NCBI GenBank assembly: GCA_963790475.1
Contig: CAWBOS010000013.1
Location: 1 to 64,000 of the forward strand
Direction of reading: 5' to 3'
Length of the DNA: 64,000 nt
Origin: an uncultured delta proteobacterium
GTDB lineage: Bacteria > Desulfobacterota > RBG-13-43-22
Shown: piece after piece, positions 1 through 64,000 of the stretch
Layout of the letters: each line of letters starts with the position of its first letter
Numbering within the stretch: position 1 is the stretch's first letter
Program-made: the position numbers and the translations under genes
The notes under the pieces: model-generated
Told to the model about the DNA's origin: nothing
The model's database searches: none
What the model saw: only the letters and a program-made list of their open reading frames with translations

Positions 1-89
1 GTTCCCTTGACAAAGAATTAACTTCTCCTTACATTGAGGGCAGATGATTTTCCTCTTAAAGATTATTATCTCAACCCAAAAACACGGAG

Positions 90-1166
90 GTGGAGTCCAT
101 GCCCAGAGTTTTGATACATCCGGCATCTTATGACGATTGTCGTCAGGCCGTAGATCAAGCCTTCCAACTTTTCCCTTTGGAGATCACGGGGAAAAAGGTC
201 TTGATCAAACCCAATGTACTTCGAAGTGCAGAACCCCGGGAAGGCATCACCACCCATCCGGCGGTGCTGCGGGCCGTAGTGGAAAAGGTGGAAACGCTGA
301 AACCCTCATCCATTGTAGTAGGAGATAATCCGGGCATGTTCAGTTACGGCCAAAACGAGGCCTCTTTTCAGAAGTCCGGTTTATTGGAAGCCTCAAAAGG
401 ATATTATCGCAATATCGGGAATGATTCCGTATCGAAAGACTTTAATCCCGACTTTATGGCCAAAGTGGGCCTCTCACGGGAAGTGGTTGAGGCCGATATC
501 ATTATCAGTCTCCCCAAGTTCAAGACCCATGGTTTAACCGTCGTTACCGGGGCGATCAAAAATAGTTACGGTTTTTTGCCCGGTGCTCAGAAGGCCAAAT
601 TGCACAAGGAGGCCGGCGATCCTGAACGGTTCAATGAACTTTTGGTTGAGGTTTTCCGACTCCGGATCCCCGATCTGTTTCTGGTTGATGCCGTGGTTGG
701 AATGGAGGGCAACGGCCCGGCCTCACCGGACCTGAGGGACATCGGCCTGATTCTGGCTGCCGATAACGCCGTGGCCTTGGATGCGGTTATTGCCGTCATG
801 ATGGGTTGTGAACCCGGGCGGCTGCGATTCCTCCAGAAAGCCAAAGAGATGGGATTGGGGGATTATACGTTAAAGACTATTGAAATCATCGGAACCCTGA
901 CCCCCATTCCCGATTTCAAGATTCCGGCCCTAGGCGGACAGGCGAGTGTAAATAATCCGGCGGTACAGGCCTTTATTGAAAGCCGGAGCCGATTGAAACC
1001 CAAGGCCGATCCTCAGTTGTGCACGGCCTGCGGCACCTGTGTCGATCAGTGTGCGGTGTCGGCCTTGTCCATGGACGAAGGCCTTCCTGTCGTAGACGCC
1101 GACACCTGCATCACCTGCTTTTGCTGTCAGGAGATGTGCCCGGAAAAGGCCATTGCCCTGACCTAA
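90..1166 (+). CDS. DUF362 family protein with C-terminal 2x[4Fe-4S] ferredoxin domain
   Basis: KVLIKPN, THPAV and ISLPKFKTH motifs; C-terminal CxxCxxCxxxC twice. Confidence 0.88.
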   Translation: MESMPRVLIHPASYDDCRQAVDQAFQLFPLEITGKKVLIKPNVLRSAEPREGITTHPAVLRAVVEKVETLKPSSIVVGDNPGMFSYGQNEASFQKSGLLEASKGYYRNIGNDSVSKDFNPDFMAKVGLSREVVEADIIISLPKFKTHGLTVVTGAIKNSYGFLPGAQKAKLHKEAGDPERFNELLVEVFRLRIPDLFLVDAVVGMEGNGPASPDLRDIGLILAADNAVALDAVIAVMMGCEPGRLRFLQKAKEMGLGDYTLKTIEIIGTLTPIPDFKIPALGGQASVNNPAVQAFIESRSRLKPKADPQLCTACGTCVDQCAVSALSMDEGLPVVDADTCITCFCCQEMCPEKAIALT

Positions 1167-1229
1167 CCGGCTCGCCATAGTCCTTCATAGCCTGCTATAG
1201 AAGGTGGCTGAAGCTTAAAAAAATAGGTA

Positions 1230-1415
1230 CTAACTTCTTGCGGGATAGCCCACGGATTGCCCGAAAAGAGCCCGCTGCTCCGGCCGCAGATTTAACACGG
1301 CAGCCAATTCCTCCCTTTCGCAATTATGGAACCAGGCCACCAGCCCATGAGAGGCCGCGAATAGATATACATTTTGGGCGATTAAACCGGTGTCGGTATA
1401 ATAATAGGATTTCTG
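1230..1415 (-). pseudogene. C-terminal remnant of a SagB/nitroreductase-family gene
   Basis: Minus strand reads, across frameshifts, DTGLIAQNVYLF..AASHGLVAWFHNC..LNLRPEQRALFGQSVGYP; no N-terminus. Confidence 0.55.
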
Positions 1416-1418
1416 GAC

Positions 1419-2186
1419 TTATTTTTTCTGATAAACAGGGGGCCGCTTTTCCAAAAAGGCCTGCATACCCTCCCGCGGTTCCCGGGTCTGAAAACATTCC
1501 CGGAAGGCCCGGATACCCGCGGTGATGGACTCGCTTAAGTTTGATTCCATCCATTGGGCGATCAATTTTTTCTGCAGGACCATAGCCGTAGGTCCGTTCT
1601 GGAGTATTTGCTCAGCCCATTGCCGGGTAGCCTCTCTCAAGCTCACTTGAGGGACCCTTTTGTTGATCAAGCCGATACGCTCGGCCTCGGCTGCATCGAT
1701 CATTTCTCCTCTATAGACCAATGCAGCGGCACGGCCAAGTCCGATCAATCGAGGGAGGAGGCTGGCTTCGATCACCGAGGGGATGCCCACCCGGACTTCA
1801 GGCATGCCAAAACGGGCATTATCCGAGGCCAGCCGCAAGTCACAGGAGGCGGCCATTTCCAGCCCTCCCCCAAGAGCAAAACCATTGATCGAAGCCAGGA
1901 CTATGGGTTCGGCCTGCCGGATCGCCAGAAAACAACGATGCAGATCGGTAATGAATCGCTCGGCCCCCTCCGGGTCCAAATCCATCATAGCCCGCACATC
2001 CACCCCCCCGATAAAGGCCCGGTCACCGCTTCCGGTAAGGATCATAAGGCGGATCCCTTTCCCGTCGCTCCATTCCTTAATAATTTCGATCAGGACCAAA
2101 ATCAATTCGTGCGTCAGGGTATTTAACGATTGGGGGCGATTGATGGTAATGGTTACCAGAGCCCCTTCCCGGTCGACTAATATCAT
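1419..2186 (-). CDS. Enoyl-CoA hydratase/isomerase (crotonase family)
   Basis: INRPQSLN, INGFALGGGLE and FGMPEVRVG motifs. Confidence 0.92.
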   Translation of the reverse strand: MILVDREGALVTITINRPQSLNTLTHELILVLIEIIKEWSDGKGIRLMILTGSGDRAFIGGVDVRAMMDLDPEGAERFITDLHRCFLAIRQAEPIVLASINGFALGGGLEMAASCDLRLASDNARFGMPEVRVGIPSVIEASLLPRLIGLGRAAALVYRGEMIDAAEAERIGLINKRVPQVSLREATRQWAEQILQNGPTAMVLQKKLIAQWMESNLSESITAGIRAFRECFQTREPREGMQAFLEKRPPVYQKK

Positions 2187-2451
2187 GTTGCTCCTTTGGT
2201 TAGTTTAGGGTTTTTTTGAACAATAGGGCCTTTGTCGGGCTACTTCACAGACCGGCCTTTTCGGTTGGGATTGACGGAGTATGAATCTAATTTTTAAAGT
2301 AATCAATTTAAAACATATCCATCCCTTAAAGTCAATTCCCAACCCGGAATGTTCCTGGATACCAATAAAAAAGAGGAAAGGATTGACATTTTGAGAGATC
2401 ATTAATATAACAGGCTGCATCGATACTTTCATACCAAGGAGACCGCAGACC

Positions 2452-3522
2452 ATGGAGAAATCCATTTTAATCAAACCCACCCAAACCCCCAAGCCCAAAC
2501 CGGACCAAAACAATTTGGGGTTCGGACATTATTTTACCGATCATATGTTTGTAATGGATTATTCCACGGAAAAAGGCTGGTATGGTCCCCGGATCATTCC
2601 CTATGCCCCTTTGGAACTGGAGCCTTCCACGATGGTCTTTCACTACGGTCAGATTATCTTTGAAGGACTGAAGGCTTACCGGACGGAGGATGGCAGGGTG
2701 TTATTATTCCGCCCGGGAAAAAATCTAGAACGGATCAATCGATCCAATGAACGCCTTTGTATTCCGCCTTTGGACCCCGGATTTGGAGTCAAGGCCATTA
2801 AAGCAATCGTTTCGGTGGATAAGGAATGGGTGCCGGCCGTGGAGGGGACCTCTTTATATATCCGTCCTTTTATCATTCCTACCGACCCCTACTTGGGGGT
2901 GCGGCCTTCCAACACCTATCAATTCATTATCATTTTAAGTCCGGTGGGGGCCTATTATCCCGAGGGGATCAATCCGGTGAAGATTTTTGTGGAGAACAAA
3001 TATGTCCGGGCCGCCAAAGGCGGAATCGGGTGCGCCAAAACACCGGGGAATTATGCCGCCAGCCTCAAGGCCCAGGTGGAGGCCAACCAAAAAGGATTTA
3101 CCCAGGTATTATGGTTAGACGGGGTGGAAAAGAAATACGTGGAAGAAGTGGGCACCATGAACGTCTTCTTCAAAATCAAAGGAGAGGTGATTACCCCGAT
3201 TCTGGAAGACAGTATTCTTGCCGGGATAACCCGGGATTCAACGCTCCAATTGCTCAAGGCCTGGGGAGTTCCGGTCCGGGAAAGGAAAATATCCATTCAG
3301 GAAATATATGACGCCCATACCGAAGGTGTGCTGGAAGAGGTCTTTGGTACGGGGACCGCGGCGGTGATTTCCCCCGTGGGAGAACTAAGCTGGAACGGTC
3401 ACCCTATCACCATAAACCGGGGGGAGATAGGAAAGTTGTCTTCAGAGCTTTACCGGACGATTACCGGTATCCAGAAGGGAATGGTACAAGACGACTTTGG
3501 CTGGACTGTAGAAGTGAAATAG
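2452..3522 (+). CDS. ilvE: Branched-chain amino acid aminotransferase
   Basis: FHYGQIIFEGLKAY, LYIRPF, KTPGNY, EEVGTMN, ILAGITR and GTGTAA motifs. Confidence 0.93.
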   Translation: MEKSILIKPTQTPKPKPDQNNLGFGHYFTDHMFVMDYSTEKGWYGPRIIPYAPLELEPSTMVFHYGQIIFEGLKAYRTEDGRVLLFRPGKNLERINRSNERLCIPPLDPGFGVKAIKAIVSVDKEWVPAVEGTSLYIRPFIIPTDPYLGVRPSNTYQFIIILSPVGAYYPEGINPVKIFVENKYVRAAKGGIGCAKTPGNYAASLKAQVEANQKGFTQVLWLDGVEKKYVEEVGTMNVFFKIKGEVITPILEDSILAGITRDSTLQLLKAWGVPVRERKISIQEIYDAHTEGVLEEVFGTGTAAVISPVGELSWNGHPITINRGEIGKLSSELYRTITGIQKGMVQDDFGWTVEVK

Positions 3523-3582
3523 ATTTTTAAAATATAAATCTGAGAATTTATCTCCGAATAGTGACTGAGTTTTGCTGTATTA

Positions 3583-3668
3583 CTCAGAATCCAGAATCCA
3601 GAATAAGACCTGAAAAATTTCTTGACGATTCATTCTATTCTGAATTCTGACTCCTGAATTCTGAATTC
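3583..3668. repeat. Inverted arrays of heptamer repeats (CAGAATC-like) between convergent genes
   Basis: cagaatccagaatccagaata ... tattctgaattctgactcctgaattctg. Confidence 0.6.
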
Positions 3669-3707
3669 AATAATTTTAGATATCTTTGGTTAATTTTTTA
3701 AAAACCC

Positions 3708-4052
3708 TTAACCTTCCAAGGCCTGTGAGATTTCATTCAGTACGTTATTGAAGGTTTCCAAAGCCTCAGACAACTCAACCTCCAGTATCTTAACCCTCTT
3801 TTTGGATTCGGTTAATTCGGACTGGATCCGGTCCACCTCCAGGGAGAGGGCCTCTTTTTCCTGGTTGGCCAACTCTAAATTTTCCTTCAAGTATTGAATC
3901 TTATCAAGAACCTCCTTTTTCCATCGATCTACGGTTTCTTTTACCGGCGGATTTTTCAAGACCCCTTCCGTTGTAGAATCTTCCACGAGATCAGGTTGTT
4001 CTCGAGGGACGGGAAAGATAGCCGGGGCATTGGCCTCATAGATATCACTCAT
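3708..4052 (-). CDS. Hypothetical coiled-coil protein, probable partner of the ParA-family ATPase
   Basis: 114-aa ORF with heptad-rich C-terminus; SD AAGGAG; 15 bp downstream of the ParA gene. Confidence 0.7.
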   Translation of the reverse strand: MSDIYEANAPAIFPVPREQPDLVEDSTTEGVLKNPPVKETVDRWKKEVLDKIQYLKENLELANQEKEALSLEVDRIQSELTESKKRVKILEVELSEALETFNNVLNEISQALEG

Positions 4053-4067
4053 GATCGATCTCCTTGT

Positions 4068-4853
4068 TCAGGTGCTTTGGTTTATAGATTGGGGAAAAAT
4101 ACTTTCTAAAAAACGGACCACAGCCTTTAGGTCCCGGGCCGCAATCGAATGGGGGGCATAGGTGGTTACGGGAATTAGTTCTCTGATGGCTTGGGAAAAT
4201 TTCGGGTCTTCCCGCACCATGACCGGCATTAAAAATTTCTGATAATACTTTATTAAGGCTTCCCGGTTCTCCCGGTCAAAAGGGCGGTGGTTGTTGAACT
4301 TATTCATCAGGACCCAAATCATCTTAAAATCATACCGAAAATCCAGGCTTGTTTTCTCCAAAAAGGTAAAAAGGGTTTTCAGACTGAGGTAGGAAAAGAC
4401 ATCGGGTAACACCGGTATGATAAGGGTCTTGGCGGCGAATAAGGCATTATGGGTAATCAAATTCAAACTGGCCCCGACATCGATAAGGACCCAATCATAA
4501 GGAAAGGGGACCATGGCCGACAAGGCGTCTTTTAATTTCCACTCCCTCCAGGGCTGGGACATCAAGGCCGTATTCAAAAAAAGATGGTCCCCCGTGGCCG
4601 GAATCAAAGAAAGCTTGGGGTGGGAAGTAGGGATAATCGACCCCGCCAGGGATTGCTCCTGGATCAGGCATTGATACAATGGGGCTTGGCTTTTCGCCGG
4701 CTGTCCTAGCAGCGATTGAGTTAAATGACCTTGCGGGTCCAGGTCGATCATCAAAACGGGATGCCCATTTTCAGCCAAAAGCCGGCCCAAGGAACTGCAC
4801 AGGGTTGTTTTCCCGGTCCCTCCTTTTAGACTGAAAAAAGTGATGGCTTGCAT
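4068..4853 (-). CDS. ParA/Soj-family ATPase
   Basis: Deviant Walker A KGGTGKTT, IDLDPQG and WVLID. Confidence 0.9.
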   Translation of the reverse strand: MQAITFFSLKGGTGKTTLCSSLGRLLAENGHPVLMIDLDPQGHLTQSLLGQPAKSQAPLYQCLIQEQSLAGSIIPTSHPKLSLIPATGDHLFLNTALMSQPWREWKLKDALSAMVPFPYDWVLIDVGASLNLITHNALFAAKTLIIPVLPDVFSYLSLKTLFTFLEKTSLDFRYDFKMIWVLMNKFNNHRPFDRENREALIKYYQKFLMPVMVREDPKFSQAIRELIPVTTYAPHSIAARDLKAVVRFLESIFPQSINQST

Positions 4854-4881
4854 TAATTTTCCTCCCCCCGGTGTAAGAGAA

Positions 4882-4969
4882 AATGGGGTAATGGAGTACC
4901 GGAGTAATGGGGTATTGCGTCTTTCAAACCATATTCCATCACTCCATTACTCCAACACTCCAAAATACC
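4882..4969. repeat. Inverted octamer-repeat element (GGAGTAAT/ATTACTCC-like)
   Basis: atggggtaatggagtaccggagtaatggggtattg ... ccatcactccattactccaacactcc. Confidence 0.6.
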
Positions 4970-5029
4970 TGATTCAGAAATCTAACTTTGAATTCATCTC
5001 TTATTTTTTATCATTTCCTTTTTTTAAAT

Positions 5030-6061
5030 TCAGTTCCCTTCAAACAGATTGGCCTGAATTTCCTGGGGGACTTTTTTCCCGAAATGTCCATAGGCCAGGG
5101 GAGTGGCTACCCTCCCCCTGTGCGTCCGATTCAAAAATCCGCACTGGATTAAAAAGGGCTCATAAACATCCTCCAGGGTGTCTCTTTCCTCGCCCAGGGC
5201 TACGGAAAGGGCCTCGACTCCCACAGGGCCTCCATTGAATTTTTCGATGATGGTCAGTAATATCTTGCGGTCCATCTTATCCAGACCCAACCGGTCCACT
5301 TCCAGCATCTTCAGGGCTTCCTGAGCCACCTTAAGGGTGATGCACCCCTTGGCTTTAACCTGGGCAAAGTCCCTGACCCGCTTGAGAATCCGGTTGGCCA
5401 CCCGGGGCGTTCCCCGGGACCGTCGGGCAATCTCCATGATCCCGGCCTCTTCTACGGGAATCTTCAGAATCTCCGCTGAACGAAAGAGAATGATTTTCAA
5501 CTCTTCGGAAGAATAGAAGTCCACCCTCAGGACCACCCCGAACCGATCCCGCAACGGGGGCGTGAGCAAACCGGCCCGAGTCGTCGCCCCGATCAAGGTG
5601 AACTTTGGCAGATCCAGCTTGATGGAACGGGCACTGGGTCCCTGCCCGATCATGATATCCAATTGAAAATCTTCCATGGCCGGATAGAGTATTTCTTCCA
5701 CGACATGATTGAGTCGATGGATCTCATCAATAAACAGGCAATCCTGGGAATGCAAATTAGTCAATAGGGCCGCCAGGTCTCCCGGCCGCTCGATCACCGG
5801 TCCTGAGGTACCTTTCAGATTGACCTTCAGCTCCTGGGCAATAATATTAGCCAGGGTGGTCTTGCCCAATCCGGGGAATCCGTAGAGGAGTACATGATCC
5901 AGGGCCTCTCCCCGTTCCAGGGCCGCCTGGATAAAGACCTTTAAATTGTTCTTGACCTCTTCCTGTCCGATGAATTCCGATAGACCTTTGGGTCGCAGCC
6001 CGACTTCCAAACGGATTTCTTCTTCGGTTAATTCGGGATTGATAATTCGTTCAGGCTTCAT
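5030..6061 (-). CDS. ruvB: Holliday junction branch migration helicase RuvB
   Basis: [32 protein letters not shown] and PLRDRFG. Confidence 0.97.
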
Positions 6062-6660
6062 CTGGATAATGACTTCAGGGCCTTTCGCAGGAGTTCTTCA
6101 AGGGAAATCGGTTCTTCCGTTTCAATTTTTATCTGCCCCAATGCCTTCTCGGCCATGGCCCGGGTATATCCCAGGTTCACCAAGGCGGAAACGGCGTCCT
6201 CGAAGGGGGCTCTCTCTTCGACGCCCCGGACCAATGAAGGCAAAGACCCCAGGCTTAATTTTTTTATCTTGTCTTTCAATTCCAGGACAATCCGTTCCGC
6301 GGTCTTCTTTCCTACCCCCGGTATCCTTTGAATCCGGGCGCTGTCTTCGGCCAAGAGGGCCTGGCCTAATTCCTGGGAAGAAATACCGGAAAGGATGTTC
6401 AAGGCCACCTTGGGACCGATGCCGGAGACGCCGAGGAGGAGCAGAAAAATTTCCTTCTCCTGTGCGGTCAGGAAACCAAAAAGCAAAATGGCGTCCTGGC
6501 GGACATGGGTATGAATATGGAGTTGGACCCCTTGATCGACTGCCGGCAGGTCATAAAAAGAAGAAAGAGGAACCGCCACTTGATATCCGATCCCCTGGGC
6601 CGAGACTATGATCGATTCAGGAGATTTGAATAATAAGCGGCCTTCGAGAAAAGCGATCAT
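6058..6660 (-). CDS. ruvA: Holliday junction branch migration protein RuvA
   Basis: MIAFLEG, GIGY, VSGIGPK and [17 protein letters not shown]; synteny with ruvB and ruvC. Confidence 0.96.
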
Positions 6661-6667
6661 TTTTTCC

Positions 6668-7177
6668 CTACTTTTTCATTGTTCCGTCAGTCGGGTAAAA
6701 CCAATTTAAATGACAAATCCCCGCGGCCAGGGCGTCGGAAACATCTTGGTTTTGGATGGAGGGGATCCCCAATAAGATTTTAACCATCTCCTGGACTTGC
6801 TTTTTGTCGGCCCGTCCGTATCCGGTGACCGCCTGCTTAATTTCCAAAGGACTGTACTCAAAAACCTCCAACCCCGACTCCACCGCGGTCAACAAGACCA
6901 CCCCCCGAACGTGGCCCAGGGTAAGGGCGCTCTGGACGTTCTTGGCAAAAAAAACCTTTTCCACCGCCAGATCGGTGGGCCGGAAATCTTCAATGACCTG
7001 TTGCAGGGTTTGATGCACCTGTTTAAGCCGCAGAGAAAGTGAAGGGGAAGGGGTCAGGCGGACAAATCCGCTGTGAATATGTCTGATCCGGGCCCCTTTT
7101 TTTTCCAAAACCCCGAATCCGGTTATCTGGGAACCCGGATCGATACCGAGGGTGCGGCCGGGTTGCCGACAGGTCAT
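6668..7177 (-). CDS. ruvC: Crossover junction endodeoxyribonuclease RuvC
   Basis: LGIDPG, AVEKVF, IKQAVTGYGRADK and DVSDALA. Confidence 0.96.
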   Translation of the reverse strand: MTCRQPGRTLGIDPGSQITGFGVLEKKGARIRHIHSGFVRLTPSPSLSLRLKQVHQTLQQVIEDFRPTDLAVEKVFFAKNVQSALTLGHVRGVVLLTAVESGLEVFEYSPLEIKQAVTGYGRADKKQVQEMVKILLGIPSIQNQDVSDALAAGICHLNWFYPTDGTMKK

Positions 7178-7180
7178 CCT

Positions 7181-7927
7181 TTAGCCCAGGGCCTCCATGA
7201 CCTTATCCGAGATGTCGAAATTGGCATAGACATTCTGGACATCGTCATTCTCCTCCAGGGCCTCCATCATGCGGATCATCTGTTCGGCGTTTTTTCCTTC
7301 GAGGTTTACGGTATTCTTGGGTAGCATGGTCAATTCCGCCACCAGGGGGGTCCATTTTTTTTCTTCCAGGGCTGAGCGGATTTTTTCGAAGTTTTCCAGG
7401 GAGGTGATCACTTCCCATTCGTTCTCCTGTTCCCGAATATCATCCACCCCGGCCTCCAATCCCCACTCCATCAAGGTCTCTTCATCGATTTTACTCTTTT
7501 CAAAAACAATATATCCTTTTTTTTCAAACATCCAGGCTACACACCCGGTTTCCCCCATGCTTCCCCCGTTCTTGGTAAAGATGTGACGGATGTCGGCTAC
7601 GGTCCTGTTTTTATTGTCCGTCAACACCTGGGCCAGAATGGCCACCCCGCCGGGTCCGTATCCTTCATACATAATTTCTTCATAGGCCACCCCATCTGCC
7701 CCACCGCTCCCCTTTTTAATGGCCCGATCAATATTATCCTTGGGCATGTTTTCACTTTTGGCCAGGGCGATGGCGGCCCGCAGCCTTGGATTGCCCTCCG
7801 GGTCCCCTCCCCCGGCTCGGGCGGCAACCGTAATCTCTTTGATGACCTTGGAAAAAACCTTTCCCCGTTTGGCATCAGCAGCCCCTTTTTTTCGTTTTAT
7901 CGTACTCCATTTGGAATGCCCGGACAT
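7181..7927 (-). CDS. yebC: YebC/PmpR family protein
   Basis: [29 protein letters not shown]; usual position upstream of ruvC. Confidence 0.96.
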
Positions 7928-7942
7928 ACTTCCTCCTTAAAA

Positions 7943-8075
7943 TGATGAATTCGTAAGAAATCGCAGGAAGCCTGTTTCCGTCATTCCGGCGAAAGCCGGA
8001 ATCCAGTGTTTTAAGCATTGATAATTTCTTGGACCCCGGCTTTCGCCGGGGTGACGACTTTTTACGAACTTGTCA
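7943..8075. repeat. REP/MITE-like palindromic element, copy 1 (GTCATTCCGGCGAAAGCCGGAATCCA family)
   Basis: Terminal IR tcgtaagaaatcg/cgactttttacga enclosing two GC hairpins; second copy at 19698-19822. Confidence 0.8.
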
Positions 8076-8096
8076 ATAATTGCCTAATGAACTTCA

Positions 8097-8687
8097 TTAT
8101 CCTTTAAAGCGTTGCCCGATCAGATAGACTTCCGGACTTTCGCGTCGCGAGCTTTTGGGTTTGTGAATTCGGACCTGTTCAAAATGATTGGTCATTTTCT
8201 TAATAAAATCTTTAGTCCCTTCCCCTTCAAATTGCTTTATAACTGCCGCCCCTCCTTTTATTAAAACAAGAAAACCGATTTCCAGTGCCCGGAGGTTTAA
8301 TTCCAGAGAACGCTGGTGATCGAGCCATTTGATACCGCTTGTTTTAGGGGAGAGATCGCTCAAAACCAGGTCTGCCTGACCGGCCCATTCCTGGATGGTA
8401 TTATCCGGGACGGTCAAAAGATCGGTCTGCAGAAATAAAATATTGGGAGAGAGAGGAATCATCGGCTTTTTTAAATCCACCCCCAATACCAGACCGAGCG
8501 GTCCCACAGACTCCGAACAAAATTTGAGCCAGGAACCGGGATGACATCCCAAATCGACTATACGCTGCCCTGGTCGAATCAGCTTAAATTTGTCCTGGAT
8601 CTCTTTTAATTTATAAACCGACCGGGCAGGATATCCCTCTTCCTTGGCTCTAACCCCGTAAGAGTCTTTTTGACCAGGACGAGCCAT
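8097..8687 (-). CDS. rlmE: 23S rRNA 2'-O-methyltransferase RlmE/FtsJ
   Basis: GYPARSVYKL, VDLGCHPGSW, VLSDLSP and KPKSSRRES.EVY. Confidence 0.92.
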   Translation of the reverse strand: MARPGQKDSYGVRAKEEGYPARSVYKLKEIQDKFKLIRPGQRIVDLGCHPGSWLKFCSESVGPLGLVLGVDLKKPMIPLSPNILFLQTDLLTVPDNTIQEWAGQADLVLSDLSPKTSGIKWLDHQRSLELNLRALEIGFLVLIKGGAAVIKQFEGEGTKDFIKKMTNHFEQVRIHKPKSSRRESPEVYLIGQRFKG

Positions 8688-8968
8688 GTCAATTAATTCC
8701 AAAAACCGGGAAATCTTTAAAAAACTCCATAATAAATCAAGACATAATAATCATAAGTTCCGTTGTTTTGCAATGATAAAAAAACAATCCTGGGGGATCT
8801 TTTCAGGCCCTTTGAATCAATTTATTTTTTCCCGAGGTTCAGAAAGAACAATAAAATCAGCTGCCGGCAGACCTTCGTAATACGAAAAATTACCTGGGAT
8901 TCCGAGGAGAAACGAACGAAAAAGGATGGGTTTCAAAGCTTCGGTTTGGTGGAAGAAAGAGAGAGGAC

Positions 8969-9154
8969 TTAACTGTTTTTCTTTTGCCAGTATTCCCTGA
9001 ATTCGTGAGCATACTTTTGGACCCAGTCCCAAACCGCTTTGTCGCCCAGGTCATATCCGGCTTTTTCCGATTCGATCCATTTATGTTTTAAAATTTCTTC
9101 CAATTCCTTACGCAATATTTCCGATTGTGTCATTTTTTTGCTATTGTCCCCCAT
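8969..9154 (-). CDS. Small conserved hypothetical protein (DUF4032-like HKW..SEKAG.DLG motif)
   Basis: EILKHKWIESEKAGYDLG..AVWDW; follows radC. Confidence 0.65.
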   Translation of the reverse strand: MGDNSKKMTQSEILRKELEEILKHKWIESEKAGYDLGDKAVWDWVQKYAHEFREYWQKKNS

Positions 9155-9162
9155 GTTCTTTT

Positions 9163-9855
9163 TTAAATCAGGTTATTCTCTAAAAAACTGAAATGACCTT
9201 CCTGCCCTATAATCAAATGATCATGGACCTTAATTTGTAAATTCCTGGCCGCCTGAGTCAAAGTCCTGGTCAATTCCCGGTCTTCCGGAGAAGGATAGGG
9301 AGAACCGCCGGGATGATTATGGACCAGTATTAAAGCGGTGGCTTTTAACCGGATGGCGCTCTCCATGACCTTTCGAGGATAGACTACGGTTTGATCCACC
9401 GTTCCCTCCTGCAAAACCTCTTCTTCAATAACCTGATTTCGGGTATTCAGATAAATCATTCGAAACTGTTCGTCTTTCAGCCAGCCCATCTTGGACTGAC
9501 AATAAGTCAGCAGATCTCCGGGTGAAGTAATCACATCCTGAGATTTAAGGAAACGATCCCGAAGATACCGCTCGGAGGCGGCTTTAATCAATTTGAAGAG
9601 CAGAGCGCTGTGTTCGCCAAGCCCTTCAACTTCTTTTAATTTTTCAACAGGGGCCTCTACGATCCCCCGCAACGAACCAAAAATCCGAATTAAATCCTTG
9701 GCCAGGGGTTTGGTATCCTTCTGGGCCAGGGCATAGGTTAAAATAAATTCCACAACCTCATAGTCTTTAAATGTATCCAACCCCGCCTGGGAAAAGCGGT
9801 CTTTTAACCGTTTTCGATGACCTACATAGTGGGGAACTTCTTTATTCTGAGGAAT
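9163..9855 (-). CDS. radC: RadC/JAB-domain protein (start uncertain; possibly ATT at 9855)
   Basis: GHRKRLK, HhH region, VYPRKV, HNHPGG...PS.ED and HDHLII. Confidence 0.9.
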   Translation of the reverse strand: MPQNKEVPHYVGHRKRLKDRFSQAGLDTFKDYEVVEFILTYALAQKDTKPLAKDLIRIFGSLRGIVEAPVEKLKEVEGLGEHSALLFKLIKAASERYLRDRFLKSQDVITSPGDLLTYCQSKMGWLKDEQFRMIYLNTRNQVIEEEVLQEGTVDQTVVYPRKVMESAIRLKATALILVHNHPGGSPYPSPEDRELTRTLTQAARNLQIKVHDHLIIGQEGHFSFLENNLI

Positions 9856-10209
9856 AAAAAAACCTCCCTTTTTATGAACCCGAGGTCCGTAATCCCTGTT
9901 GGAAACACCCTTTTCAGAAATCAAAGGGCCTTTAAAATCGGTTATAATATCATAGCTAATTTAGAAAAAACAATTATTTTTTTTAAAATTGAAAAGAGGG
10001 CCGGACTCTTCCAAAACCTCATATTATGTTCCCAGACCGTCTTGAACCGGCCTCCTGACCATGGCCAGGCCCTAACCAGCAAATAGGGCATCCGGTTTTT
10101 CTCTTTGACGAAGTCCCGGGGAGACGATACTATGAAGTCCACAGTAACACGCCATTCGGTCCCCTGATTGGGGAGAGCGGAGACCGATTAATGCCTCAGG
10201 AGGGTTAAA

Positions 10210-11760
10210 ATGAGCGATGGCTATGATATCTTGATCAAGGGTGGCAGTGTCTATGACGGTATTTCTGAAAATCCGCACACGGCCGATGTGGGCATTGTCA
10301 AGGACAAGATCACCAGGATCGGCACCCTCACCGAATCCGCGTCAAAGACGATAGATGCCAGAGGACTGGCGGTGATGCCCGGGTTTATTGATGTGCACAC
10401 TCACTCGGATTCCCCTTTTATGCTAAGCCGGCGCTTGAGGGAACAGGCCTCAAACCTTCCCTCGGTCAAGGGTAATTGGAATTATCTCCTCCAGGGTGTC
10501 ACCACGGTAATTACCGGCAATTGCGGCGAAGGATTTGCCGATATGGATCGATGGTTCGATTTTTTGGAAAAACTGAAATTCGGTACCAATGTCTTTCATC
10601 TTGCCCCGCACGGACAGATCAGAACATCCCTATTCGGGGATAATCAGCCCCGCATCCCCACTGCTGCCCAACTGGAAGCCTTGAAGTCCCGGACAGCCGA
10701 AGTAATGGAGATGGGCGCTGTCGGACTATCGACCGGCCTGGTATACGCTCCCGGGTTTCTGACCCAGACAGACGAAATTGTGGAGATGGCCAGGGTAGCC
10801 GCTCGATACGGAGGACTTTACGCCTCCCATATTCGGGAAGAATCCGGTCTGGTGTTGGAAGATCAGGACCGGGTTGTTCTGAAAGCGGTCAGGGAAGCGA
10901 TCGAAATCGGCCGTCGGGCTGAGATACCGGTGCATATCTCCCATCTGAAAATATCTGCTCCTTTTGAAGGAGCAAAAGCGCAAGAGGTTCTTGATCTTCT
11001 GGAAAACGCCAGAGCCAAGGGAATGGATATTACCGCCGATCAATATCCTTACGCCGCCGGGTCCGCCGCCCTGACCCTTCTGGCTCCAGGCGAGTTTCTA
11101 AAATATGGCGGAGTGAAGGAGGAATTCAAGTCGAAGGAAGGCCGGGAGGAGATTCTCCGGTCGACGGCTGTCCTGTTTACCTGGCTGCCCCCGGAAAAAA
11201 TAATGATCAGCGAGTGCCAGTCCCACAGAGACTTCGAAGGGTTGAACCTGAAAGAAATTTCGGAAAGAGTATCCACGGATCCGGGGAATGTTTTCGTAGA
11301 CCTGGTCACTGCAGAACGGCCTCCTTTGGCCGTGTTCTTTTCCCAGGATCAGGACATCATGCGTGAAATAATGCCCCAAAGCTATGTCTTCACTGCCTCG
11401 GATGGATGGACCTGTCAGAAAGATTATCTGAAACCCCACCCCCGGTGCTATGGAACTTTCATCAGAAAAATCAAAACATACAGTTTGGATGAAAAGGTAC
11501 TCAGCCTTGGAGCCGCCATCCGGTCCATGACTTCCCTGCCGGCTGCGAAATTCAAGTTGAAGAAGCGGGGACAGATTTCCGAGGGGAGTTACGCGGACCT
11601 GACCATTTTGAACCTCGACCAGCTTTCGGATGAGGCCACTTACCTGGATCCCCACCGATACCCAAAGGGTGTCGAGTACGTGTTGGTCAATGGCGTACCC
11701 GGCGTCGAGCAGGGCAGGCCAACCGGCGTGGAAGCTGGAAGGCCTATTCGGAGGGGCTGA
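10210..11760 (+). CDS. N-acyl-D-amino-acid deacylase (amidohydrolase superfamily)
   Basis: PGFIDVHTHSD, GLSTGL.Y.PG, HISHLK, DQYPY and PHPRCYGTF. Confidence 0.9.
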   Translation: MSDGYDILIKGGSVYDGISENPHTADVGIVKDKITRIGTLTESASKTIDARGLAVMPGFIDVHTHSDSPFMLSRRLREQASNLPSVKGNWNYLLQGVTTVITGNCGEGFADMDRWFDFLEKLKFGTNVFHLAPHGQIRTSLFGDNQPRIPTAAQLEALKSRTAEVMEMGAVGLSTGLVYAPGFLTQTDEIVEMARVAARYGGLYASHIREESGLVLEDQDRVVLKAVREAIEIGRRAEIPVHISHLKISAPFEGAKAQEVLDLLENARAKGMDITADQYPYAAGSAALTLLAPGEFLKYGGVKEEFKSKEGREEILRSTAVLFTWLPPEKIMISECQSHRDFEGLNLKEISERVSTDPGNVFVDLVTAERPPLAVFFSQDQDIMREIMPQSYVFTASDGWTCQKDYLKPHPRCYGTFIRKIKTYSLDEKVLSLGAAIRSMTSLPAAKFKLKKRGQISEGSYADLTILNLDQLSDEATYLDPHRYPKGVEYVLVNGVPGVEQGRPTGVEAGRPIRRG

Positions 11761-11877
11761 GCCCTGGCGGACCTGGAGTCTTCGAAGCACAATTGGCCGA
11801 TCGGGCTTGGACGACCTTTTGCATTTTATTCCGGAAGACCAACTCTTAGAGACCGGGGAACTTTTCAAAGGTCTTTC

Positions 11878-12804
11878 TTACTTGACCGGATATAACCAAT
11901 CCTTAAATCGGGCATCCTTTCCGCTGACGATATCATCGATCAGCCCCGTCACCTTTTGGGTCACCGGTCCCGGTACTTTGGGCAGCACCCGGTCTTCGAA
12001 TTGTCTTACTGGCCAAACTTTTAGCGGACTGCAGGAAAAAAACATTTCTTCGGCCTCGTAAAGCAACTCGGGTTCCAGCCGGCCTTCATACGTTTGGAGC
12101 CCGTTGACTTCAGCCGCCTGAAGGATTGACATTCGGGAGATGCCTGCCAGCACCGTTCCCAAGGCCGGCGTCATAAGCTGACCCTCTTTGATCAGAAAAA
12201 TAGATTCAGTCCCGCCTTCAGCAATAAAACCCTGAGTATCGAGCATAATGGCCCTCTCAAACCCACGTTTGCCGGCTTCAATCCGGGCAACCATGCCGTT
12301 GAGATAGTTGGCGGCTGCTTTGGCCCGCACAGGAACTGTTTGAGGGTCAAGCTTACGCCATTTACTGATTCCGGCGGTTGTTGACGGTTCCTTCCGAAAC
12401 CCTTCTTTTAAGTCCTGGGCCGGATCGAGGGCAAAGATGGAGACATCCAGCGGCTTTTGGGGGGGAATGACTTCGATTGAAAATTCAGAATAGTAACATA
12501 TGATTTTTATGATGCCCTGTTTGAGCTGGTTGCGTTTGACTGTTCCCGCCGCCGCCTCACAAAATTCCGCCGGCGATAAGGGAAGCTTCATATCCAGAAG
12601 TTGAGCGGTTTTAAATAGACGCTTGATGTGCTCCTCGAGCCGAAAAATGACCGGCCCGGAATCGGTCGCATGGACGCTGATAACCTCAAATATGGCCGAT
12701 CCCCGGCCAAAGCTGTGAGACATAATGTGAACCGTGGCCTGCTGCCAGGCCACAAATGCCCCATTCATGTACACGATATGGTTTTCAAGCATTTTCTCTC
12801 CCAT
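11878..12804 (-). CDS. Class IV (branched-chain/D-amino acid type) aminotransferase
   Basis: IFEVI, IFRLEEH, AKAAANY, AEGGTE and VLAGISR. Confidence 0.88.
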   Translation of the reverse strand: MGEKMLENHIVYMNGAFVAWQQATVHIMSHSFGRGSAIFEVISVHATDSGPVIFRLEEHIKRLFKTAQLLDMKLPLSPAEFCEAAAGTVKRNQLKQGIIKIICYYSEFSIEVIPPQKPLDVSIFALDPAQDLKEGFRKEPSTTAGISKWRKLDPQTVPVRAKAAANYLNGMVARIEAGKRGFERAIMLDTQGFIAEGGTESIFLIKEGQLMTPALGTVLAGISRMSILQAAEVNGLQTYEGRLEPELLYEAEEMFFSCSPLKVWPVRQFEDRVLPKVPGPVTQKVTGLIDDIVSGKDARFKDWLYPVK

Positions 12805-12947
12805 CCCTCTTTAAAAGCGTTTAGAAAAAAATTTGAATCCAAAAGGGTTTATAGCCCAGCCACACCAATTCCGCCACAATTTTTTCAACCCATCAAACTT
12901 AATCTAAACGCTGCACAAAAATTCGGAGTCATACTTTCGACTACTTA

Positions 12948-13186
12948 GTCACCTGACCTCCGGCAGAGCAGGAGGCTTGATATTTGCCTGATCGCAAACT
13001 AAAAACCCTGATAAAATCCCTCCCAACCTCCCTTTTTAAAAGGGAGGAGCAGAAACTTCCCCCTTTGTAAAGGGGGATTGAGGGGAGTGGTGGCTCCTCT
13101 GTAAAATTTGATTTGGATTACTTTTTCCCGGAATTGTCAAACTCTGGGAGTCCCCCGGCAGAGCCGGGGTTCACCTAAATGAATTA
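12948..13186. repeat. Cluster of IS200/IS605-end-like hairpins plus a CCCTTT..AAGGG REP-like element
   Basis: cctccggcagagcaggagg and aaactctgggagtcccccggcagagccgggg hairpins flank ccctttttaaaaggg/cccctttgtaaaggggg; no transposase ORF. Confidence 0.5.
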
Positions 13187-13469
13187 TTATAAATATTTTT
13201 ATATTCTTGAATTACACTTAAGAATCAAAGCCTATGGAGCGTGATGAAATGTCATGCCTTTCGGCTTGAAATGTAGGAAAAAGGTGGAGCCATTATGACC
13301 CGCCCCTGACGTCCCCGATTGCAGTATAACCAGACCATTCGGATTAATTAATACAGACTCATTAAATTATCTTCCCCCCTCCCTCCCCTCCCCTCAAGGG
13401 GGGAGGGTTAGGGTGGGGGTGATGTCAACTTATTCATTTATATTTCGTTTGTATTAGTATCCAGTATCT

Positions 13470-14069
13470 CTACATTTTCACCTCGCTGATCTGCATCACC
13501 GGGGCGATCTCCGTGTAGTTGGGAATATCGGCCATGATCTCTGCGGCATGCTGCTCAAAGGCGGCCTGCAAGGCCTCCAGGGAATCGAAATGCAAATGGC
13601 CCATGGCGACAAAAGGGGCTGGGGTCCCTGGCGCCGTTCTCGATCTGTTGAAAGGCGCTCTCGGAGATGCAGATCCCCGGTTGGACAGGGCTTCCAAACG
13701 GGCGGCATTGTTCACCCCCATCCCCGTAGATTGAATCTTCTTCCTCAATCACATCCCCCAGGTTAATCCCGATGCGAAATTCCATCTTGCGGGCTTCCGG
13801 CAGCAGCGCATTCTTGGCCCGCAGCACCTGCTGGATTTCCACCGCACACTCCACCGCATCCACCACACTGGCAAACTCGGCCAGGACGTTGTCCCCCGGT
13901 GACCCTACACCCGTCCCCGATGCTCTCCCACCAGGTTCCGGATCAGCCCTTTGTAGGTGTTCAAGGTCCGCAGGGTCCACTCCTCATCCTCCCCCATGAG
14001 GCGGCTGTACCCCTTGACATCGGCACTGAGGATGGTCGTGAGCTTGCGTTTTATCTTGTCTTTATCCAT
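13470..14069 (-). pseudogene. Frameshifted class III adenylate cyclase N-terminus fused by deletion to an EthD-family C-terminus
   Basis: KRKLTTILSADVKGYSRLM, GDNVLAEFASVVDAVECA, FRIGINLGDV and GVNNAARLEAL across 2-3 frameshifts, then HLHFDSLEALQAAF..IMADIPNYT..PVMQISEV. Confidence 0.8.
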
Positions 14070-14100
14070 AAAATCACCTCATTAAGCCCGAAGTTGAGAT

Positions 14101-14254
14101 AAAAAACCCCACCTCTCTGTTGAGAAACGGGGTTTCCTAAATTCCTCCATATGCTTGCCCCCTCTTACGGTAAAGTGGCGAAACTGGAAGACAGATTATC
14201 TTACTGGTCTGGACTTTGAAAGGGCTACATTATACACGATTTTGGGAATAGTAA
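14101..14254 (-). promoter_or_regulatory. Promoter + structured leader + intrinsic terminator (motif copy 1)
   Basis: Extended -10 TGTATAAT; core similar to 58476-58590; terminator accccgtttctc-aaca-gagaggtggggtttttt. Confidence 0.6.
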
Positions 14255-14437
14255 GCAGGGGGATTTTCTTTTGGAATTGAGACCACGAAAATAGGAGGGT
14301 CCGTCAACAATCAGCGTTTGAAATAAGCATAAAAGGCAGAGCTGTTTTTGACCTTTCCCTTAGATTAAATAGGGAACAGCTGTCACCCATTTAATCCTTT
14401 TTCCCGCACGAAACGAATAATGCACTTACAGGTATAG

Positions 14438-15505
14438 CTATCCGACGCCAATATGTTTCCGGACCCACTGGGGGACAGAGGATAATTTGTAATAATATCC
14501 CATGGTGTGGAAACAGGTGGAAGAACAGAGAGGTAAACATCTTTCTTTAATGGCCCGGAGATCATCTCGGTCGAAGCGTTCCTTCCAAATGGTTCCCCAG
14601 TCCTGGTCATGAGTTATCAGATCAAAACAAGGGGACAGGCTACCGTCCGGGCGGATGAGCGCCCCGTTTATACCCGCTCGACAATCCCAAGAATGGAGAC
14701 GACCTCGCATTCGATCTTTTAAGGTCTGAAGGTGTTCAACGGAGTTTACCATTGTCCAACCATGGTGCTGCTTCTCAATAAGCCAGTCCAAGAGTTTATC
14801 CACCTCCTCATACTGGTCCGGCGTAATGGACAAACCATCTTCCTTATGTTGATAATGGTCAATGTTTACAAAGGTGTGTGGACTTTCGTTCAGATGATAA
14901 TCAGTCCCTATCTTATTTTCATGGGCAATTTCAGTCAAGACCCTGGCGTCGTTGATATTATTCCGGCAGATGTTCATATTTAGAAAAACGATATAGCCAT
15001 AATCTTTCTGTTTTTCTACTAAATATCTGAACTGAGGTTCGATTTTCGACAGGGCTTTGGGCAGACCCTTCAGGGGGGAGATGCAATCCACGGCCAGATT
15101 AATGGCGGTCACCCCAGCCTTTCCCATCTCGTCGATGAATGGTCGGTCCATAAGGTAGCCGTTGGTTGGCAGATAGACAAAAAAGCCGCTCTGGTTGGCG
15201 TAACGGATCACTTCTAAAATAAAATCTTTTCGTATCAGAGGTTCACCGCCCATTAAAGCCAGGACCCGGCAACCGATGGATTTCAGCCAATCAATCGATG
15301 ATTTGGCCGTCTCCAGACTCATTCCCGGCTGATGATTATCATTTTGGAAGCAATAGTGGCAGTCGAAATTACATTTCCAATCGGTAAAGAGGTAACAAAG
15401 AAGAGGGCGGAATTCATTTTGGCGAATCCGTGAGTTAAGGTAGGGGATAACCCAGCGTCGAATGGCGCGGGCACCGTTTTGGCTTTTATAGTAAAAGTTG
15501 TTCAT
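14438..15505 (-). CDS. Radical SAM protein with SPASM/twitch-type C-terminus
   Basis: CNFDCHYC, MGGEPL, TNG and C-terminal CRAG..I.PDG..SPC. Confidence 0.9.
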   Translation of the reverse strand: MNNFYYKSQNGARAIRRWVIPYLNSRIRQNEFRPLLCYLFTDWKCNFDCHYCFQNDNHQPGMSLETAKSSIDWLKSIGCRVLALMGGEPLIRKDFILEVIRYANQSGFFVYLPTNGYLMDRPFIDEMGKAGVTAINLAVDCISPLKGLPKALSKIEPQFRYLVEKQKDYGYIVFLNMNICRNNINDARVLTEIAHENKIGTDYHLNESPHTFVNIDHYQHKEDGLSITPDQYEEVDKLLDWLIEKQHHGWTMVNSVEHLQTLKDRMRGRLHSWDCRAGINGALIRPDGSLSPCFDLITHDQDWGTIWKERFDRDDLRAIKERCLPLCSSTCFHTMGYYYKLSSVPQWVRKHIGVG

Positions 15506-15960
15506 GTTCGCATCCTTGCTTTAGGTGAAGTTAATAGAAATTCAAGGATAATAACGCCAAGAAAGATAATCAGCTACTATTTTATGATAACTGAATTATC
15601 CAAAAAGATAAATACTTTTATTCGTTACTGTTCAAACTCCTGCGTTTTACTCAAAAGGACAGGTTGACGTTTCAGGAAGAAGGTCATTTTATTCTCGGCG
15701 TCCAGCCAATTCAAGGCCAGGAAGATTATTTCTTGCTCGTTTGTTCTTGATTGGTAGATGATAAGAGAATTTCCGGAAGAGACTGATTGAATTTTTATAA
15801 AAAGAACTTATATTGTAAGCATATGTTAATAGGCAACTGCCGTTTTTCTTCCCTTCCCTCTAAAAAAATCCAGATGCCAGGGTAACTGAAGTCAGGATTA
15901 GGATTGGGCGTCAAGGAACCTCCTGGCCCCGACTACCTAAGCCATTGGAGATGAGATAAG

Positions 15961-16866
15961 ATGTCGATTATTCCTAAATCGATCGGCCGTCAGTATCGAG
16001 GACGGACCGGTCAGAGCCTTCCGGACAAAACCGGGCCACGGTTTAGCGGAGGCCATAGCCCTCTTGGACGGCCTGAGGCCAGAGCCCTTCGGATTGTTAC
16101 TTTTAATGTCAAGTTTTCCCGGTATGTTGATCGGGCCCTCCAGCTTTTGGAAAAAAGCCAGGCCCTGCAGGACCTGGATATACTGGCCCTGCAGGAAATG
16201 GATGAAGCCGGTGTCGAAAAGATAGCCAGGCGGTTGGGTTTGAATTATGTTTATTACCCGGCAGTTGTCCACTCGGCCCATGGCAAGAATTTCGGCAATG
16301 CCTTGCTTTCGCCCTGGCGGATACTGGAAGATCAGAAGATCTTCTTGCCCCACTCCGGTCAGATCGAAAAGATGCAGCGCATTGCCGTGGCCGCCACCTT
16401 CAAGATAGGGAAGCAGAAGGTCAGGGCCTACAGTCTTCACCTCGGTACGGCCTTGGAAATCCTCCCCCGGCAGCGAAAACACCAGGTGGAGGTCGTGCTG
16501 GCCGATGCCGAAAGATTTTCCGGCCCGATCATTATAGTCGGGGATATGAACGCCAGAGGCATTGGCCGGTTCCTGGAGAGACAAGGGTATTTTTGGGCCA
16601 CCAAATCGGTGAGAAGGACTATCAGCCTCTTTGCCTGGGATCACATCTTCATTCGAAATTTTGAGGGCAGTCCAAGGGGTGCGGTCGGCGTGGTCAAGGA
16701 CAACCGTCAGGCCAGTGACCACAAGCCGGTTTGGATGGTAATGAGACTGGACGATCAAAAGGGGCCGGCCTTCCCCAAACGCCGATTGCTGCTGCCGGGC
16801 AAAGTCTTACCGACTCTTAATCTCAGACGAAGGAAAAGAAAAAAAGTTTTGATCCGTCTGGTATAA
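15961..16866 (+). CDS. Endonuclease/exonuclease/phosphatase family protein
   Basis: IVTFNV, DILALQE, GNALLS, VGDMN, DHIF and SDHKPV. Confidence 0.88.
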   Translation: MSIIPKSIGRQYRGRTGQSLPDKTGPRFSGGHSPLGRPEARALRIVTFNVKFSRYVDRALQLLEKSQALQDLDILALQEMDEAGVEKIARRLGLNYVYYPAVVHSAHGKNFGNALLSPWRILEDQKIFLPHSGQIEKMQRIAVAATFKIGKQKVRAYSLHLGTALEILPRQRKHQVEVVLADAERFSGPIIIVGDMNARGIGRFLERQGYFWATKSVRRTISLFAWDHIFIRNFEGSPRGAVGVVKDNRQASDHKPVWMVMRLDDQKGPAFPKRRLLLPGKVLPTLNLRRRKRKKVLIRLV

Positions 16867-16948
16867 AATGAACCATAAGACCTAACCAAAGATAAATCCC
16901 TTTTTTGCCGGGAAGTACTGGGTACGGTGTTGCCTTGAGGAGGTGCAA

Positions 16949-17751
16949 ATGAAAAACCCGGAAGACCAGGGCTTTGAAGGCAAGGTGGCGATCGTCACCG
17001 GCGGCGGCGCTGAGGGTGATGGGATCGGAAACGGAAGAGCGGCGGCGATCCTCCTGGCCAGGGCCGGTGCCCGTGTGCTCGTAGTGGATCGGCGGCTTGG
17101 GCCTGCGCACAGCGGACCGCCTCGATGATCGCCGAGGACACAGGCACAGCCGAGGCCTTTCAGTGCGATGTGACCACCAAGAGCGGTTGTGCCGAGATGG
17201 TCGCCGTGTCCCTGGAACGATGGAACCGGCTTGACGTTTTGGTGAACAACGTCGGGATCGGGAGCCGCGGCTCGGTCGTTGACGAAACCGAGGACCGCTG
17301 GGAGCGGGTAATGAGGACAAACGTCACCTCCATGTTCCTCGCCTCTAAACATGCGATTCCAGCCATGATGCGGAGCGGAGAGGGTGGCGCTATCGTGAAC
17401 GTATCCTCTATCTCGGCGCTCCGCCCGCGAGGGCTGACCGCTTACTCCACCTCAAAGGGCGCCGTGATCGCGCTGACCCGGGCCATGGCGGTGGATCATG
17501 GTCCAAGCGGGATCAGGGTCAACTGTGTGGCGCCCGGCCCTGTGTACACACCTATGGTCTACGCGCGCGGGATGACCCCCGAGGCGCGGGAGAGGCGCCG
17601 AATATCCTCGATACTCCGGATTGAGGGGACCGGCTGGGATGTGGGGAATGCGGTCTGCTTTCTGGCCTCACAACGGGCGCGGTTCATCACCGGCCAGGTG
17701 CTGGTGGTCGACGGCGGTGTGACGCTGGTGGGGCCTGAACGGGGGACCTGA
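16949..17751 (+). pseudogene. SDR oxidoreductase split by one frameshift near 17100-17125
   Basis: GKVAIVTGGG..GIGNG in one frame; VNNVG, YSTSKG and RVNCVAPG in the other; real mutation or assembly indel. Confidence 0.8.
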
Positions 17752-17887
17752 TATTTTCCCCCCGGTCTCAAAAGGTTATCCGGATCAGTAAATAGGGCAT
17801 CACCCGATTATCGAACCTCAAAGACAGGTCAAACATCAACTTGCAAACCTGACTTTTCGCGCTTAATTATCTGAGGAGGATAGAAAG

Positions 17888-19270
17888 ATGGCCATAGCCG
17901 GTTTACCACCCTACAACTACCGCAAGCCCGAAGGCATGTGGGGTAAAGATCTATCCAGTCACTCCTTTGAACCTGTCCTGGAAAGGGCCGAAGGAATCTA
18001 TCTCTACGATACCAATGGGAAACGCTATATAGACGTCTCGGGTGGTCCCATGGCCTGTGGAATCGCTCACGGTGACCAGAGAGTCAATCAGGCCATTGCC
18101 GATCAACTGAAAAAGTTTGCCTCCTGCCATCCGGTCTTGTCCAATCAACCCCGGGCCGAATTGTGTGAAAGAATCAGCCGGATAACCCCCTGGGACCTGA
18201 AGACCACCTTTCTTACCCCGGGCGGCGGTTCTGACGCGGTGGAAACCGCTATAAAATTGGCCCGACAGTACCACCTGGCACGCGGCAATAACCAGAAGCA
18301 CATGATTGTTTCTCATTATGACAGCTATCACGGCATGTCCCTGGGCGCCCTGTCCGTAGCCGGTGCTCCGGGTATGAGGAATCCCTATGGCCCCATGCTT
18401 TTTAAGTGGCCGAAAATCAATCAATACTCTGAAACCAGCCGGCCGGCGGATCTAAGTCCCGAGGAATATGGTGCGCGTATGGCGCAGGAACTCGAGCAGG
18501 TTATCCATTTTAACGGAAAACAATACATCTCCGCCTTTATGGCCACCCCTTTCGGATGCGGGAGCGATTATGGGCTGATGCCACCGGCCAGCTACTGGGA
18601 AACGATCAGGAAAATCTGTGATACCTACGATATCCTGCTCATAGCCGATGAAGTGGTTTCGGGTTTTGGCAGGACCGGGAAATGGTTCTGTATGGAACAT
18701 TTTAATGTTCAACCGGATATGATGATCATGGGAAAAGGCATTACCAGCCTGTATTTGCCAATGGGGGCGGTGACCATCAGCGATAAGGTCAATGAACCCT
18801 TTAGCAAGGGCGCCCACTTTAATCATGGTTTCACCAACCAGGGCCACCCGGTTTCCTGTGCCGCCTCTAAAGCGGTCATCGATATACTCGAAAAAGATGG
18901 CCTGGTTGAAAACAGCGCCGAAGTCGGTGCTTACCTCCACTCCCAGAAAGATCGGCTTTTGGCCCATAACACCATAGCCGACGCGCGGGGCCAGGGTTTG
19001 TTCATGGTCATCGAGATCGTGGCCGATAAAAAGACGATGGATTTCTTTCCCCGGGATGCCGAACCGGAATTTTGGTTGCAGTCTATCGGGTTGGAAAAAG
19101 GGGTGGTCTTCTATAACACTTTGTATGGTTCGCGTCGGCCAAGCAGGGCCAAAAGGGGTCTTCCTTTCTGGATTTCACCGCCGCTCTGCATTACCCGCGG
19201 GCAGGTCGATGAGATGTTGGACGCTATTGAAGAGACTTTGACGGCTTGGGAAAAGCAGATGAGTCGTTAA
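17888..19270 (+). CDS. Class III PLP-dependent aminotransferase
   Basis: GSDAVETAIKLARQY, SYHG, LIADEVVSGFGRTG and MGKGITS. Confidence 0.92.
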   Translation: MAIAGLPPYNYRKPEGMWGKDLSSHSFEPVLERAEGIYLYDTNGKRYIDVSGGPMACGIAHGDQRVNQAIADQLKKFASCHPVLSNQPRAELCERISRITPWDLKTTFLTPGGGSDAVETAIKLARQYHLARGNNQKHMIVSHYDSYHGMSLGALSVAGAPGMRNPYGPMLFKWPKINQYSETSRPADLSPEEYGARMAQELEQVIHFNGKQYISAFMATPFGCGSDYGLMPPASYWETIRKICDTYDILLIADEVVSGFGRTGKWFCMEHFNVQPDMMIMGKGITSLYLPMGAVTISDKVNEPFSKGAHFNHGFTNQGHPVSCAASKAVIDILEKDGLVENSAEVGAYLHSQKDRLLAHNTIADARGQGLFMVIEIVADKKTMDFFPRDAEPEFWLQSIGLEKGVVFYNTLYGSRRPSRAKRGLPFWISPPLCITRGQVDEMLDAIEETLTAWEKQMSR

Positions 19271-19357
19271 TAAATCTCCCAACCCTTTCCGAAGCTCAAA
19301 ACCGTTGGCAAAGCTCCGGAGATATCTGGCGATGTGCCTGTTAAAAGGAGGTAAGAA

Positions 19358-19660
19358 ATGGTTAAAGTAGCCTTGTTGGTTCGATTGGAAGCCAAACCCG
19401 GAAAGGAAGCGGAAGTCGAAAGCTTTCTCAAAAGTGGCTTGCCGGTGGTCCAGGAGGAACCGGCCACAACGGCCTGGTTCGGGATCAAACTCGGGCCGTC
19501 CACCTTCGGCATCTTTGATGCCTTCCCCGACGAAGCGGGCCGGCAGGCCCATCTTACAGGGCACGTTGCCGCCGCCCTCATGGCCAAGGCTTCCGAGTTA
19601 TTAGCACAGCCTCCCGTTATCGAACAGGTCGATGTTCTGGCGGCTAAGCTCCCCGGGTAA
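19358..19660 (+). CDS. Antibiotic biosynthesis monooxygenase (ABM) family protein
   Basis: LEAKPGKE, FGIFDAF.DE.GRQAHL; strong SD. Confidence 0.85.
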   Translation: MVKVALLVRLEAKPGKEAEVESFLKSGLPVVQEEPATTAWFGIKLGPSTFGIFDAFPDEAGRQAHLTGHVAAALMAKASELLAQPPVIEQVDVLAAKLPG

Positions 19661-19697
19661 GGACCTAACCCGGACAAGCCGGAACCAAATTTGGTAG

Positions 19698-19822
19698 GAT
19701 CGTAAAAAGTCGCCGAAACAGCTTTTCAGTCATTCCGGCGAAAGCCGGAATCCAGGATTTTCAGAAACCTATCATTTTCCTGGACACCGGCTTCCGCCGG
19801 TGTGACGACTTTTTACTGGATC
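19698..19822. repeat. REP/MITE-like palindromic element, copy 2
   Basis: gtaaaaagtcg...gtcattccggcgaaagccggaatcca...gtgacgactttttac; matches 7943-8075. Confidence 0.8.
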
Positions 19823-20118
19823 ATGACATTTAATAAATTTTATCCAATTTGAAAAGAATTTAAGTCTTTAGTTACTAAAGGGCTTCGGCTAATAAATGAT
19901 TAAGGCGGGGTTTCACCTGCCCTACCCGCCTGTCCGGTTAGGAGGGACTGTTTGTGCTTCTCGCTCCAGGCACAAACGGAAGGGGTGAGGTATTTTATAA
20001 ATTCTAACATAAAGATGAAACTTTCAGGAGAAGAATACCAAACCGGGTGGGGGGGAGTTTAGTGGTATCTCTCGGTCGCATAGGATTAATAAAATCATAA
20101 AAAACGAGGAGGCATCTT

Positions 20119-20440
20119 ATGGGCGAGGTGGTTCACACTTCAAGAATTAAAATCGTCAGAGAAAAAGGCCCAACCCGTCGGGCCATGATAGAAGGATTCT
20201 CGGAACCCGTCTATTATGGAGTTCATGGTGGGATTATGAAATTCTGTCGAAGGTGATGTTGAGAGCGTCAACGGCGTTCTTAAAATCACAACGATCAGGG
20301 TCAAATATCACCTGAAAGTATCCGAAGACAAAGTGTCAAATGCCAGGGAGAGTTTCTCGAACTATATAACTCTCTGCCCTGCCGCCCAGAGTGTCGGTGG
20401 CTGTATTAAGATTGAAGATGAATTAATAATCGAGAAATAA
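20119..20440 (+). pseudogene. OsmC-like protein with internal deletion/frameshift (absent from the ORF track)
   Basis: SD GAGGAGG; MGEVVHTSRIKIVREKGP..YGVHGGIMKF, then shifted frame VEGDVESVNGVLKITTIRVKY..CPAAQSVGGC..*. Confidence 0.65.
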
Positions 20441-20686
20441 TAACTCACCGGACTCAAACCGACCGATGAGGCCGTCAAGTCTTGTTCGGAGGTTAGAGTA
20501 TATCGCATCCACGGGAAGGGTCAGCCGTTGGTTCTGTCATTGATCAACTCCAAAGGCTGGTTTATTTTAACACGCTTTTCGGGATGGAGGCTATTACCAT
20601 ACCGGTTCACAGATGGACTTGGTGAGATTGCGCAATCAATGCCCCCTCCGGCGATGATGGCCGATAAAGTTGTTGAAAACGACAGA

Positions 20687-21166
20687 TCACCGATTATCTC
20701 TTCTCATTGCCTCCCTCGAAGCTCTATCCACCAGAGTAAAAAGCCTGCCAATATCATCTTTTTGAGTCGATCTCCGATGTCCGGGCACCTTAACAAATTC
20801 AAATTCCAATGGATCGGTCATTCTATAAAATTCCTGATATAGCTCATAATTCTGGAGGCGTTTATTCTTCTTTGAACGATAATCATTTTGCTCAAACCAA
20901 GCACGTCTTCCCTGTAAACCCATTATGTTTTGAGAATCCGTGTACACAATCACCTTACCCGCCAAAGCTTGAATATCGTTTAGAGCCCATAATAAAGTCT
21001 GCAATTCCAGTTTAGTTGAAGAGGTATGCTCAAATCGCCTCACTTTCACACGCGCCCTCAACGAATCCAACGGAAGTCCGCGTTCGGACACGGCCAGGTA
21101 AGCCCCATATCCAATATTTGTCTGAACATTCACACTCCCATCTATAAAAAGGATCGGCTCAACCAT
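20687..21166 (-). CDS. Ribonuclease H-like protein
   Basis: FIDGS, ELQ, VYTDSQ, FVKVPGH and VDRASR. Confidence 0.82.
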   Translation of the reverse strand: MVEPILFIDGSVNVQTNIGYGAYLAVSERGLPLDSLRARVKVRRFEHTSSTKLELQTLLWALNDIQALAGKVIVYTDSQNIMGLQGRRAWFEQNDYRSKKNKRLQNYELYQEFYRMTDPLEFEFVKVPGHRRSTQKDDIGRLFTLVDRASREAMRRDNR

Positions 21167-21348
21167 AAAAATATTCCCTTATTTCACAAACGCATAAATT
21201 GAATTACACAATAAATATTAACATGTTATGACAGTGGTTATAAATTTTTTTGATTGATATTTTTTAACTTTTTATGTCCTGTTAAAGTCTAATCCAAAAA
21301 AACAGTTCGAGCCAGTTGCCTGTCCCAAACAGGCTGGGAGGAAAGATT

Positions 21349-21846
21349 ATGAAAAAGCTCATTAGTCTCTTAAGCATCCTTTTTGTTTTGGCCCTGTTCG
21401 TGCCGCCTAAACAGGCCGAGGCTTTTCGTGGGGGGGGATGGCTCCTTCCCGGATTGATTGTCGGGGGTGCCATAGGCTGGAGTTTGGCCCCACGATATTA
21501 CTACCCTCCGGCTTATTATTATCCACCTTCACCCTATTATTATCCCCCGCCGACCTATTATTACCCCCCGGCGGCACCCCCGGCCTATCATAATCCACCT
21601 CAGGGCGAAGTCAGTCAGACACAGCCTTCGGGAGGCAGGTTATTTATCTATCCCCGCCAGGGCCAGAGCCAAGAAAAACAGGACAGTGATCGTTACGAGT
21701 GCCACAGCTGGGCTGTCAGTCAGACAAGCTTCGATCCGACAAAACCACCCGTTGGCGCGCCTGATGCTCAGACCATCCAAAAGAGCGGGGATTATCTAAG
21801 GGCGATTAGTGCCTGCCTTGACGCCCGTGGGTACACGGTAAGATAG
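21349..21846 (+). CDS. Secreted Tyr/Pro-rich hypothetical protein
   Basis: Signal peptide, YYYPP repeats, C-terminal IYP.QGQS..Q..DRYECH.WA...ACLDARGYTV. Confidence 0.8.
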   Translation: MKKLISLLSILFVLALFVPPKQAEAFRGGGWLLPGLIVGGAIGWSLAPRYYYPPAYYYPPSPYYYPPPTYYYPPAAPPAYHNPPQGEVSQTQPSGGRLFIYPRQGQSQEKQDSDRYECHSWAVSQTSFDPTKPPVGAPDAQTIQKSGDYLRAISACLDARGYTVR

Positions 21847-22059
21847 CAATGATTGGCCATCCGGTGATGTTCTGATTAACAAAGCTTACTGGGCCCGGTG
21901 TTTGCTAATCACTATCACCGGGCCCAGCCGTTTAGTCCGACTAATATTAGGGTCAGATGAGGCGGGGCGGAGAATATCTCCATAGAGCCTAAGAGAATCA
22001 GGGCATCTTTGATTTATTTTGACGAAGACCCCGGAAAGGTTACACCCGTCGGTAAACGG

Positions 22060-22200
22060 AATCTCGCCGTGGGGGGGCTGAATCCCAAGAAGTCTCCAAA
22101 GGTCTGAATGGCGATGACCGTCCGGGGGACGGATTTGTTGCCGTTGAGGCCATGGTAAGAATAGATTTTCAGAGATTCCCGGATATGATGGTTTAAATCC
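22060..22200 (-). pseudogene. IS91-family (Y2) transposase fragment
   Basis: ESLKIY..SVP..VIAIQTFGDFLGF resembles the segment preceding the HUH motif; short and disrupted. Confidence 0.45.
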
Positions 22201-22438
22201 GCCTGGCCCTTCATGAGACCTTTGAAAAACGCCCCCTTTTGCCCAATCTCTTCGTCAGACTCAAATTTTAATCCTCGAAATACTAGATGTATTCCTGTGG
22301 ATAAAATTTTCATCTTCCTTGACCTTGAACAAAATTGGACATTTTTCAGAGGTCTCTATTCGTGTCATCGGCGAGGCGGATAGACACCAAAAAAAATGAC
22401 GGGATAAAATATCCCCCCGCGGACATCGATCAAACCAA

Positions 22439-23614
22439 TTATTTCAATTGGTCGCGCGAGAAGCCGAGAATCAGGCGGCAAACCACGAGCATCTGAATCT
22501 GGCCGGTTCCCTCGAAAATATCATTGATCTTGACGTCGCGCATCCATTTTTCAGCCAGGATTTCTCTGGAATAGCCAAGGGGTCCGAGAAGCGCGACGCA
22601 CCTTTGGCAAATATGGCTGCAGACCTTGCCGGCCTTGGCCTTTCCCATGGAGGACTCCAGAGAGTTTCGCAGCGCCTTGTCGAGCATGGAAGCCGACTGC
22701 CAGACCAGAAGTCTGGCGGCCTCCAGGTTGGCCTCCATATCCAGAATTTCTTTCTGGACGGCGTTCAAAGAATGAATACCTCTATCGTAGGGGAAGGTGT
22801 AGCCCGCCTCCTCCAGCTTTTCCTTGGTAAACTCGATCGCCGCCCTGGCCACCCCGAGGGCCTGAGAGGCGACATAGGGCCGGGTGGCGTCGAAGGTGGC
22901 CAGAACGCCGGCCTGCCCGCCCCTGGCTTCCCTGATCTCCGGCGAACCGAGGATATTGTCGAAGGGGATGCGGCAGTCCTCAAAAACGATGGAGGCCGTA
23001 TCGGAGGCCCGGATGCCCAGCTTGTGTTCGAGCTTCGTCAGGGTACAGCCCGGCCTGTTTTTTTCCACGACAAAACTCTTGATGGCCGCCCGGCCCTTGT
23101 TCTTGTCCAGGGTCGCCCAGACGACAACCGCTTCACAGCGTTTTCCTGAAGTGACAAAGATCTTCTCGCCGTTTATGATCCACTCGTTCGTTGCCGGATC
23201 GAGTTTGGCCGTCGTCGACACCGCCGACGTATCCGAACCGAAACCGGGCTCCGTAATCGCCATGGCGCAAAAGAGGTTCCCGAAACGGGCTTTCTGTTCC
23301 GGCGTAGCCACAGCTCCTATAGCCGCATTGCCGAGACCGAAGCCGGCAATGGTTTGTGGTATCATGGGATCTCCCGTGCAACTCTCTTCACTCAGGACAA
23401 TCGTAGCCAGCATTCCACCGTCGCCCAGGCCGGGTTCGGCCAAAACAGCGCCGGAGGCTTGCGCATTTTCCCTGACCCGTTTGATTTCTTCCGGTTTTAG
23501 TTCCTCATGTTCGTGATCATCATAGTAACGGGCGATGCTTCTTAGATATTCCGCGGCTTTGTGTTCCAATCTTTTCGCTTTCAGCGTCTTGGGTGCCAAT
23601 GAAAAATCTATCAT
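22439..23614 (-). CDS. Acyl-CoA dehydrogenase
   Basis: AITEPGFGSD, INGEKIFVT, KLGIRASDT and IFEGT. Confidence 0.93.
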   Translation of the reverse strand: MIDFSLAPKTLKAKRLEHKAAEYLRSIARYYDDHEHEELKPEEIKRVRENAQASGAVLAEPGLGDGGMLATIVLSEESCTGDPMIPQTIAGFGLGNAAIGAVATPEQKARFGNLFCAMAITEPGFGSDTSAVSTTAKLDPATNEWIINGEKIFVTSGKRCEAVVVWATLDKNKGRAAIKSFVVEKNRPGCTLTKLEHKLGIRASDTASIVFEDCRIPFDNILGSPEIREARGGQAGVLATFDATRPYVASQALGVARAAIEFTKEKLEEAGYTFPYDRGIHSLNAVQKEILDMEANLEAARLLVWQSASMLDKALRNSLESSMGKAKAGKVCSHICQRCVALLGPLGYSREILAEKWMRDVKINDIFEGTGQIQMLVVCRLILGFSRDQLK

Positions 23615-24074
23615 TTTCTCCTCCCTTACCGAAGCCTGCAGGGCTTCATCTTATGCTTTTAAGTCCCTCGCCGGTCTCATAAATAAAAAAGGTGTAAGGT
23701 TTGCGGTATAAGGTATAAGGCAAAAGGGGTACAGTTTCCTTCGACCTTAAACCGTGTACCTTTCCTTCAGTTGATGGCCAAACCTTCCATCGTTTTGAAC
23801 CCGCGCCCCTTAGGGCATACAACTCCGCCGAATGACAGTTTCACATTTTATGAAATATCACATCGTTTGGCAAGGCCGTTTTTCGGCCTCATCCCCTTCC
23901 CTTTCAGATGAGGGGCAGTTGGGGTGAGGGAGGGAAGAATATTGACAGGGGGGTATCCGAACAGGTAAAGTATCTTTACTCCGGTTGGGTTGATTAAACC
24001 GAGGTCCTTACCGGAAAAGATATTTCTCGGGCCGCCGAAAAAGATTGGTCCGTTGTTTGATGAGGAGATTGGAA

Positions 24075-25088
24075 ATGATCATTGTCTTAAAACCGATGGC
24101 CACCAAACAGGACGCCGACGAGATCATCGCCCGGATCGAGAGCCTGGGTCTGAAGCCGCTCTATATGCCGGGAACGGAACGGACGGTTCTGGGGGCTATC
24201 GGCGATGAAAGGGTCCTGGCCGGTCTGCATCTGGAAAGCCATCCCTTGGTTGAACGCATCACCCCGATCCTGACCCCCTATAAGCTGGTAAGCCGCGATA
24301 TCCACCCGGAGAATACGGTGGTGCAAATCGGTGACGTTTCCATCGGCGGAAAGCCGTTTGTGGTCATAGCCGGCCCCTGTGCCGTTGAGAGCCACGAACA
24401 AATGATGGCCACTGCCCGGGCGGTCAAAGACGCCGGGGCGCACTGCCTGCGGGGCGGAGCCTTCAAACCGCGATCCAGCCCTTACAGCTTTCAAGGCCTG
24501 GGAGTCAAGGGCTTACGTATTCTTCAGGAGGCCGGAGAAAAGACCGGCCTTTCTACCACCACTGAGGTTGTCGAGGCCGGGGATGTTCACATAGTAGAAC
24601 GATTTGCCGATGCCTTCCAGGTCGGCGCCCGCAATATGCAGAATTTCCGGCTGCTGACCAAGCTGGGCCGCTGCCGTAAACCGGTGATCTTAAAACGCGG
24701 GATGGCTGCCACCGTCGAGGACCTGCTTCTAGCCGCGGAGTATATCGTCGCTGAAGGGAATCCCAATGTCATCCTGTGCGAACGGGGCATTCGCACTTTT
24801 GAAACCGCTACGCGTAATACCCTGGATTTGAATGCCATTCCTTTTCTTAAACAGAACAGCCACCTTCCGGTCATCGTCGATCCCTCCCATGGCACCGGGG
24901 TCCGGGACTTTGTGGCGCCCATGGCCAAGGCGGCGGCGGCCTGTGGTGCGGACGGCCTTTTGATCGAAGTTCATTGCAACCCCAAGGAAGCCCTTTCCGA
25001 CGGGCAGCAATCCCTCTATCCCGACCAGTTTAAACGTCTGATGAAAGAGTTGCGCCCCTTTGTAAAGGCCGCCGGGAGGGAGATCTAA
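24075..25088 (+). CDS. aroF: 3-deoxy-7-phosphoheptulonate (DAHP) synthase, class I-beta
   Basis: AGPCAVES, RGGAFKPRSSPYSFQG, QVGARNMQNF and DPSHGTG. Confidence 0.94.
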   Translation: MIIVLKPMATKQDADEIIARIESLGLKPLYMPGTERTVLGAIGDERVLAGLHLESHPLVERITPILTPYKLVSRDIHPENTVVQIGDVSIGGKPFVVIAGPCAVESHEQMMATARAVKDAGAHCLRGGAFKPRSSPYSFQGLGVKGLRILQEAGEKTGLSTTTEVVEAGDVHIVERFADAFQVGARNMQNFRLLTKLGRCRKPVILKRGMAATVEDLLLAAEYIVAEGNPNVILCERGIRTFETATRNTLDLNAIPFLKQNSHLPVIVDPSHGTGVRDFVAPMAKAAAACGADGLLIEVHCNPKEALSDGQQSLYPDQFKRLMKELRPFVKAAGREI

Positions 25089-25295
25089 TACGAAAAAAGT
25101 TAGAGTTCAGAGTTCTGAGAAAAACTATTAAGCGAATAATGGGAAATGGGGCTCTGGAGACCGGAAATAATGGATCCATGTGGTTTGACTTCCACGCCTT
25201 TCACTCCGCCCCGCGGTCCTTGACTCCTTGGCCCCTTGAACCCTTGGATTAATTTTCACGCTTCGCGCGCCCCAGAGGAGGGAAGAGGGCTTAAG

Positions 25296-26111
25296 ATGGA
25301 AACCCTGGACAAAAACGGCTTTTCGATTATCACCTTAAGCACGGATTTCGGGTTGGAAGATCCCTATTTGGGGATAATGAAAGGGGTTATTCTGGGAATC
25401 AATCCCAAAGTTCAACTGGTGGACCTGACCCAGGCCTTATCTCATCACCACCTCCTGGAAGCAGCCTTCATTCTGAATTCGGCCTTTCCCTATTTTCCCC
25501 CAGGCACCATCCATCTGGCAGTGGTGGACCCCGGTGTGGGAGGAGATCGGAGGCTCATGGTCATTCAGGATAAGGATGGCATCTGGGTCGGGCCTGATAA
25601 CGGTCTTTTTTCCCTGGTTCTAAAAAACCATCCCCAAGCCGGATTGTTTCACTTGGCCAATCAGGCTTATTATCTGGAAACGGTTTCCCATACTTTTCAC
25701 GGCCGGGACATTTTGGCCCCGGCAGCCGCCCACCTCAGTTTGGGCGTTCCCCCTTTGGAGATGGGGGAACCTCTATCGGATCCGGTGATGTTGGATATCC
25801 GGGACCCGGAGATTAAAAACGATCGCATAGTCGGTCAGGTCCTTTGGGCCGATCATTTCGGCAACCTGATTACCAATATCAGCGAAAAAATACTTCTTCC
25901 TTTCCGGTCCGGTCCGGGATTACGGATCTTCATAGGCACCCAGGAGATTTCGGGAATACAGCGAAGCTATTCCCAGAGCCTACCCGACCAGTTACTGGCC
26001 CTGATCGGCAGCAGCGGCTATCTGGAAATCGCCTGCAATCTGGACCGGGCGGCGGACAGGATCGGCTTCGAGGCCGGGGGGGATTTGAAAGTCGAAGTGC
26101 TGATCAACTGA
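25296..26111 (+). CDS. SAM hydrolase/halogenase family (DUF62) protein
   Basis: LSTDFG, VVDPGVG, GPDNG, TFHGRD and DHFGNLITN. Confidence 0.9.
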   Translation: METLDKNGFSIITLSTDFGLEDPYLGIMKGVILGINPKVQLVDLTQALSHHHLLEAAFILNSAFPYFPPGTIHLAVVDPGVGGDRRLMVIQDKDGIWVGPDNGLFSLVLKNHPQAGLFHLANQAYYLETVSHTFHGRDILAPAAAHLSLGVPPLEMGEPLSDPVMLDIRDPEIKNDRIVGQVLWADHFGNLITNISEKILLPFRSGPGLRIFIGTQEISGIQRSYSQSLPDQLLALIGSSGYLEIACNLDRAADRIGFEAGGDLKVEVLIN

Positions 26112-26325
26112 GATTTCAAGGGCAGGGAAAGTGTCTTGCAGATAACACTTTAACTTATCGTAACACTTAATTTTATGGGAAAACCTACTTGACAGGATCA
26201 ACAGGATTTACAGGTATCTTGCTCAGACTCCTGAAGACCCTGAGCAACCTCAACCCGCTTCGAACGTGAAATAATGCTATTGTCCGTAGGACGATTAGGT
26301 TTGTGCCTTTCCCTGCCTTCCATTA

Positions 26326-27837
26326 TTATTCATCTTCGCCCATTTCCCCCACAACTTCTCTTTTCTGCTTGACCCAGGGGAGCAGAGGCAGGATCAACAG
26401 GGTCAGGACCACCAGCATGATGACCAAAGAAATCGGTCGGGAAAAGAAAATTCCGGCGCTACCGTTGGACATGATCAGGGCCTGGCGCAGGGCGTTTTCC
26501 ATCATCGGTCCTAAAACCAGAGCCAGGACCAGAGGCGCAGCCTCGTAATTAAACTTTTTCATTAAATAGCCCACGATCCCGAAGACGATCATCAACCCGA
26601 TCTCTCCTGTATTATTATTCAGGCTGTAAACCCCGATCAGGCAGAAAAGGAGAATGAGCGGAAACAAAACCGGGTAAGGAATTTTTAGGATCTTGACCCA
26701 AAGACCGATTAAGGGGAGGTTTAAGACCAGAAGCATAATGTTACCGATATACATGCTGGTCACCACCCCCCAGAACAAATCAGGGTGTTGGCTGATGAGC
26801 ATCGGACCGGGCTGCATGCCGTAAATGATCAGTGCGCCCAGGAGCATGGCCGTGACCGCATTGGAAGGAATACCCAAAGTGAACAAAGGAATAAAGGCCC
26901 CGCCTGTTGCCGCGTTGTTGGCGGATTCCGGGCCTGCTACCCCCTCGATGACGCCGGTCCCGAATTTTTCCGGATAACGGGATATTTTTTTTTCAACCGC
27001 GTAAGAGACAAAAGAAGAAATGACCGCCCCCCCTCCGGGGAGGATGCCGAGAAAAAACCCGATCACCGAACCGCGAATAATCGGCCAGGCGCTGTCTTTC
27101 CAGTCCTTCAGGTTGGGCAAAAGTCCTTTTATCCTGGTCTTAAAGACATCCGTCTTGATTACGGACTCCACGTTCAACAGTACCTCGGAAATGCCGAAAA
27201 GCCCCATGACTGCCGGGACCAGCCCCACCCCATCATTTAAAAAATACAAACCAAAGGTAAAGCGGGGAGTGGCGGTCATAATGTCCATCCCGATCAGCCC
27301 CAGGAACAGGCCGAAAGCGGCCATGATCAAGGCCTTGGGCATGGAACCGCCGGCCAGAAAGGTGAGGATGATTAATCCCAGGAGCATCAAACAAAAATAT
27401 TCCGGTGGTCCGAATTTCAAGGCCCCCGCTGCTAAAGGAGGTGCCAGGAACATCAAGCCGATGATGGAGAGCGTACCGGCAATAAAAGATCCGAAGGCGG
27501 CAATGCCCAGGGCCGGTCCGGCCCGTCCTTTGCGGGCCATCTGATAGCCGTCCAGACAGGTGACGACGGAGGCCGCTTCACCCGGGATATTGACCAGGAT
27601 GGAGGTGGTGGATCCGCCGTACATGGCTCCGTAGTAAATTCCGGCCAGCATAATGACGGCCGAAACCGGTGAGACGTGAAAGGTGCTGGGCAGAAGCAGG
27701 GACATGGCGGCCACCGGGCCTAACCCGGGAAGCACCCCGACCAGAGTGCCGATCAGCACGCCGATAAAACAGAAAAAAAGATTCAGCGGCTGTAAGGCCA
27801 CCTGAAAACCCAGAAGAACATTGGCAAAAATATCCAT
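26326..27837 (-). CDS. tctA: Tripartite tricarboxylate transporter large permease TctA
   Basis: GVLPGLG, YYGAMYGGS..IL.NIPG and GPESANNA. Confidence 0.93.
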   Translation of the reverse strand: MDIFANVLLGFQVALQPLNLFFCFIGVLIGTLVGVLPGLGPVAAMSLLLPSTFHVSPVSAVIMLAGIYYGAMYGGSTTSILVNIPGEAASVVTCLDGYQMARKGRAGPALGIAAFGSFIAGTLSIIGLMFLAPPLAAGALKFGPPEYFCLMLLGLIILTFLAGGSMPKALIMAAFGLFLGLIGMDIMTATPRFTFGLYFLNDGVGLVPAVMGLFGISEVLLNVESVIKTDVFKTRIKGLLPNLKDWKDSAWPIIRGSVIGFFLGILPGGGAVISSFVSYAVEKKISRYPEKFGTGVIEGVAGPESANNAATGGAFIPLFTLGIPSNAVTAMLLGALIIYGMQPGPMLISQHPDLFWGVVTSMYIGNIMLLVLNLPLIGLWVKILKIPYPVLFPLILLFCLIGVYSLNNNTGEIGLMIVFGIVGYLMKKFNYEAAPLVLALVLGPMMENALRQALIMSNGSAGIFFSRPISLVIMLVVLTLLILPLLPWVKQKREVVGEMGEDE

Positions 27838-27839
27838 CT

Positions 27840-28295
27840 TCAGAACCCCAGAAACCCTTTCGGTAGTTGGGCCTGTAACCAGAGTTCGAAGATGACATAA
27901 GAGCCCCCGGCAGCCCCTGTTGCCCCGGCCAGGACTTTTATCCAGCTCATGGGCTCTATAACCCGCAAGAGAAAACCGATAAGCAGAAAGGTGTCTAAAA
28001 TAAATCCTAGAAAATTGAAAAGGAAGGTATAAAGGACCAGTGCCCCTAAGACCATCAAGACGGTCGGCCAATTTTTCTGTCGCCAGAGGTCCCTGATTTT
28101 TTCCTGGCCTGGTTTGAAAAGCTGCTGGGAAAAAACCACCAGGGCCAGTCCGGCAATGGCCAGTCCGGTAAGAAAAGGCAGAAATCCCGGGCCGGGTGAA
28201 GACAGGGTGCCCAGCCCGTACTTTCTGGAGTAGACGGCGATGGCCAGTCCGGCGGCCAACCAGAAGATGCTGGACCGTTGGTCGTTGTTTTTCAT
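27840..28295 (-). CDS. tctB: Tripartite tricarboxylate transporter small permease TctB
   Basis: PGPGFLP, 4 hydrophobic segments, C-terminal LPKG; lies between tctC and tctA. Confidence 0.88.
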   Translation of the reverse strand: MKNNDQRSSIFWLAAGLAIAVYSRKYGLGTLSSPGPGFLPFLTGLAIAGLALVVFSQQLFKPGQEKIRDLWRQKNWPTVLMVLGALVLYTFLFNFLGFILDTFLLIGFLLRVIEPMSWIKVLAGATGAAGGSYVIFELWLQAQLPKGFLGF

Positions 28296-28299
28296 GACC

Positions 28300-29274
28300 T
28301 TACTTTTTATAGCCGATACCCAGGCTTTTAATTAAATCGCCCGTTTCCTCATAATCCCTATGAATCAGTTTCGTCAAGGCCTCGCTCCCCAGGTAGGCCG
28401 GGGGCAGGTCGAACTTTTCCATGGAGTCCAGAAATACTTTTGATTTCATGGCCTCGGCAAAGGCATTCTGCAATTTTTCAACTACGGCGGGAGGCATTCC
28501 CGCCGGCCCCATAAGAGCCAATCCGGAATGGACTGAAAATTTAATCCCTTTCTCTATCAATGTGGGGACATTGGGAAAGGCCTTCATCCGTTGGTCGGTG
28601 CAGACCACCAGGAGTCGCAGTTTACCTGCCAGGACATGTTCTTTCCATTCAGGGGTCTGGGAAACGACCTGCACATGACCGCCCAACAGAGCGGCCACGG
28701 CCTGGGTCCCACCGGCAAAGGGCACGTGATCCCATTTGATGCCATATTTTTTGGCCAGGTATTCCATAACCAGATGCTGGCCCGATCCCAGGCCGGAAGT
28801 GGCGTATTTAATCTTATTGGGGTTCTTCTTGGCATAGTCCAGAAGCTCCTCCAGGGTTTTCCAGGGTGCATCGGTACTGACCACAATCCCGTATTGGTAA
28901 AGACCATATTGCATGATGAAGGTGAAATCTTTCAAAGGATCGTAGGGAACCGCCTGAAGGTGCGGGATTCGGCAAAAATTGGCGGTAGGTGCGTTGTAAA
29001 TCGTGTACCCGTCCGGTTTATCCCCTTTTACCCGGCCCAGGACCAGGGTCCCGGAGGCCCCCACCTGGTTGGTGCATACAATAGGCTGTTTTAAAATTTT
29101 CGCGGCCTCTGAGGCCAGAGTCCGGGTGGTCAGGTCAGTTGAACCGCCGGCCGCATAGCCGATAAGCAGGTTGATTGGTTTGGTGGGATAATCTGCTCCA
29201 AAGGTGACACTCGAGACGAAGAGACAAAGGATCAAGCACAGCGTTCCCCAAAGCACCCCTTTTTTCATGATCAT
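28300..29274 (-). CDS. tctC: Tripartite tricarboxylate transporter substrate-binding protein TctC/Bug
   Basis: Signal peptide, YPTKPI, AAGGSTD and HVPF.GG...ALLGGHV. Confidence 0.92.
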   Translation of the reverse strand: MIMKKGVLWGTLCLILCLFVSSVTFGADYPTKPINLLIGYAAGGSTDLTTRTLASEAAKILKQPIVCTNQVGASGTLVLGRVKGDKPDGYTIYNAPTANFCRIPHLQAVPYDPLKDFTFIMQYGLYQYGIVVSTDAPWKTLEELLDYAKKNPNKIKYATSGLGSGQHLVMEYLAKKYGIKWDHVPFAGGTQAVAALLGGHVQVVSQTPEWKEHVLAGKLRLLVVCTDQRMKAFPNVPTLIEKGIKFSVHSGLALMGPAGMPPAVVEKLQNAFAEAMKSKVFLDSMEKFDLPPAYLGSEALTKLIHRDYEETGDLIKSLGIGYKK

Positions 29275-29551
29275 TCTCCTTTTTTGTGGTCTGTATCAAA
29301 ATGATCTCTAACCGAAAATTTTAGTTTTACTAAAGTATAAAGAAAATTCTTTGTCAAGAAGTTATTTGGAAAGAAAAGTATGCTTGATAACAACACCTAA
29401 CCCCTGAAAAGGAACAGGGTAACCGGATCTTTCCAACCGGGACTCCGGAAACCAGGGATTGGTTGAGAAGGGTCAAAGAATGCTTTACATTTCATGGATT
29501 ATTTCTTAAGATAATACCTTTGAAAAATCTCAAGGGGACTGGAGAACTGTT

Positions 29552-29863
29552 ATGAAAAATTTAGGTAATATCATGAACCAGGCCAAGATGATGCAAAATC
29601 GCCTGGCTCAGATCCAGGAAGAGATGGGCAGCAAAACCGTAGAGGCCTCATCCGGAGGAGGGATGGTGACGGTAACCGTCAATGGCCGTCAGGAGGTCCT
29701 CTCGATCAAGATAGAACCCGAGGTGGTCAATCCGGAAGATGTCGAGATGCTCCAGGATCTGATCCAGGCCGCAGCGAATGACGCCCTGCGAAAGGCCCAG
29801 GAACTCGTTTCCCAGGAAATGGCTAAAGTGACGGGTGGGTTGAAAATTCCGGGGCTTTTTTAA
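29552..29863 (+). CDS. ybaB: YbaB/EbfC nucleoid-associated protein
   Basis: SGGGMVTV, DVEMLQDLI.AA.N; upstream of recR. Confidence 0.94.
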   Translation: MKNLGNIMNQAKMMQNRLAQIQEEMGSKTVEASSGGGMVTVTVNGRQEVLSIKIEPEVVNPEDVEMLQDLIQAAANDALRKAQELVSQEMAKVTGGLKIPGLF

Positions 29864-29865
29864 CC

Positions 29866-30477
29866 ATGGGGCCGTCGATATACCCTCCCCCGTTAGCCCG
29901 GTTGATCACCTCTCTTTCCCGCTTGCCGGGGTTAGGGGAAAAAACAGCGACCCGGCTGGCCTTGCATATCCTTCGACGCCCCCAGGCGGAAGTGGCTGAA
30001 TTGGCCCGCACCCTGACCGACGTCAAAGAAAAAATACGTTCCTGCTCCATTTGTTTTAATTTAACGGAAGATGATCCTTGCCCGTTGTGTCAGAATCATG
30101 GGCGGGAATCGGGTATCTTATGCGTGGTGGAAGGCCCGGGAGACTTGCTGGCCCTGGAAAAGGCCGGAGGTATCAAAGGAAAATATCATGTCCTTCAAGG
30201 GACCTTATCCCCTATCGATGGGGTCGGCCCGAAAGATCTGCGGATCCGTGAGCTTATGGAAAGACTCGACCGGGAAAATATTTCCGAGATCGTTCTGGCT
30301 ATCAACCCCACCACCGAGGGAGAAGCCACCATCTCCTTCTTAACCGAACAGATCAAGGCCAGAAAACCGGGACTCCTCTTGACCCGGATTGCCTACGGGA
30401 TTCCCATGGGAGGAGACCTCAAATACATGGACAATTGGACCATAAAAATGGCTTTAGACAGCAGGAGGGACGCGTAA
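29866..30477 (+). CDS. recR: Recombination protein RecR
   Basis: LPGLG.KTA.RLA, C4 zinc finger, TOPRIM (VVE, EGEAT, RIAYGIP.G). Confidence 0.95.
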   Translation: MGPSIYPPPLARLITSLSRLPGLGEKTATRLALHILRRPQAEVAELARTLTDVKEKIRSCSICFNLTEDDPCPLCQNHGRESGILCVVEGPGDLLALEKAGGIKGKYHVLQGTLSPIDGVGPKDLRIRELMERLDRENISEIVLAINPTTEGEATISFLTEQIKARKPGLLLTRIAYGIPMGGDLKYMDNWTIKMALDSRRDA

Positions 30478-30481
30478 TCGT

Positions 30482-32158
30482 ATGTCATCGGGATTAAAAA
30501 AGGGGTCTGAAATTATATTAGAGGTCTTGCAGGAAGAAGGCGTGGACGTCCTTTTTGGGTTTCCGGGAGGGCAAATTATTCCTTTTTACGATGCCCTTTA
30601 TCAGTGTCCCATCCGGCACATTTTAACGCGCCATGAACAGGGGGCGGCCCATGCGGCCGACGGCTACGCCCGGGCTACCGGGAAGGTGGGGGTCTGTGTG
30701 GCCACCTCCGGCCCGGGGGCGACCAATTTAGTGACCGGTCTGACCAATGCCTATATGGATTCGGTGCCGATGGTGGCCTTGACCGGACAGGTACCCACCT
30801 CCATGATCGGCAACGACAGCTTTCAAGAGGCTGACATTTACGGAATCAGTATTCCCGTTACCAAATACAATTATTTAGTCAAGGATATCAATGACCTGAC
30901 CAGGTCCTTAAAAGAGGCCTTTTATATCGCCCGGACCGGCAGACCCGGACCAGTTCTGGTGGATTTACCCAGAGATATCCAGGAAGGACGCATCAAATAC
31001 AAACCGATCAAGGAAATTCAGATTCCCAGTTATCACCCGACGATTAAAGGTCATCCCAAGCAGATCGAGGCCATGTTGCGGGCTATTAAAGAGTCCGAAA
31101 GGCCGGTGGCTTATGTGGGTGGCGGAGTCATTTCAGCCGGGGCCGTTGACGAGTTGAACACTTTTATCCGGACGGCCAATATTCCCATCACCACCACCCT
31201 GATGGGCAAAGGAAGTTTCCCGGATGATGATCCCCTTTCCTTGGGCATGTTGGGAATGCACGGAACGCGGTATGCCAATTATTCAATCTATAATTCAGAT
31301 CTGCTTTTGGCCATCGGGGTCCGTTTTGATGACCGCGTTGCCGGGGATGTAAAAAAATTCGCCCCTCAAGCCAAAATCATCCATGTCGATATCGACCCGG
31401 CCGAGATCGGGAAACGGGTCAATGTGGATATCCCTATCGTGGGAGACGTGAAAAGCGTACTGGGACAAACCCTGGGAAAGATCAAGAGAGCGGAGCGCAA
31501 AACCTGGTTGGATCAAATCGGGAAATGGAAAAAAGAATACCCCCTTCGATACAAGCAAGAGGGCGGGCTTAAGCCCCAATTTGTTCTGGAGTGCATCAAC
31601 AGTATTAAAGATCGTGATATCATTATCTGTACCGATGTGGGCCAGCATCAGATGTGGGCCGCCCAATATATCACCACCCGGAAACCGAGGACCTTCATAT
31701 CTTCGGGCGGTTTAGGGACCATGGGTTTTGGCTTCCCGGCGGCCATCGGGGCGCAGGTCGGCTGCCCGGATAAGACCGTGATCGTTATTTCCGGGGATGG
31801 CAGTTTCCAAATGAACATTCAGGAACTGGCCACAGCCCGGACCTATAATATCCCGGTTAAAATCTGTGTCTTTAACAACGGGGTTTTGGGTATGGTTCGA
31901 CAATGGCAGGAATTATTTTGGAATAAACGCTATTCCCAGACCTGTTTCGAATTTAATCCCGATTTTGTAAAAGTGGCCGAGGGCTATGACATCAAAGGGA
32001 GAACCGTTCGATCGGCCGAAGAAGTCCTACCCGCCCTGGAGGAGTCCTTATCGGTTAAAGGCCCCTTCCTAATTGATTTTCGCATAGCGCCGGAAGAGAA
32101 TGTCTTTCCCATGGTTCCGGCCGGTAAAGGTATTTGCGAAATCCTTGAGGAGTGTTGA
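30482..32158 (+). CDS. ilvB: Acetolactate synthase large subunit
   Basis: RHEQGA, TSGPGATN, DVGQHQMW, SGGLGTMG and GDGSFQMN. Confidence 0.95.
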   Translation: MSSGLKKGSEIILEVLQEEGVDVLFGFPGGQIIPFYDALYQCPIRHILTRHEQGAAHAADGYARATGKVGVCVATSGPGATNLVTGLTNAYMDSVPMVALTGQVPTSMIGNDSFQEADIYGISIPVTKYNYLVKDINDLTRSLKEAFYIARTGRPGPVLVDLPRDIQEGRIKYKPIKEIQIPSYHPTIKGHPKQIEAMLRAIKESERPVAYVGGGVISAGAVDELNTFIRTANIPITTTLMGKGSFPDDDPLSLGMLGMHGTRYANYSIYNSDLLLAIGVRFDDRVAGDVKKFAPQAKIIHVDIDPAEIGKRVNVDIPIVGDVKSVLGQTLGKIKRAERKTWLDQIGKWKKEYPLRYKQEGGLKPQFVLECINSIKDRDIIICTDVGQHQMWAAQYITTRKPRTFISSGGLGTMGFGFPAAIGAQVGCPDKTVIVISGDGSFQMNIQELATARTYNIPVKICVFNNGVLGMVRQWQELFWNKRYSQTCFEFNPDFVKVAEGYDIKGRTVRSAEEVLPALEESLSVKGPFLIDFRIAPEENVFPMVPAGKGICEILEEC

Positions 32159-32160
32159 TC

Positions 32161-32667
32161 ATGCGTCAAGTCATTTCAGTCCTGGTTCGAAACCACCCCG
32201 GGGTTCTGTCCCACGTGGCCGGTCTTTTTGCCCGGCGGGCTTATAATATCGAAAGCATTGTGGCCGGAATCACGGATCGGGCCGATATCACCCGGATTAC
32301 CCTGGTGGTGACCGGCGATGAATCGATACTGGAACAGGTGACCAAGCAGCTCCGGAAACTGATCGATGTCATCGGGGTCATTGATTTGAAATATTCCCAA
32401 TCCATCACCCGGGAATTGATCCTGATGACCGTATACCTGCCGGTGGAAAAACGTGTTGAATTAATCCAGGTGGCCAATTCTTTCGGAGCCACTATTGTGG
32501 ACATCTCCGATCAAACCGCCACCTTGGAATTTTCCGGCAATGAACGGCGAATCAACACCCTGCTCATGGCCCTGACCCCTTTTAAAGTCAAGGAAATTGC
32601 CAGGACCGGACTGATCGCCCTGCCTTTGGAAAGCGTTGTGGGGGACAGCCGGGAATTTTTGGCCTGA
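32161..32667 (+). CDS. ilvN: Acetolactate synthase small subunit
   Basis: N.PGVL..VAGLFARRAYNIES and EIARTG. Confidence 0.93.
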   Translation: MRQVISVLVRNHPGVLSHVAGLFARRAYNIESIVAGITDRADITRITLVVTGDESILEQVTKQLRKLIDVIGVIDLKYSQSITRELILMTVYLPVEKRVELIQVANSFGATIVDISDQTATLEFSGNERRINTLLMALTPFKVKEIARTGLIALPLESVVGDSREFLA

Positions 32668-32757
32668 GGGGCAATTTATCCTTGACAAATTTGATTTCAT
32701 TATGATAATCAAACAAACTTTATTCATAATCCCGATTGGTTCTTAAGGAATAAGGCG

Positions 32758-33306
32758 ATGATTGAAGTTCGATTTCATGGTCGGGGCGGACAGGGGGCGG
32801 TGACTTCAGCCGAATTGATCGCCCTGGCGGCTATTGATGAAGGGCAGTACGCCCAGGCCTTTCCCCTTTTTGGGCCGGAACGCCGCGGCGCACCGGTCGT
32901 GGCCTTCCTGCGGGTCAGCCCTTCCCAGATCCGCATCCGTTCCAAAGTCTATCAGCCGGACATTGTAGTGGTTCTCGATCCGACCCTGCTGGATATTGTC
33001 GATGTTTCCTCCGGGTTGAAACCCAAAGGAACCTTAGTCATCAATTCGGCCAAGACCGCGGACCAGCTCCGAAAAGATTATGCTTTTAAAGGCCGGCTGG
33101 CCGTGGTGGATGCCGGAAAGATTGCCATGGAGGAGATGAATGTGCCCATCACCAACACCACCATGCTGGGGGCCTTGATCAAGGCCGCCGGGATCACTCC
33201 CCTGTCCTCCATGGATAAACCTTTGGACAAGAGGTTCGGAAAAATCGCCGAAAGAAACAAGAAGGCCATGCATAGGGCCTTTGGAGAAACCATCATCAAG
33301 GAGTAA
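32758..33306 (+). CDS. porC: Pyruvate/2-oxoacid:ferredoxin oxidoreductase gamma subunit
   Basis: RFHGRGGQGAVT, FGPERRGAPV and NTTMLGA. Confidence 0.9.
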   Translation: MIEVRFHGRGGQGAVTSAELIALAAIDEGQYAQAFPLFGPERRGAPVVAFLRVSPSQIRIRSKVYQPDIVVVLDPTLLDIVDVSSGLKPKGTLVINSAKTADQLRKDYAFKGRLAVVDAGKIAMEEMNVPITNTTMLGALIKAAGITPLSSMDKPLDKRFGKIAERNKKAMHRAFGETIIKE

Positions 33307-33311
33307 TCAGC

Positions 33312-33608
33312 GTGGCCAAAGTAGAAGCCCTTCACCCCTGGAAAGAGGTCCCCATAGGCTGTGCCATCCTGGAGGCTGGAAACAGCCGGCAATTTAAGAC
33401 CGGAGACTGGCGCTCCACAACCCGGCCGGTGACCGACCGGGAAAAATGTATTAAATGCGGAAGGTGCTGGATCTTTTGCCCGGATATGGCTTACAGTCAT
33501 AGAGCGGACGGCCAGTTTGATTGGAACGGTGATTATTGCAAAGGATGCGGTATCTGTGCCCGGGAATGCCCCGTAGATGCTATTCAAATGATTGCGGAGG
33601 AGAAATAG
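33312..33608 (+). CDS. porD: Pyruvate/2-oxoacid:ferredoxin oxidoreductase delta subunit
   Basis: TGDWR, two 4Fe-4S motifs including YCKGCGICA.ECP. Confidence 0.9.
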   Translation: MAKVEALHPWKEVPIGCAILEAGNSRQFKTGDWRSTTRPVTDREKCIKCGRCWIFCPDMAYSHRADGQFDWNGDYCKGCGICARECPVDAIQMIAEEK

Positions 33609-33610
33609 CT

Positions 33611-34789
33611 ATGGCCGGACGAAAAGGCATGGAAGTTTCCATCGCCGTCAGTGAAGCTGTTAAACTGGCCAACGTGGATGTAATCTCGGCCTATCCTATC
33701 ACTCCCCAGACCCACATTGTGGAACATCTGTCGGAGTTGGTGGCCGATGGAGAGTTGCAGGCGGCCTTCGTCCCCGTTGAATCGGAACATTCGGCCCTAA
33801 GCGCCACCATCGGGGCGGCAGCCACGGGGGCCCGGGCCTATACAGCCACCAGTTCCCAGGGGTTGGCCCTGATGCACGAAATCATGTTCATCGCTTCCAG
33901 CATCCGAATGCCTTTAACCATGACCGTGGTCAACCGGGCTATTTCAGCCCCGATCAATATCTGGAACGACCTGAGCGACATCATGGCCGAACGGGATTGC
34001 GGCTGGGTCCAACTCTTTGCCATCAATGGGCAGGAGGCCGTGGACTTAACGCTCCAAGCCTTCAAGATCGCCGAAGACCCCAGGGTATTGCTGCCCGTGG
34101 CGGTCAATCTGGACGGCTTTATTTTGAGCCATGTTATTGAACCGGTGGAAATGCCCGATCAGGAAACGGTGGATCGCTTTTTGCCCGTATTTAAGCCGGT
34201 ACTGCGCCTGGATCCGGATCTGCCCGTCTCCATAGGGTCCTTCGGCAGTCCGGATGTCTTTATAGAAGTCAAAAAACAGGTAGAAGAAGCACTGATCGGT
34301 TCCCAGAAGGTGATGGCCGAGGTCTGGAAAGATTTCGGAGAAATCTTCGGCCGGACCTATAAACCGATTGAATCCTATAAAACCAAAGGGGCCGAGATCC
34401 TGCTGGTAACCATGGGCAGCATCACAGAAACCGCCATGACGGCTGTGGATGTAATGCGCGAAAAGGGACAGAAAGTGGGATTGATTCATATCCGGCTCTG
34501 GCGCCCCTTCCCTTTTAAGGAATTTTTTCAGGCCATCCGGGAGGCCAAAGCGTTGGCCGTGGTGGATCGGGCCTTGGTTCCGGGCGGTGCAGGCGGACCG
34601 GTGGGTCTGGAAATCAAAGCCGCCCTTTTTGAAAAAAAGGAGCCGCCCTATGTGGCCGAGTTTGTGGCCGGTCTGGGCGGCCGGGATCTGACGGTGGAGG
34701 TCTTTGCCGAAATGGCGTCCAAGGCCGAACGATATGCCAAAACGGGAAAAGAGATGCATTACGAAATGATCGGGGTGCGAGAGAAATGA
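33611..34789 (+). CDS. porA: Pyruvate/2-oxoacid:ferredoxin oxidoreductase alpha subunit
   Basis: AYPITPQT, ESEHSA, TATSSQGL and GLGGRD. Confidence 0.92.
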   Translation: MAGRKGMEVSIAVSEAVKLANVDVISAYPITPQTHIVEHLSELVADGELQAAFVPVESEHSALSATIGAAATGARAYTATSSQGLALMHEIMFIASSIRMPLTMTVVNRAISAPINIWNDLSDIMAERDCGWVQLFAINGQEAVDLTLQAFKIAEDPRVLLPVAVNLDGFILSHVIEPVEMPDQETVDRFLPVFKPVLRLDPDLPVSIGSFGSPDVFIEVKKQVEEALIGSQKVMAEVWKDFGEIFGRTYKPIESYKTKGAEILLVTMGSITETAMTAVDVMREKGQKVGLIHIRLWRPFPFKEFFQAIREAKALAVVDRALVPGGAGGPVGLEIKAALFEKKEPPYVAEFVAGLGGRDLTVEVFAEMASKAERYAKTGKEMHYEMIGVREK

Positions 34790-35760
34790 TTGCCCAAGAC
34801 TTGCAAGATTTTAAGAGATTTACCCCCAAGACCCTGCCCAAAGAAGAACCTCTGGTTTCCGGACATCGGGCCTGTCAGGGTTGCGGAGAGGTCCTGGCTT
34901 TGCGCCTGGTGGCCAAGGCCATCGGCAGTCCCATGATTGTTATCAGCGCCACCGGGTGCATGGAGATCATCTCCTCACCCTATCCCCAAACCGCCTGGGC
35001 CGTGCCCTGGATTCATGTGGCCTTTGAAAATAGCGCCGCCGTGGCCTCCGGGGTGGAAGTGGGGCTCAAGACCTTGATGGCCAAGGGGCGGATCCCCGAG
35101 AAAAAAATTACCATAGTGGTTTTTGCCGGGGACGGGGGAACCGCCGATATCGGGCTCCAGTCTCTTTCCGGGGCCATGGAACGGGGTCATGATTTTGTCT
35201 ATGTCTGTCTGGATAACGAAGCCTACATGAATACCGGTATTCAACGTTCCAGTTCCACCCCTTTCGGAGCCATGACCACCACTTCACCGGCCGGGAAAAT
35301 TACTGCCGGTCAAACCACCTGGAAAAAAAATCTCCCGGCCATTATGGCTGCTCATAGTATTCCTTATGTGGCCACGGCCTCACCGGCCTATTATGTGGAC
35401 TTGATGAACAAGGCTAAGAAAGCGGCCTTGATCAAAGGCCCCGCTTATCTCCACGTCTACTCTCCTTGTCCGACCGGCTGGCGGCATGGAACGGATCTCG
35501 CCATTGAGGTCAGCCGCCTGGTGGTGGAAACTAATATTTTCCCTTTGTTTGAAGTCATCGAAGGGAAATACCTGGTCCGTAAAAACGCCAAGCCCAAACC
35601 GGTGGAAGACTATCTAAAAGGCCAAAGGCGTTTCAGCCACCTGACCCCGGATTTGATTCAGACCATCCAGAAGCGGGTAGATTTGGAGTTTGAAAAACTC
35701 CTCAAGCTGGAGGCCTGCACCCAGCCTGCGGAGATCAAAGAGGAAGCCAAGAAAGAATAA
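34786..35760 (+). CDS. porB: Pyruvate/2-oxoacid:ferredoxin oxidoreductase beta subunit
   Basis: GHRACQGC, GDGGT.DIG, DNEAYMNTG.QRS and SPCPTGW. Confidence 0.92.
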   Translation: MIAQDLQDFKRFTPKTLPKEEPLVSGHRACQGCGEVLALRLVAKAIGSPMIVISATGCMEIISSPYPQTAWAVPWIHVAFENSAAVASGVEVGLKTLMAKGRIPEKKITIVVFAGDGGTADIGLQSLSGAMERGHDFVYVCLDNEAYMNTGIQRSSSTPFGAMTTTSPAGKITAGQTTWKKNLPAIMAAHSIPYVATASPAYYVDLMNKAKKAALIKGPAYLHVYSPCPTGWRHGTDLAIEVSRLVVETNIFPLFEVIEGKYLVRKNAKPKPVEDYLKGQRRFSHLTPDLIQTIQKRVDLEFEKLLKLEACTQPAEIKEEAKKE

Positions 35761-35829
35761 TTTGAAAACAGAGAAGTTTTGGATTATACTTTTTTCTTTC
35801 TGAAATCCAAAATCCAAACTTAAAACCAT

Positions 35830-35960
35830 TCCCCGGTAGCTCAGTCCCGCTTTTAGCGGGATTTCGCTTATGCTCAATCGGGGGAAGCGGGTAGTCGAAG
35901 CGGAGTGGAGATCCCGCAAACTGCGGGATTAATCCCGCTGCAAGCGGGATTCGAGTCCGT
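35830..35960 (+). pseudogene. Decayed tRNA-Asn copy interrupted by ATCCCGC-N5-GCGGGAT palindromes
   Basis: Exact tRNA 5' 17-mer tccccggtagctcagtc and T-loop ttcgagtccgt, with three palindromes between them. Confidence 0.65.
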
Positions 35961-35995
35961 GAGAAGAACATAGAGGATTAAAACAAGATAATCAT

Positions 35996-36071
35996 TCCCC
36001 GGTAGCTCAGTCGGTAGAGCGGGTGGCTGTTAACCACTTGGTCGGCGGTTCGAGTCCGTCCCGGGGAGCCA
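35996..36071 (+). tRNA. tRNA-Asn (GTT)
   Basis: 76-nt cloverleaf; anticodon loop ctGTTaa, T-loop ggttcgag, encoded CCA. Confidence 0.97.
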
Positions 36072-36206
36072 TTTCGACGCGCAAAAGGGGCATTTTAAAA
36101 CAATGAATGCCCCTTTTGCTTGCTCAAGGCCTCCGGCCGAATAGAAAAAGGCGTCGAAATGGTCCTGAGTTTATCGAAGGGCCAATTATTTTATACCCTA
36201 AACCTT

Positions 36207-36509
36207 ATGCCCGCTTGGCTTTATATCCTCCGGCTCAAATCTGGTGCCTTATACGTTGGCGCCACTACCAACCTGGATCAACGTTATAAAGATCATTGCG
36301 CAGGGAAAGCCTGCCGAACTACAAAGATAGATCCACCCTTAGCCCTCGTTCATTCCGAAGAATTCCAGACAAATAGTGATGCCCGAAAACGTGAGGCTCA
36401 AATAAAACGCTGGACAAGGGTAAAAAAGGAAGCGTTAATAGCAGGTGATCTTGATAAACTGAAACTCCTCTCAAGGTCAAAGAAAAGGATTCCCAGAGAA
36501 GAAGAGTAA
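36207..36509 (+). CDS. Small GIY-YIG nuclease (UPF0213/YazA-like), copy 1
   Basis: WLYIL...LYVG.T.N..QR..H and AR.RE.QIK.W...KK.ALI. Confidence 0.88.
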   Translation: MPAWLYILRLKSGALYVGATTNLDQRYKDHCAGKACRTTKIDPPLALVHSEEFQTNSDARKREAQIKRWTRVKKEALIAGDLDKLKLLSRSKKRIPREEE

Positions 36510-36674
36510 ACCGATTGGGGAAGGAATCCACCGAGTCCGTCCCGGGGGGCCAAAAATATAAGTGAGATGGCTGTAGCTTAAAAACATTATGACAACTTAA
36601 ATTTCGTTTAGGACACATGATTCAAATTGTCAAAGTTAAAGAATTGACCCCTTCCCCTGTTCCGTATTTCCTAG

Positions 36675-38657
36675 CCCATCTTCCGCAGTTAGAAAGCATG
36701 GAAGACGCGATATCAAATAGTTACGACAAGAATTAGGGCATTTTCTTCACTACATTTTCAATAATTTTTGGTTTGTTGGGGAGCAGAATTTTCAATCTCT
36801 GAAGCAGCACTTTGAGTTCCTTTGAGGGAGTAGCCACCATTCTGAGCCGGAGGGTTCTCTCCCGCGCCGGTAGTAGCACATCCAAAGATTTCAATTCCCG
36901 CAACTCCTCCAACAGCTTTCTTGGGGCGGTACCGAGTCCCGAGGCTTTCATCCATTGCTGGAGCGTTCGCCACATAGTCAGCGCCAAGAAGCAGACCAGG
37001 ATATGAGCCTGGGTCCGTTCCTGTTTTTGATGGAAGATCGGTCGCATTCCCAGATCATGTTTCTCGGTACGGAATGAATCTTCCACTTCCGTCAGTTGGA
37101 TGTAGGTATTCCATAGGACTTTCGGGTCACTTTCGGTCCAGTTGGTGCGCAAGATGTAGCTACCGCCGGTCTCCAAGGCCCACTGTTGCCGTTGTTCGTT
37201 CTTCTTGACTTCTAGGGAAAGCGGTGCGTCTTTTCCGGTACCGGTCTCTATGACTGTAATATTGAACAACGAGGCCGCACGTTTATTTTGTTCCAGCAGT
37301 CGCCCTATTCTCCGCTCGACTTTCTGCTTGTCTCGGAGCTTGCCGGTTTCGGCCTGGCGGGCCAGGTGATCCAGTTGGCTTTCCAGTCGGGTCAAAAAGT
37401 GGTTTAGAATGGCGTTTTCTTTCTCCTTCCGGCCTTGAGACCGGCACAGGACAAAGATTTCATCCGTTCCTTCCGGCGAGCAACAGAGCTTGACCTCAAC
37501 ATCAGGTTGGACCGCTTCCCAGTTCTGTTCGAAAAGCTGCTGCTCAAACTTCTTCAGCATCACTTTTGGGGTGCCGACCAAATAGCGGGCACCGACTTTG
37601 CGCATAAACTCCAGATTCTCCTCACTCACCATGCCGCGATCCATAACCCAGATCCGGTTGGCTTGGCCGTATTTGGCCTCCATCATCTGAACCATCTCTT
37701 GGGTCGTCGTAACATCCGGTCGATTGCCGTCAAAAACCTCAAAGGCTATGGGAAAGCCCTCTCGGGTGGCCACCAGGCCGATGCAGACCTGGGGACAATC
37801 TGGACGACTGTCCCGGCTGTAACCCCTCTTGGCCTGGGCATTGCCCTTGGCGGTCCCCTCAAAATAGGTGGAGGTTATGTCATAAAACAAAAAATCAAAG
37901 CTACTGCCGAACAGTTCCCCATAACGCTCCTGAAGGTGACGGCTTAAGGCATCCTTGTGGGGAAGCAAGGCATCCAGGGCACGATAAAGCCGATCCTCAT
38001 TGATCTTATAGTCGGCCACTCCCAGCAGATCGTCTAAGGCCGTCTGGCCATACCAAAACTCGGCCATCTGTAATTCCGACGATGGGGCGCAAAAGCGTCC
38101 AAGAACTAAAATAGACGCCATGATCGACCAAGGAATCTCTTCCCGGTTGGAAGGAATATGATCTCGGCAGAACCTGGCAAGCCCCAGTTTGTTCCACAAA
38201 AGCAACCCCAAATAGACATCGCCGAAGCCTCTGAGTCGCTCGACGCTTACGCCATGGATATTGACCGTGGCCCAAGATGGGGGGTCTTCCCCCTGCTCAA
38301 ACAGTTCAGGTCCAGGTAGAGGCTTTCCGGAAAGAATCCGTCCGATCTCCTCCCAACCTATCCGCTCTTCCCGATCAAGGCCAGGAAGTTTCCCTATCGT
38401 CGCCACTACTCGCTGACGGGGCCCTCGGGCAGTACGGACCGACTCAACTAAAAGCCAGCTCTCGTACTCCGCTCCACCTTTCTTTTTGGTCGCACGCCGG
38501 AGATACATAACCCCATTATCTCCGTTCCCACAGCACCTGGCAAGGGGGTGGTCTTCACTACATCCAATTTTCAAAGATCAGGACTTGAAATCATTTAACA
38601 ATTCCTGAAAATTCATCACGTTTTTCTTGATTTTTTCTCCAAACTGCGGAAGATGGG
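36675..38657 (-). mobile_element. IS1634-family insertion sequence, copy 1 (1983 bp)
   Basis: Terminal IRs cccatcttccgcagtt/aactgcggaagatggg; flanks CTAG and TTAA do not match. Confidence 0.9.
36733..38508 (-). CDS. IS1634-family DDE transposase
   Basis: FYDITSTYFEG, GYSRD.RPD, VMDRGM, VEDSFR..K..L..RPIFH and AHILVCFLA. Confidence 0.92.
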   Translation of the reverse strand: MYLRRATKKKGGAEYESWLLVESVRTARGPRQRVVATIGKLPGLDREERIGWEEIGRILSGKPLPGPELFEQGEDPPSWATVNIHGVSVERLRGFGDVYLGLLLWNKLGLARFCRDHIPSNREEIPWSIMASILVLGRFCAPSSELQMAEFWYGQTALDDLLGVADYKINEDRLYRALDALLPHKDALSRHLQERYGELFGSSFDFLFYDITSTYFEGTAKGNAQAKRGYSRDSRPDCPQVCIGLVATREGFPIAFEVFDGNRPDVTTTQEMVQMMEAKYGQANRIWVMDRGMVSEENLEFMRKVGARYLVGTPKVMLKKFEQQLFEQNWEAVQPDVEVKLCCSPEGTDEIFVLCRSQGRKEKENAILNHFLTRLESQLDHLARQAETGKLRDKQKVERRIGRLLEQNKRAASLFNITVIETGTGKDAPLSLEVKKNEQRQQWALETGGSYILRTNWTESDPKVLWNTYIQLTEVEDSFRTEKHDLGMRPIFHQKQERTQAHILVCFLALTMWRTLQQWMKASGLGTAPRKLLEELRELKSLDVLLPARERTLRLRMVATPSKELKVLLQRLKILLPNKPKIIENVVKKMP

Positions 38658-38823
38658 TTAAAGTGACCGCTACAGGATTTTTACTTTTCGATTGACGAAT
38701 AAGCTCCTTTTGTTCACTCAGAAACCGATAGTCAATACTGCCTGGCCGAAACGGTCTACAATAATAGGCACACTGAAGTGTATCTATGCCATGAAGGAGT
38801 AAATTTATTGATTCTGCGGCCAT
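38658..38823 (-). pseudogene. 5' fragment of a putative rolling-circle replication initiation gene, truncated by IS1634
   Basis: LLLHGIDTLQCAYY N-terminus resembles inovirus-type Rep proteins; frame runs into the IS end; no continuation left of the IS. Confidence 0.5.
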
Positions 38824-38825
38824 AG

Positions 38826-39308
38826 CTATTTAATCTTTACCTGCCGTTGCCATTTGCGGCGTGGTGGTGCCATTAGGGATTTACCTTTCCAGTCGTAATC
38901 CCCCATGGCCTCTTTCTCAATTTCTTCAATACTTTTTCCTTCAAGGTCTGCGGCCCACGCTTTACATTCGGAAATCGGAACGTATCCGCTTGAAGGTAAA
39001 CGACCATCAACTAAGGATTTTCTACCTTTCAATAACCTTGAATCTTTAATTTCATGAAAGATAAATACCGTTAAACGGCCTTCCTTTAACCGCTTATGAA
39101 GTCCCGCTCGGGATACCCTCGCGTATCCGGCAGCTCCACCGGGCGAAACAAGGCCGCCTGCTTTACATATTCTCGCAACGGCATGATACCAAACCCTGTA
39201 ATCATTCTCAGTTCCAAACCTCCTAAAGATTCGCGTCCCTTCATCCTGGTCCCCTATAAATCGGCGCAATTTATCCGGTATTTCCACATAAGGGAATTCT
39301 TTTTTCAT
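38826..39308 (-). CDS. Hypothetical protein with probable HTH, phage-like regulator
   Basis: 160-aa ORF with SD GGAG; VSPGGAAGYARVSRAGLHKRLK is HTH-like; coupled to the Rep fragment. Confidence 0.6.
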   Translation of the reverse strand: MKKEFPYVEIPDKLRRFIGDQDEGTRIFRRFGTENDYRVWYHAVARICKAGGLVSPGGAAGYARVSRAGLHKRLKEGRLTVFIFHEIKDSRLLKGRKSLVDGRLPSSGYVPISECKAWAADLEGKSIEEIEKEAMGDYDWKGKSLMAPPRRKWQRQVKIK

Positions 39309-39422
39309 GTTAGTATCTCCAATTAATTAACACCAAGTTTATTTAATTATTAAAATAAAAATAATTCTCTGTCAAGAAAAAAATTAACACCAAGTTTATT
39401 TTTTTAGACGACGTGTATTTTC

Positions 39423-39451
39423 AACCCCCCGTGTTACTATAACGGGGGGTT
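39423..39451. other. Putative rolling-circle origin hairpin
   Basis: aaccccccgtgttactataacggggggtt; C6/G6 stem with AT-rich top, upstream of the Rep-like operon. Confidence 0.5.
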
Positions 39452-39666
39452 CGATCGCCCTTCAGAGGTATGAGTTATCTACAGCCCTGCCCGGCTACCC
39501 CAGGGCCGCGGGCGTGGCTGTAGAAAACCCGATATTGCATTTATTTGAATTAATCCGAGGTATCAACTACTTCCTGCTATACGTACCAAAGTGATGATTG
39601 ACAGATAAGGAGATTTTGATCATCATCTGTCTGATTTTCTTATTGATTTAAGAAAAGGAGACAGAG

Positions 39667-40686
39667 ATGACGAGCCTATATAGTGATATACAGAAGGCAG
39701 ATATAACTTCAGATCATTTTAAGAGTCCCACCCCAACCCCACCCCGTTACTATCAGACGCGGTTACGATTCACCTCCCATCTTGAAGGAAGTTTAGAAGC
39801 GCTCGGAAAGATTTTGAAACGGTTGGCCGGAATGGACCTCCCGGGGAGAGATCAGGTAGCCGCCTATCTTCGCCACTTAACTCACGGCAATCGCCGACCG
39901 AGAACCCTGTACAGTCGGTTTGGCACCCTCGTTCTTTTTCTGGGACTGATACGGGACACCGGCAAAGGCTTTGAAGCCATTACCCGAAGTGATGTAGAGG
40001 CCTTTATCGAGCGAGAGCAGGACCGGGGGATTAAGATAACGACGATCAGGACCAGGCTGGTGAGTGTGCAGGCCTTTCTCCGCTATCTGGTGGAGGAAGG
40101 GATCGTTTCCGGGGATATATTCCGCAGTCGGAGGATACGGTTGCAGTTACCGGAGCGGCTGCCGCGGGCCATGGATCCTGACGATCTGCAGAAGCTGCTT
40201 TCCGTTATTCATGATATCCGTGACCGAGCTTTGATCCTGGTCTTGTTGCGGACTGGCCTGCGGATCGGCGAGTTGCTTCAGACCAAGATGACCGACGTCC
40301 ATCTCCAGGAGCGGAAGATAGAGATTTACGAAGGGGAGAAGAACCGCCTGGGGAGGGTGGTCTATCTCAGCGACGATGCAGTTATAGCCCTGCGGAAGTG
40401 GTTGAAGAAGAGGAATCCCGGAGAGGAGTACCTGTTCTATGGGAAGAACGTCGAGACTTTGTGTTACAGCACCGCCCGGATCATCTTTCTGCGATATATA
40501 TCCAAGGCGGGATTAGAGGGCAAGGGATATTCCCTGCATACCCTGCGTCACACCTTTGCCACGGAGTTGCTCAACGCCGGCATGCGTCTGGAGTGCCTTC
40601 AGGTCTTGCTGGGACACCGGAGCATCGAGGAGACGCGACGTTATGCCCGGCTGACCGATAAGACCCGGGAGGCAGGAGTATTTTAA
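39667..40686 (+). CDS. Tyrosine recombinase 1 (C-terminal tail apparently frameshifted)
   Basis: TGLRIGE, HTLRHTFAT and LLGHRS..TRRY; an EYFKAM tail is present in a shifted frame. Confidence 0.9.
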   Translation: MTSLYSDIQKADITSDHFKSPTPTPPRYYQTRLRFTSHLEGSLEALGKILKRLAGMDLPGRDQVAAYLRHLTHGNRRPRTLYSRFGTLVLFLGLIRDTGKGFEAITRSDVEAFIEREQDRGIKITTIRTRLVSVQAFLRYLVEEGIVSGDIFRSRRIRLQLPERLPRAMDPDDLQKLLSVIHDIRDRALILVLLRTGLRIGELLQTKMTDVHLQERKIEIYEGEKNRLGRVVYLSDDAVIALRKWLKKRNPGEEYLFYGKNVETLCYSTARIIFLRYISKAGLEGKGYSLHTLRHTFATELLNAGMRLECLQVLLGHRSIEETRRYARLTDKTREAGVF

Positions 40687-40718
40687 GGCCATGTCGAAGA
40701 TCGAGAGGAGGAAGAGTC

Positions 40719-41606
40719 ATGATCGATGCGATCCTGAACTGGCGGCGATTTTTGAAGCGAAGGAACTGTTCGCCCCATTGCCTGAAGAACTATCTGAACC
40801 TCATTAAACACTTTGTCATCTGGTTGGATGTGCCGGTGGAGGAGGTTACCTCTGCGGTCGTCTCCCGCTACATTGAGCATCTGATGAGGAAGAGACTGGC
40901 GCCCAAGACGGTCAACTGTCACTTAAACGGCATCCGCCAGTTCTACCATTATCTGCGGGACGAAGAAGGTCTGACCATCACCAATCCCATCAGGAAGCAT
41001 CACTTCCAGAAGATGTCCAGGCCCCTTCCCCGGCACCTGAGAGATGAACAGGTGGAGACCTTCTTCCAGGCCATCAAGGGGGCCCGCGACCGGGCCATGT
41101 TCATGCTTATGCTTAGATGCGGGTTACGGGTGGAAGAAGTCGCCCATCTCACCATAGGCGTCATCGACGTCAAGCGCAGGACCATCCTGGTGGAAGACGG
41201 CAAGGGTGGAAAAGACCGGGTCGTCTATATGAGTCATGATGCCCTTCAGGCCCTGACCGCCTATCTGAGGGTGAGGCCTCTATCCAGAGCCAGTAGGATC
41301 TTTCTGGCGGAAAAGGCTCCCTGTAAGGGACAGCCCATTTCCATTCGTGGCATTCAGAGGCGCATGGAATATTATGCCCGCCAAGCGAAGCTCAAGGTGT
41401 CCTGTCATCATCTTCGACACACCATGGCCACCCAGCTGCTCAACGCTGATGCCGATCTCTGCACCATCCAGGATCTCTTGGGTCATAGCAATGTGAAAAC
41501 CACGCAACGGTACTGCCGGATATCAAACCTGAAAGTGCAGAGAGACTACTTCAAGGCCATGGAGGTGATCAGGCTACAAACGGCTGGCAACCCAAATAAT
41601 CCTTGA
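40719..41606 (+). CDS. Tyrosine recombinase 2
   Basis: CGLRVEE, GKGGKDR, HHLRHTMAT and LLGHS..TTQRY. Confidence 0.92.
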   Translation: MIDAILNWRRFLKRRNCSPHCLKNYLNLIKHFVIWLDVPVEEVTSAVVSRYIEHLMRKRLAPKTVNCHLNGIRQFYHYLRDEEGLTITNPIRKHHFQKMSRPLPRHLRDEQVETFFQAIKGARDRAMFMLMLRCGLRVEEVAHLTIGVIDVKRRTILVEDGKGGKDRVVYMSHDALQALTAYLRVRPLSRASRIFLAEKAPCKGQPISIRGIQRRMEYYARQAKLKVSCHHLRHTMATQLLNADADLCTIQDLLGHSNVKTTQRYCRISNLKVQRDYFKAMEVIRLQTAGNPNNP

Positions 41607-41825
41607 CAAAAGAACTAAACTATGAAATTTTAAACAGTACCTAACCCATTAACTTCAATAAGAAAATCAGATTTTAGTACGTATAGCTTCCTGTAGTCTT
41701 GTAAGTTCCATTTGTGAAAAATCCAAAGACTTCAAATACAAATCAATTTGCAAGGTCCATTCCTGCAAAGTCCCTTTTTCTTCAGAAGCCCCCTCTGTAC
41801 CCTTTCCTTGGCCCCTTTTTTCGCC

Positions 41826-41958
41826 TTGACCGCGTTCTTTTTCTTGTTATAATCAGACCATCAAAAAGAAACTTTTATCATACGCTTGAGGCATATCATC
41901 CCTCCCTTTGTTGGATCATATACCTTATATTGACATGATATTTTGGGGCTGTTAAACC
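41826..41958 (+). promoter_or_regulatory. Two sigma70-type promoters facing the cassette (Pc-like)
   Basis: TTGACC-N16-TATAAT (41826-41853) and TTGACA-N17-TAAACC (41930-41958). Confidence 0.5.
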
Positions 41959-41975
41959 ATTTTTTTGAGGCATAG

Positions 41976-43634
41976 GAGTCTGTCGGACTTAAATGTTTTA
42001 TAGTCAAAATTTTATTTAAGAAGAGAAAAATCTCTTGGTTAAATCTAAGTTTTATGGTAGAATATAAAACTAATTCAATAAGTTAAATTAACATTTTTTA
42101 TAATTTTATGACCACACCAAGAGAGCCACATGAACCCTCCACGATTTAAGTGTTGTGACCGTGACACCCTATACCTTTTGCCTCCCTCTATCCACGATTG
42201 GCTTCCGGAAAATCATCTGGCCCGTTTTATTGTGGAGGTAGTAATCAAACTTGATTTAAGGCCTATTGAAAATGCGTACAATGGCCGGGGTTCCGATGCC
42301 TATTCTCCTGCTATGATGCTGGCCTTGCTTTTTTACGGTTATGCGACCGGGGTTTTCTCCAGCCGCAAACTGGAATTGGCCACCTATGAGTCGGTAGCTT
42401 TTCGTTATATTACCGCCAACCAGCATCCGGATCATGACACCATTGCTGGTTTCCGGAAACGTTTTTTGGAGGAATTAAAGCCGCTATTCACCCAAATCCT
42501 GATGATTGCCCAAACTATGGGTATAGTCAAGTTGGGCCAGGTGGCTTTAGACGGAACCAAAATCAAAGCCAATGCCTCCAAACATAAGGCCTTGAGTTGG
42601 GATCATGCCTGTAAACTGGAACAACAGATCCGGGCCGAGGTCGATGCGCTCTTACGTCAGGCCGAAGCAGCGGAACGAGAAGAGATTCCTGACGGGATGA
42701 ACATCCCGGAGGAATTGGGTCGAAGAGAAAAACGCCTTCAGACTATTGACCTGGCCAAGCAAGAGATCGAACGTCGCGCTGCGGAGCGTTATGCCAAAGA
42801 ACAAGAAATCTACGACCAGAAGAGGGCCGCCCGTAAAGCCAAAGAGCAAGAAAGTGGTAAAAAACCCAAGGGACGTAAACCTGAACCACCCGAGCCCGGT
42901 CCTAAAAAAAACGACCAAATGAATCTAACCGATGAAGACTCCCGGATTATGCCTGCTGCCGGAGGAACCTTTGAACAAGCTTACAACGCTCAAGCCGGCG
43001 TGGATCTGAATACCATGCTCATCGTAGAAAATCATGTCACTCAACAACCCAATGACAAGCAAGAAATTGAAAATACCTTGGGAAATCTGACTTCCTTACC
43101 AAACCAGTTAGGCACGGTTGACACATTAGTAGCCGACTCAGGCTATTTTAGCGAAACCAATCTGAATAAGTGTGAAGCCGAGCAGATCACCCCCTATATT
43201 GCTGTAAATCGTGAAGAACACAATATTCCCTTAGAAGAACGTTTTGCCCGGCCTGAACCTTTACCGGAAGATGCTGATGTGCTGACCCGAATGAAGCATC
43301 GGCTAAAAACACCCGAGGGCAAAAAGATATACGCCCAGCGGAAAAGCACGGTCGAACCGGTATTTGGCATCATCAAGGCCATCATGGGCTTTCGACAATT
43401 TTTCCTTCGAGGGTTAACAGCGGTCAGTGGTGAATGGAACTTAGTCTGCATGGCCTACAATTTAAAAAGAATGCATATCTTAGCCCATTAATAATAATGA
43501 CCGAGCAATTGCAAGGAAAAATTGTCGAAAAAAGCTTGATATCTTTATTGTTGAACTAAAAACCCCTTTGATCCTCTAAGAAAAAATCCGATCCCTTTTG
43601 TATAATAATTATGAGTTTCAAGACCGACAAACTC
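41976..43634 (+). mobile_element. IS1182-family insertion sequence
   Basis: IRs gagtctgtcgg/ccgacaaactc; catag duplicated at 41971-41975 and 43635-43639. Confidence 0.88.
42130..43491 (+). CDS. IS1182-family transposase
   Basis: LPENHLARF, FSSRKLE, LDGTKIKANA, ADSGY and VEPVFG.IK. Confidence 0.93.
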   Translation: MNPPRFKCCDRDTLYLLPPSIHDWLPENHLARFIVEVVIKLDLRPIENAYNGRGSDAYSPAMMLALLFYGYATGVFSSRKLELATYESVAFRYITANQHPDHDTIAGFRKRFLEELKPLFTQILMIAQTMGIVKLGQVALDGTKIKANASKHKALSWDHACKLEQQIRAEVDALLRQAEAAEREEIPDGMNIPEELGRREKRLQTIDLAKQEIERRAAERYAKEQEIYDQKRAARKAKEQESGKKPKGRKPEPPEPGPKKNDQMNLTDEDSRIMPAAGGTFEQAYNAQAGVDLNTMLIVENHVTQQPNDKQEIENTLGNLTSLPNQLGTVDTLVADSGYFSETNLNKCEAEQITPYIAVNREEHNIPLEERFARPEPLPEDADVLTRMKHRLKTPEGKKIYAQRKSTVEPVFGIIKAIMGFRQFFLRGLTAVSGEWNLVCMAYNLKRMHILAH

Positions 43635-43675
43635 CATAGCATCCAGGAATGAGTGAAAAAGGGATGCTATTTTTG

Positions 43676-45650
43676 GTAGAGTAGAGAGCTGGAACCTGAC
43701 TGGTGCCACTTTTGGTCTTTCCGATGCACGCATCTACTACGAGCTATAGTGGTCAGCCGGGGCCAGCCCTCCCTCATCAAACCGTGCATGCGGTTTTCCC
43801 GCACACGGCTTTCCGATGTCCTTCACCGCAGGGCATGCGCTTTGTCCAGCCCGCCGAAGTCGGCACCTTGTAGAGACCGTACTTCTCGTATAGCGCCCTT
43901 CGTTTGAACCTGAGATACCCCATCTTTCTATCTCTGACCTTGTGCCGCTTTCGCAGGTGTGTGATCAACCGCTCTTCCACATGCCCCCGTATCCGAGCCA
44001 GTGTGGTACTGCAATTGCGGTAATGAAAGTAGCCGACCCATCCCCGCACGGTGGCGTTAACTTCATTCACCACCCACTCGATAGGCATAATGGTTCGGGA
44101 TCGATCCGTAATTGCCGTCACTCGGTCTTTGATAGATTGTATGGCTTTCTTTGAAGGTTGGACGTGAGGGTAGTACTTCCCCGTTCTATTGCTCCGTCCC
44201 ATCCGGATCGTATATCCAAGGAAGTTGTAACTCCCTTTGTAGGCATTGACGGTCTTCGTCTTGGCCTCGTTCAGGGTAAGCCCCAGTTTCGCCAGTATCC
44301 GTCGCAGCATCTGCATCGGGCGTTCGGTTCCGCACCGGCAGAGGACAACAATATCGTCCGCATAGCGCACGATCCGTGCCCCGAGTTTCTTCTCCAACTG
44401 ATGCCGTTCCCATATCCTGTCCATTAGATGCAGGTACAGGTTCGCCAATATTGGTGAGATTACCCCCCCTTGCGGGGTGCCTTGACGGTTTTCCTTGCCA
44501 CCGCCGATGTTCTTTTTCTTTCCATCCTGGTCCACTTCCATGACCGGGGCTTTGAGCCACATCTTGATGATGCGCAATATCTCACCATCACTGATCCGCT
44601 CGGCAACTACAGCCAGGAGGTTGGCGTGGGGAATGGTATCGAAGTATTTGCTCAGATCGGCGTCGATGATCTCCGTGTACCCTCTATGCATGGCCGAGGC
44701 TACATCATCAACGGCGTCGTGGGCTGACTTCCTGGGCCTAAACCCGTATGAGCTGTCGCAAAAGTCTGCTTCAAAGATCGGTTCGATGACCAGCTTTACG
44801 GCCATCTGGGCTACCCGGTCCCGTATCGTCGGTATACCCAATGGCCTTTTGTCACCGTTGGCCTTGGGTATCATCACCCGCTTTACCGGGTCCGGTCGAT
44901 AAGTCTTGCTCTTCAGTGCTTCTTCCAACTCCGCCATAAAGGCGGTTATCCCTTCTTCCGTCTCGATAGCCTCAAAGGTAACTCCGTCTATTCCGGCGCT
45001 CCCTTTATTGGCCCGGACAAGACTGTAGGCATGACTGAGAATGTCCGCCCGGTACACCTTGTCATATAAGGCGTAGAAACGATAGGCTTTCTCCTGCTTG
45101 GCCTTCCGGTAGAGCTTCCTCTGTAGTGTCCTGATACTTTCCGGGGTTGTTAGCATCGCTGCAATCCCCTCTCCCTCCACTCTTCGGTTACTTGAACAAA
45201 GCAGGGTCCCTTCCCTCGGGCCGGGTTTTGTTGTCCCTTGCCCTCAAGCGGTACTATGAACCCCTCCGACTCCCGATACGGCCCAATACGATTTCGTCTC
45301 CTTATACGTATCGGTTGATGTTCCTCTTCCATCACCTCATCGGGTCTCCAGCACTGGACTGTTTATCTTCCACCGCATGCCGTCCTTGCTACCCCGGAAG
45401 ATCTCAAAGGCTGCTTCCGTTTTCCAAGCCCTTAACATCGGCCTTCCCCATATGTCCACTGGGTCGGCATCTTCACTTTATATTTACGAGGCTACCTATT
45501 GGTTCATTTCCATTACGGCCTGTGGCTTTGCCAATTGGGAACTTACGACCCCCGGTTACCCGAACGCCGCTCCCTTGATCTACCGGGGTGAACGGACAAC
45601 TCCCCGGACGGGACTTTAACCCGTAAGTGTAAACAGTTGTTACTGCGTAC
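43676..45650 (-). mobile_element. Group II intron (~1975 nt)
   Basis: 5' GTACGC; domain V aagccgtgtgcgggaaaaccgcatgcacggtttg; domain VI ending ctctactctac; internal RT ORF. Confidence 0.9.
43777..45156 (-). CDS. ltrA: Group II intron reverse transcriptase/maturase (no endonuclease domain)
   Basis: RPLGIPTIRDR, SYGFRP, GTPQGG.ISP and RYADD; maturase GWVGYF. Confidence 0.93.
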   Translation of the reverse strand: MLTTPESIRTLQRKLYRKAKQEKAYRFYALYDKVYRADILSHAYSLVRANKGSAGIDGVTFEAIETEEGITAFMAELEEALKSKTYRPDPVKRVMIPKANGDKRPLGIPTIRDRVAQMAVKLVIEPIFEADFCDSSYGFRPRKSAHDAVDDVASAMHRGYTEIIDADLSKYFDTIPHANLLAVVAERISDGEILRIIKMWLKAPVMEVDQDGKKKNIGGGKENRQGTPQGGVISPILANLYLHLMDRIWERHQLEKKLGARIVRYADDIVVLCRCGTERPMQMLRRILAKLGLTLNEAKTKTVNAYKGSYNFLGYTIRMGRSNRTGKYYPHVQPSKKAIQSIKDRVTAITDRSRTIMPIEWVVNEVNATVRGWVGYFHYRNCSTTLARIRGHVEERLITHLRKRHKVRDRKMGYLRFKRRALYEKYGLYKVPTSAGWTKRMPCGEGHRKAVCGKTACTV

Positions 45651-45652
45651 AG

Positions 45653-45671
45653 GCATAATATTATGTTGGGC
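45653..45671 (+). other. Putative integron attI simple site
   Basis: GCATAAT-attat-GTTGGGC (7-5-7 geometry); the core is the exact reverse complement of the attC inverse core GCCCAAC. Confidence 0.6.
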
Positions 45672-45691
45672 TCAAGGAGAATGACTGAAAA

Positions 45692-46558
45692 ATGACGGAA
45701 CATATGCCAACTCGAAACGAAGTACTCGATGCAATTCGTAGAGCTGGACAAGCTCTTGGTCAACCATTGTCACGCTCCAAGTTTCGTTCACACTCAGGAA
45801 TGACTGAATATCAAGTGCTGACGCACTTCCAAAGTTGGAGAGCAGCACTTAAAGCAGCCGGAATGCAATCTGATGATACAAACATACGTATTGATGATGT
45901 TGAACTACTTCAAGATTGGGGGGAGTTAGTCCGGAAGAATCGAGAAATACCAACAAGACATCAATACAGACGCGAAGGCAATTTCGGTGTTAATACCTTC
46001 GCAAGTCACTTTGGTCCATGGTCCTCGATTCCTGACTCTTTCCGAAGGTTCGCTATGGGCAAACCTGAATGGGCTGATGTTATTGCCCTCATGCCTCAGC
46101 CCCCGTCTCAACTACCAACTCCATCACAGCAAAACGAAATAGCACCCGAAATTAACGTATTTCCATCACTCCCGTCTGGCGTTCATCCTACCAAGTTAGA
46201 CAGTAGCCCAACCTATGGGAATCCAATTGACTTTCGGGGCATGAGGCATGAACCAATAAATGAAAACGGTGTAATTTTTCTTTTTGGTATGGTGGCAATG
46301 GAACTTGGATATTATGTTGAGGCTGTTCAAGCAGGTTTCCCAGACTGCGAAGCCAAGAGGCAGATTTCCGCCGGAAAATGGCAACGCGTCCGTATTGAAT
46401 TTGAATACGAAAGCCGCAATTTCAGAGATCACGGACATTCGCCCCAAGGCTGTGACCTTATCGTCTGTTGGCGTCACAATTGGTCTGATTCTCCACAAAC
46501 AATTGAGATCCTGGAACTTATGCAAGTGATCAAACAATTATCAAAATCTGATGACTGA
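45692..46558 (+). CDS. Gene cassette protein: two homing-endonuclease-associated-repeat-like units plus a PD-(D/E)XK-like nuclease domain
   Basis: Repeats ending HFQSW..ALKAAG and HFGPW; C-terminal FPDCEAKR..RIEFEYESRNF..HGH..CDLIVCW. Confidence 0.65.
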   Translation: MTEHMPTRNEVLDAIRRAGQALGQPLSRSKFRSHSGMTEYQVLTHFQSWRAALKAAGMQSDDTNIRIDDVELLQDWGELVRKNREIPTRHQYRREGNFGVNTFASHFGPWSSIPDSFRRFAMGKPEWADVIALMPQPPSQLPTPSQQNEIAPEINVFPSLPSGVHPTKLDSSPTYGNPIDFRGMRHEPINENGVIFLFGMVAMELGYYVEAVQAGFPDCEAKRQISAGKWQRVRIEFEYESRNFRDHGHSPQGCDLIVCWRHNWSDSPQTIEILELMQVIKQLSKSDD

Positions 46559-46563
46559 CATAA

Positions 46564-46620
46564 GCCCAACAAGCAAATCCACCGGACCCTCGTTCCTCGG
46601 GCCGGTGATTATTTCGTTAA
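46564..46620 (+). other. Integron attC site (~59 bp), cut at R' by IS1634
   Basis: R'' GCCCAAC just after the stop codon; imperfect palindrome aaatccaccggacc...gggccggtgattattt with extrahelical bases; R' GTT at 46616. Confidence 0.8.
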
Positions 46621-48603
46621 CCCATCTTCCGCAGTTAGAAAGCATGGAAGACGCGATATCAAATAGTTACGACAAGAATTAGGGCATTTTCTTCACTACA
46701 TTTTCAATAATTTTTGGTTTGTTGGGGAGCAGAATTTTCAATCTCTGAAGCAGCACTTTGAGTTCCTTTGAGGGAGTAGCCACCATTCTGAGCCGGAGGG
46801 TTCTCTCCCGCGCCGGTAGTAGCACATCCAAAGATTTCAATTCCCGCAACTCCTCCAACAGCTTTCTTGGGGCGGTACCGAGTCCCGAGGCTTTCATCCA
46901 TTGCTGGAGCGTTCGCCACATAGTCAGCGCCAAGAAGCAGACCAGGATATGAGCCTGGGTCCGTTCCTGTTTTTGATGGAAGATCGGTCGCATTCCCAGA
47001 TCATGTTTCTCGGTACGGAATGAATCTTCCACTTCCGTCAGTTGGATGTAGGTATTCCATAGGACTTTCGGGTCACTTTCGGTCCAGTTGGTGCGCAGGA
47101 TGTAGCTACCGCCGGTCTCCAAGGCCCACTGTTGCCGTTGTTCGTTCTTCTTGACTTCTAGGGAAAGCGGTGCGTCTTTTCCGGTACCGGTCTCTATGAC
47201 TGTAATATTGAACAACGAGGCCGCACGTTTATTTTGTTCCAGCAGTCGCCCTATTCTCCGCTCGACTTTCTGCTTGTCTCGGAGCTTGCCGGTTTCGGCC
47301 TGGCGGGCCAGGTGATCCAGTTGGCTTTCCAGTCGGGTCAAAAAGTGGTTTAGAATGGCGTTTTCTTTCTCCTTCCGGCCTTGAGACCGGCACAGGACAA
47401 AGATTTCATCCGTTCCTTCCGGCGAGCAACAGAGCTTGACCTCAACATCAGGTTGGACCGCTTCCCAGTTCTGTTCGAAAAGCTGCTGCTCAAACTTCTT
47501 CAGCATCACTTTTGGGGTGCCGACCAAATAGCGGGCACCGACTTTGCGCATAAACTCCAGATTCTCCTCACTCACCATGCCGCGATCCATAACCCAGATC
47601 CGGTTGGCTTGGCCGTATTTGGCCTCCATCATCTGAACCATCTCTTGGGTCGTCGTAACATCCGGTCGATTGCCGTCAAAAACCTCAAAGGCTATGGGAA
47701 AGCCCTCTCGGGTGGCCACCAGGCCGATGCAGACCTGGGGACAATCTGGACGACTGTCCCGGCTGTAACCCCTCTTGGCCTGGGCATTGCCCTTGGCGGT
47801 CCCCTCAAAATAGGTGGAGGTTATGTCATAAAACAAAAAATCAAAGCTACTGCCGAACAGTTCCCCATAACGCTCCTGAAGGTGACGGCTTAAGGCATCC
47901 TTGTGGGGAAGCAAGGCATCCAGGGCACGATAAAGCCGATCCTCATTGATCTTATAGTCGGCCACTCCCAGCAGATCGTCTAAGGCCGTCTGGCCATACC
48001 AAAACTCGGCCATCTGTAATTCCGACGATGGGGCGCAAAAGCGTCCAAGAACTAAAATAGACGCCATGATCGACCAAGGAATCTCTTCCCGGTTGGAAGG
48101 AATATGATCTCGGCAGAACCTGGCAAGCCCCAGTTTGTTCCACAAAAGCAACCCCAAATAGACATCGCCGAAGCCTCTGAGTCGCTCGACGCTTACGCCA
48201 TGGATATTGACCGTGGCCCAAGATGGGGGGTCTTCCCCCTGCTCAAACAGTTCAGGTCCAGGTAGAGGCTTTCCGGAAAGAATCCGTCCGATCTCCTCCC
48301 AACCTATCCGCTCTTCCCGATCAAGGCCAGGAAGTTTCCCTATCGTCGCCACTACTCGCTGACGGGGCCCTCGGGCAGTACGGACCGACTCAACTAAAAG
48401 CCAGCTCTCGTACTCCGCTCCACCTTTCTTTTTGGTCGCACGCCGGAGATACATAACCCCATTATCTCCGTTCCCACAGCACCTGGCAAGGGGGTGGTCT
48501 TCACTACATCCAATTTTCAAAGATCAGGACTTGAAATCATTTAACAATTCCTAACAATTCATCACGTTTTTCTTGATTTTTTCTCCAAACTGCGGAAGAT
48601 GGG
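46621..48603 (-). mobile_element. IS1634-family insertion sequence, copy 2 (1983 bp)
   Basis: Near-identical to copy 1; TTAA on both flanks. Confidence 0.92.
46679..48454 (-). CDS. IS1634-family DDE transposase
   Basis: Protein identical to copy 1 in the ORF track. Confidence 0.92.
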   Translation of the reverse strand: MYLRRATKKKGGAEYESWLLVESVRTARGPRQRVVATIGKLPGLDREERIGWEEIGRILSGKPLPGPELFEQGEDPPSWATVNIHGVSVERLRGFGDVYLGLLLWNKLGLARFCRDHIPSNREEIPWSIMASILVLGRFCAPSSELQMAEFWYGQTALDDLLGVADYKINEDRLYRALDALLPHKDALSRHLQERYGELFGSSFDFLFYDITSTYFEGTAKGNAQAKRGYSRDSRPDCPQVCIGLVATREGFPIAFEVFDGNRPDVTTTQEMVQMMEAKYGQANRIWVMDRGMVSEENLEFMRKVGARYLVGTPKVMLKKFEQQLFEQNWEAVQPDVEVKLCCSPEGTDEIFVLCRSQGRKEKENAILNHFLTRLESQLDHLARQAETGKLRDKQKVERRIGRLLEQNKRAASLFNITVIETGTGKDAPLSLEVKKNEQRQQWALETGGSYILRTNWTESDPKVLWNTYIQLTEVEDSFRTEKHDLGMRPIFHQKQERTQAHILVCFLALTMWRTLQQWMKASGLGTAPRKLLEELRELKSLDVLLPARERTLRLRMVATPSKELKVLLQRLKILLPNKPKIIENVVKKMP

Positions 48604-48924
48604 TTAATCACTCTTTCAAACGGAAATCATCAAATTTTTGTGTTTGATGGCCTCCAAATTAGTAGGTGGAAGTTCTGATAGAATTACGACATCGATATAT
48701 TTTCTTCCCATTGCCCATTCTCATCTTTCCGGGCGAGCCAAAGCTTGAAAAAGGCCCGATATTCGGGCCTTTTTCTTCAATATCACTGCCCTTGACTTTG
48801 CCATTTTCTTCCTTGACCCTATTTCTTCATTACCTTATACTCGGTTTATCCTGATAACTTCTGATCAATAAAGAGTTTTTCACTATTAAGGGAATTTATC
48901 CGGGCTCGCGGAGGTAATGTTATT

Positions 48925-50094
48925 ATGTATATCACGAATTTAAAGTTGAAAAACTGGCGCAACTTTCATGAAGCGGAGGTCCTTTTAACTCAAACCTCTT
49001 ATATCATCGGGCCGAATGCCTCTGGGAAATCAAACCTTCTTGATGTCCTACGATTTCTCCGCGATGTCTGCAAGCCTGCTGGCGGCGGGCTTCAAAAGGC
49101 AGTGAAGGACCGAGGTGGAATAACTAAGCTCCGCTGTCTTCATGCCCGGCGCGACCCGGAAGTAAAAATTGAGGTCTCTATTTCTGAACGTGTCGATGAT
49201 CCATCCTTTGCCTGGCGGTATATACTAGGTTTGAAGTCGGAAGGTAAGGGTGCTCAACGCCTCATTGTTTCAATCGAGGAGGTCTGGCAAAGGGATAAGC
49301 AGATTCTTAAACGCCCTGATAGCGATGACCTCAAGGATGACCGATTGCTCACGGAAACCCATTTGGAACAGACCAGGGCTAACGCCAATTTCCGAGAAAT
49401 TGTGGATTTCTTTAGTGGTATCACCTACCTCCATCTGGTTCCCCAATTGTTAAAGTATGGTGATAAGATCGGAGGTAACCGGTTGGAAGATGATCCCTTT
49501 GGTCAGGGTTTCCTTGAGAGGGTGGCCAAAAGTCAGGTGAAGACCCGCGAGGCGCGGCTAAAGAAGATTAATGAAGTCCTGTCGATTGCCGTTCCTCAGT
49601 TCAAAGAACTACATTTTGCCCAGGACAAAGTAACTGGAATGCCCCACCTTGAAGCCCTTTATGAGCATTATCGGCCCAATGCGGGATGGCAGCGTGAAGA
49701 TCAGTTCTCAGATGGCACCTTAAGAATCCTGGGTATACTATGGTCTCTTCTCGAAGGAAATTCTTTGCTTCTCATAGAAGAGCCCGAACTTTCACTCCAT
49801 CAAGCTGTGGTAGAACAGTTGCCGGCCCTGATAGAACGTACCCAGCGCTCCAGTAAGCAGCAACGCCGTCAGATTATCATAAGCTCTCACAGCGAGGCAC
49901 TGCTTAGTAACAAAGGTATAGACGCCCGCAGTGTAGTTGTTTTGGAACCCAGTCATGAAGGTACGAAACCCCGCACAGTGAACGAAGCAGAAAAGAAAGG
50001 CCTTGATGCCGGTTTTTCTGTAGCGGAGGTGGTATTGCCCCAAACACGCCCGAAACGAATCGAGCATATGGGGCAGATGAGGCTTTGGGAATGA
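48925..50094 (+). CDS. ABC-type (AAA_21/AAA_15-like) ATPase
   Basis: Walker A GPNASGKS, signature FSDGTLR, Walker B LLIEEPE, H-loop SSHS. Confidence 0.88.
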   Translation: MYITNLKLKNWRNFHEAEVLLTQTSYIIGPNASGKSNLLDVLRFLRDVCKPAGGGLQKAVKDRGGITKLRCLHARRDPEVKIEVSISERVDDPSFAWRYILGLKSEGKGAQRLIVSIEEVWQRDKQILKRPDSDDLKDDRLLTETHLEQTRANANFREIVDFFSGITYLHLVPQLLKYGDKIGGNRLEDDPFGQGFLERVAKSQVKTREARLKKINEVLSIAVPQFKELHFAQDKVTGMPHLEALYEHYRPNAGWQREDQFSDGTLRILGILWSLLEGNSLLLIEEPELSLHQAVVEQLPALIERTQRSSKQQRRQIIISSHSEALLSNKGIDARSVVVLEPSHEGTKPRTVNEAEKKGLDAGFSVAEVVLPQTRPKRIEHMGQMRLWE

Positions 50095-50696
50095 AAGGGG
50101 TTTATATTGCCACGGAAGATGCATTAAGTGAGGCCGTGGCGGAACGCCTTATTTTGGAGGAAAATTTCGGTCTAACCGTGGTAGGTCGATTGGGCCGAAG
50201 GGGGAACGAATATCTCCGACAGAGATTACCTTCGCTCACCAAGTTATCCCACTCGATTCCGGTTTTACTTCTTACGGATCTGGATCGTGCTGAATGTCCT
50301 GCCGCATTAATTCAGAAATGGTACAAAGCAAGAGAGTTACCAAAAATGATGCTCTTCCGTGTAGCAGTGCATGAAACCGAAGCCTGGCTTCTGGCCGATC
50401 GCCAGGGATTTGCCCAGTTCTCCGGTGTGCCGTTTCATCGAATTCCGGGAAAACCAGAATTGCTCATCGACCCCAAAACGACTCTGCTCAACCTTGTAAA
50501 AAGATATGGCAAAAAAACTATCAGGGCCGATATTCTTCCCGTAAAGGGCTCAACGGCCAGGGTCGGGCTAGTTTATAATCCGGCTTTGTGCGCGTTTGTT
50601 CAAGAATCATGGTCTCCGGATAGAGCTGCAAAGGTTTCCAGTAGCCTGAATCGGACACGGCGCCGCCTCCGAGAAATGCGTCTTCTTCTGGGATAG
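50091..50696 (+). CDS. DUF4276/TOPRIM-like protein coupled to the ATPase
   Basis: IATED, LTDLD and ETEAWLLAD; ATGA overlap with the ATPase gene. Confidence 0.75.
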   Translation: MKGVYIATEDALSEAVAERLILEENFGLTVVGRLGRRGNEYLRQRLPSLTKLSHSIPVLLLTDLDRAECPAALIQKWYKARELPKMMLFRVAVHETEAWLLADRQGFAQFSGVPFHRIPGKPELLIDPKTTLLNLVKRYGKKTIRADILPVKGSTARVGLVYNPALCAFVQESWSPDRAAKVSSSLNRTRRRLREMRLLLG

Positions 50697-51722
50697 ATAA
50701 ATTTTATGGTGATGGAGTAACGGCCGGTATCTCAGGATGGCATCTAATCCGAAGGAATAATTTCCGATCCTGGGAATTACCAGGCTTACACCAGACTTAG
50801 AACCGAGTTAAAGGGTAGCCTTTTGGATAAGGACGGACAGAAGTTTATCCAGAGCGACGGTTCAAAAAATTATCGTATCTCCACCCATCCGGACTTTATT
50901 ACCTACGATAGGAATAAACTCCTAAATCACCCAGGCATCAGAGTCAGGGACCTTGCCAAAAAATTGCCCTAACGGGCTTAGACACATTTACCAGGGTTGA
51001 AAGGAGGCAACAATTAAAGATCGCCTTAGCCGGTATCGACACCCTTGAAGAATTGGCTTTGGCGAGGAAAACTTTCTATCGCCGGTGGGCCCGAGACAAA
51101 GCGGTATTCGATCAGGCAATGGAAAAGGCAAAAAGGGACCAACGTGCTCTCGAAGATAAAAAGTACGACAAACCACCACAGAGAAAGAGGAAGGGAAATT
51201 AACGAAACATTGAAGCCAATCGCAGATAGTACGGGCACTATCTGATCCCCATGATTTTGCTATAGCTCGACAGGAAGAAACTATGAACCTTTGCTTGCAC
51301 TAGTAAATTACGGATTTGTACTTGATGTTCCGAGGCAATTTGACGGCTTTGCCAGATTGAATATCGTTCATTGAACGCAACAAATTGATTTTTCAATAAT
51401 AATATTTTTGGAAATGAGACGGATTCGTGTATGCCCCTTGATAGTCTTTTCCATCTCAAGCCCCAGCCCATCCCACAAAAGCACGCTTTGGGATACCAAT
51501 CCGGGAAGCCATTTCGACGCGCAAAAGGGGCATTTCAAAACAATGAATGCCCCTTTTGCTTGTCCTTCGATAAACTCAGGATTCCGAGCAGGTCGAGGAA
51601 CTCAAGGCCTCCGGCCGAATAGATAAAGGCGTCGAAATGATCCTGAGCCTATGGTCCTGAGCCTGTCGAAGGACCTGTCGAAGGACTTATCGAAGGGCCA
51701 ATTATTTTATGCCTTAAACCTT

Positions 51723-52025
51723 ATGCCTGCCTGGCTCTATATCCTCCGACTCAAATCTGGTGCCTTATACGTTGGCGCTACTACCAACATAGAACAACGC
51801 TACAAAGACCATCTTTCAGGAAATGCCTGTCGAACTACTAATCTTGATCCCCCAGTTGCCTTAATCCATTCCGAAGAATTCCATTCATTCAGTGATGCCC
51901 GAAAACGTGAGGCTCAAATAAAACGCTGGACAAAGGTAAAAAAGCAAGCGTTAATCGCCGGTGATCTTGAGAAACTGAAACTTCTCTCAAGGTCAAAGAA
52001 AAGGATTCCCAGAGAAGAAGAGTAA
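51723..52025 (+). CDS. Small GIY-YIG nuclease, copy 2
   Basis: 100 aa; 15 differences from copy 1 by manual count; same leader and trailer. Confidence 0.88.
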   Translation: MPAWLYILRLKSGALYVGATTNIEQRYKDHLSGNACRTTNLDPPVALIHSEEFHSFSDARKREAQIKRWTKVKKQALIAGDLEKLKLLSRSKKRIPREEE

Positions 52026-52160
52026 ACCGATTGGGGGTGGAGGGCACCTCTTGCCGAGCTTGCGACGAATAACGGCTATTTTCGACGCAATAAATGCGGA
52101 GAATGTTCTTGCTTTTGCGGTGAATAAGCAGCATAATATCCGCCAGGAGCGCGGAGAATT

Positions 52161-53264
52161 ATGGAATATATCCACGATAGGAAGAATTGGCCAAAACTGA
52201 CTTGGAGTCCGGAGAGAATTGCAGGGCAGCTTGCCGGTGTACGTCATCGTCAAGGACGGCTCATCGGACGCATGGAGGGGTTGGGTTTTTCGCTTCGCAA
52301 CGAAGCCGTTCTGCAAACCTTGACTGAGGATATTCTCAAATCCAGCGAAATCGAAGGTGAAAAGTTGGACAGGGACCAGGTACGATCTTCTATCGCACGT
52401 AGAATGGGACTTGATATCGGGGGACTTTTGCCAGTTGACAGGCACGTCGAGGGAGTTGTTGAAATGATGCTGGATGCCACCGGGCATTACGCCGATCCGT
52501 TGACCGAAGAACGTCTATTTGCCTGGCACTCCGCTCTGTTCCCAACTGGACGCAGTGGCATGAGGAAAATCGTGGTTGGCGGCTGGCGCGACAATAAGTC
52601 CGACCCCATGCAGGTGGTTTCCGGCCCAATCGGCAGGAAGAAGGTGCATTATCAAGCCCCAGAGGCTAATCATGTCCCCAGGGAAATGCGTGCTTTCCTG
52701 AAATGGTTTAATGGTTCGCAAATGATAGATCCGGTACTGACGGCAGGTCTAGCGCATCTCTGGTTTGTGACGATCCATCCTTTTGAGGATGGCAACGGCC
52801 GGATTGCCCGGGCGATTGCCGATATGGCGCTGGCGCGTTCGGAAAATAGCAGGCAGCGTTTTTATAGCCTGTCGGCGCAAATTCGCCTGGAGCGAAATGC
52901 CTATTACGACCAGCTGGAAAAAACCCAGAAAGACGGCCTGGAGGTAACTTTCTGGATAGAATGGTTCCTGGGCTGCCTGGATCGCGCCATTGAAGGCGCA
53001 GAACGTATTCTGGCCGGCCTCTTCCGCAAGGCTCGATTCTGGGAAGAGCATGTCCATGAACCTTTCAATGAACGCCAGCGGGCCATCATCAACCGGCTCT
53101 TTGACGGTTTTGAAGGAAAGCTGTCTTCTTCCAAATGGGCCAAGCTTGCCCAATGCTCCCAGGACACCGCCCTTAGGGATATTGACGATCTGGTGAAGCG
53201 CGGCGTCTTGTCGAAAGAGCCAGGTGGCGGTCGCAGCACCAGTTATGCTTTGGCAGATCCATAG
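52161..53264 (+). CDS. Fic family protein (DUF4172-Fic-wHTH type)
   Basis: HPFEDGNGRIAR, SSEIEGE and C-terminal DTALRDI..GGRSTSY. Confidence 0.92.
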   Translation: MEYIHDRKNWPKLTWSPERIAGQLAGVRHRQGRLIGRMEGLGFSLRNEAVLQTLTEDILKSSEIEGEKLDRDQVRSSIARRMGLDIGGLLPVDRHVEGVVEMMLDATGHYADPLTEERLFAWHSALFPTGRSGMRKIVVGGWRDNKSDPMQVVSGPIGRKKVHYQAPEANHVPREMRAFLKWFNGSQMIDPVLTAGLAHLWFVTIHPFEDGNGRIARAIADMALARSENSRQRFYSLSAQIRLERNAYYDQLEKTQKDGLEVTFWIEWFLGCLDRAIEGAERILAGLFRKARFWEEHVHEPFNERQRAIINRLFDGFEGKLSSSKWAKLAQCSQDTALRDIDDLVKRGVLSKEPGGGRSTSYALADP

Positions 53265-53504
53265 GAGAGGTGAGGCCACTCAATTCGGGCTCGGCCCTGT
53301 TCCCGGCGAATCCCAATCCTGATCTCAGCAAGACTGGCTAGCAGCGCCAAATCGTTTGGCTCGCGACATCGGTGTTCTGTTAGAGGAGCCTTTTTAGGGG
53401 TAAAAAGGTCCTTTTAAGGCCCTTTTTATCTATCAGTTTTGATAAAATATACTTAGAATTAAATTAGTTCGTCTGGTACGACCCCCATCTCAACCCCCAT
53501 CTCA

Positions 53505-53563
53505 CTCGGAAACTGAAACTCTTATCAAAGTCAACGAGAAGGATTCCCGGAGAACAAGAGTAG
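53505..53563 (+). pseudogene. 3' remnant of a third GIY-YIG copy
   Basis: RKLKLLSKSTRRIPGEQE* followed by the same gattgggg..ggaatccac trailer and the tRNA 3' copy. Confidence 0.75.
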
Positions 53564-53984
53564 ATCGATTGGGGGGTGGAATCCACCGAGTCCGTCCCGG
53601 GGAGCCATTCGGCACGCGTAAGGGGCACACCATTTAAATGGGTGCCCCTTTTCGCTACTCATGGCAGGCCATTTCGAATTAAAGCTATTGCGAGCGTGTT
53701 GAATGGACCTGAGCCTATGGTTCTGAGCCTACGGTCCTGAGCTCGTCGAAGGATCTGTCAAAGGACCTGTCGAAGGATATCTTAAGTCCTTTTTTTGTGT
53801 CTGAAATATTGTTCCAACCCGCTTTCCAACCTGTTTCACCAAAAACAAAAAAAGCCGGTAAGGTTCCCCCAACCGGTCTTTTAAATATCAACGTTCGGCT
53901 TCCTGTTTGAAAATGCTAAGACTTTCTGATATTATCCAGAAAACTGTTCATTAGTTTGTTAGAAATTCATTAAGGAGGAGAATT

Positions 53985-54494
53985 GTGGAACTTATATTTG
54001 AATCGTCACCAAGGATAATTGTCGCAACGAACACCTTTATCAATGTTCCTATTATTTTGAAATATGAAGACACCCCGCTCATTGAGGTCATTAGAGAACA
54101 GGATATTGGTTTCACGACGCAAGTCCCAATTTACCACTCAGACGGAACATACCTGGCGAAGGTTAGGGGCAATCGGGTTTATCCTACCGAAGCAGGGAAG
54201 AAAGTGAACATCGAGATAAGAGACACGTTGGGCAAATTCATCTGCAGTCTTGAAAACAAAGTGATGTTCGAACTATCCCACGGTGCTGGAGGGGCATTCA
54301 AAGCACACGCAGAATTATATACACCTGATGGGTACTTTGTTAAATGTTCTGACGGCCCCAAACCAGAGTTATTCGACTTAACAGGTAATGCTATTAGAGT
54401 GGGTGGAATTACGATGATCGGAAACGTCTTCCAAAATCTGTCCGTAGGTATTTGGTTACATAAGGATGGTTCTTGTGCAATAGGTGTGGGGTAG
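53985..54494 (+). CDS. Hypothetical protein
   Basis: 169-aa ORF, strong SD AAGGAGGAG, GTG start; no motif recognised. Confidence 0.7.
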   Translation: MELIFESSPRIIVATNTFINVPIILKYEDTPLIEVIREQDIGFTTQVPIYHSDGTYLAKVRGNRVYPTEAGKKVNIEIRDTLGKFICSLENKVMFELSHGAGGAFKAHAELYTPDGYFVKCSDGPKPELFDLTGNAIRVGGITMIGNVFQNLSVGIWLHKDGSCAIGVG

Positions 54495-54845
54495 ACCGTT
54501 TCGTTAGAGAAATCGGATGCGGGCCGTTTTGCTCAATTTCAACCAGTAATCGTTCGCTTTCAGGTCTATCTTTTTAAAATATTCGCAGGTTCAAACTTCT
54601 CTCTAAACACCCCCCCGCCTCCTATACGCCCCCAGGATCAACGATCTCCCAAGGCGCCCGAGTCAAATTTATTGACTTTTTGTCTACTAAAGGATAGGTA
54701 ATTTTAGTTCATTAACCAAATTTTCTTGTTGGCAACCTTTAACCAAGGAGTGTCGATGGAGCGAAAAAAGACCCCATTTCTCGGATGAGCGGTGGGGTTT
54801 TGAGTTTAAGATGATTTAATAAAAACAAATATTATTAAAAATATC

Positions 54846-55502
54846 ATGAACGATCTTGAAACAAATCCCATAAGGGAGATTTACCCAAAAGAGGGACATA
54901 TTTTTGGTATAGAATACGATATGTTCATGTACGTCTATATTGGATTATCAAAGTATATTGATTCCCTTGAACGTGAATTGATTTCAGAAATTGAATGTCC
55001 AAAAGATTATCCGTCAGATTGGCCAAGTTTAAAATCCAAAGTTAGGTTTCTTGAATTTAAAGAATATGTGATAAACGAAATGTTTACAGATTTGTATATA
55101 TGCTATAAGAAGGGAGTGATTCCCCTAACAGGAAGAGATCACCTGGAGAGAAGAATTTTTCTCATTTTTAATGAATATAAAAGATTTTTTTGGACTAGGA
55201 TAACTGAATTTGAAAAAAATTTTAAAAAATTACAAGCAGCTTTTAGGCGTAAGAAAAACAAAGAAATAAAGGTCATGCTTATCCCCCAAATAACTTCACC
55301 GGTAACCATACCTTTGTATTTGAGATTTGCAATATTACACAGAGCAGAACATAAATGTGAAGGATGCGGTTCTTCCATTTTTGACAATCCCATAGACGCC
55401 TACATGGTCTGTGGAGAGGAAAAAGCAGACGATATAAGATTCGCTGCTTATTGTAAAAAATGTAAAGAACTTAATGAACAAAGAATAATTCCAGAGCCGT
55501 GA
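54846..55502 (+). CDS. Hypothetical protein with degenerate C-terminal HNH-like zinc finger
   Basis: LRFAILHRAEHKCEGCG...CKKC; AT-rich. Confidence 0.65.
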   Translation: MNDLETNPIREIYPKEGHIFGIEYDMFMYVYIGLSKYIDSLERELISEIECPKDYPSDWPSLKSKVRFLEFKEYVINEMFTDLYICYKKGVIPLTGRDHLERRIFLIFNEYKRFFWTRITEFEKNFKKLQAAFRRKKNKEIKVMLIPQITSPVTIPLYLRFAILHRAEHKCEGCGSSIFDNPIDAYMVCGEEKADDIRFAAYCKKCKELNEQRIIPEP

Positions 55503-55990
55503 CAGACGAAATTAAAACCAAAATAATAAAAGATTCCTTGATCTTTTATTTGATATTAGAATATTTTAGTAATAGGCCTGAAGATTTTGAAAAATATAAG
55601 GAAATAATAATCCAACAGATAAAAGAAAAGTTAGATTCTTTCGATCTCCCTATAGATGAATTGATTTTAAAAACAAAGGCTAAAAATCATGCCATACTTG
55701 ACATTGTTTTAACTTTTGCTTTTGATCAAATTATTAAGAAGGAATATAGTCTCCATTCGCGCCAGGGGATGAGTAATAAATTAAGAAAAGAAGTTCTTGA
55801 TCGCGATCGTTATACATGCCAATATTGTGGGGTCAACCTAAAAGAAAGTATTGAAAATCCCTTTCCTCCCACTGTGGACCATGTAATATCTATGCGAGCA
55901 GGCGGAAAGAATGTGCCAGAAAATCTGGTTGCATGTTGCTGGAAATGCAACCTCGGCAAAAAAGATTATGATGAATTTAGGGAAGAATGA
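55499..55990 (+). CDS. HNH endonuclease
   Basis: VLDRDRYTCQYCG, TVDHVI...GG, ENLVACCWKCN..K; GTGA overlap. Confidence 0.87.
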   Translation: MTDEIKTKIIKDSLIFYLILEYFSNRPEDFEKYKEIIIQQIKEKLDSFDLPIDELILKTKAKNHAILDIVLTFAFDQIIKKEYSLHSRQGMSNKLRKEVLDRDRYTCQYCGVNLKESIENPFPPTVDHVISMRAGGKNVPENLVACCWKCNLGKKDYDEFREE

Positions 55991-56002
55991 ATTGCGTCCA
56001 CT

Positions 56003-56202
56003 TCCCCCCCGGCCCCCTATACGGCCCCAGGATCAATGATCTTTTCAAGGTCCCAAAGGAAAACACAGCTTTTTTTTGCAAACATGACCAAATAAAGAAA
56101 GCCGAAAGGTATATTCCCCCCCCCGGCCTCCTAAAATCCATTCTAAGCCACGATCTAAATTCACCCTAATATTTTCCCTAATACCATGAACCAGCTTCCG
56201 CT
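56003..56202 (+). repeat. ~190-bp dispersed direct repeat, copy A (copy B 58173-58360; short partial copy near 54610-54650)
   Basis: Shared cctatacg..ccaggatc..gatct, aacacagcttttt..caaacatgaccaaa and ttctaagccacgatctaaattcacccta. Confidence 0.75.
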
Positions 56203-56755
56203 CAGGTCCAGGAGCTTCCTTGCCTTACCTGTTTGGAGGCCTTCTGTGTGCCCAGGATCAACGATGTCCCAGGTTCCCTGGTCAATACTCGGGATTATGT
56301 CTTGCCTTAACCAAGGTATGGTCTTCATTTGTTTCTTCCTGAAATCGTTTAAATTGCTATTTCAGGAAAATGGAATAGTACAAACGATATTTGTTAACCA
56401 TCCTTTCTTTTTTTATGAGCCCTACCCAGAATGACCTAAAATAACATTCAACATTTCCTGGTCTTCGATAATACTGATAATTCGCATCCCCGTTAACTTT
56501 TAGGATGGGTTAGGGGATCGATCTAAAATATTTTCCGAATTAATCTGGCCCGGTTCTGATTGGGTCTGTATTTTCATCTCGTTCTAAGACCAGGGAATAA
56601 AGTCATCTTCATTTTTTTTTTGACGATACTCCCGGAAAACGTTAATATAGTCTTTACCATAGCGAATTATTAGCTTTCCCTGGTAGGGGAGATGAGAGCA
56701 ATTGAACGCTAAACAATCTAAGCCCACCTAACTTAATGAAAACTGATAAACTTCG

Positions 56756-57742
56756 ATGGGTGGCGAACCCGTTGAGGTTTATCATAGAAAATTGTCATCG
56801 ACGAGAAGGAATCCAAGTTTGCCCAAAATTCACATTCTGCCAGATGGTAAAGAAATTGAGACAAGAGATGGCGAAACCATACTCCAGGCAGCTTTGCGCG
56901 CAGAGATTCCCCTGGCGCATATTTGTGGCGGGAATGCCCGATGCTCTACATGTCGAGTGATTCTCCTGGAAGGGGAGCCAAATACCCTGCCACCCAACGC
57001 TGCGGAAAAAAAGATTGCCGATCTATCGACTTTTGACCCTTCAGTTCGTCTAGCCTGTCAAACTATAGCCACCGGCAATATCAAAATTCGCCGCTTAGTA
57101 ATGGATGACGAGGATTTGGAATTAAGCAGCCTTTTCATTCAAGGGGTGAAACCCGGGTCAACTGGGATTGAAAAGAACGTGCACATACTTTTTCTAGATA
57201 TTCAGGGATTCACGGCGTTTTCCGAGGCCCTCCTTCCCTATGACGTCATCCATATTTTAAACAGATTTTTCAATCAAATGGGGGAGGTGATTAACAAATA
57301 TAAGGGGGAGATAAACAATTACATGGGCGACGGGTTCATGGCACTTTTTGAAACCCATGATCCAAGGGAGGGCGCTTTACGGGCAATTGGGGCAGGCCTT
57401 GAAATGCTGGCAAGAGTCAGGGGTCTTCAACCTTATTTAGAGAAGCTTTATTATAAGAGCTTTCAAATTCGCATCGGTCTTCACTATGGCCATGTGGTGG
57501 CAGGCACAGTTGGCGCTTCCGGTAGTAGAAAGATGACTGTTATAGGCGATTCGGTAAATTTTGCCAGTCGCATAGAAGCTGCCAATAAAAAAGCAGGGAC
57601 TCGGTTTCTCATCTCAGAGGAGACCTTTGCTTTGGTGAAAGATCGGGTAGAGGTAGGCAAGCAGGTTTATATTGCTCTCCCCGGTAAAACTGGGAAATAC
57701 CGTCTCTATGAAGTCAAAAAAATGAAGCCGGAGGCAAGTTAA
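56756..57742 (+). CDS. 2Fe-2S ferredoxin-adenylate/guanylate cyclase fusion
   Basis: CGGNARCSTCRV..RLACQ; LFLDIQGFT, YMGDG, RIGLHYG and IGDSVNFASRIE. Confidence 0.92.
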   Translation: MGGEPVEVYHRKLSSTRRNPSLPKIHILPDGKEIETRDGETILQAALRAEIPLAHICGGNARCSTCRVILLEGEPNTLPPNAAEKKIADLSTFDPSVRLACQTIATGNIKIRRLVMDDEDLELSSLFIQGVKPGSTGIEKNVHILFLDIQGFTAFSEALLPYDVIHILNRFFNQMGEVINKYKGEINNYMGDGFMALFETHDPREGALRAIGAGLEMLARVRGLQPYLEKLYYKSFQIRIGLHYGHVVAGTVGASGSRKMTVIGDSVNFASRIEAANKKAGTRFLISEETFALVKDRVEVGKQVYIALPGKTGKYRLYEVKKMKPEAS

Positions 57743-58172
57743 TTGACGTAATCCCACCACAATATAGCCATTTATAAGAGAAAGTTCCTATATGGAGATA
57801 TATCCAATTTTTACCGGTCCGAAGGTAACTGAAGGAGCTGAAAAATAAATTGCCTGCCTATGAAAAAAAGGGATGGTCATTTGGCGAGCCGATAGCTTAA
57901 CGTGTTGATAATACCGTTATGATATAACATTAAAGCCTATAATTATAAATAGTTAAATCATTGCCATTTGTAAGAAGATAATTTCTCAGAAAGAAAAAGC
58001 CTCTAACTCAAAAGAATTAGAGGCTTTTCGAATCATTGCAAAGCCGTTTTCAACACGTTACGCTATCGGGTCGGGTCATTTGGCTCTGCCTTTTTTGTAT
58101 ATTTCCGTAATCGATAAATTTTTAGGACACCCAGTTTGCGTGTTAGTAGGTGTAGCCTTCTTTCTTAAACAA

Positions 58173-58360
58173 CCCCCCCCGGCCTCCTATACGCTCCCAG
58201 GATCGACGATCTTTTTAAGGCGACTACGAGAACACAGCTTTTTACAAACATGACCAAACAAAAAAGGCCGGAAGGTATTTTCCCCCCGCCCCCTAAAATC
58301 GATTCTAAGCCACGATCTAAATTCACCCTATATCTCTCCCCTTGAACCAGCCTTCCGCTT
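58173..58360 (+). repeat. ~190-bp dispersed direct repeat, copy B
   Basis: Homologous to 56003-56202. Confidence 0.75.
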
Positions 58361-58475
58361 TTGTTTCTTCCTGTAATCGTTCAACAGAGGTTTTTGAAAA
58401 ACTGAAATAGTGCAAACGCAAATCCTTGAAGGCTCCCCCCAATTGAGAGCCCCTTCCTAGCGAAAAATCTCCTAT

Positions 58476-58590
58476 TTACTATTCCAGAAACCGTGTATAA
58501 TGTTGTTCACATAAAGGCCAGATCAGTAAAGTAACCCGTCTTCCAGCAACGCCACTTTACCCTAAAAGAGAGGCAAGAATATGGAGGAAA
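58476..58590 (+). promoter_or_regulatory. Promoter + structured leader (motif copy 2)
   Basis: ttactattcc..cgtgtataatgt..ccagatcagtaa..gtcttccag..cgccactttacc..ggcaag.atatggagga; matches the reverse complement of 14143-14254. Confidence 0.6.
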
Positions 58591-58659
58591 TACTTTCAAT
58601 AGAGCCGCCAACTCACTGAAGAGGCAAAAAAATCATCCGCGGTGTCAAGGAGAAAAGCC

Positions 58660-60396
58660 ATGAGCATAGAGGATCTTCGGAAACCGAGTCATTCAACCAT
58701 AGCCTTAGAAAATCCGGCAGGGAAGGCGACGCAGGAGTGGGTCCTTCTGAACCCAGCTGGTACCGTGGCCATCAGGAAAGCGAAACCGGCTCGGCGTCCA
58801 GATACCCTGAGAGGCAAAAGGGTGGTACTTCGCTGGAATCTCAAGCACAACGGGAATCACTATCTTGATCGGATCGCCGAACTGTTGCCGGAGAAAGTGG
58901 CCGGCGCAACCATCATCAAGCTTTATGAAATCGACGAGTCGACAAACAAAGTGAGCGGATCCCACCAGGAATCGGAGAGGATTGCCCGGATTATCGCCGA
59001 AACAAAGGCCGATCTCGTCATCGGTGCCCAGGGGGATTGAGGCTCCTGCACCTCCTGGCTGGTAGTTGACCAGTCCGAAGTAGAGAAGTTAGGCATACCG
59101 ACCGTAACGATTGTCACCAGTGCCTTTATGCCGCTGGCCAGGGCCACAATGGAGAGCATCGGCCTTGCCGATATGGCTTTTGTCGAGGTGTCCCATCCCA
59201 TGGGTATGGTCCCGCTGCCGGAAATTCAGACCAAGGCCGAGCAATCCATTGACCCTATCGTCAGGATGGCCACAGAGTGGGAACCGTCGCCAGCCGCTGG
59301 CAGGGATAAAGGCGACGGGGCTTATCCGGCAGAAAGGATCACCGTCAGAGGGGATTATAAAAATGTCAACGCCCTTTTCTACGAAAGGGGTTGGTCCCTG
59401 GGGCTACCCATCATTCCGCCGACGGCCAGGGCTGTTGAGACGATGCTGAAAGGCACCTCCTGCCAACCTAAAGAAGTGGTCTGGATCGTTCCACCACGCA
59501 TGGGGCAATTGACCATAGAGCTCGTAGCCGCTTTGGGGGTAATGGCCGGATGCCAGCCGGAACACATGCCTCTGTTGCTGGCCATCGTGAAAACCCTGAG
59601 CCACCCCGATTACGACTGGCTGGGAAGCACAACCACGACCGGCGCGAGCGCTCCGGTGATCATCGTCAACGGCCCGATCCTCGAAGAATTGGGCATCGCC
59701 TATGCAACAGGAGTCCTCGGCGGCCAGCAGGCGGTAAACATCGCCCTCGGGTACTTCGTCAACCTCGTCGGTGATATCGTAGGAGGTTCCGTCCCACCGG
59801 ATGTGGACAAGAGCACCCACGGCAGCCGCGGGGATCTCGTCGCCCTCGTCTTCGGTGAAAACGAAAAGACGAATCCCTGGAAGCAGTCGTACGCTGTGGA
59901 GCAGGGTTTCAAGCCCTCGGATAACGTGGTTACCGCCTTTTCCGCTTATCCGGGAACGAACAATACGGATCATTCCAGTACGAGCGGTCAGGAATTGCTG
60001 AACACCATTTCCATAGGAGCGGCCGCTGTGGCCTGCGGCATAACGAGTTGTCTCACCCGTTACGACCAGCCCTTTTCCGCTGACAATCTGGTGAAATACG
60101 TCTTTCTCTTCCTCGGTCCCGAACACGCCGAGACGGTCGCCCGTGACTTCTCCACCAAACAGGCTGTAAAGGAATACGTGATCAAAAAAGCGGCTCTGCC
60201 GCTCTGGGCCTACGCTCCTCATCTCTGCAATCCACCGGAGGAGTTCGGCCCTTACACGGTGGACACCCCAATTCCCCGGTTCAGGCAACCTGAATCGATT
60301 CATATCGTGGTCACCGGAGGGCCTGGAAAGCAATCTCAGATATGGGCGCCATTTCCCACATGCCTGCACCCCGTATCTGTTCTGATCGAGAAATAG
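58660..60396 (+). CDS. UGSC-family selenoprotein (Sec at TGA 59038-59040), ~578 aa
   Basis: The two ORF-track ORFs are in frame with no other stop; reads AQGD-U-GSCTSW; SECIS-like hairpin at 59057-59075. Confidence 0.85.
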
Positions 60397-60701
60397 CATT
60401 ATGCGGCGTATACTCGCTCCTGCCAAAAAAGTATGGCAAAAAGATTATTCTCGCCGGAGGAGTGTAAAATGAAAAGTAGCGACGGTATTTACCCTGTAGA
60501 GGATTCTGACCGACCAGATCGTCACATCTTTAACCCATGAGCCGATAGAGGCCGAACTGCCCAAGTAGTAAACAGCTTTCCCCGAACTCACTCTGAAGAT
60601 CGTAAGCCCTCAATTTTGACCTCATCCATTCATTTCGACACCTCAGAGGTAGTTCGTTTGCGTTCGCCTCTCTGATCCTTATCCATAGATTCGAAAATCA
60701 T

Positions 60702-61922
60702 CTATCTCACCGGGGCCTCAAGTATTTTGCCGAACAGGATCCAGCGCTGACCGTTAAATTTACCAAACTGTTCCTGCTCAATGGGGAAAAAGTTAGTCGG
60801 GCTGGTGTTGATTTTTATCCCCGGTAATAACATGGGCAGCGACAGGTTCTTAAGGTTGGCCGCCTGTCTCATGACATTTTCCCTGGTCAGGTTGTCGCCG
60901 CATTGTTTGAGGACCTGAACCATAGTCTGGGCCGCGGAATACCCATAGACATTAAAAATATCGTGAATGTTTCCCTCGGGATAGTATTTCTTCATCCAGG
61001 CCAGCCATTCGAGAGTCGCCGGGTCATTTTTCCATTCGGGGTCATCGGGATCTTTCAGATAGAAAAGGGATAGGAGGTCTTTGGAGGCCTCCAGCCCGGC
61101 CGGTTTTAGTACGGCACCTACGGAGTTGGAAATCTGGTTGACGAACTGGACCGGCTTCCAGCCGATTTCATAGGCCTGGCGGATAGCCTGGGCAGCAAAC
61201 TTGGGGCCGGCAATATTGACAAAGACATTGGCCCCGCTGTTTTTTAAATTGACGATTTGTGAATTCACTGTTGGATCGGAGACTTCATAAGTCTGTTCGG
61301 CGACAATTAAACTTTTTGCCTTGCTGCCCAGGCCGTCCAACAAGCCTTTCCGCACATCCTTCCCGTAATCGTCGTTCTGGTATAAAACTCCTATCTTGGC
61401 CTGGGGCAGATGTTCGAGGATATACTTGGCGTAGATGCGCCCTTCACTCTGGTAGTTGGGCTGCCAGCCCATGGTCCAGGGGTGTCCCTTGGGGTCCCCC
61501 CAATTGGTGGCCCCACCGGCTGCGAACAGTTGGGGCACCTTTTTATTATTGCAATAAGCCCAGATGGCCATGTTGGTGGGTGTACCTAAGGTATTAAATA
61601 ACAGCAGGACCTGGTCTTGCTCCACCAACCGGCGCACCTGCTCCACCGTTTTGGGAGGGTTGAGGGAGTCATCATGGCTGAGAAAAACGATTTTCCGCCC
61701 GTTTATTCCGCCCTGGTCATTGATCATTTTGAAGTATGCGGCTTCCACCTTTCCGATGGTCCCATAGGCCGAGGCCGGGCCGCTGTATGGCATGGTATTG
61801 CCGATTTTAATTTCGGTGTCGCCTGCCCCGGGGCCGTATTGGCCTTTCCCGAAGGCTTGGCCGTTAATCAAGAAAAGACCGCAAACAAGACAAAAAAAAC
61901 TAATAATCCGTTTACTTGGCAT
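60702..61922 (-). CDS. ABC transporter substrate-binding protein (branched-chain amino acid/LivK-like)
   Basis: Signal peptide, EIKIG.TMPYSGPASAYG, GGINGRKI and YQNDDYG. Confidence 0.92.
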   Translation of the reverse strand: MPSKRIISFFCLVCGLFLINGQAFGKGQYGPGAGDTEIKIGNTMPYSGPASAYGTIGKVEAAYFKMINDQGGINGRKIVFLSHDDSLNPPKTVEQVRRLVEQDQVLLLFNTLGTPTNMAIWAYCNNKKVPQLFAAGGATNWGDPKGHPWTMGWQPNYQSEGRIYAKYILEHLPQAKIGVLYQNDDYGKDVRKGLLDGLGSKAKSLIVAEQTYEVSDPTVNSQIVNLKNSGANVFVNIAGPKFAAQAIRQAYEIGWKPVQFVNQISNSVGAVLKPAGLEASKDLLSLFYLKDPDDPEWKNDPATLEWLAWMKKYYPEGNIHDIFNVYGYSAAQTMVQVLKQCGDNLTRENVMRQAANLKNLSLPMLLPGIKINTSPTNFFPIEQEQFGKFNGQRWILFGKILEAPVR

Positions 61923-62085
61923 GGTTTTCCTCCTCCTTTTTGGATATGGTTTAATAACTCTCTACCTGTTACGCATCAGGGATAGAACCCAAAAAATGTG
62001 TGAACGGTTTAAAAAGCACAAGAGACTTATAATGGTGTTCCAAATTAAGGAACGACCATTATCCGGATATCTTTCCAGATGGGTA

Positions 62086-63525
62086 TTATTTAAGCATGGC
62101 AGTGACGGTCCTCATGTCCTGTACTGTTTCCAACCCTTTTATGGATTGGATGATCTTCTTGATTTGTCCCGCTGATCGCGAATGCGCGGCGCAATCCCTG
62201 AACTTGCCGGCAACATCTTCAAAACTCATCGGGTTGCTTGGATGGCCTCGGGCCAAGTCGATTTGTTTGGTAAAGACCCCACCGGATCTCAATCGAATAC
62301 TGACTTTGCCTGGAGGGAAAAATAATTTCGGGTCACCATAAGTGATGTCTTCCGTGACCACTTTTTCAACTGTTTGTAAAGAGAGGGGATCAGATAGCCC
62401 GGCCGGTGTAAAGTTGCGGAGGTTCAGCTCTCCCGTCGCCACAGCCGCGGCCAGGCAAAAAGGCAGGCTGATGCGGGCTTCTGTCCCCGAAACCGGCTTC
62501 TGGCCGCCTTGGCCAATAAATCTCTTTTGTGTTTCCGTAAGGAAGAGGGTGATCTGATCAACGTCTTCCGGAACGATATGATTTTTATGGACAAGATCGA
62601 GGGCCGCTTGCAAATGAGCATGTATCGCTCTGTTCGCTGACCATGGTTTCAGGCTTACATTGATACCTTCAAACCTCTTACCCAGATCCGCGATCAGATA
62701 TTCCCGGTCGTATTTTCCTTGAAAATACAGATTGAAAAGGCCCGCTGGACCTTCAAAACAGGTTTTTATTCCGGTAACACCCCGCTCGGCCATTAAGGCC
62801 GAAACGACGCCGTTCCAGCCAATAAACCCACCATAGTATTCTCTAATCTTGGTGTCTCCCGGGCTTAGAAATACTTCAAAAGTGCCGGCCGCGCCCTGAT
62901 GAAACGCTATTCCGAGGCAATCCACAACCTGGTCCGTACTGAGTTGCAGTATTCTTCCGGCCGACGCCGCAGCGCCAAAAATCCCCAGTACGGGCGCCGG
63001 GCGAAATCCCAATACCAATCCCTCCTGCTTCTTTTTTATGGCTGCGCCCAACCGGCCTATGAGATCATTGCCCAAGGCTACGGCCGTTATAAATTCCACC
63101 CCGGAAACGCCTCCAACTTTCTCAGCCAGAGCCAGTGCCGTTGGAACAGAGCACAAACTTGGATGTACTGCAGTCTCATCGACCACATCATCGAAGTCCA
63201 GGGCATGGGCCAGCAGGGCATTGGCAAAGGCAGCCGACCATGCGGGAAGCTTCTTGTTCCGCCCTATAACCGTGGCCTCTTTTGCGCCCCCCGCATCAAT
63301 GAACAGGTCAATAGTGCTTTTGCCATCGGCCGATAATTCATCGGCGGCAAAAATACACCCGAATATATCCAGGACGCATTTTTTCGTGACCTCGACCACA
63401 TCCGGCGGGATATCCCCGGCCTTTAAATTTACAACATTTTCAGCAAAGGCATAACTGGCATCCATCTCATCCCTCGTCAAGCCGCCTATTCGAGGTGCTT
63501 TTTCCTTGGACTTAGGCTCCTTCAT
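62086..63525 (-). CDS. MmgE/PrpD family protein
   Basis: AAFANA..AHALDFDD...VHP, FEG..G and RGHPSNPM; start chosen by overlap with the upstream gene. Confidence 0.88.
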   Translation of the reverse strand: MKEPKSKEKAPRIGGLTRDEMDASYAFAENVVNLKAGDIPPDVVEVTKKCVLDIFGCIFAADELSADGKSTIDLFIDAGGAKEATVIGRNKKLPAWSAAFANALLAHALDFDDVVDETAVHPSLCSVPTALALAEKVGGVSGVEFITAVALGNDLIGRLGAAIKKKQEGLVLGFRPAPVLGIFGAAASAGRILQLSTDQVVDCLGIAFHQGAAGTFEVFLSPGDTKIREYYGGFIGWNGVVSALMAERGVTGIKTCFEGPAGLFNLYFQGKYDREYLIADLGKRFEGINVSLKPWSANRAIHAHLQAALDLVHKNHIVPEDVDQITLFLTETQKRFIGQGGQKPVSGTEARISLPFCLAAAVATGELNLRNFTPAGLSDPLSLQTVEKVVTEDITYGDPKLFFPPGKVSIRLRSGGVFTKQIDLARGHPSNPMSFEDVAGKFRDCAAHSRSAGQIKKIIQSIKGLETVQDMRTVTAMLK

Positions 63526-64000
63526 CGATGAGCAATTGGACCAATTCATCGCTCGAAAGATCCAGAATCTCAGTAGACACGAATTCCGTGTGCTCACCCA
63601 GGCAGGGTGCGGGCATACGGCCTTGGGCCGGCGTCTCCGACAGGATAGCCGGCTCACCTAAATGCAGGCACTCACCTATCTCTGGATGATCCATGATCCA
63701 GAACTGATTGCGCTCTTTCAAATGCGGGTCTTCACATACATCCTTGGCGCTCTGGACCACACCAGCCTGAATTCCCGCTGCCTGCAGCAAATTCATAATA
63801 CGTTCAGGCGTCTGCTTTTTCGTCCACTGCCCGACCACAGCATTAAGTTCCTCTTCATTTCTTTTACGGTTTAGAAACGTATCAAACTTGGGGTTGTCAG
63901 CCAGAACAGGATTTCCCATAAGGGCGCAGAGAGACTTCCATTCGGCATCGGAGAAGACCGCTATGGCGCACCATCGATTACTCAGACAAGGATAAACGCC
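63512..64000 (-). CDS. CoA-transferase family III (CaiB/BaiF), C-terminal part, cut by the window edge
   Basis: L..AGI.AG.V...DPHL..R, LSETP and APCLGEHT. Confidence 0.85.
   Translation of the reverse strand, partial: GVYPCLSNRWCAIAVFSDAEWKSLCALMGNPVLADNPKFDTFLNRKRNEEELNAVVGQWTKKQTPERIMNLLQAAGIQAGVVQSAKDVCEDPHLKERNQFWIMDHPEIGECLHLGEPAILSETPAQGRMPAPCLGEHTEFVSTEILDLSSDELVQLLIDEGA

What the first reader, a model, noticed from the sequence alone, without database searches (positions are those of the whole stretch)
36051..36552. Integrase-free tRNA-3'-end module: structured leader + GIY-YIG nuclease + regenerated tRNA end, repeated through the island
Seen: right after the tRNA-Asn CCA is a 481-bp unit made of a ~135-nt palindromic leader, a 100-aa GIY-YIG gene, a gattgggg..ggaatccac trailer and a 21-bp copy of the tRNA 3' end. 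The unit recurs at 51501-52040 after a degenerate tRNA end (ccgggaagcca); its protein is intact with 15/100 aa differences. It recurs again as a 3' remnant plus a perfect tRNA end at 53505-53607, followed by another leader. Established: tRNA-end duplications are normally made by tyrosine or serine integrases, and small UPF0213 GIY-YIG proteins have no agreed function. Inference: this is a minimal mobile element in which the GIY-YIG nuclease, rather than an integrase, targets tRNA 3' ends and builds tandem arrays that later capture cargo.
Basis: partly seen in the sequence, partly recalled or inferred. Interest (0 to 1): 0.85.

Follow-up and report, generated by a model that had tools for sequence, protein, structure and literature searches.

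The report
GIY-YIG nuclease cassette at tRNA gene
A tiny one-gene nuclease cassette sits right behind a tRNA gene and is bounded by copies of that tRNA's own ends, and the same design recurs at several different tRNAs in many bacterial phyla without any integrase, so it looks like an undescribed kind of small mobile element.

Summary
tRNA-Asn (35996-36071) is followed by a 135-nt folded leader, a 100-aa GIY-YIG gene and a 21-nt copy of the tRNA end (36532-36552). A second intact copy and a third remnant lie downstream.

The claim "integrase-free" fails for the window's large array. It holds two Xer-like recombinases, IS copies and a group II intron. The claim holds for the unit itself and for its relatives.

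- G005 is an empty site and G008 is the same site filled.
- 47 of 80 type-A loci, from many phyla, lie 600 nt or less behind a same-strand tRNA. So do 21 of 30 type-B loci.
- 13 of those 21 type-B loci carry a distal copy of that same tRNA's end (Asn, Asp or Ala).
- The dead tRNA copies carry GC hairpins in place of tRNA arms.
- Many cassettes also have a 5' pseudo-tRNA, including 35826-35960 in the window.
- No integrase recurs nearby.

The closest known family is the Ssn hairpin-guided single-strand DNA nucleases. The main text of that paper never mentions tRNA.

Best reading, at about 50%: a nuclease-driven, homology-armed cassette that targets tRNA genes. Cleavage and mobility are inferred, not shown.

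The parts
35826..35960 (+). 5' pseudo-tRNA-Asn. It holds the first 18 nt of the tRNA, three TCCCGC..GCGGGA hairpins, a D-arm-like piece and a T-loop piece. The native upstream flank and a promoter-like site at 35762-35790 precede it.
   Evidence: D16, I3; z = -4.27. Orthologous pseudo-tRNAs occur in G010, G008, G013, G002 and G014.
35996..36071 (+). The live tRNA-Asn(gtt) gene.
   Evidence: Rfam tRNA, 68.1 bits.
36072..36206 (+). Structured leader. Helix P1 pairs CCATTTCGACGC with GCGTCGAAATGG and encloses a terminator-like hairpin (36083-36118). An R hairpin follows, of the form GGTCCTGAG..TCGAAGGGCC.
   Evidence: There is no Rfam match.
36207..36509 (+). GIY-YIG nuclease gene, copy 1 (100 aa, type A; UPF0213-like, single domain).
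36510..36552 (+). Trailer plus a 21-nt copy of the tRNA 3' end (36532-36552, 1 mismatch).
   Evidence: D14.
36672..38661 (-). IS copy 1: a DDE_Tnp_1 transposase of 613 aa with 19-20 nt inverted ends. It is inserted 120 nt after the unit.
   Evidence: (D1, I6).
39667..41606 (+). Two tandem Xer-like tyrosine recombinase genes (39667-40686 and 40719-41606). They lie inside the array between tRNA-end copies.
   Evidence: Both fall below all NCBIfam equivalog cut-offs.
43676..45617 (-). Group II intron with a reverse transcriptase/maturase ORF (43777-45180). It is cargo or a later invader.
46617..48607 (-). IS copy 2, identical to copy 1 over the compared stretch.
   Evidence: D1, I1.
51470..51511 (+). 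A hairpin (ATCCCA..TGGGAT) plus a degenerate tRNA end (tccgggaagcca). It is the distal arm of a lost preceding unit. The same junction occurs in G034.
51512..51722 (+). Leader copy 2, with an insert and extra R hairpins.
   Evidence: (D4, D6, D8, D10).
51723..52037 (+). GIY-YIG gene copy 2 (51723-52025, intact, 85% identical in protein) plus a truncated trailer.
   Evidence: dN/dS 0.21.
53505..53607 (+). Remnant of a third GIY-YIG gene's 3' end, a trailer and a perfect 21-nt tRNA end copy (53587-53607).
   Evidence: (D3, D14).
53608..53790 (+). Leader copy 3 with no gene: a diverged hairpin, P1 with G.T pairs, and R hairpins.
   Evidence: D4, D6, D8. G011 has the same leader-only state.

Best explanation
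**What is shown**
- The 481-bp unit is one copy of a widespread family of miniature insertion cassettes at tRNA genes.
- Each cassette holds a single gene for a roughly 70-100 aa, single-domain GIY-YIG nuclease (UPF0213-like). I distinguish three types, A, B and C.
- The gene lies directly 3' of a tRNA gene and in the same direction.
- On the far side there is a copy of that tRNA's 3' part, from 11 nt up to nearly the whole tRNA. Often there is also a copy of the tRNA's 5' part on the near side.
- The non-functional tRNA copies carry GC hairpins, of the form GTCCCGCC..GGCGGGATT, exactly where tRNA arms should be.
- Type A, the window's type, also has a conserved folded leader that starts at the tRNA's CCA.
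- Empty and filled alleles exist. The cassettes form arrays. No integrase goes with them.

**What is inferred**
- The tRNA-derived pieces are homology arms. They let the cassette enter or replace any copy of the same tRNA gene by homology-directed repair or recombination.
- The nuclease makes the initiating cut. By analogy with Ssn nucleases, it would cut single-stranded DNA a few bases 5' of its own hairpin.
- The gene is expressed by read-through from the tRNA promoter, gated by the leader or a terminator hairpin.
- In the window, several such units accreted at tRNA-Asn. Unrelated mobile DNA (IS copies, Xer-like recombinases, a group II intron, defence-like genes) later lodged between them.
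For: **Empty and filled alleles.** G005 has tRNA-Asn followed by its native flank. G008 has the same two flanks, but between them lie a 5' pseudo-tRNA, a spacer, the tRNA, a terminator, a type-B GIY-YIG gene and a 3' pseudo-tRNA.

**Window's family.** Of 18 tRNA-Asn loci read, 11 have a GIY-YIG gene or remnant directly behind the tRNA, 1 has a leader only and 6 have none.

**Type A across phyla.**
- 47 of 80 loci have a same-strand tRNA ending 600 nt or less upstream. It is mostly Asn, but also Gln, Val, Ala, Lys, Ser, SeC, Met, Phe and Leu.
- 10 of the other 33 loci have under 620 nt of contig upstream of the gene.
- Several further loci with no called tRNA still abut tRNA-Asn fragments.

**Type B.** 21 of 30 loci are tRNA-linked. 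13 of those 21 carry a 14-mer copy (1 mismatch or fewer) of that same tRNA's end after the gene. 8 of the 21 carry a 5' pseudo-tRNA. The control gave 1 hit in 583 kb.

**End-copy test for type A.** 5 of 45 loci match 13 or more of 14 bases, against 0 of 2067 control windows.

**No recurrent integrase.** 75 ORFs of 200 aa or more lie within 4 kb downstream in the loci scanned. No Pfam family occurs in more than 4 of them, and Phage_integrase is not among the families with 2 or more members.

**The nuclease looks functional.**
- Y6, Y16, R26, H30 and E63 are invariant or nearly so across types A, B and C.
- dN/dS between the window copies is 0.21.
- The tRNA label clusters on the protein tree: 43 changes against a shuffled mean of 61, and 0 of 200 shuffles are as low.

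**Leader helix P1 covaries**.

**Precedent.** Ssn proteins are 94-aa single-domain GIY-YIG enzymes. They cut single-stranded DNA a few bases 5' of a hairpin repeat that flanks their own gene (PMC11893778, sections 7, 8 and 10). The A1 profile matches the SRM-flanked small GIY-YIG gene of this same genome with hhalign probability 95.5% and E = 1.6e-8.
Against: - No cleavage or movement has been observed. No sequencing run holds the stretch, so junction reads could not be sought.
- The live tRNA of the filled alleles is identical to that of the empty ones. A classical homing scheme, in which only the empty allele is cut, therefore does not explain immunity.
- The protein has no DNA-binding domain beyond the catalytic fold.
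- The hairpins do not fit the published SRM search pattern. There are 0 hits in C13:30000-60000.
- The R hairpin is not a genome-wide repeat.
- Outside the window's family, only about 1 in 10 type-A loci keep a distal end copy. For most type-A copies, insertion is therefore inferred from position alone.
- CCCGC hairpins are a general repeat of this genome: 80 copies against about 3 expected. Some hairpins in dead tRNA copies could be secondary invasions.
- A phage-type integrase sits at tRNA-Asn in G013, and the window's own array holds two recombinases. Mobilisation in trans is therefore not excluded.
Confidence: 0.5

Rival explanations
1. The cassettes are non-autonomous passengers. A tRNA-specific tyrosine integrase encoded elsewhere, on a classical island in the same or a donor cell, integrates them in trans at the tRNA 3' end. 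This is how integrase-less derivatives of integrative elements behave. The GIY-YIG gene would then be cargo, for example a single-strand DNA restriction or defence function like Ssn.
For: - The direct repeat of the tRNA 3' part is the classic signature of an integrase site.
- Classical tRNA-Asn islands exist in the genus. G013 has a phage-type integrase next to the tRNA. G003 has a 41-nt uninterrupted tRNA 3' repeat.
- The window's array holds two recombinases.
Against: - Every mini-unit seen carries a GIY-YIG gene and nothing else. Trans-mobilised cassettes would be expected to carry varied cargo.
- The design recurs at Asn, Asp, Ala, Gln, Leu and other tRNAs, and the tRNA label tracks the nuclease clade.
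- No integrase recurs within 4 kb.
- The distal copies start at varied points, from the D arm to the last 11 nt, and have hairpins in place of arms. That is unlike the uninterrupted repeat of G003.
- The window's recombinases are Xer-like, not the phage-type integrases that usually use tRNA sites (the last point is recalled knowledge).
Confidence: 0.2
2. The unit is not a mobile element in its own right. The GIY-YIG gene is a resident Ssn-like nuclease gene that depends on the tRNA promoter. On this view the tRNA fragments, hairpins, tandem copies and presence/absence pattern come from ordinary host processes: unequal crossing-over, deletion between repeats, invasion by the genome's own hairpin repeats, and neighbouring island traffic at a tRNA hot spot.
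For: - Most type-A loci outside the family (40 of 45) show no clear distal end copy.
- CCCGC hairpins are a genome-wide repeat, and this genome has 193 SRM-like sites.
- tRNA-Asn is a hot spot for other elements in the genus.
- The only promoter-like site in 35650-36700 lies upstream of the pseudo-tRNA. That count is no more than shuffles give.
Against: - Type-A proteins 55-74% identical, with nucleotide-conserved leaders, occur next to tRNA-Asn in Thermodesulfobacteriota, Nitrospirota, Omnitrophota, Bacteroidota, Ignavibacteriota, Planctomycetota, Lentisphaerota and others. That calls for horizontal transfer to the same site.
- Three nuclease types only 27-43% identical to P0001 (types B and C) occupy the same site in sister species.
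- The G005/G008 boundaries are precise.
- Close relatives sit at different tRNAs: L053 at Asn and L055 at Gln.
Confidence: 0.2
3. The conserved non-coding parts act as RNA. The leader would be a cis-regulatory or processing element between the tRNA and the mRNA. The anticodon-less tRNA look-alikes would be tRNA mimics, for example decoys or antitoxin-like partners of a nuclease that acts on tRNA. On this view the location next to the cognate tRNA gene is a by-product of recombination between look-alike and gene.
For: - P1 starts at the CCA and covaries, with some G.U-type pairs on the sense strand only.
- tRNA arms are replaced precisely by hairpins of similar size, which keeps a tRNA-like layout.
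- The gene is on the tRNA's strand. In type B at tRNA-Ala it starts only 15-23 nt after the CCA.
Against: - The distal look-alikes lack the 5' acceptor strand and the proximal ones lack the 3' strand. Neither can fold as a tRNA alone.
- The one tested relative, SsnA, does not bind RNA (PMC11893778 section 8).
- No known RNA family matches.
- No RNA run holds the region, so this could not be tested.
Confidence: 0.1

Closest known systems
Ssn family of site-specific single-stranded DNA nucleases (SsnA of Neisseria meningitidis; Chenal et al. 2025, PMC11893778). I read the abstract, the outline, found passages, and sections 7, 8, 10 and 17.
   Same: - It is a single-domain GIY-YIG protein of about 94 aa. 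SsnA's catalytic residues are Y6, Y17 and E64; here they are Y6, Y16 and E63.
- The gene is flanked by its own hairpin repeats, an architecture the authors call IS-like.
- The recognised site is a GTC followed by a GC-rich palindrome.
- The A1 profile is homologous to this genome's own SRM-flanked small GIY-YIG gene.
   Different: - The cassettes here are tied to tRNA genes. The word tRNA occurs 0 times in that paper's main text.
- The hairpins lie inside tRNA-derived arms or in a leader, not in hundreds of dispersed copies.
- They fail the published SRM pattern.
- Membership of cd10448 could not be tested.
- Ssn is described as modulating transformation, not as a mobile cassette.
Free-standing GIY-YIG homing endonucleases of phages, for example SegB in the T4 tRNA gene cluster (PMC2330249). 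I saw only the search listing and the start of the abstract.
   Same: - It is a GIY-YIG nuclease gene standing alone between genes, next to tRNA genes.
- It shows a presence/absence polymorphism.
- It spreads by repair of a break, using flanking homology.
   Different: - Seg proteins are larger and carry DNA-binding modules (recalled).
- They leave no duplicated target.
- Here the protein is a bare catalytic domain.
- The cassette brings tRNA-derived arms, and often sits with a whole live tRNA inside pseudo-tRNA halves.
Integrase-borne genomic islands at tRNA 3' ends, and their integrase-less derivatives that accrete in tandem (cis-mobilisable elements of streptococcal ICEs; satellites of tycheposons). 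Recalled; no call made.
   Same: - The site is the 3' part of a tRNA gene.
- A direct repeat of the tRNA end lies at the far border.
- Tandem arrays form.
- Small members lack an integrase.
   Different: - No integrase family accompanies the cassettes.
- The only gene is always a GIY-YIG nuclease.
- Repeat lengths vary, and the repeats hold hairpins in place of tRNA arms.
- 5' pseudo-tRNA halves also occur.
IS200/IS605 transposons and REP/RAYT systems, which work on hairpins in single-stranded DNA. The comparison is made in the Ssn paper's discussion; the rest is recalled.
   Same: - One small gene is flanked by hairpins.
- The likely substrate is single-stranded DNA.
- Insertion occurs next to a fixed short sequence.
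   Different: - Those elements use HUH tyrosine transposases that rejoin DNA. A GIY-YIG hydrolase cannot do that.
- Here rejoining would have to come from host repair on the tRNA homology.

Membership tests
GIY-YIG nuclease superfamily (Pfam PF01541) | A match to the family profile above its curated cut-off. | tested here: met
   P0001 scores 58.9 bits and P0002 scores 58.6 bits. The cut-off is 22.6.
GIY-YIG nuclease superfamily (Pfam PF01541) | The catalytic set is kept: the two Tyr of GIY and YIG, plus Arg, His and Glu. | tested here: met
   R26, H30 and E63 are invariant in 11 sequences of types A, B and C. Y6, Y16 and G18 are at least 90% conserved. Naming these residues as catalytic rests on recalled knowledge and on the SsnA mutants Y6A, Y17A and E64A.
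UPF0213 (small uncharacterised GIY-YIG proteins) | Sequence similarity to the solved UPF0213 proteins over the whole domain. | tested here: met
   The A1 profile matches 1zg2 (BH0048) at E = 2.2e-18 and 1ywl (EF2693) at E = 2.6e-15.
Ssn family (cd10448) | A single-domain GIY-YIG protein of about 94 aa. | tested here: met
   The proteins are 68-108 aa. No other Pfam domain is found.
Ssn family (cd10448) | Assignment to conserved-domain model cd10448. | not testable with these tools
   No CDD search is available. The only related result is homology of the A1 profile to an SRM-flanked GIY-YIG gene of the same genome (hhalign probability 95.5%, 31% identity over 59 columns).
Ssn family (cd10448) | The gene is flanked by hairpin repeats that fit the published SRM search pattern. 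| tested here: not met
   There are 0 SRM pattern hits in C13:30000-60000, while the genome has 193. Analogous hairpins are present: the R motif, and GTCCCGCC..GGCGGGATT.
Ssn family (cd10448) | Cuts only single-stranded DNA, a few bases 5' of the hairpin. | not testable with these tools
   This needs purified protein and oligonucleotide assays.
Free-standing GIY-YIG homing endonucleases | The catalytic domain is joined to DNA-binding modules, giving a protein of roughly 200 aa or more. | tested here: not met
   The protein is 100 aa and holds only the GIY-YIG domain. The size criterion is recalled.
Free-standing GIY-YIG homing endonucleases | Presence/absence alleles at one conserved site. | tested here: met
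   G005 is empty and G008 is filled, with the same flanks.
Free-standing GIY-YIG homing endonucleases | The enzyme cuts the allele that lacks it, and its own allele is immune. | not testable with these tools
   The live tRNA is identical in filled and empty alleles. Immunity is therefore unexplained.
Integrase-mediated tRNA-site integrative elements | A direct repeat of the tRNA 3' part at the distal border. | tested here: met
Integrase-mediated tRNA-site integrative elements | A tyrosine or serine recombinase gene inside the element. | tested here: not met
   There is none in the 481-bp unit, nor in the 325-536 bp type-B units. None recurs within 4 kb downstream. The window's large array does hold two Xer-like recombinases.

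The most novel reading that the evidence does not exclude
This would be a new class of autonomous bacterial mobile element. Its features would be:
- It is a cassette of about 350-750 bp that targets a specific tRNA gene.
- Its only protein is a bare GIY-YIG domain that cuts single-stranded DNA at a hairpin.
- Its two ends are the two halves of a disabled copy of the target tRNA, in which arms are swapped for the nuclease's hairpin.
- It often carries a live replacement tRNA between those halves.
- It spreads across phyla by nuclease-triggered, homology-directed replacement of the resident tRNA gene, with no integrase or transposase.
- Its arrays seed genomic islands.
Probability: 0.4. Interest if true: 0.9.

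Novelty: new variant of a known kind. Interest (0 to 1): 0.8.

Why it matters
- tRNA genes are the classic landing sites of genomic islands, and the textbook agent is an integrase. Here the same signature, a regenerated tRNA end, is made again and again around a lone 100-aa nuclease gene. It occurs at several tRNA species and in many phyla.
- If the nuclease drives it, this is a minimal route for site-specific DNA insertion that relies on host repair.
- It would also give a biological role to part of the large UPF0213/Ssn-like group of tiny nucleases.
- The pseudo-tRNAs with hairpins in place of arms explain a class of odd tRNA-like calls. ARAGORN called one of them tRNA-Phe.
- The conserved leader is a new structured element, not in Rfam, that begins at the tRNA's CCA.
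- Hairpin-guided single-strand cutters with tRNA-length homology arms could also be useful as tools.

Tried and rejected
- **Rfam.** Neither the gathering threshold on the whole window nor E up to 5 on 35780-36680 gave a known RNA family for the leader, trailer or pseudo-tRNA. A ribozyme-like reading of the CUGAG/CGAA motifs was dropped for lack of any match.
- **R motif as a genome-wide repeat.** Rejected. A loose pattern gave 6 hits in 6.34 Mb, and 2 of them lie in the leaders.
- **Left flank of copy 2 as a fragment of the IS transposase** (repeat D9). Rejected after reading. It is a hairpin plus a degenerate tRNA end, and the same junction occurs in G034.
- **SRM pattern from the Ssn paper.** No hit in the island.
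- **Sequencing runs.** No RNA holder is listed, and the best DNA holder has 0.11 of the sampled words. Read laying was therefore not used. No test for circles, empty-site reads or transcripts was possible.
- **Plasmid and phage collections.** Only distant relatives were found, below 45% identity (34 plasmid and 5 phage records). No vector for type A was found.
- **The search for related loci with the mixed A/B/C alignment** could not run. A type-A alignment was used instead.
- **G005's downstream gene** lies on another contig of this genome with no tRNA beside it. The window's own ancestral empty site therefore could not be reconstructed.
- **Structure and complex prediction** were not run. 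The family fold is already solved.
- **Literature.** Searches found no paper linking small GIY-YIG genes to bacterial tRNA 3' ends or pseudo-tRNAs.
Full report
**1. The observation**

The window has one tRNA gene, tRNA-Asn(gtt), at 35996-36071 (Rfam 68.1 bits). Its last 20 nt recur at 36533-36552 with one mismatch and at 53588-53607 exactly. That is three matches against 0.01 expected, and 0 of 100 shuffles reach three.

Between the tRNA and the first copy lie three parts:
- a 135-nt leader;
- an ORF at 36207-36509, whose 100-aa product scores 58.9 bits on Pfam GIY-YIG (cut-off 22.6);
- a short trailer.

The whole unit recurs at 51501-52037, with an intact gene 85 of 100 residues identical. 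A 3' gene remnant, a trailer and a perfect tRNA end lie at 53505-53607, followed by a diverged leader with no gene. As a single strand the leader folds at -32.7 kcal/mol, z = -6.96.

**2.

*The array is not integrase-free.* Between the second and third tRNA-end copies I found the following:
- two tandem tyrosine recombinases (39667-40686 and 40719-41606), Xer-like and below every NCBIfam equivalog cut-off;
- two identical IS copies (36672-38661 and 46617-48607);
- another DDE transposase (42130-43491);
- a group II intron (43676-45617, minus strand);
- an AAA_21/DUF4276 pair;
- a Fic gene.

*A pseudo-tRNA lies upstream of the live tRNA.* At 35826-35960 there is the first 18 nt of tRNA-Asn, three TCCCGC..GCGGGA hairpins and a T-loop piece.

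*The "degenerate tRNA end" before copy 2 has a hairpin in front of it.* The hairpin is ATCCCA..TGGGAT, and the same junction precedes the homologous gene in G034, a genome of another family.

**3. Relatives in the same family**

The tRNA-Asn gene was found in 20 of 21 family genomes. I read 18 loci.

- Eleven have a small GIY-YIG gene or its remnant directly behind the tRNA. The genes are of three types. Types B and C are only 27-43% identical to P0001.
  - Type A: G000, G002, G017, G019, G020.
  - Type B: G007, G008, G014, G015, and a stump in G004.
  - Type C: G006.
- G011 has a type-A leader only.
- G001, G005, G009 and G010 have nothing.
- G003 and G013 carry a classical island. G013's ORF next to the tRNA has phage-integrase N-terminal domains.
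- A copy of the tRNA end follows the gene in G000, G006, G007, G008, G014 and G020.

G005 and G008 give a clean empty/filled pair. They share both flanks, and the downstream flank is roughly 93% identical by eye. Where G005 has just the tRNA, G008 has the following in order:
- a 5' pseudo-tRNA joined to the native upstream flank;
- a 41-nt spacer;
- the live tRNA;
- a terminator hairpin;
- a type-B gene;
- a 3' pseudo-tRNA joined to the native downstream flank.

**4. The wider picture**

*Type A.* With a type-A alignment, 80 loci were fetched from one genome per species across bacteria. They come from Thermodesulfobacteriota, Nitrospirota, Omnitrophota, Ignavibacteriota, Bacteroidota, Planctomycetota, Verrucomicrobiota, Lentisphaerota, Patescibacteria and others.
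- In 47 of 80 a same-strand tRNA ends 52-472 nt upstream of the gene.
- 10 of the other 33 have under 620 nt of contig upstream of the gene.
- Several of the rest abut tRNA-Asn fragments that ARAGORN does not call.
- By my own rough estimate (inference), a random gene has well under a 1% chance of such a position.

*Type B.* At E of 1e-8 or lower, type B was found in 30 of 301 sampled genomes of the phylum.
- 21 of its 30 loci are tRNA-linked, to Asn, Asp or Ala.
- 13 of those 21 carry a 14-mer copy (one mismatch or fewer) of that very tRNA's end 36-140 nt after the gene.
- The units measure 325-536 bp.

*End copies in type A.* Outside the family the distal copy is rarer. 5 of 45 loci match 13 or more of 14 bases, against 0 of 2067 control windows. 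One of the five is at tRNA-Leu, and one is a whole second tRNA-Ser.

*Neighbours.* I scanned 75 ORFs of 200 aa or more within 4 kb downstream. No Pfam family occurs in more than four of them. Phage_integrase is not among the families with two or more members.

*Tree.* On a tree of 103 proteins the tRNA label is clustered: 43 changes against a shuffled mean of 61, and 0 of 200 shuffles are as low. The type-A core clade (support 99) holds 22 Asn, 1 Val and 1 Gln. This was the quick tree, because the careful search did not finish.

**5. Anatomy of the non-coding parts**

*The distal copy.* It is often much more than a 3' end. In type B it runs from the D arm to the CCA, with the anticodon arm replaced exactly by a GC hairpin. 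Examples are at tRNA-Asp (L152, L156, L149) and tRNA-Ala (L148, L150, L151, L153, L154). At tRNA-Asn both the anticodon and T arms can be replaced (L143, G008).

*The proximal copy.* 8 of 21 type-B loci and 3 of 45 type-A loci also have a 5' pseudo-tRNA within 400 nt upstream of the live tRNA. The control gave 1 hit in 583 kb. The 5' copy holds the acceptor 5' strand, the D arm and the same hairpin. The two pseudo-halves therefore overlap by about 30-40 nt around the hairpin.

*An upstream variant.* In L136 a full-length hairpin-bearing pseudo-tRNA lies upstream of the gene and the live tRNA lies downstream. ARAGORN called the pseudo-tRNA tRNA-Phe.

*The type-A leader.* It is conserved across phyla and tRNA species. 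Its blocks are:
- CCA(T)TTCGAC;
- a hairpin;
- GCTCA(A/T)GG;
- GTCGAA(A)TGGCCCTGAGC;
- nested CCYGAGC..GTCGARGG hairpins.

*Helix P1.* It runs from the CCA to the first GTCGAA and is 8-18 bp long. Its variable part covaries. The extension beyond the 6-bp core is 3 bp or more at 10 of 16 P1 sites, against 5 of 43 other GTCGAA sites in the same leaders.

*R hairpins downstream.* They also follow the gene in 8 of 68 loci, against 68 of 3040 control windows.

**6. The protein**

- Types A, B and C keep Y6, Y16, G18, R26, H30 and E63.
- The profile matches the solved UPF0213 proteins 1zg2 (2e-18) and 1ywl (3e-15). It matches the UvrC N-domain and SLX1 only weakly.
- No NCBIfam model names the type-A proteins or the type-C protein. 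The type-B protein has only a weak, below-cut-off match (21.7 bits against a 56.05 cut-off) to a group I intron endonuclease model.
- dN/dS between the two window copies is 0.21.

**7. Closest known**

The Ssn family is the closest (PMC11893778). I read the abstract, the outline, found passages, and sections 7, 8, 10 and 17.
- Its members are 94-aa single-domain GIY-YIG enzymes.
- They bind a hairpin repeat (NTS/SRM) only as single-stranded DNA and cut a few bases 5' of it.
- Their genes are flanked by the repeat, which the authors call IS-like.
- The word tRNA occurs 0 times in the main text.

This genome also has the canonical Ssn-type system.
- It has 193 sites that fit the published SRM pattern, at 44 per Mb against 3 in a shuffle.
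- It has a separate small GIY-YIG gene at C12:272018-272306 flanked by such sites. The gene looks frameshifted.
- The A1 profile is homologous to that gene (hhalign 95.5%, E = 1.6e-8).

However, no SRM site lies in the island. The cassette hairpins (GTCCCGCC..GGCGGGATT, and GTCGAAAT-GGCCCT..AGGGCC) resemble the pattern without fitting it. I therefore file the proteins as UPF0213-like and "works like Ssn". Membership of cd10448 is untested.

**8. Mechanism**

*Shown:*
- position and orientation relative to the tRNA;
- the tRNA-derived borders;
- the hairpin substitutions;
- empty and filled alleles;
- arrays;
- spread across phyla;
- lack of a linked integrase;
- a conserved nuclease under purifying selection.

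*Inferred:*
- The tRNA-derived borders act as homology arms for repair-mediated insertion into, or replacement of, the resident tRNA gene.
- The nuclease starts the event by cutting single-stranded DNA at its hairpin.
- Expression comes from the tRNA promoter. The only promoter-like site in 35650-36700 is at 35762-35790, though the count is no higher than in shuffles.

*Unexplained:*
- How the filled allele, whose live tRNA is identical to the empty one, would escape cutting under a classical homing scheme.
- Why arms are replaced by hairpins rather than lost.

CCCGC hairpins are a general repeat of this genome, with 80 copies against about 3 expected. Some of the substitutions may therefore be secondary.

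**9. Rivals**

- Trans-mobilisation by tRNA-specific integrases.
- A resident tRNA-coupled nuclease gene reshaped by ordinary recombination.
- An RNA-level role for the leader and the look-alikes.

Each is weighed in its own section. None explains as much of the pattern, but none is excluded.

**10. Limits**

- No run holds the region, so no read-level test was possible.
- Supplements were closed.
- Most genomes are metagenome bins. The window's own genome is rated 9.68% contaminated.
- Counts across related genomes are not independent.
- Seven literature searches found no description of this tRNA-linked design. That is a statement about the held library only.

**11. Verdict**

This is a new, tRNA-linked variant of the small hairpin-associated GIY-YIG nuclease systems, and probably a new kind of minimal mobile cassette.

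Noticed in passing
window 43676-45617 (- strand): A complete-looking group II intron. Rfam matches domains D1-D4 (45382-45617) and the 3' end (43676-43813). There is a reverse transcriptase/maturase ORF at 43777-45180.
   Followed up: partly
window 36672-38661 and 46617-48607: Two copies of an IS of about 1990 bp, identical over the compared stretch. It has a 613-aa DDE_Tnp_1 transposase with a DUF4277-like N-terminal part and 19-20 nt inverted ends. The spacing is 9946 bp, so the two could bracket a composite transposon that includes the recombinases and the intron.
   Followed up: no
window 39667-41606: Two tandem Xer-like tyrosine recombinase genes. They may be part of a recombinase-in-trio type element cut by the transposase gene at 42130-43491. 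The small ORF at 41714-41938 has no Pfam match.
   Followed up: partly
window 48925-50696: A gene pair of AAA_21 ATPase (AbiEii-like) and DUF4276, which looks like a defence pair. A Fic/DUF4172 gene lies at 52161-53264, between GIY-YIG copies 2 and 3.
   Followed up: no
window 54610-56271: Three copies of a C-rich repeat of about 38 nt (CCCCCCCGCC..CCCAGGATCAACGATCT) surround ORFs at 54846-55502 and an HNH endonuclease ORF at 55499-55990. Unexplained.
   Followed up: no
G000 genome, outside the window: C12:271732-272427, and genome-wide: The genome holds 193 sites that fit the published Ssn-related motif, with consensus CGTCAYYCCGGCGAAAGCCGGRRTCCAG. It also holds a small GIY-YIG gene at C12:272018-272306 flanked by them, which appears frameshifted in an A-run. 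A further small GIY-YIG ORF lies at C10:931314-931547, and a frameshifted one at C10:238396-238631.
   Followed up: partly
G000 genome-wide; for example C1:91837 and C12:679250: A nested palindromic repeat of the form ggattccggctggagtcta-TCCCGCAC..GTGCGGGA-ccggaatgac occurs dozens of times. There are 80 TCCCGC..GCGGGA hairpins against about 3 expected.
   Followed up: no
L136 (G164:C46): ARAGORN calls a tRNA-Phe(aaa) here. It is in fact a tRNA-Asn copy whose anticodon stem is replaced by a CCCGCC hairpin. This is a source of false tRNA calls.
   Followed up: yes
window 45692-46558: An ORF with two homing-endonuclease-associated repeats (Pfam HNH_repeat), next to the group II intron.
   Followed up: no
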